From contig NC_134028.1 in the NCBI RefSeq assembly GCF_964204645.1, positions 13,005,263 to 13,069,262 of the forward strand: a DNA stretch of 64,000 bases, written 5' to 3'. Source of the stretch: Tubulanus polymorphus (lineage: Eukaryota > Animalia > Nemertea). This document shows positions 1 to 64,000 of this stretch, piece after piece. The notes beneath the pieces are model-generated. The model was not told where the DNA came from. It did not search any database and saw only the letters and a program-made list of their open reading frames with translations. The first letter of the stretch is position 1; every line of letters starts with the position of its first letter. Made by a program: the position numbers and the translations under genes.

Positions 1-1239
1 TTTGATTGGAAGAAAAGAATCCTCGATATTGCAGATGATTCAGATACTGGGTACTTCTTTGTTGTAGATTTAGAATATCCTGAACATATTAAATTTAAAT
101 CTAGAAATCTAGCTTACTGTCCCGAACATAAAACTGTAACTCATGAAGAATTATCAAATTATCAAAAAAGAATTAAACCCGAAAATCATATTCATACAGA
201 AAAGTTAATGGTAACTCAAGAAGATAAATATAATTATGTAGTACATTATAGAATGTTAAAGTTTTATTTGAGTCAAGGAATGATTCTAATAAAAGTACAT
301 AGATATATTTCATTTAGTCAATCTAAGTGGTTAGAAAAATATATAGATTTTAACACCAAACAGAGAACTGAAGCTAAAACTGATTTCGAAAAAGATTTCT
401 CCAAACTAATGAATAATGCATTCTATGGTTAGACTTGTGAAAATATTAGAAATAGAAATGATATTGAGTTAGTTAGTAATGGTAAAAGAATTAGACATTT
501 ACAATCATATCCTAAGTTCATTGGTAACAGAATATTTGATGAAAATTTAGCTGCAGTTAAGATGAGAAGAACATCAATGAAATTTAATAAACCAATCTAT
601 GTTGGCGCTTCAGTTTTAGAATTATCAAAATTACTAATGTATGAATTCTATCATAATGTATTACAACCACTTTTTGGAGAAAAACATATAGAAATATTAT
701 ATTTTGATACAGATTCTTACATATTAAAGATAAAAACTAATAACATAACTGATGATTTAAAAACATTAAAACATCATTTTGATTTCAGTAACTATCCTAA
801 AAATCATGAATTGTTTAGCAATGATAATAAAAAAGTTCCTGGTAAATTCAAAGATGAATTAGGTGGTGAAGAAATGATAGAGTTCATTGGTATTCGATCT
901 AAAATGTATTCATATAAAACTAAAGAACATGAAGCTAAAAAGTTAAAAGGAATAACAAAAAGTGTAGTGGAAAAGAATATTCATTTCAAAGATTACATCA
1001 ATTGTATATTCAACGAAGAAGTTAGAAAACATAAGATGAGATGTTTAAGATCTGAAGATCATGAAATGTTTATTGAAGAAATTGAAAAGATAAGTCTAAA
1101 CCCTTTTGATGATAAAAGATATATTCTGGATGATGGAATTCATACAGTTGCTTATGGTTGTAATTTCGATGAATACTTAAAATTTAAAAGAGAAGAAACA
1201 AAAGAGAACGAGATAATGAAAAGAATTCTAACGTGTTAA
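1..1239 (+). pseudogene. Protein-primed family B DNA polymerase (pPolB), C-terminal part, intein-free allele
   Basis: Motifs KLMNNAFYG (motif B), YFDTDS (motif C), PGKFKDE, RSKMYS, KLKGI, FDDKR; in-frame TAG at 430-432. Confidence 0.93.
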
Positions 1240-1268
1240 TCAAATTTTAATAAAAATATGTATTATAA

Positions 1269-1623
1269 ATGGAGAGTAAACAAGCGCACAGTGAGAACAA
1301 CAAATCATTTCTAGATAGAATAAAAGATACTTCAAATGTCAAATCAGTAGATTATAAATTTAAGAAGTTAAAAGAATTAATAATCCATAAGAAATATCTA
1401 ATTACAAATATTGATACAGTTACTAACAAATATGGAGATAAATTAGTTATACACTTAGAATATGAAGGATTAAAAGGAAATACATATAAATTCAGAACAT
1501 ATTTACCGGATAGATTTTCATAGATTATCAAGTGAAGATTTAGAAGAATTATGTTCTGGAGATTTCTATTTCGTATACAAAGGTAAGAATGAAAAAGGGC
1601 ATCATGAAATAGATTTCGAATAA
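1269..1623 (+). pseudogene. Small conserved Polinton protein (FKKLKEL...KYGDKLV...YLPDRF family), premature stop at 1521-1523
   Basis: Homologous to 22847-23120(-) and more distantly to 49295-49621(-); frame continues to ...GHHEIDFE*. Confidence 0.7.
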
Positions 1624-1637
1624 AATATGTAAAATAA

Positions 1638-2401
1638 ATTGCGGAATTAAAAGAATACAGAATATTTGTTGATTCAAGAAGAAAACTTACAAATTATAAA
1701 TCACATAATTTACTAGTACAATTAGATAGAGAATTCAAGAATTGTGTAGATTTAAAATTAGTTAATATAAGTTTATGTAATTCTTTTTATAATATATCGG
1801 ATAAAACTATTGAACATAGAGCCTTTTTAATTTTTGCTAAAGGTAAAAATGAATGGTCCTATATATATTTAAAACCGCGCTTATATGATTTAGATACATT
1901 AGCACAAGAAATTAATAGAAAAGCCTGGCACAAATTAGGTAGTAGTTCTGAGTTTAGTATTAGATTTTTTAAAAGTGATAGTTCTGATATAATAAAGATA
2001 AGGTTGTCTAATAGTGAAGAACATAAATTTATGGTAAAAAAACCTATAGCTAAACTGTTAGGAATTCTTCCAGATAGATCTTTTAAAAATATTGATGCTG
2101 TTACACCAAACTTAATACCTTACACACATTTCTATATTTATTGCAATTTAATCGATCCTACAAAAACATTCGAAGCAACTAAAGATATAACTTGTAATTC
2201 TGGTTTATTAAACATTTTACCATTGAAGAATGTTAAAGAATTTGGAACGCAAATAAATTATAATTTAACAGAATGTGATTTCAAACCATGCATTCCTCGT
2301 TTTAATAATTTTAGATTAGAAATTAGAAATCATAATGGGCACTTAATTGATTTAAATAATTTCCCGGAATTTATGAATTAGTTATAAGATGTAGAGAGTA
2401 A
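1638..2401 (+). pseudogene. Putative minor capsid protein (penton), copy A1, frameshifted
   Basis: N-terminus YRIFVDSR...FKNCVDLKLVNISLCNSFYNI and C-terminus FRLEIRNHNGHLIDLN resemble single-jelly-roll pentons of PLV/NCLDV type; start codon mutated to ATT. Confidence 0.65.
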
Positions 2402-2418
2402 TTTTTTTCACTATATAA

Positions 2419-2665
2419 ATGAATATAACTGTTGGGCCGAGTATATGTTTTGGGTTCGATTTTAAACATGGTAAAGAAATGAGAATTAAACTAAATGATG
2501 TAATTACTGATATTAAAAGTAAATCATTTAACAATGCATCAATGATGAATAAAGAAAATTATAATATAGAAAAAGTAATTGATTTAATTAAATCACCTTT
2601 AGAATATTATGAATTAAATGAAGATGGAATTATTGATGATATTAAAAACATATTAACCAAAATAT
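2419..2665 (+). pseudogene. Polinton hypothetical gene (113-aa family), split by Penelope insertion; 3' part at 6363-6469
   Basis: Uninterrupted copy at 9562-9903. Confidence 0.8.
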
Positions 2666-2762
2666 CACGATAGGTAGAACACAATATCCGTGTTGACGCG
2701 ATGAGGAGAGAATCCCACAATGATAATAAAAAGTCCGAAAATGAAAACTTCGAGATAGTAGT

Positions 2763-2808
2763 TTATTCAACGTTTCGACTATATCCTAATAGTCATCTTC
2801 AGGAATAA
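2763..2808 (-). ncRNA. Minimal hammerhead ribozyme (inverted pLTR copy)
   Basis: Reverse complement of 6259-6304. Confidence 0.8.
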
Positions 2809-3117
2809 TGAGATACTACAGAAATTATGAGATATATATACAATCCAGAGACAAAGAGACTAATTCAAGTAATCAGAGATGATACAAACTAAAGGAAAAT
2901 TAACGTAGAAACAGTTACACGCTAAAATAGATTAAAGGGAAGCAAACTAAGGGGTGATTATAAACAACAATAGTGAGTATAAATATAAATGAAACTCAAA
3001 GTCAGTAATAAAAAGAAAGACAAACTAAGGGGCACTTAAATTAAAACAAAGGTGAATACAAGTTAAGTCAGAGACGAAATTGATGAGAGAACAAATAACA
3101 AATAATCAAAGGGGAAA

Positions 3118-3788
3118 TCAAGTGTTGAGTTTAACCAGTTTACAGAGGAATTTTGATATAAGTTTATTATGGGGTGAAAAACCATTATTAAGGTTTACAA
3201 CGTTGTTCGAATTTTCAATAATTAATGCAGATTCCAAAATATGTCTTCTAGTTTTATCGCTGCAAGGGTAAACTAATTCAGCATTAGCAAAATCAAAATT
3301 GTGTGAAGTCTGAAAAACATGACTAGCAACTCCGCTTTCAGGTTTAAAGTTTTTTACATCTAATTTATGCTCTTTTATGCGTTGATTAAGATTCCGACCT
3401 GTTTCTCCTATATATACTTTGTCGCAAACTTTACAAGGTATTTTATAAATTCCACAGTTTAGGGATTCGGTTTTCGGTTTGTTGTTAATCAATATGTTAC
3501 TAAGTTTATTATTGTATTTAAAGATGAGTTGTTTATTTAGTGACCGAAGAGAAACTTTAGAATTCTCGAGGAAAGGTACATACGGTACAATGATAGGCTG
3601 TTTATCGGTAGCCAACGTAGGAGTTCTAAGGTTGTTATTTCTAAAATGCGTAGTACGAGCTTTAAGTAGAGCTTTTTTCAATAGGAAATCGGGGTAGGCA
3701 AGTTTTTTGAGAGATTGGTTAATATGGTGAATTTCATCGGGTAGAAATGAGGGGTCGCAAATTCTCAAAGCGCGAAGAAATAATCCTT
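3118..3788 (-). pseudogene. Inverted duplicate of the Penelope ORF 3' end (GIY-YIG part)
   Basis: 216-aa ORF matching the C-terminus of 3850-5949. Confidence 0.9.
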
Positions 3789-3849
3789 AGATCGTGCTAA
3801 GGAAGACTGTAACTATCAGTTCTACAAATTCCGTCAATCTCAAAATTAT

Positions 3850-5949
3850 TTGAAGTCACACGTACCGGACCTATTCCTCTGGAAATCGCTCTCCACTATT
3901 GTTCAAGGCTCTGGAAAATATCATCAGCACAGAAAGTCCGTGGATCTTACCAACCAACTGAATAAACTCATTGATTCCAGCCCTTGGACTAGATTTAGCA
4001 ACACCGAAAACATAGTAAATTTGTCTTCAACCACGTTATCTTCTACTCAGTGTCAACTTCTCGGCTACGGTTTGAATTTTTCTCTTCCTCATCAAGATAA
4101 ACATGTTTTAGACTTTGTCACCCAATTGGAATATCGCAAATCATCTCCGAACAGTTTGGACTATAACTTTATATTCATGAATCTACAGGCTATATGCGAT
4201 CAACTCAACAGGAACCTTTTTGAATATCTACCTCGTCGATTTCGGCTCGCCCTCCAAGAACTACGGAAGTTAAAGACTATTAAAATATCTAAGGCTGATA
4301 AAGGTGGCAAGATTGTGATTTTAGATCTGGATAATTATAATGTTAAAATGCAATCTCTCTTGGATAATCCTGGTGTTTATAAGAAACTTAAATCGAATCC
4401 TCTTCCCCGTATGCAAGCTAATTTCAACAGAAGTCTTTCGGATATTATAAAACGTTTCCCCTCCGCTAAAGAAACTCTGAATAAGTTCCATTCACGTCTT
4501 CCCTCTTTACCATATATCTATGGATTGCCTAAAATTCATATAGATAATGTTCCACTGCGCCCTATAGTCTCCAATTGTAATTCTCCTACATACCGGTTAT
4601 CTAAATTTCTCGCGAAACAGTTATCTCCGGTGCTCGGTTCGTTCTCTCCGTCGCACCTTCGCCATAATCAACACTTACTTGAACGTATTAAGAATATTAT
4701 CCCTGGCAACGACAAATTTATATCATTTGATGTTACTTCCCTTTTTACCAATGTTCCTCTTGGACCTACTCTTGATTTCTTAAAACGCAGATTACCATCA
4801 CTTAACATTAACTTCGGCATTCCTACGGATTGTATCATCGACCTTATCTCTATTTGTACGACGGACTCCTTTTTTGAATTCAACAATTGTTTTTACGAAC
4901 AGACATTCGGTATCGCTATGGGAAATCCTCTAAGTCCTATTCTAGCTAATTTATTCCTAGAACATGTTGAATCTGAAATATTGCCTCTTTACACTGATAT
5001 TCACCCTAAAATCTGGCTCAGATATGTTGACGATGTTCTGGCTTTGGTTCCCTTTGACTTCAATGTTGATAACTTTCTTATATATTTAAACTCCCTTTAC
5101 CCGTCTCTGGCTTTTACGTATGAATGGGAATCTAATAGTAAAATACCTTTTCTGGATGTTTTGATTTTTAACTGTGGATCCTTTTTGAAATTCGCGGTTT
5201 ATAGGAAACCTACCAACGCTGAATCTTACCTCCATTACTTCTCTTTTACTTCTCCGGATATTAAACTCGGTTTAGCTCAAGGATTATTTCTTCGCGCTTT
5301 GAGAATTTGCGACCCCTCATTTCTACCCGATGAAATTCACCATATTAACCAATCTCTCAAAAAACTTGCCTACCCCGATTTCCTATTGAAAAAAGCTCTA
5401 CTTAAAGCTCGTACTACGCATTTTAGAAATAACAACCTTAGAACTCCTACGTTGGCTACCGATAAACAGCCTATCATTGTACCGTATGTACCTTTCCTCG
5501 AGAATTCTAAAGTTTCTCTTCGGTCACTAAATAAACAACTCATCTTTAAATACAATAATAAACTTAGTAACATATTGATTAACAACAAACCGAAAACCGA
5601 ATCCCTAAACTGTGGAATTTATAAAATACCTTGTAAAGTTTGCGACAAAGTATATATAGGAGAAACAGGTCGGAATCTTAATCAACGCATAAAAGAGCAT
5701 AAATTAGATGTAAAAAACTTTAAACCTGAAAGCGGAGTTGCTAGTCATGTTTTTCAGACTTCACACAATTTTGATTTTGCTAATGCTGAATTAGTTTACC
5801 CTTGCAGCGATAAAACTAGAAGACATATTTTGGAATCTGCATTAATTATTGAAAATTCGAACAACGTTGTAAACCTTAATAATGGTTTTTCACCCCATAA
5901 TAAACTTATATCAAAATTCCTCTGTAAACTGGTTAAACTCAACACTTGA
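3850..5949 (+). CDS. Penelope-like reverse transcriptase + GIY-YIG endonuclease (N-terminally truncated, open frame)
   Basis: ADKG, YGLPKIH, SFDVTSLFT, GIAMGNPLSP, RYVDD, FLDV, YRKPT; GIYKIPC..C...YIGET. Confidence 0.95.
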   Translation: MKSHVPDLFLWKSLSTIVQGSGKYHQHRKSVDLTNQLNKLIDSSPWTRFSNTENIVNLSSTTLSSTQCQLLGYGLNFSLPHQDKHVLDFVTQLEYRKSSPNSLDYNFIFMNLQAICDQLNRNLFEYLPRRFRLALQELRKLKTIKISKADKGGKIVILDLDNYNVKMQSLLDNPGVYKKLKSNPLPRMQANFNRSLSDIIKRFPSAKETLNKFHSRLPSLPYIYGLPKIHIDNVPLRPIVSNCNSPTYRLSKFLAKQLSPVLGSFSPSHLRHNQHLLERIKNIIPGNDKFISFDVTSLFTNVPLGPTLDFLKRRLPSLNINFGIPTDCIIDLISICTTDSFFEFNNCFYEQTFGIAMGNPLSPILANLFLEHVESEILPLYTDIHPKIWLRYVDDVLALVPFDFNVDNFLIYLNSLYPSLAFTYEWESNSKIPFLDVLIFNCGSFLKFAVYRKPTNAESYLHYFSFTSPDIKLGLAQGLFLRALRICDPSFLPDEIHHINQSLKKLAYPDFLLKKALLKARTTHFRNNNLRTPTLATDKQPIIVPYVPFLENSKVSLRSLNKQLIFKYNNKLSNILINNKPKTESLNCGIYKIPCKVCDKVYIGETGRNLNQRIKEHKLDVKNFKPESGVASHVFQTSHNFDFANAELVYPCSDKTRRHILESALIIENSNNVVNLNNGFSPHNKLISKFLCKLVKLNT

Positions 5950-6258
5950 TTTCCCCTTTGATTATTTGTTATTTGTTCTCTCATCAATTTCGTCTCTGAC
6001 TTAACTTGTATTCACCTTTGTTTTAATTTAAGTGCCCCTTAGTTTGTCTTTCTTTTTATTACTGACTTTGAGTTTCATTTATATTTATACTCACTATTGT
6101 TGTTTATAATCACCCCTTAGTTTGCTTCCCTTTAATCTATTTTAGCGTGTAACTGTTTCTACGTTAATTTTCCTTTAGTTTGTATCATCTCTGATTACTT
6201 GAATTAGTCTCTTTGTCTCTGGATTGTATATATATCTCATAATTTCTGTAGTATCTCA

Positions 6259-6304
6259 TTATTCCTGAAGATGACTATTAGGATATAGTCGAAACGTTGA
6301 ATAA
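6259..6304 (+). ncRNA. Minimal type I hammerhead ribozyme in the Penelope pLTR
   Basis: Stem I TTATTC/GAATAA, core CTGAAGA (6265-6271), stem II GACTAT/ATAGTC, GAAAC, palindromic AACGTT, GTT cleavage triplet. Confidence 0.82.
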
Positions 6305-6469
6305 ACTACTATCTCGAAGTTTTCATTTTCGGACTTTTTATTATCATTGTGGGATTCTCTCCTAACCAAAATATATGATAATCATAAAAGTAGTAATGAA
6401 ATAAATGTTGAATTAATCATAAATAAGTTAACTAAATATTTTGATGATAGTAATTTTTTTGATAAATAA

Positions 6470-6691
6470 ATGAGTGATAATAAGTGGATAATAACTGGAT
6501 TATATAATGGAGCATTACTATCAGTTGGAACTGTTGGTTATTCAATGGTATTAAAAAAAGTATTCAAAATGGGAAGTGTTAATGTTGATAGATTTGATAT
6601 AAATGATATTTTAAAATTAACATTAGCAGTTACTTTATCTAATTTAACTATTGATCATTTGGAAAAACAAAAATATATTCCTCCCATATAA
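6470..6691 (+). CDS. Small hydrophobic Polinton protein (73 aa), copy A1
   Basis: TAAATG start; homologs at 9904, 40899 and 21708(-). Confidence 0.75.
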   Translation: MSDNKWIITGLYNGALLSVGTVGYSMVLKKVFKMGSVNVDRFDINDILKLTLAVTLSNLTIDHLEKQKYIPPI

Positions 6692-6715
6692 ATACATAAT
6701 TATTTTTTTAAATAA

Positions 6716-7138
6716 ATGGCTTCTGCAGTTATAACTATTATAGGATCGGCAATTGTTAACGCTTTAGCATTTACTGGTGGCGGTTATTTATTTAAACAAA
6801 TTGATAAAAATGGATCATTAACAGAACAAAAAAGACATAACTTAGCATTAGAGAAATACAATAAAGCAGCGGGAGAATATAGAGAAAAGAGGCAAAACTA
6901 TATGGATTATATTAACAAGAAATTATATGATCAGAAGATTTCACATAGAGATTTTCAATCAGTTGATGATGCAATGAGTTTATATAACGCGGTAACCAAT
7001 AAAGAAAAATTACATCTATACAAACCTAAATTATCAGATTATTATACCCCAAGTAATGAACATAAGAAATATGAAATAATATGGATTTTAGGTGGAACAG
7101 TTATTGTTATATTTGTTGCTTATAAGTTTACTAATTAG
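6716..7138 (+). CDS. Polinton membrane-associated protein (140 aa, hydrophobic N- and C-termini), copy A1
   Basis: NALAFTGGGYLF...EQKRHNLALE; homologs at 10150 and 41145. Confidence 0.78.
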   Translation: MASAVITIIGSAIVNALAFTGGGYLFKQIDKNGSLTEQKRHNLALEKYNKAAGEYREKRQNYMDYINKKLYDQKISHRDFQSVDDAMSLYNAVTNKEKLHLYKPKLSDYYTPSNEHKKYEIIWILGGTVIVIFVAYKFTN

Positions 7139-7158
7139 TAATTTTTTTTGCTAAATAA

Positions 7159-7584
7159 ATGGATGATAATATTGATATTATTCCTCATGATATAAATAAA
7201 ACTAAATTAAAAATATATTTAGAAAAACAAATATTAGAATTTGAAAGCGACTTAAAGATAAAAAAGAAAAAATATTTAAAAAGTAAAATTATATATTATC
7301 TTATTATTAGTGGTTCGGTTACAATTAGTTCTGTAATAACATTTCTAGCAATATTCAGTCCATTAACACCTTTAGCTATATCAATTGGTGTATTAGGATT
7401 AAGTTCAAGTGTTTTAACTGGTATAAGTTCAAAATTAAATATAAAAAGTAATAAAGAAAAAATTAAAACCAATATAAAAGAAATTAATAAATTAAAGAAT
7501 ACACTAGATTATATAATAAGTTTAAATGGTCATATAACAGTTGAAGAACAAGATAAATTATTGAAAGAATTAGTTAATTATTAA
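7159..7584 (+). CDS. Polinton two-TM protein (141 aa), copy A1
   Basis: Two hydrophobic segments; homologs at 10593 and 41587. Confidence 0.75.
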   Translation: MDDNIDIIPHDINKTKLKIYLEKQILEFESDLKIKKKKYLKSKIIYYLIISGSVTISSVITFLAIFSPLTPLAISIGVLGLSSSVLTGISSKLNIKSNKEKIKTNIKEINKLKNTLDYIISLNGHITVEEQDKLLKELVNY

Positions 7585-7600
7585 TTTTTTTATTATATAA

Positions 7601-8747
7601 ATGGCAGATAGTTTTCCAAAAGCTTTCCAATATAATAAATCAATTAAATATAATATTCCAGCAATAGATTTTAATAAAGATATTACATATAGAAATGAAG
7701 TTTTAAATTCATTAATTGATTTATATATTTATGTTACTGAAAGTAATAATTTTTATGTAAAGATGGAAAATATATTTCATGTGTATACAATTAATTTCAA
7801 AAATTTAAATGAGGCAAAACAATGGTTATTAAAATCTAATATGAAGTATTGGCAGAACCAATTAAATTCTGCTGTTTATTGCGCAACAACAGGATGTGGA
7901 ATTAGTTGGAATGATCATTTGAATAAACCAAGTTTACCATTGATGTTATCACTTTTTAGATTTCATACATATTTTCAAATAAAATTAGTATTAGATGAAT
8001 TAGAATGTCCTTTACCAGGTACAAAATATTTTAAAGAATTGAATAATAATAATAATTTTTCTAAGTTTTATAAAATATGTAATGAATTTAAAATTAATTC
8101 AAATAAAGATTTTAGAGCAAAAATTGGAACAATGGGCGGATTAGGAATATTATATACTAAAGAATTTGGAAAATAATAACAAATTCAGATATAAGAACAC
8201 TAAATTGAAATGAATTACCAAAATATTATAATAATATACAACGACAAAATAATAATGGTTGGGTTAATTTCATTTTAGAAAATAGTGAAGGTTTTACTAA
8301 AGCTGGAATACAAAGAATAAATCAATCTATTAGAACTTATTTGATATGTTTTTTAGATGCGCAAGTTGAAACAAGATCACCAATAATTGGAAATGATAAC
8401 ACTTCATTCGATGCGCAGAAACAATTCAAAGTATTATTTGAAGATTCAATTCATAATGATAAAAATAGATCTATTCCAGAAAACATTGTAAGATATCAAA
8501 ATTATCTAGATAAATCACATATTAGATTAAATTATTGTATAGGCCGTAATGTATTAATCATTTCTAATGATTTAGTATTAAAGATGGGAAACATAATTGG
8601 TTATAATAATCTAATTAAAACTGCAACAATAAATAATTCATTTGGATTGAATGATATAAATAAAAAGATTATTACTGCTCCAAAATTAATGGAAGGTGAA
8701 AAAAATAAAAAACATATTCAACTGAAACTAAAACTAATAATATTAAA
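7601..8747 (+). pseudogene. Conserved Polinton hypothetical protein (~430-aa family), frameshifted and truncated at the duplication junction
   Basis: WQNQLN.AVYCATTGCGIS...FRFHTYFQ...GFTKAGIQRIN; homologs at 11035 and 42029. Confidence 0.75.
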
Positions 8748-8783
8748 TCATGAAATAGATTTCGAATAAAATATGTAAAATAA

Positions 8784-9544
8784 ATGGCGGAATTAAAAGA
8801 ATACAGAATATTTGTTGATTCAAGAAGAAAACTTACAAATTATAAATCACATAATTTACTAGTAAAATAAATTTGAGAATTCAAGAATTGTGTAGATTTA
8901 AAATTAGTTAATATAAGTTTATGTTATTCTTTTTATAATATATCGGATAAAACTATTGAACATAGAGCCTTTTTAATTTTTGATAAAGGTAAAAATGAAT
9001 GGTCCTATATATATTTAAAACCGCGCTTATATGATTTAGATACATTAGCACAAGAAATTAATAGAAAAGCCTGGCACAAATTAGGTAGTAGTTCTGGGTT
9101 TAGTATTAGATTTTTAAAAAGTGATAGTTCTGATATAATAAAGATAAGGTTGTCTAATAGTGAAGAACATAAATTTATGGTAAAAAAACCTATAGCTAAA
9201 CTAGAATTCTTCCAGATAGATCTTTTAAAAATATTGATGCTGTTACACCAAACTTAATACCTTACACACATTTTTATATTTATTGCAATTTAATCGATCC
9301 TACAAAAACATTCGAAGGAACTAAAGATATAACTTGTAATTCTGGTTTATTAAACATTTTACCATTGAAGAATGTTAAAGAATTTGGAACGCAAATAAAT
9401 TATAATTTAACAGAATGTGATTTCAAACCATGCATTCCTCGTTTTAATAATTTTAGATTAGAAATTAGAAATCATAATGGGCACTTAATTGATTTAAATA
9501 ATTTCCCCGTAATTTATGAATTAGTTATAAGATGTAGAGAGTAA
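8784..9544 (+). pseudogene. Putative minor capsid protein (penton), copy A2
   Basis: Duplicate of 1638-2401 with additional lesions. Confidence 0.65.
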
Positions 9545-9561
9545 TTTTTTTCACTATATAA

Positions 9562-9903
9562 ATGAATATAACTGTTGGGCCGAGTATTTGTTTTGGGTTT
9601 GATTTTAAACATGATAAAGAAATGAGAATTAAACTAAATGATGTAATTACTGATATTAAAAGTAAATCATTTAACAATGCATCAATGATGAATAAAGAAA
9701 ATTATAATATAGAAAAAGTAATTGATTTAATTAAATCACCTTTAAAATATTATGAATTAAATGAAGATGGAATCATTGATGATATTAAAAACATATTAAC
9801 CAAAATATATGATAATCATAAAAGTAGTAATGAAATAAATGTTGAATTAATCATAAATAAGTTAACTAAATATTTTGATGATAGTAATTTTTTTGATAAA
9901 TAA
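9562..9903 (+). CDS. Polinton hypothetical protein (113 aa)
   Basis: TAAATG start; homologs at 2419, 40548 and ~22049(-). Confidence 0.72.
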   Translation: MNITVGPSICFGFDFKHDKEMRIKLNDVITDIKSKSFNNASMMNKENYNIEKVIDLIKSPLKYYELNEDGIIDDIKNILTKIYDNHKSSNEINVELIINKLTKYFDDSNFFDK

Positions 9904-10125
9904 ATGAGTGATAATAAGTGGATGATAACTGGATTATATAATGGAGCATTACTATCAGTTGGAACTGTTGGTTATTCAATGGTATTAAAAAAAGTATTCA
10001 AAATGGGAAGTGTTAATGTTGATAGATTTGATATAAATGATATCTTAAAATTAACATTAGCAGTTACTTTATCTAATTTAACTATTGATTATTTGGAAAA
10101 ACAAAAATATATTCCTCCCATATGA
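9904..10125 (+). CDS. Small hydrophobic Polinton protein (73 aa), copy A2
   Basis: Duplicate of 6470-6691. Confidence 0.75.
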   Translation: MSDNKWMITGLYNGALLSVGTVGYSMVLKKVFKMGSVNVDRFDINDILKLTLAVTLSNLTIDYLEKQKYIPPI

Positions 10126-10149
10126 ATACATAATTATTTTACTAAATAA

Positions 10150-10572
10150 ATGGCTTCTGCAGTTATAACTATTATAGGATCGGCAATTGTTAACGCTTTA
10201 GCATTTACTGGTGGCGGTTATTTATTTAAACATATTGATAAAAATGGATCATTAACAGAACAAAAAAGACATAACTTAGCATTAGAGAAATACAATAAAG
10301 CAGCGGAAGAATATAGAGAAAAGAGGCAAAACTATATGGATTATATTAACAAGAAATTATATGATCAGAAGATTTCACATAGAGATTTTCAATCAGTTGA
10401 TGATGCAATGAGTTTATATAACGCGGTAACCAATAAAGAAAAATTTCATCTATACAAACCTAAATTATCAGATTATTATACCCCAAGTAATGAACATAAG
10501 AAATATGAAATAATATGGATTTTAGGTGGAACAGTTATTGTTATATTTGTTGCTTATAAGTTTACTAATTAG
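10150..10572 (+). CDS. Polinton membrane-associated protein (140 aa), copy A2
   Basis: Duplicate of 6716-7138. Confidence 0.78.
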   Translation: MASAVITIIGSAIVNALAFTGGGYLFKHIDKNGSLTEQKRHNLALEKYNKAAEEYREKRQNYMDYINKKLYDQKISHRDFQSVDDAMSLYNAVTNKEKFHLYKPKLSDYYTPSNEHKKYEIIWILGGTVIVIFVAYKFTN

Positions 10573-10592
10573 TAATTTTTTTTGCTAAATAA

Positions 10593-11018
10593 ATGGATGA
10601 TAATATTGATATTATTCCTCATGATATAAATAAAACTAAATTAAAAACATATTTAGAAAAACAAATATTAGAATTTGAAAGCGACTTAAAGATAAAAAAG
10701 AAAAAATATTTAAGAAGTAAAATTATATATTATCTTATTATTAGTGGTTCGGTTACAATTAGTTCTGTAATAACATTTCTAGCAATATTCAGTCCATTAA
10801 CACCTTTAGCTATATCAATTGGTGTATTAGGATTAAGTTCAAGTGTTTTAACTGGTATAAGTTAAAAATTAAATATATAAAGTAATAAAGAAAAAATTAA
10901 AACTAATATAAAAGAAATTAATAAATTAAAGAATACACTAGATTATATAATAAGTTTAAATGGTCATATAACAGTTGAAGAACAAGATAAATTATTAAAA
11001 GAATTAGTTAATTATTAA
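10593..11018 (+). pseudogene. Polinton two-TM protein, copy A2, premature stop at 10863-10865
   Basis: TCA>TAA relative to 7159-7584. Confidence 0.75.
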
Positions 11019-11034
11019 TTTTTTAATTATATAA

Positions 11035-12157
11035 ATGGCAGATAGTTTTCCAAAAGCTTTCCAATATAATAAATCAATTAAATATAATATTCCAGCAATA
11101 GATTTTAATAAAGATATTACATATAGAAATGAAGTTTCAGATTCATTAATTGATTTATATATTTATGTTACTGAAAGTAATAATTTTCATGTAAAGATGG
11201 AAAATATATTTCATGTGTATACAATTAATTTCAAAGATTTAAATGAGGCAAAACAATGGTTATTAAAATCAAATTGAATAATAATAATAATTTTTCTAAG
11301 TTTTATAAAATATGTAATGAATTTAATATTAATTCAAATAAAGATTTTAGAGCAAAAATTGGAACAATGGGCGGATTAGGAATATTATATACTAAAGAAT
11401 TTGGAAAAATAATAACAAATTCAGATATAAGAACACTAAATTGGAATGAATTACCAAAATATTATAATAATATACAACGACAAAATAATAATGGTTGGGT
11501 TAATTTCATTTTGGCAAATAGTGAAGGTTTTACTAAAGCTGGAATACAAAGAATAAATCAATCTATTAGAACATATTTGATATGTTTTTTAGGTGCGCAA
11601 GTTGAAACAAGATCACCAATAATTGGAAATGATAACACTTCATTCGATGCGCAGAAACAATTCAAAGTATTATTTGAAGATTCAATTCATAATGATAAAA
11701 ATAGATCTATTCCAGAAAACATTGTAAGATATCAAAATTATCTAGATAAATCACATATTAGATTAAATTATTGTATAGGCCCTAATCTATTAATTATTTC
11801 TAATGATTTAGTATTAACGATGGGAAACATAATTGGTTATAATAATCTAATTAAAACTGCAACAATAAATAATTCATTTGGATTGAATGATATAAATAAA
11901 AAGATTATTACTGCTCCAAAATTAATGGAAGGTGAAAAAAATAAAAAACATATTCAACTGAAACTAAAACTAATAATATTAAATTAAATAATGATTCTAA
12001 AATAAAAGATTACAAAACATCAGAAGATATAAAAACTGATATTATTCAACATGATATAATTAAACTAAATGATGATAATAAATCCCATGAAAATGCTAAA
12101 TCAGCTTTAACTTGTATAGAAATTGTAATCGGAGGAATATTATATTTTAAATTTTAA
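11035..12157 (+). pseudogene. Conserved Polinton hypothetical protein, copy A2, with internal deletion and frameshifts
   Basis: Homology to 42029-43347. Confidence 0.75.
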
Positions 12158-12172
12158 TTTTTTATTATGTAA

Positions 12173-13623
12173 ATGGATGTAGAAGGTGTAGAAGATATTG
12201 GGTGGCATGGGAAATAATAATGAAGGATATATTGATGATGATTATAATGATGCAGGTGCTAATCTTAATGAAACTAATATTGATAATGATGATGAATCGG
12301 CATATAATTCTAATTTAGCAGATAGTGGTTCTAAAGCCCCATCAACAGATGAATATATTAGAGGAGCTAAATCGAGAATACCTACTGAAAATGAAAATCC
12401 AGATTTAGTAAGAGAAAATATTGATTTTATGTATGATTTTCAACGTGAATCTGGAATCTGGATATAATATAAATGATAGAGGCGCCAGACTTTTAGTACA
12501 AAAATTAAAACTTTTTTAAGGTAAATATTATTATCGTTTGGATGGTGATTATTATATTGATATCACTAATCAAAGAACAAAACTAAATAAAATATTAGCG
12601 GAATCAACTTTGCTTAAGTTAGAACCAGATAGAATTAAGAGAATAAGTAATAGTAATGAAATAACTGATGTTACACAAGAAGAAAGAGATGATAATATAA
12701 GAGTATTTAGTCAAAGAATTGATGACTTATTTGAAACAATCGATAATAATTTAGAACCAGAAAGAAACTCTGAACAGAATATAAATTCCAAAACTAGTAA
12801 ACTTAAATCAAATAAAGTTCCAATTGAAAAACTTTTACCGAATGGATTAATTGACGCAACAGATCAAGAATTAGAAGATTTAGATATATTTTCTGATAAA
12901 GCAATTAGAAAAATTGAAAGTATAAGACTTGCATCTGATAAAATTGCGCATGATAAAAGTATAAGAGATATTGAAGTTAGAAATTTAGAAAAAGAATTAA
13001 CTGATAAAAATAAAGAAATAGAACAATTAAAGTCTGATCTTGATCGTCAAGTAATTGATGAAATGGAATATAGACAAAAAGAATTACGTTTAAAAAAAGA
13101 AATTAATAATTTAAAAGATAATTTAGAAGTACTGAAAGGCGAAAGAGATATATTATTAAAAGAACTTGGTAATAATTTTAAAAGATTAAAAGATGTTTTT
13201 AAAGATTTGTTGATAAAACCAGATTCTAAAATATCATTGAAAGATAGAATAAGATTATTATTTAAATTAGAAGGAATAACAATTCTTTCAATTCTAACAG
13301 CTGTAACTATGTTATTTACAACAATTGGTTTAGCAATATCAAATGCTTTGAAATCTACTCCTACTCCCAATAAACCGGATAAACCCCCAGATAATAATAA
13401 TTCTATACAAGATAAAGTTAAGGATGGTTTAAAGAAATATTTATGGGAACTATCTAAAAAATCTGCTGCAGCATTACCAGGAATTATTGCATCAATTGTT
13501 GGTTTTATATTGAAATCTGCAGGAAACATTATTAACTTTGCTGCTGAACATATTATTTTATTTTTAATTACAGTTGTAAGTGCTATTATTTTTGGGCTAG
13601 TAAACATGATAAAAAATGAATAA
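12173..13623 (+). pseudogene. Large acidic/coiled-coil protein with C-terminal hydrophobic segments (putative virion or membrane protein), frameshifted
   Basis: ORF pieces 12198-12467 and 12538-13623; C-terminal half nearly identical to 43879-44823. Confidence 0.7.
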
Positions 13624-13643
13624 TTAATTTTTTTGTTAAATAA

Positions 13644-14999
13644 ATGAGTGGGAGTTATATCAATCCTTCTAAGAATCATAGAATATCTAATGCTATTAAA
13701 GCAGAAAGATCACATCATATAATTACTCATAACCCTTCAAATATTAATCCCGATGAAACTTTATACGTTAGAATTCCTCGATTAACACAAAATACTTTTT
13801 ATGTTCCAAATAGTATTTATTTATCAGCCGATATAAAAGTAATCGGTAATAATAATAATTATGTTGTTGATAATGTTGGAAGATATTTGATTGAAAAATT
13901 AACAATAAAGATTGGCCCAGAAACAGTTTTCTCATTAGATGATTATAATTTATTTATGCATTATAAAGATTTATGGTTAATTAAAGAAAATAGAAATAAT
14001 ATGATATTTCAAGGAATCCAATCAGAAAACCAAAATAAATTAAGATCAGAAGCACATAATGCAATATTAACTAATGCTATAGATAAATTGATAAAAAGTA
14101 TATATGGAAGCAAATATAAAATTCCATTAGACTTTGAATTGATGAATAATAATGCGCCTTTATATAAATACGCAATTCAAGAAGACGTTATATTTGAGAT
14201 AACATTTGCTCCTGTTAATGAAATTGTAATATCTAGCGTTAATAAAGATATGAGTTATAAATTATCGAATATATGTTTAGAATATGATACACTAACTGAT
14301 GAAAATATTTCAAGTATAATTCAAACTAAATACAATCAAGGATTTTCATTATTATATGATTATATTGATAAATTTAAAACTGTAACTATTAATGCAAATG
14401 ATGAAATAATTAATGAGAATATTAACTTCCCAAGAAGATCTATTAAAGGTATATTAATATTTTTTACCATTGCAACATATACTAATGGTGCAATAAATGT
14501 TGATAATTATTATAATCCTGAAATAACAAACGTAGAAATAACTATCGAAGGAATAGCAAATAAAATATTTTGTCAAGGAATGAGAATGATTGATCAATGG
14601 CCAGAAATTAGAAAACATTTTATGAATGAAAAAGTAAAATCATCTGAAAATTGTAATATTAATCAAATTGATTATTATACCGGTAATAAATATGCATTAT
14701 GGTTAGATTTTAGAACAACAGAGGATAATTCATTACATGGTTCTGGGAAAAAATTACAGAACACTAAAGATGGAATACAATTATTCATGACAAAGAATAA
14801 AGGAAGCCTAAATTTCAAAATGCACATTTATATTATATCTGACGCGCAATTAAATATTGTAAATTCTCAATTGAATAGTGTTATGTATCAAAATTATAAC
14901 TTTAATAAAAATTTATATAATAAGCTGAAGGAGGTAAAGTATATAAACATATTCCATACATCGATACACATGAAAATAATGATGGTTTATATTATGTAA
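13644..14999 (+). CDS. Polinton major capsid protein (double jelly-roll); native stop lost at ~14888, reads into unrelated sequence
   Basis: ITHNPSNI...VRIPRL, YKLSNICLEYD, YALWLDFRT..DNSLHGSG; size and position next to integrase/ATPase; 415-aa homolog at 44844. Confidence 0.8.
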   Translation: MSGSYINPSKNHRISNAIKAERSHHIITHNPSNINPDETLYVRIPRLTQNTFYVPNSIYLSADIKVIGNNNNYVVDNVGRYLIEKLTIKIGPETVFSLDDYNLFMHYKDLWLIKENRNNMIFQGIQSENQNKLRSEAHNAILTNAIDKLIKSIYGSKYKIPLDFELMNNNAPLYKYAIQEDVIFEITFAPVNEIVISSVNKDMSYKLSNICLEYDTLTDENISSIIQTKYNQGFSLLYDYIDKFKTVTINANDEIINENINFPRRSIKGILIFFTIATYTNGAINVDNYYNPEITNVEITIEGIANKIFCQGMRMIDQWPEIRKHFMNEKVKSSENCNINQIDYYTGNKYALWLDFRTTEDNSLHGSGKKLQNTKDGIQLFMTKNKGSLNFKMHIYIISDAQLNIVNSQLNSVMYQNYNFNKNLYNKLKEVKYINIFHTSIHMKIMMVYIM

Positions 15000-15787
15000 T
15001 ACCTTGTAATATAGCTTTGATATTTGATCCTATTTTCAAAATTTATAAAACTAAACTAATAGAAATCGATAATAATAAAAGTGGTGTTGTTGATAATTTA
15101 AGTAATGTAATTGATAATAATGTAATACCTTCTACATCTAATAATGTAATACCTACTACATCAAATAATGTAATACCTACTACATCTAATAATGTAATAC
15201 CTTCTACATCTAATAATGTAATACCTACTACATCTAATAATGCAATAATATTAAATGTTAGTGAAAATAGAAATTATTGTGATTATTGTAAAGGCAAATT
15301 TTCAAACGCTCCATCAAATTGGAATAATCATATGAATACAAAGGTACATATTACTAATGTTATAGAACGTGTTGGTAAAAAATAATTTATAGAACACCCA
15401 TTTAGATATGTTACAAAGTTTGTTTCAAATCAAAAAGTAAATGGTAAAGAATTATATGAAGATTTATTATTAGCAACACCTAATAAAGATGAATTAGATT
15501 TAACCGATGCTATTAAATTAGAATCAAACATTGTAAATGAAATATTAGGATCAAACACTAATTAAGATAATAATGAAAATACAGGAAAGCGCATTGATAA
15601 TAAAGATTCTATGAAACTTAAATCAGAAAATAAAGATATAGTTGAGATGACTAATAAGTATATCAATAAACCAATTATTTATGAAGATTCGGTAGAGCAT
15701 TTGAATAAATTGTTAGGGTATGATGATGAATTGGAGAGTGATGATGAAAGTGATTCAGAAAGTAATTATCTAACACTCAAAAAGTAA
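14935..15787 (+). pseudogene. Hypothetical zinc-finger protein fragment with NNVIP(S/T)TS repeats and acidic tail
   Basis: CDYC...H...H motif; in-frame stop at 15383-15385, frame continues to ~15787. Confidence 0.55.
15116..15241 (+). repeat. 24-bp coding tandem repeat x5
   Basis: AATAATGTAATACCT(T/A)CTACATCT units. Confidence 0.9.
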
Positions 15788-15847
15788 TAAAGGTTGAAAA
15801 TTGTATAAAATAATAGTAAATAAAAAAGGGGGTTTTAAGTATTAAGG

Positions 15848-15913
15848 TATCTAATACGTATCTAACACGTATCTAATACGTATTTAATACATATCTAATA
15901 CATATCTAATACC
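15848..15913. repeat. 11-bp tandem repeat (RTATCTAATAC) x6 between convergent genes
   Basis: Directly visible. Confidence 0.85.
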
Positions 15914-16123
15914 TATTATTTGAAAATACCTTAAATTATATTTCTTTTTTAAATTTATATTGAAACCTCAGTAATAATAAATAACCTTTATTATTTTCAA
16001 ACTTATTCATATATTAGTTGAAAAAAATAAAAATAAATTGGTTGAAAATTGTATGAATATTTAATTTATTAATATTTAATACGTATTAAATTATTATTAT
16101 TAGATACATAGATATACAAATAG

Positions 16124-16735
16124 TTATTTTATAAATTTATATTCATATGGAAATTGTAATCTCAGTAATAATTTTGAACCTTTATTATTCTTTAATTTAT
16201 TCATATATTCATCATGTAACTCAGTAGGTATAATTAGATTTTCTTCCAATGATTGTTGCATAGATTTTCTATCTTTATTGTAGAATAAAACTAGAAATCT
16301 TATATTCTCCCTAAAGTCTTTAACAATTGAATTATATTTTTGATTTAAAACCCATGTTGTTATCCCAAAATGTCTACCAGAAAAAGCTAGATAACATAAT
16401 TCACTTTCTCTAACTTTTGAATCATGTAAATTTGCGCATTCATCTACAATGAATAATGTATTTGATCCTTTATAAGTATCAATTGCTATTTTTATACAAT
16501 TATCTAAATTTTCTTTTACTGTTTTAGGATTTAATATAATTAACTTTTTTATCTTAACTATATCTCTATTATATGTTTTATTCATTTCATAAGTAGGACA
16601 GAATAATATTATATTATCAAAATGATTCTTATAAATAGTATCTAACAAATCTAATTTGAAATGTGTTTTACCACAGTTTGTTACACCAGTAACTAACATA
16701 TTATGCGGTTCAAATATAAATAAATCTTTATTCAT
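16124..16735 (-). CDS. A32/FtsK-like DNA packaging ATPase
   Basis: Walker A GVTNCGKT, Walker B FIVDE, SGRH..I...LNQ motif. Confidence 0.9.
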   Translation of the reverse strand: MNKDLFIFEPHNMLVTGVTNCGKTHFKLDLLDTIYKNHFDNIILFCPTYEMNKTYNRDIVKIKKLIILNPKTVKENLDNCIKIAIDTYKGSNTLFIVDECANLHDSKVRESELCYLAFSGRHFGITTWVLNQKYNSIVKDFRENIRFLVLFYNKDRKSMQQSLEENLIIPTELHDEYMNKLKNNKGSKLLLRLQFPYEYKFIK

Positions 16736-17814
16736 TTATTTTTTTAATTTTACTAGGTAAAATCCATTAATTAAATTTATCATCATATCCTTTATATTTC
16801 ACCAAAGATTATTTTTTTCCTTTAAGAGTTTTTGTTTTCAATACTTTTTCTATTTTGTATTCTATTTCATCTGGATTTGGTACAAGTGATAATTCTTGTT
16901 CAAAGAAATAACCTAATATTTCTTCATCTTTTAAATCTTCTAATTTATAAACAAAAGGTTTAGTTAATATTATCTTTTTAATCTTGAATATTTCTTCAGT
17001 AAAATTAGGGGTATAACCTGTATAAAATGTTTTTCTATATTTAGATATTCTGACATGTTGCCTAATTTTAAATTTAGGTTCACCGAAATCATGTGTAACA
17101 AATGCTCCATATAAATTATTCCAAACTATTTCCGAATTATCTTCTTTTCTAGCTTGTATAGGTTTCATATTTATAGAACTATGTTTAGAATTATTATAAC
17201 CTTTCACTAAATCATCTAATACATCGATATATTTATATGTTTCATAAGCAGTAAAATATTTCCACATTCTAGTTTTCAATGTTTTATTAAATCTTTCTAT
17301 AATAGATGCTTTTTTATCTGAATGTGTTAAAAAATATTCTACATCGTTATCAGATAATAGTTTTTTAAAATGTTTGTTATAGAATTCCTTACCTTCATCA
17401 AATTGTATCTTATCTGGAATAGCTTCTTTAAATATTGATTTAAAAGCATTTGTCACTTCTATACCAGTTTTATTTTTGATTGGACTTGACCATGCGTATC
17501 TACTGAATATGTCTATAACATTAAATATCCAGAAATATCCTTTGTTGTATTCCTCTAAGTTCTTCATGTCAATTAAATCTGCTTGCCATTGTTGATCAAT
17601 ATATGAAACCATAACTTTTCTTGTTAAATAAGTTTTATCCATTTTCTTGTGGATTTGATATGTTGGTTGATTTTGTAACCATGATTTTAATTCGCTATAT
17701 TTTATATTTTCCTTATCAGATTTAATTTTACCCCATAATTCTGTAACGTTAGAATATGATACTTCACTTTCTGGGTTATAATATAAATCTCTTAAATATT
17801 GTTCTTTTTTTCAT
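16736..17814 (-). pseudogene. Retroviral-like (rve, DDE) integrase with C-terminal chromodomain, frameshifted at both ends
   Basis: WQADLIDM, IDIFSRYAW, FDEGKEF, IERFNKTLK, YNNSKHSSI; core ORF 16809-17642. Confidence 0.9.
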
Positions 17815-17820
17815 CTTATT

Positions 17821-18189
17821 TTAATCCATTAATAATAATTTAGATTTAGTTTCGATGACTTTATGATTTGACTTATTTTCTGGTATAATAGGTTTATTGT
17901 CATTGGAATCATATTTATCATCAGATTTGAATTTTGATTTATATATTACACCGGATAATATAATAACTGTTACTAATCCAATTGTAATATATAATTTATA
18001 ATTACTTCCAGCATTAGAAGAATCAGATGGATTATTATTTGAATCAATATCAGATAATTTCTGTGATTCATTTATATCAGTTAATTTCTTTTTCTTAGCT
18101 TTTTTTAATTCTGAAGATCTTTTACCTAATTCTCTTGCCCATTTAATTTGTTTCTCGGATCTAGGCTTCTTCTTAACTCCATCACTCAT
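17821..18189 (-). CDS. Basic single-TM Polinton protein (122 aa)
   Basis: KKPRSEKQIKW; homolog at 48793-49155. Confidence 0.72.
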   Translation of the reverse strand: MSDGVKKKPRSEKQIKWARELGKRSSELKKAKKKKLTDINESQKLSDIDSNNNPSDSSNAGSNYKLYITIGLVTVIILSGVIYKSKFKSDDKYDSNDNKPIIPENKSNHKVIETKSKLLLMD

Positions 18190-18784
18190 TTATTTTAGTT
18201 AATTTTTGTTCTGATTCATTTTCTGTTTCGGTGTTTGGTTGTAGTACATCTGTTTCGTTCTTACCTGATTTATATTCCATAGGCTTGATATTCGAAAATG
18301 TTATGACGCGAGTAGAAATTAATGTCATAACCGATCCTAATTGAAATGAAGCATATCCAACCCATTTTTGTAATTCAGTCATAACTAAGTAGTCATTTTT
18401 CAAATCACTATATAATTTATTTTCATCATTAATTGGTATTAACTGGTTACATAACTTAGAATAACATTTGACAATACCATGTGAAATAGAATCATTTATT
18501 CGGGCTAATCTAGCTTCTTCATAAATCTTAAAATATTTTATTACTTTATCTGGTTTCATAGAGTCTAGTTCTTGAAAAGTAATGATTCTATTTAAAAACT
18601 CTTTAGATTTCCCGCCAGCAATTAGTAATTCAAGATGGTGTTTACAATATAAATAGTATTCATAATCTATATTACAATTAACTTGAGCACAATTAGTTAC
18701 AACTGTATCTTTATTATCACTTATACCCAAATCATCTAATGTTTTTTCAATATCAATACTATTCTTATTAGATTTCTTTGACAT
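18182..18784 (-). CDS. Polinton hypothetical protein (200 aa)
   Basis: TAAATG start; homolog at 48260-48792. Confidence 0.72.
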   Translation of the reverse strand: MSKKSNKNSIDIEKTLDDLGISDNKDTVVTNCAQVNCNIDYEYYLYCKHHLELLIAGGKSKEFLNRIITFQELDSMKPDKVIKYFKIYEEARLARINDSISHGIVKCYSKLCNQLIPINDENKLYSDLKNDYLVMTELQKWVGYASFQLGSVMTLISTRVITFSNIKPMEYKSGKNETDVLQPNTETENESEQKLTKINE

Positions 18785-19194
18785 TTATATTAGAGAAATT
18801 TAATAAGAAAAATATTATAAGTATTCTTCAAATGATACTAGATAGTTAAAGTTAAAGAATTCTAGTATTGACTACTGATACTAGCTATTTGAATTTAAAG
18901 AATTTCTATTTGAATCTATTCAAAATATAAAGTATTCTCTTTTTGAAAAGAAAATATTAAAAATATAATAGAATTCACTAGCAGTTGAAGTTATTGTTTT
19001 TTTATTATATTTTATTTAAATTAGGATTTAATATCTCACTACTATTGTCTATCTATTAGGAGCAGTAATTATAACTGTCCAGATAAGTCATTTCGGATCC
19101 TCGATAATAAATCCTCAAACTGAAAATAAATTCAAAGAAACGACTGGTGGAATTACTATTTCATAAACACATATATTTATTATACAAATTTTAG

Positions 19195-19541
19195 CGATCG
19201 ATAATAGAACAATGGAGAACAATAGAAAAGCGGTCCAATCGGACCGGTTATTGCGCAATACACAGTTATATTTTTATTCTGTAAACTACAAAATTCAAAC
19301 ATAGAACTGTAACCAATCAATATTGAGCAGCTGTTTAAGTCAACAACGATCAATAATAGAACAATGGAGAACAATAGAAAAGCGGTTCAATCGGACCGGT
19401 TATTGCGCAATACCTAGTTAACAGTAAACTATCAATACAGAACAACCGCCGCCATTAACAACGATCAATAATAGAACAATGGAGAACAATAGAAAAGCGG
19501 TTCAATCGGACCGGTAATTGCACAATACTTAGTTAACAGTA
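19195..19541. repeat. Three interspersed ~67-85-bp direct repeats containing palindromes
   Basis: Core ATAATAGAACAATGGAGAACAATAGAAAAGCGGTYCAATCGGACCGGTTATTGCGCAATAC at ~19195, ~19347 and ~19462. Confidence 0.88.
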
Positions 19542-20130
19542 ATCAATACAATATTAGAACAGATATATACAATCGAGTTTACATTTTTTGATATCTATAT
19601 TACAAAGACCTCCAGTGTGTTACGAGAGTTTCATCCTCCATTTCTATTGATTCCTGAGTTTCACTATCCAGCAGCATTAGTTCCTTTTCCGATGGTTGGC
19701 TTAGAATTTCTGGTTCATCTTTGTATTCCATTTTAATCTAAAAGATGTCGTGAAAATGAATTACTGTACTTAAATATGTTTACTTCATAATATATGTACT
19801 TACATTTAGATTTAGAACTGTAAACTGTGTTTTGAGAGAGAATATCCAATACGTACTATGTATGTGAAAGTTGATTTCTAACTGCCGACGTGGCGCACGT
19901 TCGACCAAACTAATTACTTCTGCACGTTTGCCTGGATTGTAACAGATGTTCCTTTGTGATGTAATTGATTAATCCTTTTCAACTGAAATAGCACATTCGA
20001 TCAATATTCAAATGAGGTGCGCCCCATTCAACTGAATATGAAATACGGCACAGATGTTTTTGTAAACAACCTAATACAATTACATATAGGGGGTTTGACA
20101 TAGACCGAGAGTAACCGGTTTTCTAAGCGT

Positions 20131-20784
20131 TTAAGCTTCAACGTATTTTTCATTATGTGTTGAGTTCCATAATTCAACAAATGTCTTTGCTTTATCCAAT
20201 TGATCTAAATATAACTGTAAATCTAGTTTGTTAGATTTAATTATGTTTTCCTTCTTTTCTAAAGGTCTTAAATTCTTCCAATTCCAAATAAGTTTTTTAT
20301 TGTATTCATCATTCATGTCAAATTTAGAAATCGGCAACACGTGATCAATATGAAAGTATTCACCATAATTATCTATATTCATTTTATCATCGAATTGATA
20401 TATTATCCATGATTTTAAGAATTCATCTGAACAACCCAATAAATGAGATAGTGTTTCTGAATGTGTTTCTTTGTGGAATAATTGTGTTAATCTAGATCTT
20501 AAGCATTGTTTCAATCTAAAATTAAGATCTGTTTGAGATCTTTCTCTCATATATTCTGCCATATAATAATTATAATGTTCTATATTATCTTCTCGGTACT
20601 GTTTGGTATATAGTTTAAAACAAGTTTTACAGCAATATTGAAAACCATCTTTGCTAATCTTACGCTTACTAAATTCTGTTAAAGCTAATTTATCTAATTC
20701 ACACTTAGAACACTTCTTGTAGTATATATTTATAACACCAGTGTTATTTGTAATATTTATAGTTTGTGGTTGTTCTGATTCCAT
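20131..20784 (-). CDS. HNH-family endonuclease with N-terminal CxxC...CxxC zinc ribbon (giant-virus/phage type)
   Basis: KKCSKC...CKTC; LLGCS; NYGEYFHIDHVLPISKFD; NLRPL...N..KSNK; TAAATG start. Confidence 0.8.
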   Translation of the reverse strand: MESEQPQTINITNNTGVINIYYKKCSKCELDKLALTEFSKRKISKDGFQYCCKTCFKLYTKQYREDNIEHYNYYMAEYMRERSQTDLNFRLKQCLRSRLTQLFHKETHSETLSHLLGCSDEFLKSWIIYQFDDKMNIDNYGEYFHIDHVLPISKFDMNDEYNKKLIWNWKNLRPLEKKENIIKSNKLDLQLYLDQLDKAKTFVELWNSTHNEKYVEA

Positions 20785-21015
20785 TTATTATACATATTTT
20801 TTTAAAATTGATTTTAGAAGTTCAATGATTTATATCATGTATTATTTCAATCACACTTTACTAACACTTTTAATGTTAAAAATCTAACTCATACAAATAT
20901 AAATATTGAAATAATGTTGTAAATATATCTATATATTTATTCTATAAGAGCTTACACTTTTATATTGAATAATCTGTCAATTTAAATGTTATTCATGTAT
21001 ATGATTATTTTAAGA

Positions 21016-21277
21016 GTAATAGGGGTAATAGGCTTTCAGGTTAAAGGTTGAACGGGCGGGTGAGTAAAAATGAAAAACATGAAAATACTTACAATTTCTA
21101 CTTGAATTAGGAGTGAAACTCATAAAAATGAAAAATAAATTTGTGTGAGAATTTATTTTTCATTTTTATGAGTTTCGCGAGTAATTCAAGTAGAAATTGT
21201 AATTATTTTCATGTTTTTCATTTTTACGAGCTCGACCGTTCGACCTTTGGCTTGAAAGCCTATTACCCCTATTACTT
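21016..21277. mobile_element. Foldback MITE (~260-bp imperfect hairpin)
   Basis: AGTAATAGGGGTAATAGGCTTTCA...TGAAAGCCTATTACCCCTATTACT; related sequence at ~63830-63930. Confidence 0.8.
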
Positions 21278-22066
21278 ATAAACTCATAGCTTCATCAACT
21301 GATTGAAAATCTCTATGTGTAATTTTCTGATTATATAATTCTTTGTTAATATAGTCCATATAATTTGTCTCTTTTCTCTATATTCTTCTGCAGCTTTATT
21401 ATATTTTTCTAAGGCCAAATTATGCCTTTTCTGTTCTCCTAATGAACTATTTTTATCAATATGTTTAAATAAATATCCACCACCAGTAAATGCCAAAGCG
21501 TATATTTTTGTTTTTCCAAATAATCAATAGTTAAATTAGATAAAGTAACTGCTAATGTTAATTTCAAGATATCATTTATATCAAATCTATCAACATTGAC
21601 ACTTCCGATTTTAAATACTTTTTTTAATACCATTGTATAACCAACAGTTCCGACTGATAGTAATGCTCCATTATATAATCCATTTATTATCCACTTATTA
21701 TAACTCATTTATTAATAAAAAAATCACCTTCTTCAAAATATTTAGTTATCTTTAGTTATAATTATTTCAACATTTATTTCATTACTACTTTTATGATTAT
21801 CATATATTTCAGTTAATATGTTTTTAATATCATCGATAATTCCATCTTCATTTCATTCATAATATTCTAAGGGTGTTTTAATTAAATCAATCACATTTTC
21901 TATATCATAATTTTCTTTTTAATCATTGATGCATTGTTAAATGATTTACTTTTAATATCAGTAATTACATCATTAAGTTTAATTCTCATTTCTTTACCAT
22001 GTTTAATATCAAACCCAAAACATATACTCGGTCCAACAGTTATATTCATTTATATAGTGTGAAAAA

Positions 22067-22832
22067 TTACTCTTTACATCTTATAACTAATTCATAAATT
22101 ACAGGAAAGTTATTCAAATCAATTAAATAACCGTTGTGATTTCTAATTTCTAATCTAAAATTATTAAATTGAGGAATGCATAGTTTGAAATCGCACTCGG
22201 CTAAATTATTATTTTTTTGCGTTCCAAATTCTTTAACATTCTTCAATGGTAAAATATTCAATAAAGCAGAACTACAAATTGTATCTTTTGCTTCGAATGT
22301 TGTTTGTAGGATCAATTAAATTGCAATAAATATAAAAGTGTGTAAAGGGTATTAAGTTTGGTGTAGCATCAGCATTACGTATCCTTACATCTGGGTTAAT
22401 TCCTAAAATTTTAGCTAAAGTTTTTTTAACTAGAAATTGATGCTGATCTTCATTGCCTAATTTTAGTTTTACTTTATCAGAGCTATCACTTTTAATAAGT
22501 CTTAATCCAAATCCAGCAGATGCGCCCATTTTCGAGCGTGCTCTTTTATTAATTTCTTGAGCTAATGTTTCTAAATTGTATAATCCTGGTTTTAGATAAA
22601 GATGAAACCATCCATTCTTATATCTGTCATGAATTCAAAAGACTCTTATGTTCAATACTTTTATCCGATATATTATAAAAAGAGTTACATAAACTTACAT
22701 TTACTAATTTTAAATCAACACAATTTTTAAATTCTCTATCTAATTGTACTACAATGTAGTAAATTATGAGATTTATAATTTGTAAGTCTTCTTGGATCAA
22801 CAAATATTCTGTGTTTTTTTTAATTCTACCAT
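22067..22832 (-). pseudogene. Putative minor capsid protein (penton), copy D
   Basis: ORF pieces 22272-22529 and 22067-22315 homologous to the other pentons. Confidence 0.62.
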
Positions 22833-22846
22833 TTATTTTACATATT

Positions 22847-23120
22847 TTATTCGAAATCTATTTCATGGTGCCCTTTTTCATTCTTACCTTTATATATGAA
22901 ATTGAAATCACCTGAACACAATTCTTCTAAATCTTCACTAGATAATCTATGAAATCCATCTGGTAAATATGTTCTGAATTTATATTTATTTCCTTTTAAT
23001 CCTTCATATTCTAAGTGAATAACTAATTTATCTCCATATTTGTTAGAAACTGTATCAATATTTGTAGTTAGATATTTCTTATGAATTGTTAATTCTGTTA
23101 ACTTCTTAAATTTATAATCA
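22847..23120 (-). pseudogene. Small conserved Polinton protein, 5'-truncated
   Basis: DYKFKKL...GHHEIDFE, as at 1269-1623. Confidence 0.7.
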
Positions 23121-24567
23121 CATGACCACCGCCATCTTGGATTTAACCACAACCACAACTTTCCATACGGGCAGTCGTATACTACTCATGGGCTTCTAAA
23201 TATCACTTAAAGGCCGAGGAGCAGTAATATGTCAAAGTCAAAGAATTTGGTAAAGCGCACAGCCAGATTTAAGTTTTAATGAATACATGTAAATAGAGGT
23301 GAGCCAGTGCCTCTTCAGTCATAGAATTCTATATTGTAAAAAAACATAGACGTTTTGTTGAAGGCACCTGTGTTCGGCGTGGCCCGTGGCCAAAGAAAAT
23401 CGCACAAAATGTCGAATATCCGCCATGAGCGATGGTTCGCCGTGATCACTAGAAAAGAATTTCATTTTTGCGAAAAAACATACTTTGGGAATGTTGATAA
23501 CAAATTGAAAGCCTGTTTTTGTTATCGTCCAAACGAGAATAAATCTTTCAGTATCGTCAGTACGCCTACATTAAATCTTCACGGCTACCCAAGTTCTACA
23601 TTGTATAAAAGGTTGGTTGCGGCTGGAAGGTACCCGGTGTTCAGCGTGACAAAGAAAATCCCACAAAATATCATAGATCTTCGAGCGAATTAAGGGACCC
23701 GTGATCAAATAAAAAAAAGAAATTCATTTTCTGCAAAGAAAACAAGGGAGTTTGGGAATGTTGATTACAAATTGAGAGCCTATTGTTTTACCGATTATAC
23801 GATAATAAATTTTTCTGTAGTTGAAAATCGTCAGATTTCTACGTACATTAAATCTCATGGCTTCAATAGTTTTATATTTTTTACACTAAAAATTTGTTCC
23901 TAAGTATTACAACGGGTTGCATGGGTACAGAATTAATGGAACAGTACGGTATTCAAAATACGGATTATAGCGTATATACGAATTTAAGTCGAAACGGAAA
24001 AGGGGAATAGCGTTTGAAAAACGGGAGTAAAAAACACATTAAGATGCGATATGTTAGAAAACGCACGGCATTTTACTCCCAGGGATTGGCAAAATTTTTG
24101 AGTTCATTATTCAGTACCTGTGTGGAGGGGGACGGTCATTTTGTAACACGCGCGTTATTCTCCGGGACTCGACCCTTAGAGACGCTGTGAAACAGGCGCG
24201 CCTGTCATTCTAAAAAATTCGACCCGTTGCTAAGGGACTGTGCTTTTTGTAGGATTCGAATCTAGTCTTCCAATCGGTTTCTATGGAGAAATACGAACTA
24301 AAAATAACATTTTTTTGACAATATTTTGTGAATATTCTTTGTAAATATTCTGAAAATTACACAAAATCAGTTTGTTATCCTTCATTCACGTATTTAAACT
24401 ACCCGCGCGATGCGGCCCGCAAGGTTCGACGAAAGTCCGTCCGTGACCGTCATTTTCGTTGCCGCGATTTAGCCAATGCCCATGTGTCCCGGATGTAAAC
24501 TACACTTTTTGAGAAGGACGGTATGGAGAAATATAGGAAATTTGAATTTGCCTCATACGCGCGATTA

Positions 24568-25554
24568 ACTGTGCTCTGTGAGCTACACTAATTCACTGGA
24601 TAACTCCTCCCCTTATGTCATTCAAAGATTCAAATTTTGAAGGAAATGCCAACTAAAAAGCTTTTTTTCTCGAAGAGGAGGGCCTAAAACACATTTTTGA
24701 CAGCAAAAATGAATATATTACACATTAAAATAGAGAAAATAGGAGAATTCCAGTTTGAGCTCTCCACTGCACTATGGCTTCATGGGACCCATGAAGCCAT
24801 CTTTGACATTGATTGGGCTTTTATAAGCGCACAGCGAGCGCCGAAGCTCCTTAAAGGTAGGGACACACGAGCGTATTTTTTGCCCGATCGCGACGATTAA
24901 ATTCACCAGCGAATTCGCCGACGGATATATACGCCCGATACGAGCGGGCACACGAAGCGATCAAACTGAAATTAGGTCAGCGAATGGCACTTAGTGGGAG
25001 AGAGTTAACGAATTACATATCAAAAATGCATCCTATTGGTTGATAAAAATGAATCGCTCGGCGAAATTCGCTGAGTGCGGGCAGACGAGCGAATTTGCGG
25101 GCGATCCGATCGCCGGCGTCAATAATCGGCCGAAAATATCAAACCTGTTTGATACGGGCGATCGAGTCGGCCGACGATAACGTCGTCGCCGTGAGTGGCC
25201 ACACGAGCGAATTTTTCGGGCGATTTATAAATTCGCTGTGATCGGGCGAAAAAATACGCTCGTGTGCCCCTACCTTTAAGGAGCTTCGGCGCTCGCTGTG
25301 CGCTTATAAAAGCCCAATCAATGTCAAAGATGGCTTCATGGGTCCCATGAAGCCATAGTGCAGTGGAGAGCTCAAACTGGAATTCTCCTATTTTCTCTAT
25401 TTTAATGTGTAATATATTCATTTTTGCTGTCAAAAATGTGTTTTAGGCCCTCCTCTTCGAGAAAAAAGCTTTTTAGTTGGCATTTCCTTCAAAATTTGAA
25501 TCTTTGAATGGGGAGGAGTTATCCAGTGAATTAGTGTAGCTCACAGAGCACAGT
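24568..25554. mobile_element. Long inverted-repeat (foldback) element with ~285-bp outer arms
   Basis: 24568-24854 is the near-perfect reverse complement of 25276-25554. Confidence 0.85.
24855..25275. mobile_element. TTAA-flanked MITE (Kolobok/Harbinger-like) at the centre of the foldback
   Basis: TTAA at 24851-24854 and 25276-25279; TIR AGGTAGGG(A/G)CACACGAGCGTATTTTT; internal ACACGAGCGA repeats. Confidence 0.65.
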
Positions 25555-26422
25555 AACAGTAATATGATACCTATAGTCATCGGTGTACATAAACAAATCA
25601 TGGCCTCATTCATAGTACCAAAATTCGGCAACATCAAAACTTTTTCTATGGTCAATGGATCAGTCTGATATTTTTGTACACTTGTTTAGCTATCTACCCT
25701 CAATGTTGTGTCCAAATTCCATCGAAATCGGATAAAAATTAATGATTTTCAAAAAATTTGAAATGTCTCTAAAATCTTTAATCTTGGCCCTATCTCTACA
25801 AAAAATTATCACTAGCATCAGATTTCCATTCCCATTATGACTAGATTCGTTAAAATTAGTTTAGAACTTAATATGAAAACTTTTATGAATATGTCAAATC
25901 TAACTGTGCGTGACCTGCCGTTAATGATGTGAGCCATCCTCGCTCACTCTTAACATTATAAACAAGATAGGCTACTGTAGTTAGTGGGACGGCCAATCTC
26001 AAGTGTTTGCCACCCGGTTAACTAGCATCCATAATCCTCGGCCTTTAAATAATATTGTATGTACATGTATATATTAGATATTGTACTTCTCTCTACTGTA
26101 TTGTTTTTCTTTTTAGTGCATCCTTTTTGTTTGTTTGTTGTTGTTTTTTCTTCATTCACAATCTTATACTTTGGATTTATGATGAATACAATGAAAATTC
26201 ATACTTCGTTTCTATCTTAGGTGCTCTCGGTTACATCCAACAAATTGTTGCCCTATTTTTGCTTTGACCTTGGTTAGGCCATACAAAGAAATACCCTGAC
26301 TAATAAAAAGAAAAAAAAGTCACTAATAAAACTTAAAAACACAAATGCACTCGCCCGTGTCGGCAAAGCATCAATCGTCTTTTTTTAAATAAAAATCAAA
26401 ACCCACTCGCCCGCATAGCTAT

Positions 26423-26929
26423 TGTAACCGGCTGGTTGTTGTATCGGCAGGCTGGCTGGGGAACTAGCATTTACACCAGCGGTACAGGATTCCATCCATC
26501 AGGAACAACAAGGCAGTTAAACCTCATATGTACAATCTTTATTGCATCCCGGAATGAGAATGATTATCATAGCTTTACATAGTCTTTATATACAGAATCA
26601 TGAGTATAATGTGAGAACTAGGTGTCAGACAAGTTGTAGACATCAGGACTCACGAACAAACACCTAGTGACATGTTTGAGAGACATTAATTAATTATCGA
26701 TGAGCACTGACTATAGCTAATTATTGTGAAAACATATTGAGTAATGTCACATGTTGATTACGACCTTAAAGCACATATTGACACTATAGTCATAAGTTAT
26801 ATTATATTATTATTATTGTTATTATTATTATTATTAATATGTATTAGAGCTATGAAATGTTATGAACTGTTCGATATGACATTGTAGATCTATATGATTA
26901 TGAAATATGCAAATTATATCAGGGTGACA
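26423..26929 (-). repeat. 3' LTR (507 bp)
   Basis: TGTAAC...GTGACA; 26761-26929 matches 33024-33192. Confidence 0.85.
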
Positions 26930-27806
26930 GATGCCCCCTTGTCCAATTAAATTTGGTCGTCCAAATTTGCAGAAAACGCAGATACTATAAGTTCATCAAA
27001 ACTCCTTCCATCGCGAAAACATGAAAGATTGACTTTCACCGCGCGAAAATGTGCAAACGCTGGACAGTAACGGCCGGATTCTCAGTCATTCACGAAAGAG
27101 TCACATGTTGTAGTTATTTACGGACGATGCGATAATACGTTAACTGTGATTTTGAAGGATCTGCAGAGGATCCCCGAATTCTGGTTGGTTCTGCGACGAA
27201 CAGAAGTAGCGACGTGTTGTGTAGTAATAGCGTCCCGAAGATCAGTTGGTGATGCAAGTTGCAAGTAGTACGCATTTCTCTGTTTTTGAAGATCTTTCGA
27301 TTACTGACTGGAAATAACTTCGTGACACAATGATAGTAACATGCAACATCTGACATCAGAGCAGAGTTCAGGCAATGACACAACACAAATACAGTTACCC
27401 TTGTCAACCAAAAGAAAAAAAAACTGATCATTATCCAAAAAGTGGTCAGAAGTAAATAAAGAATAACCATAGTAATTGAGTAAAGATGACACCATCAGCA
27501 TAATTGAACTGTATTAACACCTATCATCGCAGTCTCAATTAATCCACGTTATATTATATCATTGATAAATTCATACCGTACTGTACACTTAGACAGATAT
27601 GTCTCGTATTAGATTTACAATGACGTTATTTGCGTGTTTTCTACGAAAAATTTCATGCACTCTACTTAAAATGACTAGTATATATTAATTGAACGTATGA
27701 ACTATCCGATCTTTGAACCGTTCAGGGCGTAAATAAACTGAAAATATACGTACGAGTAATAAGCTGATCAATTCATCGCTGATATCCATATGATATCCTG
27801 GAAAGC

Positions 27807-30800
27807 TTAAGAAAACCTACTGTAGCTACTACTGAGTTTCGAAGAAATTGATTTTAAACGAGAAGCGTACTGACTTTGTGTGCCAGGAGGTGGTTCATAC
27901 CAAGGCAGCCATGCAGGGGGAGCAAACCGCCCAAATAAAACATAGTATTCTAAGACTCCCTGGTCGTTGAAACGTGTTGATACGGCTCGTGCGGCAGTAG
28001 GTATAATCTTTTTGAGCTCGGTTTCGGTGGGAGGCCTTTCATTTTCCAAAATGACATGATATATACCCCATACATGTTCAAGACTTTCTCCGTGATCACT
28101 TACTTCATACCGATCTCGTTTTGATGCCCGGTACCATGGACTGTCATGGTAATACTTGACGAATAGCACATTATTTTGAAATTTGGTAGCAACAACCGTT
28201 TTTCCTGTAGGGCATGGACATAATGCTCGACGATTTCCCGTCCGAATAGCCTCTTCGATAGCGACATTACTTGAATCTGAACTACTCTTAAGGCTTTCCT
28301 CAATTGTATGATCTTGGTGAGTTTTCGATTGAGCTGAACAATATACACTATTTACATTCTCATTATTTGATGAGTCTTCATTAGACATCTGATTATCAAA
28401 TTCCTGGAAGCTATCATTAGTAACGTATACACCCTGTATTACGGTTCCATTTAATTTTCTTCTAGGTTTTTCACGTATCTCTACTTCACTACCCTGACAT
28501 CTATCTCTATTTGTGACTATAATATTTGCTACGTCATTCTCGTTATCATTTCGATCGTTTTGATTTCCTTGATTATTATCAGCATTGTCTGTAATGCGAT
28601 CAAAAAACTTACTTTTGCAAGGTTTCTTACGTTTTTCGCCTGATGCCGCATAGTTTTCGTGAAAGTGTCGAATTAGTTAATTTGGGATCCATTTTCCTAA
28701 TTCCCAAGAATTTTCACGATTCAAATCTGACTTCCATTTTACGCGATATTTACATAAACCGTTTTCTAGTTTGTACTGTAGAATTTTCTGAATATCTGAT
28801 TCATTGAAAGTCTCAGTAACGATCGGTCTATCTTTGTTATCGTCTGCCGAAATTTGAGTGTCAGTTGGAGTATCAGCTAGATTGCTAGGTTTAGATTTTA
28901 AGCGCCCATGAATCTCGTCGAATAATTCAGGGTTTTCCTCAGCTGTTGAACCATCCCATGCGACCTCTTCATAATTCGGACGCGATGAAGGATCTTTGTA
29001 TAACTTAAGACGGTTCCCATTGACATGCGATGGGAGTAAAACGTTATCAGAGATTCTTCGTAATTGATAAGCCCCTTTACTAGCTATTGACTGAATGAAA
29101 TAGGGACCTACGTATTTTTTACACAGTTTTGGTGATTTTCCTTTCTTAACTTTCATGACTTTTAGCCAAACGCGATCAGTAATCTGAAACTGAGGTTTTG
29201 ATGCCTTTTTATCGAACTGAGTTTTATACTTATTTTGAGCTCTTTTAATATTCTCGTTAGCGATATTTCCTGATATGACCAGCTGCCTTAATATATGTGA
29301 TAAGTATGCCTTATGATCAGTAGCTAACGAATGGCGTGGAATTAAAGCCGTGTCTATTGGTAGACGCATTTCTTGACCAAATAACATGTGGTAAGGGCTA
29401 AAACCTGAACCTTCAGTTGAGGGAACATGCCTATAACTCATCATTACACTTGGCATTAGTGTATCCCAATTAGTCTGATCCTGGTTACAATACGATCTAA
29501 GCGACTGCCAAATGTACTGGTTAGTTCTCTCGCAAACTGAGTTTGATTGAGGATGGTACGGAGCGGTGAAATGTTGTTTCACGTGAAACAATTCACAGAG
29601 AGCTCCAACTAACTTAGACATAAATGTTTTACCGCGATCAGAGACTAAAGAATGAGGCGCACCATACCGCGAAAATATCTCTTTAAAGAGAACCTTTGCT
29701 ACCTCTGTTGTTTCCTGAGTTTTGAGAGGAAAAGCCTCGGGCCATTTACTCCAGCTATCTACCACGAGTAGAATATGCTTATTACCATCAGGTGTCTCCG
29801 GAAGATTGCAAAGGAAGTCAATGTGCCATCTGGAGAATAAGCCTTCAATTGGTAATGGTTGTAAGGGTGTTGGATGACTATGATAATTCCGTTTGACCTG
29901 TTGGCAATTCTCACAAGTAGAAACATATTTCCCGCAATCTTCATACATGGAATCCCAATGATATTTATTACGCAAAACACCATAAAGACGATCTCGACCC
30001 TGGTGGCAACCCCCCACTAATGAATCGTGGTAAGCTTTCAATATTTTCGACCGTAATGACCTAGGAACTTCAAGAACTGGGATGACCTTCTCGCCTTTAT
30101 GGAATACCAGTAACTCTAGGCGTATACAAATAATATAACGTGCCATCGATAATACCATATTGGTCGGCCCTCCAACTGAGCTTTCGAAACAGTTTTTCAT
30201 CGTTGACAGCATATGATGGATCTAACTTATGTTCCAACATGTGACAAACTTCAGGGCAATTCCGCTGTAAGTGAGTCATATTAGCAGGTTTAATCAGTTC
30301 AATCTCCTTATAAGTATCAGGAGGTAACTCAGCCACCACGGGGCTAGTATAATCAAACACGACTTCATAAGACTGAGATCCATTTGTCATTGCTGTGAAA
30401 ACAGTTTCTTGTGAAGGATCATCAGGTCTATGAGGAGGAGGTTTATCATAATCTCATCTACTTAAACCGTCGCAATTGCCATTTTTCTTACCCGGTCGGT
30501 GTTCAACAGAAAAATTATATGCTTGAAGAGCCAATTCCCAACGTCCTATACGTTTATTTAGTCGGTTTTCATGAATATACGTTAAACTTTTGCTATCAGT
30601 AAACACAGTGAATTCATTTCCAATCAGGTAGGGATGAAAATTCTGAATTCCTTCAATCAAAGCTAATCCTTCCTTATCACTAATATGCCATTTCTTTTCG
30701 TTTACATGTAACGCGCGACCACCATATCCGATAACATGTTCTAAATTATTCTTTTTCTGAGACAAAACGTAACCGATAGCATAGTCCGAAGAGTCAACTG

Positions 30801-32716
30801 AGAGATAGAAACGAGAATTGAAATCAGGGAATATTGGATCACTAGTTAATTTCTGTTTAAGCGTATCAAAAGCTTTCTGACAATCAGGGGTCCATTTGAA
30901 CTTCACATCTTTACAGTTCAAAGCATTCAAGGGAGAAACTATTGATGCATAATTTTGAATGAATTTCCTGTAAAAGTTTGCCAACCCTAGAAAACTTTGT
31001 AATTGTTTGACATTGGACGGAACTGGAAAGCTGTTAACCTTTTCGATGTTCTTTTTACAAGTACGAAGACCCTCAGCAGATAACGTATAACCCAGGTATT
31101 CAATTTCTGGGACTGCAAATTCACACTTAGTCGGTTTGGCAGTTAGACCGGCTTGTTTAAGCTTCTCAAAAACATTCGATAAATGAACTAGGTGACTGTC
31201 AAAATCTTGAGAGAATATGATTAGATCATCAATGAAACACAATACATATTGCCAATTCAAATGACCTAAACATTTTGACATAAGCATCTGAAAAGCCATG
31301 GGACCATTCTTAATTCCCATCGGCATTCTTTTGAAGCACTTTTTGCCTTGCGTCGTTTGAAAAGCTGTTTTATGACGCGATTCTTCATGTAACGGTATCT
31401 GGTGAAATCCTGAATTAAGATCTAATTTACTAAATATCATGGGTTTAGCATCGGCTATCGTGTCAAATACATCATCAAAATGAGGTAGTGGAAATGATTG
31501 CGTTACGGTCTTCGAATTCAGTTTTCTAAAATCAATAGTAAACCTATACGTATTGTCTGGTTTTCTGACCAAAACCACAGAATTATTGAAAACAGAATCA
31601 GTTGGTTCAATGAGATCGGCATCGAACAGTTCGTTATCCAAGTCTTTTTCTACCTGTCTCAAGTGTGGACTTTTGCGATAAGGTCTTTGCATTATAGGGT
31701 CGTCATCAGTTGTTTCTATCTTATGGGTAACTAATGAAGTTTTGCCGATTTCCTGTAAGTTACTAGCAAATATTGACCTATTACATCCAATTAAATACAT
31801 TAATCTCTCTTTTTGTTCCAAAGTCAATCCTGAGTTTTCTGGAATTTTCATGCCTAAATTTTCCGCTATTTTAATTTTTTCATCATAATTTCGTGGTGTA
31901 TCAGTATCAACGGAGAAAATGTTTGCACTAGTATTGTCATCTGCGAAATCGAAACAATCATCGTTAGTTACATTGTATGCAAATCCAAGCACATAATCTT
32001 TTGAAATTTGAATTGGTTCATTAGTAGGATTCACAATAGTAGCGAAAATTTTACCGTCCGTGAATTTGCATAATGTTTTACCTCCACCTAAACATTTATT
32101 TAATAACTTGTGGTTGTATGGTCACAAAAACAACCAATGAACCTTCCGCCAACGTATCGACACTTATTTGAACTATTTGTTTAGTATTTGGTGAAATAAC
32201 TATCCTGTTAACCGTTTTAGCTTTATTTCTGTACAGCTCTTGTTTATTCCTAAGAATCTTTAATGGAATCGAAACATCTTTAAATTCAATTGTGCCTGAT
32301 GCAAGGTCAATGTTTACATTGTTTTCCTTCAAAAAATCCAGTCCCAGAATGACATCTGTATGTAGCCTATCGAATACATAAAACTTATGCGTTAATACAT
32401 GAGATTGAATGCAAATGGGTACATCAATTCTACCAATTACTGAATGTGCTTCCCCACAAACTCCTCTAATAATGTTTATACCCGAATGACTATATATGGG
32501 ATTTTTGATACATCTTTCGACCGTTGATCTAGCAATACATGAAATTGATGCACCTGTATCGACTAATGCTCGTTGGGAGTGTTTATTAATATCAACGTTT
32601 ATGATATTCCGATTCAACCCTGAAACTAAGCTTATATCAACCGCATTGATATCAGGTACCCATAATCGAGATGCTTCTTTACGACAAACATCCTTACTAC
32701 AATGTATGCGCTTCAT
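27807..32716 (-). pseudogene. Gypsy pol: aspartic protease, RT, RNase H, integrase, chromodomain and long C-terminal extension; frameshifts and stops
   Basis: LVDTGAS; IDFRKLN, LDLNSGFHQI, FIDD; VDSS..AIG; HHCC zinc finger, HIDF, SDRG, ERTN, GPY; YRVKWK...NSWE. Confidence 0.93.
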
Positions 32717-33023
32717 CTTTTTGAATTGTATACCACGTAAGACAGAACAAAATGAAACTGATTATGAATAATGTATAGCTAGAAAAATACTTTGAATCGA
32801 ACAATCGAAACTTGAGATATATATCAAACTAATATATCAAACGGTAATGCTTCCAAACTCAAATAACTATAATTTCCTATACTCAATATCTGACCACTAA
32901 TTTGAGACAAAGATTCAATCACATTACCTATGGCTGACAACAAGTTACCATAATGCGTTGTATCCACCAAAACAGCAGCGATTTCGGCGATCAGCACGGT
33001 CTTGTCACAAGTGTAGTTGAATG

Positions 33024-33192
33024 CGATCTTAAAGCACATATTGACACTATAGTCATAAGTTATATTATATTATTATTATTGTTATTATTATCATTATTAA
33101 TATGTATTAGAGCTATGAAATGTTATGAACTGTTCGATATGACATTGTAGATCTATATGATTATGAAATATGCAAATTATATCAGGGTGACA
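33024..33192 (-). repeat. Partial 5' LTR
   Basis: Near-identical to 26761-26929. Confidence 0.85.
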
Positions 33193-33290
33193 CTATATAG
33201 CATACGGCAGTGGTTTTTTTTCTGCTGGCGCTTATATGCTCATCCTCCACGTAAGAGGACGCGTGAAAATAGCAAAAATGAGTCGATAGA

Positions 33291-33360
33291 AGTAATTGGG
33301 AAAGTGGACTTTCAGATCGGAGGACGAGAGGACGAGACACCATTCATCACCACAAGTAAT
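33291..33360 (+). repeat. Left terminal inverted repeat
   Basis: AGTAATTGGGAAAGTGG...CATCACCACAAGTAAT, inverse of 49931-49997. Confidence 0.93.
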
Positions 33361-33375
33361 TTTTTTTCCTAATAA

Positions 33376-36300
33376 ATGGGGGAGAATGAACACCAGCCAG
33401 AAAACAATAATGTTAATAAAAATCAATATTATTGCACATATTGTAAAAAATACGTTGATACATCTAATAAAACACGACATGAAAAAACTGCAAATCATAT
33501 AAAAAATGTAATAGATTTTGAATCTCCAGAAAATTCCAATGAAAGAAAAGAAAGATTAGAAAATATGAATGTGGATGAAATAAAATGTGAAGTTTGTAAT
33601 GAATTTATAGTAAAAAGGAATTATAATAGACATCTCGAATCACAAAAACACCATCAAAATTTGAGTAATAATGTTTTAGGAAAAGATTATTTTAGCGATA
33701 AACCTCAAAAAGTAAAAAAACCAAATTCAAAAACTAAATCCATTTCAAATAAACCTTACATGGAAAATGTTAGAAATTATATTGATTCACTAGAAATAAA
33801 AGATACAATTGAAATTTAGGAAACATTACATAGTAAAATTGGTCCTGCAGCTATTATATTTAGATTTTTTAAAGGTACAACAATAGGAGATTATAGTAAA
33901 TTTAATGAAATAATAGAAAAAATACTAGATTTGATAACAGATGTTGAATATCCAAAAATTAGTATCTCTGGGAAAGTAAGTTTTATAAAGTCAGAAGAAA
34001 AAATGGATTATAATATTCAAACACACTCTGAAGAAATAATTTCAAAACACAAATAAAAGAGAAGTTAGAAAAAATATTTAATGAATTTAAACGTCATATT
34101 GAAGAAAGATATTTTGAGGGTTCTGGCTTAACATTGAATGAAATAATATATTTAGATTTAAATGTTTATAATACAAAAAGAAATAAAACATCAAAAAGTA
34201 ATAAAATGTTTAAAAATGATTCAAACTTTACAACAGAAAAGGATATTAAAGCATTATCTCATATTAAATTACCATTTACCACAAAAGCAGTAATAAATAT
34301 TCAAAATGAAGATAATAAATGTTTTCTATGGTCAATTATTAGTTGCTTACATCCAACACAGGAAAATGTTTGTAGAATAACAGATTATCGGAAATATGAA
34401 ACATTATATAAAATTGATCAATATCCAGTAACTATAAAAATGATTCCTAAAATAGAAAAAGTTAATAATTTAAAAATAATTGTATTCGAATTAATGCAAT
34501 TACCAAAGACAAAAGGTGAAAATATTAAAGATTATACATTGGAAGCTTTATATTTAACAGAATATTATAATGATGAAAATGCTATAGATTTGTTATATTA
34601 CAAAAAATGAACATTATATGTGGTTAAAACAAATTGATTTATTCTTTAGAACAGAAAGTGATCATCATCATAAGATTTATCTATGTAGAAAATGTTTATC
34701 TAAATTTATGACTGAGAATACATTATTAAAACATAAAGAAGTATGTGATAATAAAGATTTTTGTAAATTAATAATGCCAACAGAAAAAGATTATAAATTG
34801 AAATTTACTAATCATAAATTTAAGAATATCGTTCCATTTGTAATTTATGGGGATTTTGAATCGTTGAAAAAAGAATTAACTGATCAAGATAGAAAAGAAA
34901 TATATAACAAAAAGCAATTATTAAAATCAATGGATAAAGGAAATGAATTAAATGAAGACACAATAAAAGACCCACCAATTATAAATACAATTAAAAAAGT
35001 TCATCAAAGAGCTGCTGCTTATGGAATTTATATAAAATCAAATTATCCTGAATTATATGAAAGTCAATATATTTCTTTTAGAGGTGAAGATGTAGTTAAT
35101 AATTTTTGTAACAAAATAATTGAATTAGAAAGTGATTTTGCAAAATTATTAAACAAAAATAAAAGAATAGTTATGACAAAAGAAGATGAAATTGATTTTA
35201 ATTATGCAACTCATTGTTGTTATTGTGAAAAACGTTTTTATTCATTTGATAAAAAAGTTAGAGATCATGATCATTTAAATTCAAAATATCGTGGAGCTGC
35301 TCATGAAGATTGTAATTTACAAGCTAAAAAAGTAAATTTCGTTCCAATATTATTTCATAATTTATCCGGCTATGATACCCATCTATTTATAAAACAATTA
35401 TCGGGAAAATTGGGCGCAATTAATCAAGAAATATAAGAATATAATGCTATGAATGGTGTAAATGTAAGAAAAAATGATTTTAAACTATTAGCTAAAACAT
35501 CTGAAAATTATATTTCATTTCAATTTGGTTGCATTAGATTTTTAGATTCTTATAGATTTCTAGCAAGTTCATTAGATAATTTATCAAAAATTTTAGTTGA
35601 TAATGATTTTGTTATAACTCGATATTATTATCCAAATGAACAAGATTTTAAATTATTGAGATATAAAGGTGCAATTCCTTATTCATTTTATAAAACACAC
35701 AATGATTTTAATGTAACAGAATTATTAAAAGATCAATTTTATGATCAATTAAAAGAGGAGTATGTGAAAGATGAAGTGTTTAATAGAACATTAAATATTT
35801 GGAACCATTTTAAGATGAAAAATCATGGTGAATTAGTTGATTTATATTTAAAATCAGATGTTATGATATTGGCTGACATATTTGAAAAATCTAGAGAAGT
35901 TAATTTGAATCATTTCAATGTTGATCCTTGTTATTGCTACTCTAGTCCTGGTTTAACCTGGCAATGTGGTTTAAAATATACAAATGTAGAATTAGATTTA
36001 TTAAAAGAACCAGATATGGTTTTATTATTTGAAAAATCAATTAGAGGTGGAATTAGTGGTGTTATGGGAGATAGGTATTTTAAAGCAAATGATGAATATA
36101 AATTATTATATATTGACGCCAATAATTTATATGGTTGGGCAATGATGCAACCTCAACCATATAAAAATTTTATATTAACAGAAGTTGAAAATGATGATAA
36201 AACTAATTGGGAAAGCGCAATTATGAGTTTAGAAGATGAAGCACCAATTGGTTATTTCTTTGTAGTTGATTTAGAATATCCTGAAAATATAAAGTTTAAA

Positions 36301-38434
36301 ACAAGAAACTTACCTTATTGCCAAGAACATTTAACTGTAGATGATAGTTATTTAAGTGAATACCAGAAGAAAATAAAACCGAAAGATCATGTTTTTACAG
36401 AAAAATTAATACTTACTCAAAATAATAAATACAATTATATTGTTCATTATAGAATGTTAAAATTTTATCTAAAACAAGGAATGAAATTAAAGAAAGTACA
36501 TAGATATATTGAATTTAATCAATCGAAGTGGTTAGAAAAATATATAGATTTCAATACTCAACAGAGAACCATATCAAAAACAGATTTCGAAAAAGATTTC
36601 TTCAAATTAATGAACAATAGTTTTTATGGTAAAACATGTGAAAATATTAGAAATAGAAATGATATTGAATTAGTAAATAATTCTGAAAGATTAAGACTCC
36701 TACAATCAAGTCCTAGACATTTAGGAAATAAAAGATTTGAAGATTATTAAACAGCAGTTAAATTAAAAAGAACGTCAATGAAATTTAATAAACCTATATT
36801 CATTGGTTCAACTGTTTTAGAAGTATCAAAATTATTAATGTATGATTTTTATTATAATGTTTTACAGCCACTTTTTGGGGAAAAGCATATTGAAATATTA
36901 TATTTTGATTCTGTAACAGCTGACACCCCAATATTATTAAAATGTAATGATAAAATATTGATATGAAGAATTTCAGAAATAATTCCAAAACAAAATGAAT
37001 GTTATATTTCATATGGTGAAAAAGAATTAATACAAATAAATGGATTAATGGATGTTTGGACAAGAAATGGATGGAAAAAATTAAAGAATATTATTAGGCA
37101 TAAAACAAATAAGAAAATCTATATAGAGTTAGAACTAAATTAGGGTTTGTTGATGTTACAGAAGACCATAGTTTAATTAAACGAAATGGTAATGAAATAA
37201 AACCAACTGATATAAAAATTGGAGATGAATTATTACATAAAAGATTTTTCTAAAGAATATGAATCATATGTCATTTGATGAAATTATTGATAATATTTAT
37301 AATATAGAACCCGAAACATTAGAAGAAAAAGAATATTTTATCAAAGGATTTTTCATGGGTGATGGTTCAGCAGGTTTGTATAATTATGTTAATCGCACTC
37401 AATATTGCTGGTATTTATGCAATCAAGATTTGAAATTATTAGAAAGAATAAAGAAATTCTGTGAAGAAGTTTATTCACATAAAACATTCAAAATCATAGA
37501 TATTATGAAATCATCGCAATGTTATAGAATACATGTGAATAATCCTAAAGATTTTGCTACAAAATATAATGACGAATTCTAGATCCATGCAATAGTTAAA
37601 AGTAATACTTCAACTAAAGAAAAGATAGTTCCAGATTATGTATTAAATTCAAAATATAATTTAAGAAAATGGTTCTTCATTGGATTCTATACTGCAGATG
37701 GTTCAAAAAAATATACGAGATCTCCAGTAATAACATTTGCGCAAAAAGGAAAAGTTTTTATATCAGGATTGAATATATTATGCAGTTCATTAGGATTTAA
37801 TATGAATATAGAATTAATTAAATCTAAACCAAATTGTTTTAATTTAAGGCATACAGAAAAAGATTTAACTGAAGAAGTTAAAGATTTATTTGAAATATAT
37901 AACCCATCAGATTATGTTTATGATTTATCAACTGAAGATGGTACATTTAACTGTGGATTTCCATTAATAGCAGTCAATACTGACGCCTACATACTAAAAA
38001 TCAAGACAAATGACATAACAAAAGACTTAAAAACATTAAAACATCATTTTGATCTTAGCAATTATCCCGAAGATCATGAACTATTTAGCAATGATAATAA
38101 AAAGATTCCTGGTAAGTTTAAAGATGAATTAGGGGGTGATAAAATGATTGAATTTGTTGGGATAAGAAGTAAAATGTATAGTTACAGAACAAAAGATCAT
38201 GAAGCTAAAAAGTTAAAAGGAATAACAAAACATGTGGTTGATAAACATATAGAATTTCAAGATTATATAAAGTGTTTATATAACTCAATTGTAATGAAAC
38301 ATAAAATGAATTGTTTAAGATCAGAAGATCACGAGATGTACATTAATGAAGTTGAAAAAACTAGTTTAAATCCATTTGATGATAAAAGACATATTTCAGA
38401 TGATGGTATAAAAACATTACCTTATGGTTATTAA
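33376..38434 (+). pseudogene. Protein-primed PolB with N-terminal zinc fingers, putative vOTU-like protease region, exonuclease with EndoVII insertion, and an intein in motif C
   Basis: NEDNKCFLW, YGDFES, RDHDH..YRGAAH..CNL, FHNLSGYD, FLDSYRF, LYLKSDV, IRGGIS, YIDANNLYG, KLMNNSFYGK, YFD[intein]TD, FDDKR; several stops and frameshifts. Confidence 0.94.
36910..37978 (+). mobile_element. Intein with LAGLIDADG homing endonuclease (~356 aa, decayed) in pPolB motif C
   Basis: Block A SVTADTPILL; block B VDVTEDHSL; blocks C/E IKGFFMGDG and FIGFYTADG; block F YVYDLSTEDGTF; C-terminal N followed by extein +1 Thr; absent from the homologous pPolB at ~700. Confidence 0.93.
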
Positions 38435-38524
38435 AATGGATCAATATCATCAAACTCGAAATCACTATTCCTTTCTTCTTTTTCATTTAATTGTTCTTGT
38501 ATAATTTGTTTAGGCTCTTCCATT

Positions 38525-39184
38525 TCATTCCATTTCAAATGGAATTATAATATCTATGTTTAAATAATTTACAATCTTATTTAAAAAGAATTCATAATTT
38601 ATTGAATCTGTTATTCTATTTTCCAAATAATACATTAATATTTGTTTAAATATTTTTTTTATATTTTCCATATCTTCTTCTGTTAATTTAGGTTTTTCAT
38701 AATAATCGTTAAATAATAAATATAAATACATTTTCTTCTGTTTTGTGTTAAATGTTGACGGAATAATTGTTTTTATAATATCTTTTTTAGTTATCTCACC
38801 ATTTTTATTTTCTATCATTTTCATTTTTTCAAGCCATTGCATATATTCCGGTGTATGATCTTCTATAGAAAATATTTTAAAAATTTCATCTAGATAATAT
38901 AATTTTGGATCTATGAGAAAATTTCTAGTTTTTTCTTCACCCCATAAATTCTTTTGCCATCCATAATCAACACAAAATAACACAGTACCTTCTTGTCTTA
39001 AGGTCACATAACTACATTGTGGACATTTTCGTTTATAATTTATTGTTAATAGATCTTCATTAAGCTCTTGGTATTTTCTTACGTTTTCTTTATGTTTTAT
39101 TGTTCTATTATGTAGATTTGAATTACTTGTTGTAATAATCAATTTACAATATTTACAATAATATGTTTTTCTTGTTAATTCATT
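38525..39184 (-). CDS. Zn-ribbon protein, possibly poxvirus late transcription factor VLTF3(A2)-like; 5' end damaged
   Basis: CPQC...CVDYG ribbon and C-terminal SINYEFFLNKIVNYL resembling the VLTF3 NFLNYxYVLYK motif (by eye only). Confidence 0.42.
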   Translation of the reverse strand, partial: NELTRKTYYCKYCKLIITTSNSNLHNRTIKHKENVRKYQELNEDLLTINYKRKCPQCSYVTLRQEGTVLFCVDYGWQKNLWGEEKTRNFLIDPKLYYLDEIFKIFSIEDHTPEYMQWLEKMKMIENKNGEITKKDIIKTIIPSTFNTKQKKMYLYLLFNDYYEKPKLTEEDMENIKKIFKQILMYYLENRITDSINYEFFLNKIVNYLNIDIIIPFEME

Positions 39185-39259
39185 ATATTATTTTTTAACT
39201 TTTCAACTGTTTCTTTATTATCTGGTAACGTTTTCTCATATTTTATTTTTTCTAATATA

Positions 39260-39685
39260 TTATTTTTTTCTTTCATTGAATTCAATTTCAAATTTATTAG
39301 AAATTTTATCTATATGTGCTTTACGAAATTGATGATTCTCCCAATCTTCTATATTTTCAGGGCTATATTTTATTCGACAAGGCTCGCAGAAATGATCTTT
39401 TATATTATCCTTGTCATAGAATAAGAAAGGTCTTTTCCAAATAATTTCAGGTTCAACTTCAACAGAATTACTATTACTTTCGTTACTATCAACATTAGCC
39501 ATTGCGCCATTAATTTTGCACTTCTCTGAGTGTTTTTTAACATAATTTCTTGAGAATAATTTATTAAATTTTGGACAGTTTAGTTTAGGGGGTTTATAAT
39601 TTTCTTCATGTTTTTTCATATGTCGAGCCATATTACTTTTTCTTAGAAGTTCACCACAAATTTCACATGCTATCTTCTCATCCAT
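39260..39685 (-). CDS. C2H2 zinc-finger protein (141 aa)
   Basis: CEIC...HMKKH and CEPC...H...H; TAAATG start. Confidence 0.75.
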   Translation of the reverse strand: MDEKIACEICGELLRKSNMARHMKKHEENYKPPKLNCPKFNKLFSRNYVKKHSEKCKINGAMANVDSNESNSNSVEVEPEIIWKRPFLFYDKDNIKDHFCEPCRIKYSPENIEDWENHQFRKAHIDKISNKFEIEFNERKK

Positions 39686-39769
39686 TTATTTAGGAAAAAT
39701 TTTATTAAAATTAATTTTTAGTGATGAGCGGTAATTTTTATGTTATATGTTTATTTTATGTTATAAATA

Positions 39770-40531
39770 ATGGTAGAATTAAAAGAATACAGAATATTTG
39801 TTGATTCAAGAAAACTTACAAATTATAAATCTCATAATTTACTAGTACAATTAGATAGAGAATTTAAGAATTGTGTTGATTTAAAATTAGTAAATATAAG
39901 TTTATGTAATTCTTTTTATAATATATCGGATAAAACTATTGAAGATAATACTGTTTTAATTCATATTAGAAATGTAGATAAATGGTTTCATCTAATTTTA
40001 AAACCAGGATTATATAATTTAGAAACATTAGCTCAAGAAATTAATCGTAGAGCACGGTTGAAAATTAGAAGAGATGATAAATTTTTAATTAGATTTATAA
40101 AAAGTGATAGCACAAACAAAATTAAAATAAAGTTATATGATGAAAGTCAACATGCATTTATGGTAAAAAAAAACCTATAGCTAAACTGTTAGGAATTGTA
40201 CCAGATACTGTTACAGGAAACGTAGATGGTAATTCAAATATAATACCTTTTACACACTTTTATTATTTATTGCAATTTAATCGAGCCTACAAAAACTTTC
40301 GAAGCAACTAAAGAAACAATTTGTAGTTCTAGTATACTAAATATTTTACCGCTAAAAAATGTTAAACAATTTGGAACTCAAATAAATTATAATTTAACAG
40401 AATGTGATTTTAAACCTTGCATTCCTCAATTTAATAATTTTAAATTAGAAATAAGAAATCATAATGGATATTTAATTGATTTGAATAACTTTCCTGTGAT
40501 ATATGAATTAGTTATAAGATGTAGAGAGTAA
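39770..40531 (+). pseudogene. Putative minor capsid protein (penton), copy C, frameshifted in homopolymer runs
   Basis: MVELKEYRIFVDSR...; homologous to 1638-2401. Confidence 0.68.
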
Positions 40532-40547
40532 TTTTTTCATTATATAA

Positions 40548-40898
40548 ATGAATATAACTGTTGGGCCGAGCATATGTTTTGGATTTGATTTTAAACGTGA
40601 GAAAGAAATGAAATTTAACGTTAATGATGTAATTACACATATCAAAAATATTACATTTTCTAATGAAACAACATTTGAGTATGAAACAACAATAGATAAA
40701 GAAACTTTGAATGTAGAAAAGATTACTAATTTAATTAGAGAATCTTTAAGATTTTATGAATTAGATGAAGATTTTATCATCGATGATATTAAAAATATAA
40801 TAATTGAAATATATACAAATGAAACTAGTAATGAAATAAATGTTGAATTAATCATAAATAAAAAAATATTTTGATGATAGTAATTTTTTGATAAATAA
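40548..40898 (+). pseudogene. Polinton hypothetical gene (113-aa family), frameshifted at 3' end
   Basis: MNITVGPSICFGFDFK. Confidence 0.7.
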
Positions 40899-41144
40899 AT
40901 GAGTGATAATAAGTGGATAATAACTGGATTATATAATGGCGCCTTACTATCAGTTGGAACTGTTGATTATTCAATGGTATTAAAAAAAGTATCAAAAATG
41001 GGAAGTGTTAATGTTGATAGATTTGATATAAATGATATTTTAAAATTAACATTAGCAGTTACTTTATCTAATTTAACTATTGTTTATTTAGAAAAACAAA
41101 AATATATTCCTCCCATACAAATGCGTAATTATTTTACTAAATAA
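40899..41144 (+). CDS. Small hydrophobic Polinton protein (stop lost, 81 aa)
   Basis: Homolog of 6470-6691. Confidence 0.72.
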   Translation: MSDNKWIITGLYNGALLSVGTVDYSMVLKKVSKMGSVNVDRFDINDILKLTLAVTLSNLTIVYLEKQKYIPPIQMRNYFTK

Positions 41145-41567
41145 ATGGCTTCTGCAGTTATAACTATTATAGGATCGGCACTTGTTAACGCTTTAGCATT
41201 TACTGGTGGCGGTTATTTATTTAAACATATTGATAAAAATGGATCATTAACAGAACAAAAAAGACATAACTTAGCATTAGAGAAATATAATAAAGCAGCA
41301 GAAGAATATAGAGAAAAGAGGCAAAACTATATGGATTATATTAACAAAGAATTATATGATCAGAAGATTTCACATAGAGATTTTCAATCAGTCGATGATG
41401 CAATGAGTTTATATAACGCGGTAACCAATAAAGAAAAATTTCATCTATACAAACCTAAATTATCAGATTATTATACCCCAAGTAATGAACAGAAGAAATA
41501 TGAAATAATTTGGATTTTAGGGGGAACAGTTATTGTTATATTTGTCGCTTATAAGTTTACTAATTAG
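41145..41567 (+). CDS. Polinton membrane-associated protein (140 aa)
   Basis: Homolog of 6716-7138. Confidence 0.78.
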   Translation: MASAVITIIGSALVNALAFTGGGYLFKHIDKNGSLTEQKRHNLALEKYNKAAEEYREKRQNYMDYINKELYDQKISHRDFQSVDDAMSLYNAVTNKEKFHLYKPKLSDYYTPSNEQKKYEIIWILGGTVIVIFVAYKFTN

Positions 41568-41586
41568 TAATTTTTTTGCTAAATAA

Positions 41587-42012
41587 ATGGATGATAATAT
41601 TGATATTATTCCTCATGATATAAATAAAACTAAATTAAAAACATATTTAGAAAAGCAAATATTAGAATTTGAAAGTGACTTAAAAGTTAAAAAGAAAAAA
41701 TATTTAAAATCTAAAATTATATATTATTTGATTATAAGTGGTTCGGTTACAATTAGTTCTGTAATAACATTTCTGGCAATATTCAGTCCATTAACACCTT
41801 TAGCTATATCAATTGGTGTATTAGGATTAAGTTCAAGTGTTTTAACTGGTTTAAGTTCAAAATTAAATATAAAAAGTAATAAAGAAAAAATTAAAACTGA
41901 TATAAAAGAAATTAATGAATTAAAGAATACACTAGATTATATAATAAGTTTAAATGGTCATATAACAGTTGAAGAACAAGATAAATTATTAAAAGAATTA
42001 ATAAATTATTAA
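41587..42012 (+). CDS. Polinton two-TM protein (141 aa)
   Basis: Homolog of 7159-7584. Confidence 0.75.
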   Translation: MDDNIDIIPHDINKTKLKTYLEKQILEFESDLKVKKKKYLKSKIIYYLIISGSVTISSVITFLAIFSPLTPLAISIGVLGLSSSVLTGLSSKLNIKSNKEKIKTDIKEINELKNTLDYIISLNGHITVEEQDKLLKELINY

Positions 42013-42028
42013 TTTTTTTATTATATAA

Positions 42029-43347
42029 ATGGTAGATAGTTTTCCAAAAGCTTTCCAATATAATAAATCAATTAAATATAATATTCCAGCAATAGATTTA
42101 AATAAAGATATTACATATAGAAATGAAGTTTTAGATTCATTAATTGATTTATATATTTATGTTACTGAAAGTAATAATTTTCATGTAAAGATGGAAAATA
42201 TATTTCATGTGTATACAATTAATTTTAAAAATTTAAATGAGGCAAAACAATGGTTATTAAAATCTAATATGAAGTATTGGCAGAACCAATTGAATTTTGC
42301 TGTTTATTGCGCAACAACAGGATGTGGAATTAGTTGGAATGATCATTTAAACTAACCAAGTTTACCATTGATGTTATCTCTTTTTAGATTTCATACATAT
42401 TTTCAAATAAAAATTAATATTAGATGAATTAGAATGTCCTTTACCAGGTTCAAAATATTTTAAAGAATTGAATAATAATATTAATTTTTCTAAGTTTTAT
42501 AAAATATGTAATGAATTTAATATTAATTCAAATAAAGATTTTAGAGCAAAAATTGGAACAATGGGTGGATTAGGAATATTATATACTAAAGAATTTGGAA
42601 AAATAATGACAAATTCAGATATAAGAACACTAAATTGGAATGAATTACCAAAATATTATAATAATATACAACAACAAAACAATAATGGTTGGGTTAATTT
42701 CATTTTAGAAAACAGTGAAGGTTTTACTCAAGCTGGTATACAAAGAATCTATTAGAACTTATTTAATTTGTATTTTAGGCGCGCAAGTTGAAACAAGATC
42801 ACCAATAATTGGAAACGATAACACTTCATTCGATGCGCAGAAACAATTTAAAGTATTATTTGAAGATTCAATTCATAATGATAAAAATAGATCGATTCCA
42901 GAAAACATTGTAAGATATCAAAATTATTTAGATAAATCACATATTAGATTAAATTATTGTATAGGCCCTAATCTATTAATTATTTCTAATGATTTAGTAT
43001 TAAAGATGGGAAACATAATTGGTTACAATAATCTAATTAAAACTGCAACAATAAATAATTCATTTGGATTGAATGATATAAATAAAAAGATTATTACTGC
43101 TCCAAAATTAATGGAAGGTGAAAAAAATAAAAAACACATTCAATCAACAGAAACTAAAACTAATAATATTAAATTAAATAATGATTCTAAAATAAAAGAT
43201 TACAATACATCAGAAAATATAAAAACTGATAATATTCAACATGATATAATTAAAAATGATAATGATAATAAATTCCATGAAAATACTAAATTAGCTTTAA
43301 CTTGTATAGGAATTCTTATAGGAGGAATATTATATTTTAAATTTTAA
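42029..43347 (+). pseudogene. Conserved Polinton hypothetical protein with C-terminal TM, fragmented
   Basis: Three ORF pieces collinear with the copies at 7601 and 11035. Confidence 0.75.
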
Positions 43348-43363
43348 TTTTTTTATTATATTA

Positions 43364-44823
43364 ATGGATGTAAAAGGTGGAGAAGATATTGGAATAGATC
43401 CTTTTGATGAACCTTACATAACTGATGAACAACCACCTGATTTTAGTGAAACAAGTTTTAAAGGCGGTAATGAGCCAGGACGTAATTCTAATTTAAATAC
43501 ACCTGAATTTATTGATAAAACTCTTTCAAAGATAAGTATTGAAAATGAAGTACCAGAATTAACAGAATAAGAATACAAATATAATGAAATTGCTAGTGAT
43601 TTTAAACCAATATTAAAAAGATCTGGTTTCAATATACCAAATAAAGGTATGGATAAATTAGTAAAAGATTTAAAATTTTTTAGATGGTAATTATTATTGG
43701 AAATTGAAAGGCGACTATTATTTTAAGATTTCAAATCTTAAAAGTAACGATAAAATAATAACACAATCAACTTTTAATTTATTTAAACCAGATAGAATTA
43801 AGAAAATCATTAATGATGTTATAACTGATGTTACACAAGAAGAAAGAGATGATAATATAAAAGAATTTAAAAAAAGAAATGATTATTTTTTTGAAGATAA
43901 TTAATGAAAATTTAAGACAAAAAAAAATTCTTAAAGAAGTTATTAATTCCAAAACTAGTAAACCTAATTCAAGAGAAGTTCAAACTGAAAAACTTTTACC
44001 GAATGGATTAATTGATGCAACAGATCAACAATTAGAAGATTTAAATAATATATTTTCTGTTGAAGCAATTAGAGAAATTAAAAGTATAAGACTTGCATCT
44101 GATAAAATTGCGCATGATAAAAGTATAAGAGATATTGAAATTAGAAATTTAGAAAAAGAATTAACTGATAAAAATAAAGAAATAGAACAATTAAAGTCTG
44201 ATTTAGATCATCAAGTAATTGATGAAATAGAATATAGGCAAAAAGAATAACGTTTAGAAAAAGAAAAAGATGATTTAGAATATAACATAGAATTACAAAA
44301 AGAAGAAATTAAATTATTGTTAAAATCATATGATTATAATATAAATAGATTAAAAATAACTTTTAAAGATTTGTTGATAAAACCAGATTCTAAAATATCA
44401 TTGAAAGATAGAATAAAGTTATTATTTAAATTAGAAGGAATAACAATTCTTTCAATTCTAACAGCTGTAACTATGTTATTTACAACAATTGGTTTAGCAA
44501 TATCAAATTCTTTAAAATCTACTCCTACTCCAAATAAACCAGATAAACCGCCGAATGATGATAATTCTATACAAGATAAAGTTAAAGATGGTTTGAAAAA
44601 ATTAGCAAAATATTTATGGGAACTATCTAAAAAATCTGCTGCAGCTTTACCAGGAATTATTGCGTCAACTGTTGGTTTTATATTGAAATCTGCTGGGAAT
44701 ATTCTTAACTTTGCTGCTGAACATATTATTTTATTTCTAATTACAGTTGTAAGTGCTATTATTTTTGGGTTAGTGAATATGATATCAAAAAGATATCAAG
44801 AAAAAATAATAAAAAATAAATAA
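43364..44823 (+). pseudogene. Large acidic/coiled-coil protein with C-terminal hydrophobic segments, fragmented
   Basis: ORF pieces at 43364, 43704, 43879 and 44317; homolog at 12173-13623. Confidence 0.7.
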
Positions 44824-44843
44824 TTAATTTTTTTGTTAAATAA

Positions 44844-46091
44844 ATGAGTGGGAGTTATATAAGTCCTTCTAAGATTTCTAGAATATCTAATGCTATTAAA
44901 GCAGAAAGATCTCATCATATAATTACTCATAATCCTTCAAATATTAATCCCGATGAAACTTTATATGTTAGAATTCCTAGATTAACACAAAATACTTTTT
45001 ATGTTCCAAATAGTATTTATTTATCAGCTGATATAAAAGTAACTGGTCATGATAATAATTATGTTGTTGATAATGTTGGGAGATATTTGATTAAAAAATT
45101 AACTATAAAGATTGGTCCAGAAACAGTTTTCTCATTAGATGATTATAATTTATTTATGCATTATAAAGATTTATGGTTAACTAAAGAAAATAGAAATAAT
45201 ATGATATTTCAGGGTATTCAATCGGAAAACCATAATAAATTAAGATCAGGAGCTAATGACGCAAAAGTAACTCGTGCCACAGATAATTTGATTAAAAAGA
45301 TTTATGGAAGCAAATATAAAATTCCATTAGACTTTGAATTGAAAAATAATAATGCACCTTTATATAAATACGCAATTCAAGAAGATATTATATTTGAGAT
45401 AACATTTGCTCCTGTAAATGAAATTGTATTATCTAGCGTTGTTAAAGATATGGGTTATAAATTATCGAATATATGTTTAGAATATGACACAGTAACTAAT
45501 GAAAATATTGCTAGCACAATTCAAACTCAATACAATCAAGGATTTTCATTATTATATGATTATATTGATAAATTTAAAACTGTAACTATTAATGCAAATG
45601 ATGAAATAATTAATGAGAATATTAACTTCCCAAGAAGATCTATTAAAGGTATATTCATATTTTTTACCATTGCAACATATACTAATGGCGCAATAAAGGT
45701 AGATAATTATTATAATCCTGAAATAACAAAAATAGAAATAACTATCGAAGGAATAGCAAATAAAATATTTTGTCAAGGAATGAGAATGATAGATCAGTGG
45801 CCAGAAATTAGAAAACATTTTATGAATGAAAAAGTAAAATCATTTGAAAATTGTAATATTAATCAAATTGATTATTATACCGGCAATAAATATGCATTAT
45901 GGTTAGATTTTAGAACAACAGAGGATGATTCATTACATGGTTCTGGAAAAAAATTACAAAACACTAAAGATGGAATACAATTATTCATGACAAAGAAAAA
46001 AGGAAGCCTAAATTTCAAAATGCATATTCATATTATATCTGACGCACAATTAAATATTGTAAATTCTCAATTAGATAGTATTCAATATTAG
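44844..46091 (+). CDS. Polinton major capsid protein (415 aa, open frame)
   Basis: As for 13644; complete ORF with TAAATG start. Confidence 0.82.
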   Translation: MSGSYISPSKISRISNAIKAERSHHIITHNPSNINPDETLYVRIPRLTQNTFYVPNSIYLSADIKVTGHDNNYVVDNVGRYLIKKLTIKIGPETVFSLDDYNLFMHYKDLWLTKENRNNMIFQGIQSENHNKLRSGANDAKVTRATDNLIKKIYGSKYKIPLDFELKNNNAPLYKYAIQEDIIFEITFAPVNEIVLSSVVKDMGYKLSNICLEYDTVTNENIASTIQTQYNQGFSLLYDYIDKFKTVTINANDEIINENINFPRRSIKGIFIFFTIATYTNGAIKVDNYYNPEITKIEITIEGIANKIFCQGMRMIDQWPEIRKHFMNEKVKSFENCNINQIDYYTGNKYALWLDFRTTEDDSLHGSGKKLQNTKDGIQLFMTKKKGSLNFKMHIHIISDAQLNIVNSQLDSIQY

Positions 46092-46121
46092 AAATATAAA
46101 GTTAAAATTAAGGATATATAA

Positions 46122-47249
46122 ATGGGCGGTAAAAAAACTCCTAATACTAAAGAACAATATTTAAGAAATTTATATTACAACCCTGAGAGTTCGGTTGCTT
46201 ATTCTTCTACCAAAAATATATGGCGTCAAGTAAAACAAGATAAATTAGATAGATAATCCCACAAAATTTAGTTAAATATATAGATATAAATGAATTTATG
46301 TTAGAACAACCAACATACACAACACATAAAAAAATTGTTAGAAAATATAAAACTCGTAAAACTATGGTAAGTTATGTAGATCAACAGTGGCAAGGAGATT
46401 TAATTGATATGAAAAATGTTAAGAAAGATAATGATGATTATTGGTGGTTATTGAATATAATTGATATTTTTAGTCGTTATGTATGGAGCTTCCCAATTTA
46501 TAGAAAAGATGCTGTACAAACATCAAATGTTTTGAGAAAATTTCTTTCGGATGATAAACTAAAACCAGAAAAAAATACAATTTGATGATGGAAAAGAATT
46601 TGATAATTCACTTGTTCATGAACTCTTAGACAATCATAATATTAAATATTTTTCAACAAAATCGGATAAAAAAGCGGCAGTTGTTGAACGATTTAATAGA
46701 ACATTAAGAACAAGAATGTGGAAATATTTTACAGCAAATAATACTTTTAATTGGATTGATGTTTTACCAAAATTGATAGAAGGATATAATAATTCTTATC
46801 ATTCTTCTATTGGAATGAAACCTATTGATGCTAGAAAACCTGAAAATGCTGAAATTGTTTGGAATAATTTATATGGAGCATTTCTTGTAAATGATTTTGG
46901 TGAACCTAAATTTAAAGTTGGTCAAAATGTTAGAATTTCTAAGTATAAAAAGATATTTGACAAGGGATACGATCGAAATTTTACTAGAGAAATATATAAA
47001 ATAAAAAAGGTAATAACAACAAAACCATATGTCTATAAATTAGAAGATTTAGATGGTGAAGAAGTTGATGGCTACTTTTATGAAGAAGAATTGAGTTTAA
47101 CTACTGAAAATCTAGAACAAGAATATAAAATTGAAAAAGTATTAAAAACAAAAACTATTAATAGAAAAAAATATTCTTTAGTTAAATGGGTTGGATGGCC
47201 AGATAAATTCAATGAATGGATATTGTCAAGTAAAATTAAAAATATATAA
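46122..47249 (+). pseudogene. Retroviral-like integrase with C-terminal chromodomain, frameshifted
   Basis: WQGDLIDM, IDIFSRY, FDDGKEF, VERFNRTL, LVKWVGWPDKFNEW. Confidence 0.92.
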
Positions 47250-47858
47250 ATGAATAAGGAATTATTTATATTTGAACCTCATAATATGTTAATTTCTGGC
47301 GTAACAAATTGTGGAAAAACTTATTTCATATTAAATTTATTAGAAACTGTTTATAAAAACTATTTTGATAATATAGTATTATTTTGCCCAACATATGAAT
47401 TTAATCAAACTTATGATAGAAATATTACTAGAAATAATAAATTTATTATATTAGATCCTAAAACAGTAAAAGAAAATTTAGATAATTGTATTAAAATAGC
47501 AATTGATATTTATAAAGGATCAAATACATTATTTATCATAGATGATTGCGCAAATTTACATGATTCAAAAGTTAGAGAAAGTGAGTTATGCTATATAGCT
47601 TTTTCTGGCAGACATTTTGGGATAACAACTTGGATTTTGAATCAAAAATATAATTCAATTGTTAAAGACTTTAGAGAAAACATTAGATTTCTAGTTTTAT
47701 TCTACAATAAAGATAGAAAATCGATGAAAAATGCACTTGAGGAAAATGATATTATTCCACATGATTTACATAATGAATATATGGATAAGTTGAAAAATAT
47801 TAAAAGATCAAAATTACTATTTAGATTACAACACCCATTTAAATATGAATTTATTTAA
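47250..47858 (+). CDS. A32/FtsK-like DNA packaging ATPase
   Basis: GVTNCGKT, FIIDDC, SGRH. Confidence 0.9.
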   Translation: MNKELFIFEPHNMLISGVTNCGKTYFILNLLETVYKNYFDNIVLFCPTYEFNQTYDRNITRNNKFIILDPKTVKENLDNCIKIAIDIYKGSNTLFIIDDCANLHDSKVRESELCYIAFSGRHFGITTWILNQKYNSIVKDFRENIRFLVLFYNKDRKSMKNALEENDIIPHDLHNEYMDKLKNIKRSKLLFRLQHPFKYEFI

Positions 47859-47860
47859 AT

Positions 47861-48228
47861 TCAACTGGCTTGTTAATCTAGTATATTTTTAGTTACATTC
47901 TAGTTGAATTCTAGTTATTAGTAGTTGGAACAAAAATCAACTAGATTTAACAATATTTTAACTAGCTTGTTAATCTAGTTTAATTCTAGTTACATTCTAG
48001 TTGAATTCTAGTTATTAGTAGTTGGAACAAAAATCAACTATATTTAACAATATGTTAACTACCTTGTTAATCTAGTATATTTTTAGTTACATTCTAGTTG
48101 AATTCTAGTTATTAGTAGTTGGAACAAAAATCAACTAGATTCAACAAGAAATAAATAAAAACAACAATATTTCAACTAGCTTGTTAATCTAGTTGAATTC
48201 TAGTTACATTCTAGTTGAATTCTAGTTG
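47861..48228. repeat. 97-bp tandem repeat (~3.5 copies) rich in CTAG and GAATTC palindromes
   Basis: GGAAC anchor at 47927, 48024 and 48121. Confidence 0.9.
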
Positions 48229-48259
48229 CAACATCACAACTAATTTTTTTGTTATATAA

Positions 48260-48792
48260 ATGGTAGGTGAAAAGAAAATAAAATCTAAAAATGGTGATGT
48301 TCCAATTTAAAAACTTTAGATGATTTAGGAATAACAGAAAACAAATTAATTCCAGATGATGGTGCTTTAAATAATGTTACAACAAATAATAATTATGAAT
48401 ATTATCTTTATTGTAAACATCAATTAGAAATATTAATAGCATCTGGAAAATGTAAAAATTTTATCGGTAAAAATTTAACTTATAATGAATTAGATACAAT
48501 GAAATCAGATGAAATTATTAGATTATTTAAGATTTATGAAGCCGCGAGAACAGCTAGAATTAATGACATTAAGAAAATGCAGTAAAAGGTTATAGTAAAT
48601 TATGTAATTATATACTACCAATTGAAGATGAAAATAGATTATATGCTGATTTAAAAAATGATTATTTAGTTATGACTGAATTAAATAAATGGATTGGATA
48701 TTTATCATTTCAATTAGGTGGATTTATGACATTATTATCAACTGGGGTTATAACATTTTCAAATATTGAAAGTAAAAATATTTCTATAATAA
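48260..48792 (+). pseudogene. Homolog of the 200-aa gene at 18182-18784, frameshifted
   Basis: YEYYLYCKHQLEILIASGK...DLKNDYLVMTEL. Confidence 0.72.
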
Positions 48793-49155
48793 ATGAGCGA
48801 GGTGGAAGAAGTGAAGAAAAAACCGAGATCACAGAAACAAATTGAATGGTCTCGGCAATTAGGACTTAAATCACAAGAATATAAAAAAGCTGTAAAAGAA
48901 AAAATAAGTAGTAAAAATGTTAATAAAAATAGTGAAAATATTGTTATTTCTACTCCTTCTAATGATAGAATATTTGATAAATGTCTATATTTTACAGTTG
49001 GATTTGTATGTGTATTCATTTTGATTGGGTGTAATTGGTATAAGAAATCAAATAAAATTCATGATATTAATAATTCTGAAACAACTGCTATCAAAAATGA
49101 AAATACTTCTGAAATTCCAAAATTGACAATTAAAAAAAATGAATTAATATTTTAG
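48793..49155 (+). CDS. Basic single-TM Polinton protein (120 aa)
   Basis: KKPRSQKQIEW; homolog at 17821-18189. Confidence 0.72.
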   Translation: MSEVEEVKKKPRSQKQIEWSRQLGLKSQEYKKAVKEKISSKNVNKNSENIVISTPSNDRIFDKCLYFTVGFVCVFILIGCNWYKKSNKIHDINNSETTAIKNENTSEIPKLTIKKNELIF

Positions 49156-49294
49156 AAAAAAAGCAAAAAAAATAATTTTTTTTAATTAATTGAATATCTC
49201 TACTTTTGTCTATCTATGCGGAGCAATTAAATTGTCCAGATAAGTCATTTCGGATTCTAAATATTCATTATTTTTATTAATTTTTTTTTTAAAT

Positions 49295-49621
49295 TTAATC
49301 AACAATTTCTAAATCATGATGGCCATCTTCATTTTTTCCATGATAGATTATTTTAAATCCTTCTAAATCTTTTAATTCCTCTGTACTCAATGAAACCCAT
49401 TTATCAGGTAAAAATACTTTAAATTCTCGCGATGTACTAACATTACAGTAGCTTAAATTCGCTGATACTTTCTCTCCATATTTAGTTTTTATCTTTTCTA
49501 ATTTCAATATTTTATGTTCAATTTCTTTTGTAACATCAACTAACTTTTTTATTTCAAATTATTTTTTTGCTGGTTTTATTCAGTTATTTATTGTTGCTAA
49601 GAATGCTTTTCAATCTCCCAT
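49295..49621 (-). pseudogene. Divergent member of the small KYG..V...FLPD protein family
   Basis: TKYGEKV...FKVFLPDKW...GKNEDGHHDLE; TAAATG near 49621. Confidence 0.62.
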
Positions 49622-49930
49622 TTATAAGGAAAACAAATTACTTCTGGTGATGAGTGGGGATTACTTCCCCCTGTATATAACAAACACGCTATTTACCGTT
49701 CTCACCCAAGCCTCACAGCATCTATTTATCTGGGCACAGTTGACACGCAATCACTGTACTACAGTAATAGCACACGCGTTAATAACCGTTCTCAGTAGAG
49801 ACTCACTGTATCGATCTAACCACGCGCAGCTGTTGTTACGCGCACTCACTGTATATGTGTACCACAGAGCAATCGTCCGTTCTCACTAGAGCCTAGCTGT
49901 GATGAGTGGTGTCTCATACTCAATTGAATT

Positions 49931-49997
49931 ATTACTTGTGGTGATGAGTGGTGTCTCCTCTCGTCCTCTGATCTGAAAGCCCACTTTCCCAATTACT
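49931..49997 (-). repeat. Right terminal inverted repeat
   Basis: Inverse of 33291-33360 with few differences. Confidence 0.93.
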
Positions 49998-50887
49998 GAT
50001 AGAGCCTGATTTTATATAAAAAGTTCCCTCCCGCGCCTGTTCTATAAGTGTCAGGTTGAGCTTTTTATTTCAACTTATTTAAAAAAAGTAATAAAAATAA
50101 AATTCGCCCGCCCTCGTCACTTTCCAGAAAAAAATCTGATGAGAAACTAGGGTATTTCTTTGTGTGGCCTTAACGGCTTTTGAAGACCAAGGATTTTTGA
50201 GTATATTATAATTTCTTTTTCAATTTCTGCTATTTTGTTAACTACATAATCCAAGACTTCATTGGATTGATGGGATGGTAGTATTCTACCACAGCAATCA
50301 TATAAAGGATGCGCCTCAAGCATTTGCACTTGATCCACTCTAAGACTGCAATAGTGTTTCACAAAAAAATCAATTTTCATACATTTACATACATGCACGC
50401 GCAACATAGTTGAAGTGAGAACAAAAGGACAATGAAGATGTATAATATTTGAAGTCAATATTTATTGGGTATGCCTGGATATTATTAACTAACAATAGCA
50501 TTGGCAAATATGAACATGACGTTCAAAAGGATTGAATGCAAATGCATGTCCAACTACATATGTATATATCTGAAAAATCTGTTTATCTTCAATGTATTTA
50601 GTTATTTCATCATAAGTCACATTGACTGGGTTCCCAGCCTAAAGACCAACCAAAATTCAAGGCCATTAGAGAAAAACTTTTTTATGGCAATATGGCCTTG
50701 CTTCATCCATTCAAAAACAACCAAAGCAGCGTTAACAGGGTTGATTGTGCCATTGCTGACCCAAATTCACTGACATTCACTGCCATGTTATGCCAAATTA
50801 ACAGCAAACTACAATAACTTAAGAAATTGCAAATTTTCCAGCCAGTGACCAAATGCCCACACTAATGGGTTCTTCTAAAGCACGATA

Positions 50888-52553
50888 CAGTCAACCCCGC
50901 ATAAGTCGCCATCGAATTAGTCGTATCATAACATATCTCGTATAATTAAATTGGTTCCTATTTTCTTCTTCGTGTAACCTTATGAAATTATGCTTAACTC
51001 GTACTTCATAAGTCGTATTTTCACGTAAGTCGTATCAATTTTAGAAGCCAAATCGTCTGGTTCCATTCAAAATACCTCGCGTAAGTCGTAGCCCGATATG
51101 CCATAGCAGCATATAAATAAATTGCCCATGGGCAAAGTGTGGTTTACCTTGAAAGCTAGAAGTTGCTTGGGGTAAGGGCATTGTTTGAAAAATCTTTTTA
51201 ATTCGTAACTTCAAAGTTCTACAAGTTCAAATATTGTATTTTATCTTTCTTAATGGATTATTTTGTAGTCAAATAAGACCCAAAATATACATTTGTTTAC
51301 GGTCCACATCCAAAATTTCGTAGGGTACAGGTAGGCGCGGCATGGAAACTACTTCATATTTTCAAAGAAATATGAAATATGATATGAAAAAATATTCAAA
51401 TTAAATTCATATGATGTCACATATCAGAGGGTAGCTGAATGTATGACCGAGGTAGCTAAAAAACCGGTGCAGTAAGAAATCGGCGTATTAGATCGTTTTA
51501 AATCCTGGAATTTACCACTACAATATTCAGACCTCGACCTATACCTATAGTTTGCTGCTTAGTATTTTCAGGTCACAAGAAATTACAATTTATTACAAAT
51601 TCTATCAAACAGAAAACTCAGCGATCATCTTCTGCTGATGAAATGTCAAACGCGCCAGCAAGCAGCGTTACAGTATCACTATAGTAGTGTATACTGTACG
51701 CGCGTGTGTTGTGTGTGCAACAGTCTAATCTAATGATTTCCGCGCGCACGTGGAGGCCTTGTGTAAGTGAATGTTCGCTTACCCTTCAATGTCAATCAAA
51801 TCAATCACCGCGTATTAAAATGAAACAATACCTATGGCGGATAATAATTACATTCTCACCAGCAATGAGCATTTGAAATTCGCAATTAGACGGCACCTAG
51901 TCCAATGAAACGGTCGCCATTCTATGGCTTTCCCATAATTATTTTAGTAGCGCCGGAATTCCCCGTATATCCCAAAAACAGCCAATCCTTTCGCTCGTAG
52001 AGACAACGTCCCCCAATCGAGGTCATTGCAATTTTATACGCGAGAGCTCAGAATTTTCCCGCCAAAAACAGTTTTTCGTAGAATTTAAACAATGTTGACC
52101 TTGTTACGGAGGTTTGTCATGCCTTCAATCGCATCGATTAAACGTCGTTTAAGCCGAGAACCAATGAAACAAATGTTCACATAATGAACGTACCGCGATT
52201 TTACATGAATTGGCTCAATGCCAACTTTATATCGCTGACAAAGGTAAACCAAAAATACGCTACAATATTGTCAGTGTAATTTTACGATGTAATTTTCTTG
52301 TGACATTGTCTGGGTGGTGCACGTGGCAGCTTTAATTGATTGATTGAGCGATATAGGATCTATTCATGATACGACGAACCATGCTGGAATCTGAACGTCG
52401 TATATCGTTTTTTCACGGGTAATTCGCGGAATTCGTATAAAACCACGACTTATAAATAACTCGTAAAAATACGACTTACACGTAACTCATCCATCATGTA
52501 AGTCGTAGCAAAAGCGTCAATCCCGAGGACTACGACTTATGTAGGGTTGACTG
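50888..52553. mobile_element. Non-autonomous Tc1/mariner-pogo type element
   Basis: TA TSD; TIR CAGTCAACCC(CG/TA)CATAAGTCG; subterminal TAAGTCGTA repeats. Confidence 0.85.
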
Positions 52554-52746
52554 TACTACACAATAACGAAATATGAAACGATATTACGAAATGCTTAAGT
52601 ACGAAACGAAATAGGTACGAAATGCTAAACTACGAAATGAAATGGCCATTCTTTCGTGGGTCCTGCAAAAGTATGTAATGAAATACGAAACGAAAACGTA
52701 ATTTTTTCGCTACAGTTATGGACTCGTGGAGCTGGCTCGAACATAC

Positions 52747-52830
52747 GCACCCGGTCTAGTGTGGCAGGGTTCTGCGCCATGGCCGAGTTTAGCGATATCA
52801 TCACGTTCGAACCCCTACCGGGGGAGAATG
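52747..52830 (+). repeat. tRNA-derived SINE-like head
   Basis: GTCTAGTGTGG (A-box-like) and GTTCGAACCC (B box); related copies at 62732 and 62948. Confidence 0.6.
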
Positions 52831-53270
52831 ATCTGTGCATGCTCACATACAACGTGAAGGGACCTATTGATAAATTACGCGTTAGAGAACAAAGTGTGCT
52901 TTAAAACATATCCTGCGGTGTTAAGGCTTAAAAATTATACCTTGTTTCTCCACTGTGCTGAGCTTAAATGTTGATCCGACCGGCTGCCTATCTGCCCTGT
53001 ACATTTATTTAAAAACAATGATCAGACATACAATAACAGACCCAGCAGCTACAGAAATGACAAAGGCCAAACTATTTTTTTGGAATTTGCAAAGGACCCA
53101 GGCCGCTGCGGAGAAACAAGGTATTCAATTTTTAGCCTTAGGCTTATTATTGTTTCTCCTGGAAACCCTCAATTTGAATTTACGCTATCAGGCGACTTTC
53201 TGGTTCCCTAAAGCGAATTATGTTATTTGATCCACGATGGAGATGGAATAACGACCACACACTATAGATT

Positions 53271-53342
53271 CCGTTGTATCAACTTTCAGACCGACTCAAA
53301 GTGTCACCGTTGTATCAACTTTCAGACCGACTCTAAGTGTCA
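53271..53342. repeat. 36-bp tandem duplication
   Basis: CCGTTGTATCAACTTTCAGACCGACTC(A/T)AAGTGTCA x2. Confidence 0.9.
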
Positions 53343-53927
53343 ATAGGCTAAACACCTTCCAGAAGAACAAAAATTCTTGTATACTTTCAAAACATTATTT
53401 ACATGTACATGTACCGCCAAAATGTAGACAGTCCCGAGGCGTTAACGAGCTTGAAATATGACCATTTCGTTTCGTACTTTTCGCACTTCTCGCAAAAGAA
53501 TCAACATTTTGTAATTTCGTTTCGCATTTAGTAGTTTCGTAATTTTGCTTGATACATGTATATCGTAACTTTGTTTCACATTTCGTAATTTTGTACTTTA
53601 GCAGGACCCCACACTGATGCCTTTAAAATTAGTTGAAGTATGGATTTTCCATCAAAAAAGAGGGTAAAACCGAAAATTAAAAAATATATCTTAATATAAA
53701 TCCCGACGCCATTAAAATGGAATTGGGAACATAGATTTCAACTTAATGATGATCATGAATATACATAGTAGTGGTTGTTCCCCAATGACTCAATTATGAC
53801 ACCTTTTATGCATGCAACATAGGCCTACCAGGATTGAAAGAAATCAAAACAATTTACCATGCATTAAACCTATAGTCAAACCCTTACCAAAAATGTCCAT
53901 CATAACCATCATAAATCTACAGCTTAA

Positions 53928-54420
53928 GGATCAAGTAGCGCTTAAATAGTTTTTGTTTTTAACGATACAGTGTTTACAGTATCTCTGATTAGCCATAAAT
54001 TAGTCATATATTTATCCCTCACTTCGTGCTTATAGTTCACATACAACCCGCAGTGGCGCTATTTATGATGTTATCTATGACAATCATCACAAGCACGTGT
54101 GCGCGCCAGTACGCTTAGCCTATGTATAATCGATCACATAAACATCGTTTTTACTGTATATAGCGCTACTCACTAATAAACGTTAACCTTGTCATATCCA
54201 ACAGTAGCAACAGTATACAATGGTAAGAGTTCAAAATTCAAAGCCACTTCTAAAATGATTAATTATCCCATGAAATGTCTAGTCAAATAACTGTAAACTG
54301 TGAGCTGAAATTGCCGATTTAAAAATTGTATTTCTCAGTAATCTTTTTTGACAGCATTTGCTTTGTAACATTGAATGAGTTCAAAATGAGGATTTTGACA
54401 AATTAAGCGCTACTTAAGCT
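53928..54420. mobile_element. TTAA-flanked MITE (Kolobok-like)
   Basis: TTAA at 53924-53927 and 54421-54424; inverted AAGTAGCGCTTAA. Confidence 0.6.
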
Positions 54421-54927
54421 TTAAGTTATCATATTCCAGTATGATTATTTTAGATTTTTACATTTGATGAAATAAATCTAACTTGAATTTGTGAAAATCA
54501 CCAATGGAATTGATTAGTTAAGGATAATCATTTAATGTTGTGACAATACATTAACGCTACCAGTTGTACAAGGGCCGATTCAGGGGGGTGGACTGGGTGG
54601 ACTGGGTGGACTGGTTCGACCCTTTAAAATTCGAATGTGCCCTCCAAAGTCTGAAAAAAAGTTAATTTTTCGCTAAGTGAATTTTCAAAAGACTAAAAAT
54701 AAACTCATATGGGCCCTGATAAGGACAAGAAAAGCCCCTCTGATTGTCCTAATTATCTTATGATCATATCACTATTATCGGACAATACCTGCATTCCAAT
54801 GGGAGACAAATCCTTGTCAATGTAAAAATGAACCCCTCAATCGTCTGTGTTAGAGCTCACCAACTAATCCAAAGGAGCTGGTGACCTCTACAACACTGTT
54901 TACCTTGCAGATAAGGAAATTGGTGAG

Positions 54928-55766
54928 CAGTGTTGTCATATCGCGGAATGACGAAATCGCGGAATTTTTTAAAAACACGGAATTTCTTCACTATCACTAT
55001 AAATAGTAAGCGGGTTTTCCCACGGGGATACCTGGTGTCGAATTGCAGTTTTATCTGACATCATTTCATGATATCGTTCACTGGCTGCCAGTTACCAGCT
55101 GCAGCAGCAGTCAGAACATAGCCGGACAAAGAGATCGGCACCATGGCAAACATCGGTTATCGAAGTTAATCGACTTTTTGCGATCTTAGTAGATTTGAGC
55201 CTTAGTAGGTTGGGCCGTATGTAGTTTTAGATGGCTGCAAACGTGAAATGTGCAACGAACTAACATGTACAGCGGTTCCGTAAAAATCATTTTGACAGAA
55301 ACCGCCGTCTAAAACCGATACGTTTTTTAGTCCCACGGAATCAACACGGCGAAGCAACTAAGCAACAGCTTTCTCTTCACAAATGACGGAGTTAAAAAAG
55401 ATACCATTTCATACATAATGTTTAATATCATTCAATTTTTATTAACTCTCCTCACCACACTTGCATAAATCCAAATTTAGATGCACGAGACGCAATAAAA
55501 ACCCAAAGCAAGAATATGCATAATGTGTATCAAATGCCTACGTAGGTTCTCCATTTTCTCGTTTGAAGGTATCGTTTATTTCTTGAGTGATGACAGTAAT
55601 AGATTATCGCATCGGCCTACCAGGTACCGGTAATGAAAACATGCGCCCGGTGCCTTGGCCAACAAGGGGTATCCCATGGAAAAAAAACACGGTTACTATC
55701 TTGAGTAAAAATGAAGAAATTCTGTGTTTTTGGAAAATTCCGCGATTCCGCGATATGACATCACCG
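54928..55766. mobile_element. Non-autonomous DNA transposon with 9-bp TSD
   Basis: TSD ATTGGTGAG (54919-54927 and 55767-55775); TIR C(A/G)GTG(T/A)TGTCATATCGCGGAAT. Confidence 0.8.
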
Positions 55767-56602
55767 ATTGGTGAGCTTTTATGTTTGTTATAAACCTTCA
55801 TTAAAGTGAATCATTCTGGAAGCTTCAGTCAAAATTTAGATGTCTTTTTTCAATTGCCATTGACGAGGAGTTGCCTCTCTTCTTTACATATAAATTCCTC
55901 ACTAATCCTAGATATACCATTATTATCAATGATCCTAGATATACTATTATTATTATTATTAATTGTGAAAAGTCTCTACTTATATAAAGATTGTGACACA
56001 GTCGGCGAATCAACTTGGGCTGAATATTGCATAACCAAATGGAAACAACCTGTATTTTCTAGTTGGCAAATAAATTTGCTAATCAATAGCTTGATATCAT
56101 CACCAAATTTTAGTTGCTGATCACTTAATCTGCCAACATTACAATTCCGCTGAATGAATACATACATTCCTCATCATTTGATCGCTGAATCTGTGAACCA
56201 AATTTACTGACTTAAGTCAACCTTGGTCTCCTGATTTCAATCTCAGGCAAATTAATCACTGATAAAATTTGCTTAGTCTGTGTCACAAGCTTAATTAAGA
56301 GATCATTAAGCAGATTAAGCTAATAAAACATCAACATATTTTGAGAATCCCTTTCTCAATCGGATTTACATCGATAAATCAGCACACAGATTGTTAAGGG
56401 CATATCTTAAAATTTTATTTCACCAAATTACAAATCAAATCACATTTTCCATCAGAATATGATTAGACTAGACAAGTTATTGATGGTAAAAATTTAATAA
56501 TCCATCACCAGTTTAGCAGGGAGTCTATGTATATGTTACAGCTACACAAGGAAACCAGTTACATAGAGGCCTTTTATTCTTATAACTGAGCTTAGTTAAA
56601 TA

Positions 56603-56770
56603 CAGTGGAACCTTGTTATAACAAACTCTGATACAATGATTCATCGGATAAAAGAAATATAGAATTTCATCACAAGAAAGAAATTCAATTAATTTCATAT
56701 ATAACGAATTATCGGTTATTACGGACATATTTTGTGGTCCCGTGAAGTTCATTGTAATGAGGTTCCGCAG
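56603..56770. mobile_element. Short degenerate Tc1/pogo-type MITE
   Basis: TA-CAGTGGAACC...GGTTCCGCAG-TA. Confidence 0.5.
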
Positions 56771-57107
56771 TAACATTGGAAAAGTAAACATCAGGACAGC
56801 CAATACTTTTAGGACTTACAAGATAAACAAGTCATGTAGAAGTCAATATAGTAATATCAATTGACAGGTGCAGGAAGTATTGAGAGGGGAGGGGCATGTT
56901 AGATTGTGGGTATATAGAGATATACAGAAAGATGGCAGAATATGGATTGGCTAGGTTATTTCATCAAATTATGCATGGACACTACTATGATTTTCCATGG
57001 AAAATATCGGAGTCTGATTGCTTCATTTCATAGCTCTACACTTCATTATATTTATTCTTACAAGAATTCAAGGTTGCACATGTGTATGGCAACAGATAAG
57101 ATCAGGA

Positions 57108-57299
57108 TTATTGTTGTAAATTAACATTCATCTGTAGTGCTGTTTGCAGAAGTACTTTTATTCCAGGCATGAATGAGCTTATCTCGGAGAAATTGCCTTG
57201 AGATACCATCTGTGCATGAATGGCAAGGCCATTAGCATAATTAAACTGCTGGATAGCCTGCACTATTTGGTGTAGTCCAGAAGTCACGCTAGGGGATAA
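57108..57299 (-). CDS. SEC31: Host SEC31 (COPII outer coat) last coding exon
   Basis: Acceptor TTTTTCAG then LSPSVTSGLHQIVQAIQQFNYANGLAIHAQMVSQGNFSEISSFMPGIKVLLQTALQMNVNLQQ*, matching the metazoan Sec31 C-terminus as I recall it. Confidence 0.85.
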   Translation of the reverse strand, partial: LSPSVTSGLHQIVQAIQQFNYANGLAIHAQMVSQGNFSEISSFMPGIKVLLQTALQMNVNLQQ

Positions 57300-58399
57300 C
57301 TGAAAAACAGAGATTTTATACATTAAAAATGGTGAAAACATAATATATGGGGAGAGAAATCCCACAATAAATGACGCCAAAAATGAACAGTTCTTAAGTA
57401 AAATGACGTTGGAAGTTATTAATGATGTCACCTGTCATCGAATCCAAATAATGCAATATTCTAATATACTATAACTTTTTTCTATATTTCAACTATTATT
57501 TTCTATAATTGTCTCGTTTCAATTCTGATTTTCACAGAAGATCTGTCAAGGTATATGTTTTAGACATCTTCAAAATTTAGCTAAGATTTATGCAACCAGG
57601 GACCTTGAGACTTCATCAAGATAATCGGAAGTTCCAGTTCGGGAAAAGGAACAAGTCCCGCCTCGCTGGGAAGGCTGGATCAATGTATCTAAACGTATCA
57701 ATTACAGTTACATGTATAACAAATATACACTACTTGTCACCACTTGTGCTAGTAGAATTTGATGCTGTCTTAATTCTGAAAGTAACGGTTGCTTTCTGGG
57801 CTTATTTTCTTAAAGATCCGCATGAGCTGAAACTTTTCACTGGTAATTCCTTTTGAGATTTATGTTTGATGCTCTATCCAACCATTCCAGTTTCAAACTG
57901 CACATCACTGAATACCTCTTAAAACCAGATAAATAACAGGCACAGCAAAAACTTCACGGAGAAGGTAAAAATGGTTGTCCAACTTATTCAAGCTTTATGA
58001 AATATTTTCAAAATTATTGCAATATAAAATCTCTCAATGAAAAAATAACATTACACAGGCCTGATTATAACATATCATGTCATTAAGACAGATTTATTTT
58101 AATGTTACAATAAAAAACACGGTGCCCATGGGCACTGTTAGATTCAGCACAGAAGTTAGTGAATTGAAGGAGTTAATCATATCAGTCGTACAAGACCATA
58201 CATTGGTTTAGTAAGGTGCTCTATCAGCTTATACTTGACATAAAAGGAAATGCATGTTAAGGTAATTAGATTTTAAATGACAAACAGTTGTTTATACAAG
58301 GAAGAGAAGGTAACCCATTTTAAGTAGGCCTAATAGATTTTGAAATGAAATACATACAATGTGGCGATAACAGAGTGACACATAGTGAAATTAACCCAA

Positions 58400-59655
58400 A
58401 TCTAATAACGAGTTGATGTGTCTCGATAATAATTGGTTAAAAACCAGTATTTAAATTAGTAGATGAATTGGATTTCGAAAGTTTACATATTAGGGCTGAT
58501 TCCACTATGTGTCTCTTATGAGGCTTGTTGCGGATATCTATTTTGTGTTCTTTAATACGCTGACTAAGATTACATCCCGTTTCGCCGATGTACACCATAT
58601 TACAGTCTTTACATGGTATCTTATAGACCATGGACTCAATTAGCTCACTGTTGGGTTTACTTTTGGTTAAAACATTAGTGAGTTTGTTATTGCACTGAAA
58701 ATCTAGTGTAGATGGTGCTTAATGTGGATTTAAAGCGTTCCAAAGTAGGTAAATACGGGATTATGATATTCTTTTGAGCTCGGCGTTTTGTGGTCAGGTC
58801 ATTACATCCAAAGAGAGCAATTCAGGCTTTGAAATGTGCTTTGTTCAAAATTTTGTCTGGATAGGCTAGTTTCTTGAGAGCAGTTCTTATATGTTTCATT
58901 TCTTTATCTAAAAACATTTGATCACAAATACGTTGAGCTCGAAGAAATAATCCTTGGGCTATTCCAATTTTGATGTTCAATGGAGTAAATGAGAAAAAAT
59001 GAAGATAGGCTTCAGCATTAGTCAGTTTTCTATATACAGAGAATTTCAAATGTGTTTTGAAATTATGAATGAGTACATTGAGAAACGGGATGCAGTTATT
59101 TTCTTCCCACTCGAAAGTGAAATTCAAAGTAGGATATAAAGAGTTCAAATAATGTAAGAACCCATTCACATTAAAATCACGGGAAACTAAACAAAGAATA
59201 TCATCAACGTAACGTCGCCAAATTTTCGGTGTAAAGAGGAAGAATTTCACTTGCGACATGTTCCAAAAATAAACCAGCTAGAACAGGGGAAAGTGGATTC
59301 CCCATAGCCATACCAAAAATCTGTTCAAAAAAGTTAGAACCAAATTGAAAATATAAGTTTTTTGTACAAAGTTCAATTAAGTCCAAAAGACAATCAACCA
59401 GTATATCAAAATGAAAATCTAAAGTAGGTAAAGTAGGTTCTAAGAGAACATTAGTGAATGAGCTAGCAACATCAAAAGATATAAATTTATCATGCCCAGG
59501 AATAATATCTTTTAAACATTCCAATAAATCCTGGTTATGACGTAAAGGGGCATTCGAAAATGAGCCAAGAACCGGTGAAAGAGTTTCAGCCAAATATTTA
59601 GATAGTCTATAGGATGGTGAATCACAATTGGAGATGATCGGTCGAAGCGGAATTG
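58400..59655 (-). pseudogene. Decayed Penelope-like element fragment (RT C-half + GIY-YIG), related to 3850-5949, inside the SEC31 intron
   Basis: GMAMGNPLSP, RRYVDD, VYKIPCKDC..VYIGETG. Confidence 0.88.
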
Positions 59656-59742
59656 ATGATATTCTTTGTTTATTGAGTTGATGAGATCAAGTTTATTAAG
59701 TTGATGATATTCTTTGTTTAGTTTCCCGCAATTTTCCCGAAA

Positions 59743-62100
59743 ATGGGTTCTGATGCCGCCGAGTGCACCAAGGGAGTGTACCGATTCAACCGGCTAGTGA
59801 AACTCGACCATCACTTCCGAGAGAAACCGGACCGCGAGGCTCCGCGTTTCTGTCTGCCCAGCAGTTGGGCCCCGGATACAATAGAACCAGTAATCGCCGA
59901 ATTCTGTAATGACGGGCACGAATTGGCTCAACAAACCAGGGATATGCGTCGCGTAAATGATAACCTCACTAAACTGGAACGCAAAGCCCTCCAGCAGCTG
60001 CGTGACAACACTAATATTGTCATCAATAAGGGTTCCGCCACGGTTATCATGGACCGCGACGACTACGTCCACAAAGCCATGCGCCAACTAGCTGATCTCG
60101 AGTATTATCAGCCACTGCCGCAACCGATCTTGGAACAGACCGGGGAAGAAATCTGCGAAATCATCAAAAATATGGCTCGACGAAAAATCATCCCGCTAAA
60201 GACCGCCGAATATCTCTTACCGCCGGACAATCCGAAACAAAGGCAGTTGTATCTGCTTCCCAAAATCCATAAAGAACGCGAGAAGTGGATGGTACCCGAC
60301 TGCGTACCACCGGGGAGACCGTCTCCGACTGCGGCCCCGAAACCTACAAAATTTCGGAACGGATCGACTACTACTTGCAGCCGATCCCCCGGAGTCACCC
60401 GTCGTACTTCAAAGATACCAACCACTTTTTAGATATTTTGGCCGGCAGACAATTTAGCGCTGATGCGTTACTCGTCACCATGGACATCGATTCGCTATAC
60501 ACCAACATCTCCAGCATCATCGCCAGCATCCGAAAAGCTCTCCGAGATCACCCGAACCCGGGATGCCCGGATGCCGAGCTGCTGAAACTACTCGAAATCA
60601 GCCTGAAGAAAAACGACTTTAACTTTAACAGAACACATATCTACAGGTAAAAGGTACCGCAATGGGTAAGCGTTTTGCTCCTTCTTATCTATATCTTTAT
60701 AGCCGAATGGGAAAAAGAAGGTCTGTCCAGAAGCGAACTCCAACCATCGCTATACGCTTGGTTCATCAATGATATCTACATGGTCGGGAACACGGCCGCG
60801 AAACGTTGATGGAATTCATCAACGTCCTACAAACAGTGAGCTGATCCATCAAACTCAAGTTTGAAATCAGCAACACCAGCGTCAAATTCCTGGACGTGAC
60901 CACTTTCCAAGGCCCGCGATTCGAGGCTAGTGGTACAGTAGACACCAAAGTCTACTTCAAACCAACCGATTCGCATCAATTACTACATCGATCTTCGTTT
61001 CACCCTAAGCACATATTTTCCGGTATAGTTAAAAGTCAAATTCTCCGGTTCTGACGCATCTGCAATAATGATTCGGACCTACACGCAGCGTCTGGAACCG
61101 TCCTTAAAGTACTCAGAGGTCGTGGCTACAAATACCGCGAACTGCGACACAAAAGCCAAGCTTTACAGCACCACGCCGAGCGTGATCAACGAGAACAACA
61201 ACGGACCAACGAACCCCCGAAAAAGCGTCTACCGCTTATCGTACCTCACTCCGGAGCCAACTGGACCCTAGCCCGTAACATTCGAACCAGATTTACCGAA
61301 CTGGCTACGGCCACCGGCCGCTCGGACGAGGTAACCACGGTTACCGCCTACACCAAGCACAAGAGTCTCAAAGATCTCCTAACCTTGTCGCAGCTGAAAC
61401 CCACGGAGCCACCCCCTCCCCGAGTCCCCTCTTCATCGCATCTTAACCGAAATACTTCCGTTGTTTCCAATTCTTCTATTTCCAGGTCTACTCAAAGAAC
61501 TCCGTCATCCGACGTCGAGGCACCAAGAAATGCAGAACACCTAGATGTTGCATGTGTCCACTCATCCGAGAAACGACCGTTTGCCGCAGCCACAACAAAA
61601 TGCACGCGATCCGCAGCACAATTAATTGCGCGACCCGTGAAATTGTATACTGCATCGAATGCACCAAGTGCAACATGCTGTACGTCGGCCAAACCGGAAT
61701 GTCTCTTCGAGAACGCGTCACACATCACGTCTCACGCATCAGAACGAAGAATTCGACTCCAGTCTCGGACCACTTCAACCAGGTCGACCACACCCGCGAA
61801 CACTTTCAGGTGTACGGTCTCCAACACCTACCAGGCTCGACGAGACCGATCCGCGAAGCAGCCGAACAAGACTGGATGCGACGACTCGACACGAACACGC
61901 CCCTAGGTATCAACGTCCTGTAGACCGCCTCACTACAACAATTAACTCATACTACTTTCTTTACAGGGATAACCCGCTGCCCGTGCACTAGTGGGGTCTC
62001 CAAACCTTCGGTTTGGTCCCCTTACCTCTATCTCTAAATCTAACCCTTCTCCTACTACCAAATTCTAACCCTAAACTATCCCTAACCCTAACACTTCTTC
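59743..62100 (+). mobile_element. Decayed GC-richer Penelope-like element of a different clade (RT + GIY-YIG), 3' region with TAACCC-like repeats
   Basis: YLLPKIHK, PPGRP, MDIDSLYTNI, GTAMGK, FLDVT, YFKPTD; IVYCIEC..C..LYVGQT; LGIN; degenerate CTAACC at 62040-62095. Confidence 0.88.
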
Positions 62101-62731
62101 ATACCCTTAAAACTAGCTGTCATGCCTATTCATTTTTATTAAATTTGTGCGCAAGCAATGATGTCATCGGCGACCTTGAAATCGCGCGAGGTGTAGGTCG
62201 TGTTATCACCCGAACCGGAAGGTAAGATATTCGTCCTGGAACTAAAAATAACCACGATACCGCCGGTTCACGTGAACACCTGCTCATCTCTGCAGCTAAG
62301 CCAATCACAGAGGAGTCTTTGCTTTCTGATTGGCTTTTTAAAACAGATATTGTTGCGTTCAGATTTTTGCAAAAATAGCTCATATAAATTTCAACGAGGC
62401 CCTTTTTCAAAATTCAGCTTCATAGGGGTTGGAGAATGGATAATGCTCTAGTGAATGATTTGTATGAATATATGCTCAGTTGCACAGTCACAGAGCCTCA
62501 GCTCTGGAAACCATGTCATTTAACCTGCTCCATTTGTATAGTAATAGGCTCAGCTTAGGGCTGGCCTAAAAATCTTCACTTTCACTCAAGTGAAAAATAA
62601 ATAATGCAGACATATATCCATGCACGGTCGGCCAACATACAGAGAAAACATCGTTAGTATACATATGCCTTTAACGAAAATGACCGCATTTAAAAATCGA
62701 TCGGGAAATGCTTTTATGGCCATACCAATCT

Positions 62732-62812
62732 CATCCTCCATCGACAGGGATTTGAACCTGATGGCATCGAGATTGCCACCGTACGAAACCCTGCCACACT
62801 AGACGGTGTGTG
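62732..62812 (-). repeat. tRNA-derived SINE-like head
   Basis: Reverse complement has GTCTAGTGTGGCAGGG...CAGGTTCAAATCCC. Confidence 0.55.
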
Positions 62813-62947
62813 CAAATACACGTGCAGCTTGGATAACGTAATTATTAGCCAATCAGAAATCCTGTTATATTTTAGCCCCGTTTTTCCCATTTATAGTCCT
62901 TCCGTGAAATTTACCTCAGCAATTACACAACGAGCAATCTGATTGGT

Positions 62948-63035
62948 GTGCACCGCGTCTAGTGTGGCAGGGGCTGGTGCTGTGGCTGAGTGTAGCGATG
63001 CTATCAGGTTCGAATCTCTGCCTGGGGAGGATGTA
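62948..63035 (+). repeat. tRNA-derived SINE-like head
   Basis: GTCTAGTGTGGCAGGG...CAGGTTCGAATCTC. Confidence 0.6.
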
Positions 63036-63520
63036 CCATTCATGTCATTCCTTAAGATGCTGGTAAACCAGTCATCATCCTCACCCCCTATTTTTTCAAC
63101 GGATTTGCATTGCTCTGAGAAATGATTAAAATTGATTGAAAAGGCGGAAATCTGCCGATCAGCGGAAATTTATCATCCATGGTAGAATGGGGAAAATTCA
63201 TTGAAATTTTGCACATTTCCTCACAATACTTCTAAATAGCTTAGAGCTGATGGACGGAACTTGCCATATCAATTCCAACACTTACCTCCCTCATAATGAC
63301 AAAATATCAACTGTGCACTATTCAGTAGTAACAATTTGTGCCACCAAGAGCTAACAGAAAGTTGAGATCATTCTATAAGGATCAACATGATTGATGAATT
63401 GACGGATGGCCACGGAAAGGTGGAAGGAAAATAATAATAATCACAGAGAGACAAGGGGGTCTACTTTGAAGGGAGCAGAAAACCTAAATAAACACGAGTA
63501 CTGAAAATTATAATACTTAC

Positions 63521-63592
63521 AGCAGAATCACGCAATTTATCATATAATGTTTCTAATTTTCTGCAAACGTCTTCTAACTTTCTCTTAAGATG
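63521..63592 (-). CDS. SEC31: Host SEC31 penultimate coding exon (72 bp)
   Basis: TTTTGTAG | HLKRKLEDVCRKLETLYDKLRDSA | GTAAGT; phase-0 join to the exon starting at 57299. Confidence 0.85.
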
Positions 63593-64000
63593 CTACAAAA
63601 TAGGAATTGAATCAGGCATTGAAACAAACTTTTATCGTGAACAACAATGTCCTAATACCTTATTACTACATGAGCTTTATATTAGGGGGTACTATGGTCA
63701 GCCTGTAGTATTTCAGGGATCCCAGAGGGCCTTCAGCAAATCTGCGGAAATTTCGGAAGTTACAAAAAGCTAAGAATAAGAAAATAGAACAAGTCAGTAT
63801 CATGGCAATAAGTGTATAATTATGTTTTCACACCAAAGGTCAAAAGGTCGAGCTCACAAAATAAAAATAAATTCTCACCGGCTCGAATTTATTTTCATTT
63901 TATTCACTAAACCTTTCAACCTTTGATTTGAATCCATAATTATACACTTATTCTAATATTTATATAATTTTAATTCTTATAATTTTAAAATAGATAATGA

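What the first reader, a model, noticed from the sequence alone, without database searches (positions are those of the whole stretch)
36910..37978. Full homing-endonuclease intein in the catalytic motif of a Polinton DNA polymerase integrated in an animal chromosome
Seen: 1069 bp inserted exactly between D and T of motif C (LYFD|SVTADTP...LIAVN|TDAY). It has intein blocks A, B (DVTEDHSL), F (YVYDLSTEDGTF) and G (terminal Asn, +1 Thr), plus two LAGLIDADG helices (GFFMGDG, GFYTADG); two stops and two frameshifts hide it in the ORF track. Known: this is the Pol-c site used by Ser-start inteins of archaeal and giant-virus (e.g. mimivirus) RNA-primed PolBs, and canonical inteins are not known from animal nuclear genes. 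I am not aware of them being a described feature of Polinton protein-primed PolBs. Inference: an intein crossed from a large DNA virus into a Polinton and entered a metazoan germline inside it.
Basis: partly seen in the sequence, partly recalled or inferred. Interest (0 to 1): 0.93.

Follow-up and report, generated by a model that had tools for sequence, protein, structure and literature searches.

The report
Mobile intein inside Polinton DNA polymerases
A virus-like jumping element (Polinton), integrated in what is likely an animal chromosome, carries in the active-site motif of its DNA polymerase gene a broken copy of a "protein intron" (intein) whose intact relatives occur in several other Polinton families, are predicted to splice themselves out and were likely picked up from a giant virus, which would place a kind of element not reported from animal genomes in their germlines.

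Summary
Confirmed. Window 36910-37978 is a 1069-bp intein with a LAGLIDADG endonuclease, inserted between Asp and Thr of motif C of a protein-primed polymerase (pPolB). The gene lies in a 16.7-kb Polinton with terminal inverted repeats and a 6-bp target duplication. A sister polymerase in the window lacks the insert. This copy is dead, but about 80% of reads from the study with raw reads lack its two frameshifts, so it belongs to a multi-copy family. Databases hold intact versions in several Beta-type Polinton families and one Alpha-type pPolB. One folds like archaeal homing inteins. Polinton inteins form one clade nested among giant-virus-type Pol-c inteins (AU p=0.029). Filled and empty alleles coexist in three families; in one they differ mainly in a tract around the site, as homing would leave. 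Splicing and cutting are untested, the donor is unresolved, and the animal host is inferred. Seven literature searches found no description of such inteins, only a speculation about other nuclease inserts. The scan had not noted this before. Verdict: a known intein allele in a new host class.

The parts
36910..37978 (+). Class-1-type intein with LAGLIDADG endonuclease, Pol-c allele; broken in this copy (2 frameshifts, 2-3 stops)
36910..36930 (+). Block A, Ser1 (SVTADTP)
   Evidence: the same start type is in all pPolB relatives and ChoanoV1 PolB
37152..37175 (+). Block B (DVTEDHSL, TxxH)
37346..37366 (+). LAGLIDADG helix 1 (GFFMGDG), acidic residue kept
37682..37702 (+). LAGLIDADG helix 2 (GFYTADG), acidic residue kept
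   Evidence: (PF14528, E 3.8e-8)
37913..37981 (+). Blocks F and G (VYD; terminal Asn, penultimate Val) and +1 Thr
34242..36909 (+). pPolB N-extein (Beta/group-1 type with EndoVII-like insert; may start further upstream); one frameshift near 34605, stops at 35434 and 36748
   Evidence: (PF03175 E 1.3e-15; PF02945 E 0.006)
37979..38434 (+). pPolB C-extein
33291..49997 (+). Complete integrated Polinton, 16,707 bp
33291..33360 (+). Left terminal inverted repeat (starts AGT)
   Evidence: 40 of the first 42 bases match the right repeat
49931..49997 (-). Right terminal inverted repeat (ends ACT)
33285..33290 (+). Left copy of the 6-bp target-site duplication GATAGA
   Evidence: chance of a 6-bp match about 6e-4
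49998..50003 (+). Right copy of the 6-bp target-site duplication
44844..46091 (+). Likely major capsid protein
   Evidence: weak (PF16903, E 0.013)
46253..47249 (+). Likely retroviral-type integrase with chromodomain, in two frames
   Evidence: Chromo E 5e-4, rve_3 E 0.038; weak
47250..47858 (+). A32-like packaging ATPase
   Evidence: PF04665, E 5.5e-13
433..1239 (+). Intein-less sister pPolB (empty site between 708 and 709); natural control

Best explanation
The insert is a broken copy of a Pol-c homing intein in the polymerase gene of an integrated Polinton; in intact copies it is predicted to splice itself out to rejoin the catalytic YxDTDx motif, its endonuclease likely copies it into empty Polinton alleles, and the family likely came once from a giant-virus-type polymerase and now rides Polintons in likely animal germlines. 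Shown: the insertion point, the motifs, the integrated element, intact relatives in several Polinton families, an intein-type predicted fold for one relative, one clade of Polinton inteins, and filled and empty alleles side by side. Inferred from class-1 intein chemistry (PMC7765530 passages): Ser1 N-O shift, attack by +1 Thr, Asn cyclisation, ligation. Because the site splits the catalytic motif, the polymerase would work only after splicing. Inferred: cleavage of empty alleles and repair from filled ones when related Polintons share a nucleus; one later jump across polymerase classes (Alpha and Beta); a giant-virus donor during co-infection.
For: Insertion and motifs. Integrated element with TIRs and TSD. 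Multi-copy family: in raw WGS reads of study P4 (X7), depth stays at about 134-241 across the insert, and 175 of 222 and 176 of 212 reads differ from the window at its two frameshift places; a contig of study P1 (X1) bridges the upstream junction. Intact relatives: 9 of the 120 listed hits of the profile search are Polinton-type pPolBs (111 carry PF00136). P0042 passes the Pfam Intein_splicing cut-off (37.7 against 35.8). All 22 full-length pPolB inteins checked keep Ser1, the block B His, the block F Asp, Asn, +1 Thr and both LAGLIDADG acids (many are near-copies). Fold: the AF2 model of natural relative P0013 has pLDDT 87.6. Its best PDB matches are homing inteins TliVMA, PI-PkoII, PI-PfuI and PI-SceI (E to 8.6e-18), and its best named viral matches are giant-virus PolBs. 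Origin: pPolB inteins form one group (99), nested among RNA-primed PolB Pol-c inteins when rooted on 6 motif-B-site inteins. Holding the RNA-primed set together is rejected at p-AU 0.029. Intein identity to giant-virus-type inteins is 34-45%, while the exteins align at under 30% or not at all. The Alpha-type P0004 has exteins at most 29% but an intein 42-46% identical to the Beta types. Homing signs: of 12 long members aligned from one 136-member cluster, 7 are filled and 5 empty. Four of the 5 empty ones are 98-99.5% identical to the filled ones in the N-extein, yet all differ in a tract at residues 1035-1040 and 1390-1431 around the site. P0167 is an exact empty allele of P0164 (571/577 and 169/169). 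Presence or absence needs 4 changes on the extein tree, at least 3 forced by well-supported branches.
Against: This copy cannot make the protein. No splicing, cleavage or RNA data exist. The window pieces do not hit Pfam Intein_splicing, and most relatives score under its cut-off. The penultimate residue is Val. The careful tree searches did not finish (searches give quick trees). Sampling is limited to the best hits of a profile seeded partly with giant-virus inteins, with no archaeal Pol-c inteins, and the sister lineage is unresolved (P0224, support 94, FastTree). The change count cannot separate gain from loss. No flank conversion is visible between the window's filled and empty copies or in the P0164/P0167 pair. 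0 of the 150 best hits in the 50% library were pPolBs. The host phylum was not shown by any tool.
Confidence: 0.78

Rival explanations
1. The intein splices but no longer homes. It was gained once long ago, inherited with Beta Polintons and precisely lost several times; the tract differences come from ordinary recombination between element lineages.
For: Among Beta families, intein identity (41-58%) is about equal to extein identity (35-58%), as co-inheritance would give. The change count cannot tell gain from loss. The P0164/P0167 flanks are identical.
Against: Both LAGLIDADG acids are kept in all 22 pPolB inteins checked. The recombination tract in the P0042 cluster is centred on the site. 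The Alpha-type P0004 must have received the intein horizontally.
Confidence: 0.1
2. The element is a real intein-bearing Polinton, but its host is not an animal (a protist or other eukaryote), or the window is a chimeric or contaminant contig.
For: No tool named the organism. The SEC31-like exon gave no Pfam or PDB hit and only a low Atlas lead (SRA1 family, 0.78). Read linkage of the element's right end to the flank is untested. Intein-bearing viral polymerases are known on algal and labyrinthulid nuclear scaffolds (PMC10710043, section 8).
Against: A clean TIR and 6-bp TSD in a flank of Gypsy and Penelope elements. The same family is present at high depth in two studies of one species label. 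The pPolB is Beta-adintovirus-like, and Atlas neighbours of P0042 are eukaryotic, commonest Arthropoda or Mollusca (leads only). One relative is filed in a bacterial symbiont bin labelled 'ex Ctena' (a lucinid clam, my recall). The exon resembles the last exon of animal SEC31A (my recall).
Confidence: 0.07
3. The insert is a non-splicing passenger. Filled copies have dead polymerases and were amplified in trans by intein-less helper elements.
For: Empty alleles coexist in all three families where both could be seen. Non-autonomous Polintons are plausible.
Against: Splicing residues are conserved across families only 41-58% identical. Seven full-length filled ORFs of 1537-1539 aa remain open and 95-99.7% identical in the intein.
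Confidence: 0.05

Closest known systems
Pol-c (position III) inteins of RNA-primed family B polymerases: Mimivirus PolB intein and archaeal PolB pol-c alleles (PMC549080, passages)
   Same: Same site (YGD|TDS there, YxD|TDx here), Ser1, terminal Asn, +1 Thr, LAGLIDADG domain; 38-45% identity between Polinton inteins and the ChoanoV1 PolB intein.
   Different: The host is a protein-primed polymerase of an integrating Polinton, only distantly related to those polymerases; the carriers are multi-copy elements in likely animal nuclear DNA.
Endogenised viral PolB inteins on nuclear scaffolds of Klebsormidium, Tetrabaena and Hondaea, and Anaeramoeba nuclear inteins (PMC10710043, section 8 and passages)
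   Same: Virus-borne entry of inteins into eukaryotic nuclear DNA.
   Different: Those are giant-virus-like polymerases or protist genes. The paper's main text has 0 occurrences of Polinton, Maverick, animal or metazoa. Here the vehicle is a self-amplifying element with filled and empty alleles.
Nuclease inserts in Polinton pPolBs (HNH, VSR; Jeong et al., bioRxiv 10.1101/2023.08.22.554363, passages), speculated to 'result from intein invasions' (Krupovic et al. 2024, PMC11161782, one passage)
   Same: Endonuclease domains inside pPolB; the idea of intein invasion has been voiced.
   Different: Those are permanent domains with no splicing domain described (0 occurrences of intein, LAGLIDADG or homing in Jeong et al.). 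This one has a Hint domain, splice junctions and exact empty alleles, in the catalytic motif.
Beta adintoviruses / group-1 Polintons (Starrett et al. 2021, PMC8502044, passages)
   Same: Divergent PolB, ATPase, integrase, capsid, TIRs, TSD.
   Different: 0 occurrences of intein (listing), homing, LAGLIDADG or splicing in that paper.
Hedgehog/Hint domains of animals (PMC5784728, PMC7765530, passages)
   Same: Hint fold.
   Different: They are host autoprocessing domains without an endonuclease or an empty allele; this is a mobile insert.

Membership tests
Class 1 LAGLIDADG intein, Pol-c allele | Precise insertion relative to an intein-less homologue | tested here: met
Class 1 LAGLIDADG intein, Pol-c allele | N-terminal nucleophile, block B TxxH, block F Asp, terminal Asn, +1 Ser/Thr/Cys | tested here: met
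   feature list from PMC7765530 passages
Class 1 LAGLIDADG intein, Pol-c allele | Penultimate His (common, not universal) | tested here: not met
   Val in this copy; His or Lys in relatives, Lys also in the ChoanoV1 PolB intein
Class 1 LAGLIDADG intein, Pol-c allele | Hint fold with inserted endonuclease | tested here: met
   Tested on natural relative P0013 (44% identical); the window copy matches the family profile end to end. The window copy itself was not folded and has no Pfam Intein_splicing hit.
Class 1 LAGLIDADG intein, Pol-c allele | Two LAGLIDADG helices with acidic residues | tested here: met
Class 1 LAGLIDADG intein, Pol-c allele | Position in motif C, between Asp and Thr | tested here: met
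Class 1 LAGLIDADG intein, Pol-c allele | Open reading frame continuous with the host protein | tested here: not met
   Broken in this copy; met in relatives P0004, P0005, P0006, P0042 and others
Class 1 LAGLIDADG intein, Pol-c allele | Protein splicing activity | not testable with these tools
   needs a bench assay
Class 1 LAGLIDADG intein, Pol-c allele | Homing into empty alleles | tested here: inconclusive
   Indirect: site-centred tract and patchy presence; no tract in two other pairs
Polinton / Beta adintovirus | Protein-primed PolB | tested here: met
   PF03175 E 1.3e-15; 38-43% to intact Beta-type pPolBs
Polinton / Beta adintovirus | TIRs, 5-8-bp TSD, 13-25 kb | tested here: met
   ranges from Jeong et al. 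passage. The TIR (about 70 bp) is shorter than the 100-1500 bp quoted there.
Polinton / Beta adintovirus | Packaging ATPase | tested here: met
   PF04665 E 5.5e-13
Polinton / Beta adintovirus | Retroviral-type integrase and major capsid protein | tested here: inconclusive
   Only weak Pfam hits: rve_3 E 0.038, Chromo E 5e-4, Capsid_N E 0.013
Polinton / Beta adintovirus | Adenovirus-type maturation protease | tested here: inconclusive
   No protease hit among the element ORFs scanned; not every ORF was scanned
Animal nuclear genome (host) | Flanking host genes of metazoan type | tested here: inconclusive
   blank; weak SRA1-family lead; the SEC31A likeness is recalled

The most novel reading that the evidence does not exclude
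A lineage of true protein-splicing homing inteins is alive in animal germlines. It entered Polintons once from a giant virus, still cuts and converts empty Polinton alleles inside animal nuclei, and has crossed between Alpha and Beta polymerases. That would make it the first active intein gene drive in metazoan nuclear DNA, aimed at a motif that host polymerases share.
Probability: 0.5. Interest if true: 0.92.

Novelty: new variant of a known kind. Interest (0 to 1): 0.82.

Why it matters
Surveys list nuclear inteins from fungi, amoebae, choanoflagellates, algae and other protists, and none from animals (PMC5784728, section 5; PMC7765530, passage). My seven searches found none described in protein-primed polymerases. 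A family in multi-copy Polintons of likely animal genomes would change both statements. It would give a molecular record that Polintons and giant viruses share cells and exchange DNA, and show that an intein can jump between RNA-primed and protein-primed polymerases whose flanks barely align. Filled and empty alleles 98-99% alike make homing in a eukaryotic nucleus directly testable. The clade is also an untapped source of Ser-start inteins and meganucleases that would have to work in animal cells.

Tried and rejected
Spliceosomal intron: rejected; the ends are TC..AT and the insert codes for a protein family. Assembly chimera of the insert: rejected; reads of one study cover it continuously, a contig of another bridges the upstream junction, and unrelated database proteins have the same layout. 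No whole genome is held for the window, so copies could not be counted directly. No RNA holder was listed. A degenerate C-terminal motif gave 1 viral contig (a giant virus), 3 metagenome contigs (1 Beta Polinton pPolB with the intein, L003; 2 RNA-primed PolBs, one of them the same contig as the viral hit) and 0 prokaryote genome contigs. The 50% representative search returned 0 pPolBs among its best 150 (129 RNA-primed by BLAST, 21 unassigned). The careful IQ-TREE searches for inteins did not finish. In one search my junction motifs for 4 empty alleles were wrong, so those rows are void; they were corrected. PDB and Pfam could not name the flanking exon. Earlier scan notes by place and by sequence were empty.

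Full report
Observation. The window reads ...IEILYFD at 36889-36909, then SVTADTP from 36910, and ...LIAVN ending at 37978, followed by TDAY. The insert is 1069 bp. It holds block A with Ser1, block B DVTEDHSL, two LAGLIDADG helices, block F VYD and a terminal Asn. It is broken by stops at 36964 and 37580 and by frameshifts near 37120 and 37245-37257; a third stop at 37248 is crossed if the second shift lies at its right limit. The host gene is broken too, with one frameshift near 34605 and stops at 35434 and 36748. Pfam gives LAGLIDADG_3 at E 3.8e-8 for the C-terminal piece and no Intein_splicing hit for any of the 5 insert pieces. The window supplies its own control: a sister pPolB at 433-1239 reads YFD|TDSY without the insert and is 78-79% identical on both flanks.

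Setting. The gene lies in a complete Polinton at 33291-49997 (16,707 bp), with AGT...ACT inverted termini and the 6-bp duplication GATAGA on both sides. It encodes a PF03175 polymerase with an EndoVII-like insert and an A32 ATPase, with weak hits for integrase and capsid. I found no protease hit among the ORFs scanned. By the definitions in Starrett et al. (PMC8502044, passages) the polymerase is of the divergent Beta (group 1) type; that assignment is my inference from similarity. The flanks hold Gypsy and Penelope retroelements and an exon that I recall as SEC31A-like. Tools gave no Pfam or PDB hit for that exon and a low Atlas lead to the SRA1 family. The animal host is therefore likely but inferred, and read linkage of the right end to the flank remains open.

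Reads. Six of 12 listed runs hold part of the stretch, from 3 studies; none is on record as RNA. I laid 4 runs. In raw reads of study P4, about 12% of the run, depth is 134-241 in the four bins inside the insert and 345-437 in nearby polymerase bins. At the two frameshift places, 175 of 222 and 176 of 212 reads differ from the window, so those breaks belong to a minority of copies. A contig of study P1 spans 36639-37043 across the upstream junction. In run X2, rare joints have depth near 50 against 7,530-16,720 summed at the two places. The tool warns that such sums are not copy numbers, so I infer only tens to hundreds of copies.

Relatives. The C-terminal piece found 3 proteins of similar length and 7 longer ones. 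A profile of 12 natural sequences found 1668 longer proteins among 7992 candidates scored. Of the 120 listed, 111 carry PF00136 (RNA-primed PolB, including Mimiviridae ChoanoV1) and 9 are Polinton-type pPolBs. Nearly all have the intein between D and T of motif C. With X at its breaks the window intein scores 446 bits over the whole profile and is 65-69% identical to two partial pPolB relatives, 41-47% to full ones and up to 40% to RNA-primed ones. P0042 (1537 aa) passes Pfam's Intein_splicing cut-off; most others fall below it. The model of P0013 (pLDDT 87.6) matches homing inteins in the PDB, best TliVMA at E 8.6e-18, and giant-virus PolBs in BFVD; no named Polinton or adintovirus is among the 50 rows listed, of which several are unnamed. 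The profile also finds PI-PkoII by sequence at E 1.3e-14. The 50% representative library gave 0 pPolBs in its best 150. A motif scan added one more Beta pPolB with the intein, L003.

Mobility. One 136-member cluster was listed with 15 members. I aligned the 12 long ones and left out 3 fragments. Seven carry the intein and 5 do not; two of the empty ones are exactly 346 residues shorter. Four empty alleles are 98-99.5% identical to the filled ones in the N-extein (the fifth 94-95%), but fixed differences cluster at residues 1035-1040 and 1390-1431, on both sides of the site. That is the pattern expected from homing with flank co-conversion, or from survival of cleavage-resistant empty alleles. 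That these contigs come from one species is an assumption. In a second family, P0167 is an exact empty allele of P0164 with no tract. The window pair is a third case, also with no visible tract. On an extein tree of 18 rows, presence or absence needs 4 changes, at least 3 forced; gain cannot be told from loss. The Alpha-type P0004 has exteins at most 29% identical to the Beta types but an intein 42-46% identical, placed inside the Polinton clade, which points to a horizontal jump. Among Beta families, intein and extein divergence are similar, so long co-inheritance also took place.

Origin. In a 42-row tree the 14 pPolB rows form one side at SH-aLRT 99 (quick trees, the careful search did not finish). 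Rooted on 6 inteins from the motif-B site, they nest among RNA-primed Pol-c inteins, and a tree holding those 28 together is rejected at p-AU 0.029. A 242-row FastTree agrees, with four supported nodes (96-97) between the root and the clade; the sister is unresolved. Sampling was biased to the best profile hits and lacks archaeal inteins. One entry from a giant-virus-type polymerase is the best reading, not a proven one.

Mechanism. Shown: position, residues, fold of a relative, integration, family structure. Inferred from class-1 chemistry (PMC7765530, passages): Ser1 forms the ester, +1 Thr attacks, Asn cyclises and the exteins ligate, restoring the catalytic motif, so intact elements would need splicing to replicate. 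All 22 full-length pPolB inteins checked keep these residues and both endonuclease acids (many are near-copies). The penultimate residue is His or Lys in them and Val in the window copy. Inferred: the endonuclease cuts empty Polinton alleles in the same nucleus and repair copies the intein in.

What is known. The site and junction type are those of the Mimivirus and archaeal pol-c allele (PMC549080, passages). A survey of 2377 nuclear genome entries lists no animal hosts (PMC5784728, section 5 and passages). [quoted passage not shown] Viral PolB inteins on algal and labyrinthulid nuclear scaffolds are the closest precedent (PMC10710043, section 8 and passages). Krupovic et al. suggest in one sentence that homing endonuclease inserts in Polinton pPolBs result from intein invasions (PMC11161782). 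The inserts described by Jeong et al. are HNH and VSR domains, with no mention of inteins. PMC12220804 and PMC5718144 mention inteins only in general (passages). Seven full-text searches listed no paper describing a Hint-LAGLIDADG intein in a pPolB or in an animal genome; I read only the passages named, and Repbase, InBase, subscription journals and supplements were not seen. Earlier scan notes hold no such finding. They gave the Alpha naming, which I checked in the paper, and the reminder that introns occur at this motif, which I excluded here.

Verdict. A genuine member of the Pol-c intein allele, in a new host class: protein-primed polymerases of integrating Polintons in likely animal genomes, with indirect signs of ongoing homing. 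New variant of a known kind; interest 0.82.

Noticed in passing
window 1-23200: A second, rearranged Polinton region with an intein-less pPolB end, duplicated gene blocks (85-98% alike) and an inverted partial copy; capsid, integrase and ATPase genes are 75-88% alike to those of the intein-bearing element.
   Followed up: partly
window 2704-6363: Penelope-like retroelement (RT + GIY-YIG, 721-aa open frame) with perfect 1085-bp inverted arms, inserted in the first Polinton; looks very recent.
   Followed up: partly
window 26753-33192: Gypsy-type LTR retroelement (RT, RNase H, integrase, chromo-like domain); its repeats match at 97.7% over 177 bp and end about 100 bp before the Polinton.
   Followed up: partly
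window 57114-57302, minus strand: Exon with a pyrimidine-rich AG acceptor that resembles the last exon of animal SEC31A (recalled); only a weak SRA1-family Atlas lead.
   Followed up: partly
window 47860-48267: 97-bp tandem repeats after the ATPase gene inside the Polinton.
   Followed up: no
window 58437-61991: Two more degenerate Penelope/GIY-YIG-type elements by ORF reading.
   Followed up: no
P0008 / P0028, residues 744-1100: A Pol-delta-like polymerase (zf-C4pol, E 1.2e-4) carries the same Pol-c intein (36-43% to the Polinton ones); it may be cellular or from a nuclear-replicating virus.
   Followed up: no
P0043: An intein-bearing Polinton pPolB is filed as a protein of Candidatus Thiodiazotropha (MAG 'ex Ctena') on a 2.5-kb contig; likely misbinned host DNA.
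   Followed up: no
P0224: Sister of the Polinton intein clade in the large FastTree (support 94). Its C-extein is a divergent PF00136 polymerase that reminds me of iridovirus/pithovirus types (recalled, untested).
   Followed up: partly
P0030, residues 762-1468: Two related inteins two residues apart inside one YGDTD motif of an RNA-primed PolB.
   Followed up: no
P0002 cluster (55 members): Many decaying copies of the intein on long ENA contigs, a second genomic family in which it amplified.
   Followed up: partly
L001:855-5963 and L004:3-1676: Giant-virus-type PolB Pol-c inteins with degenerate endonuclease helices share the C-terminal NCGFPL motif otherwise typical of the Polinton clade; they were not placed in the trees.
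   Followed up: no
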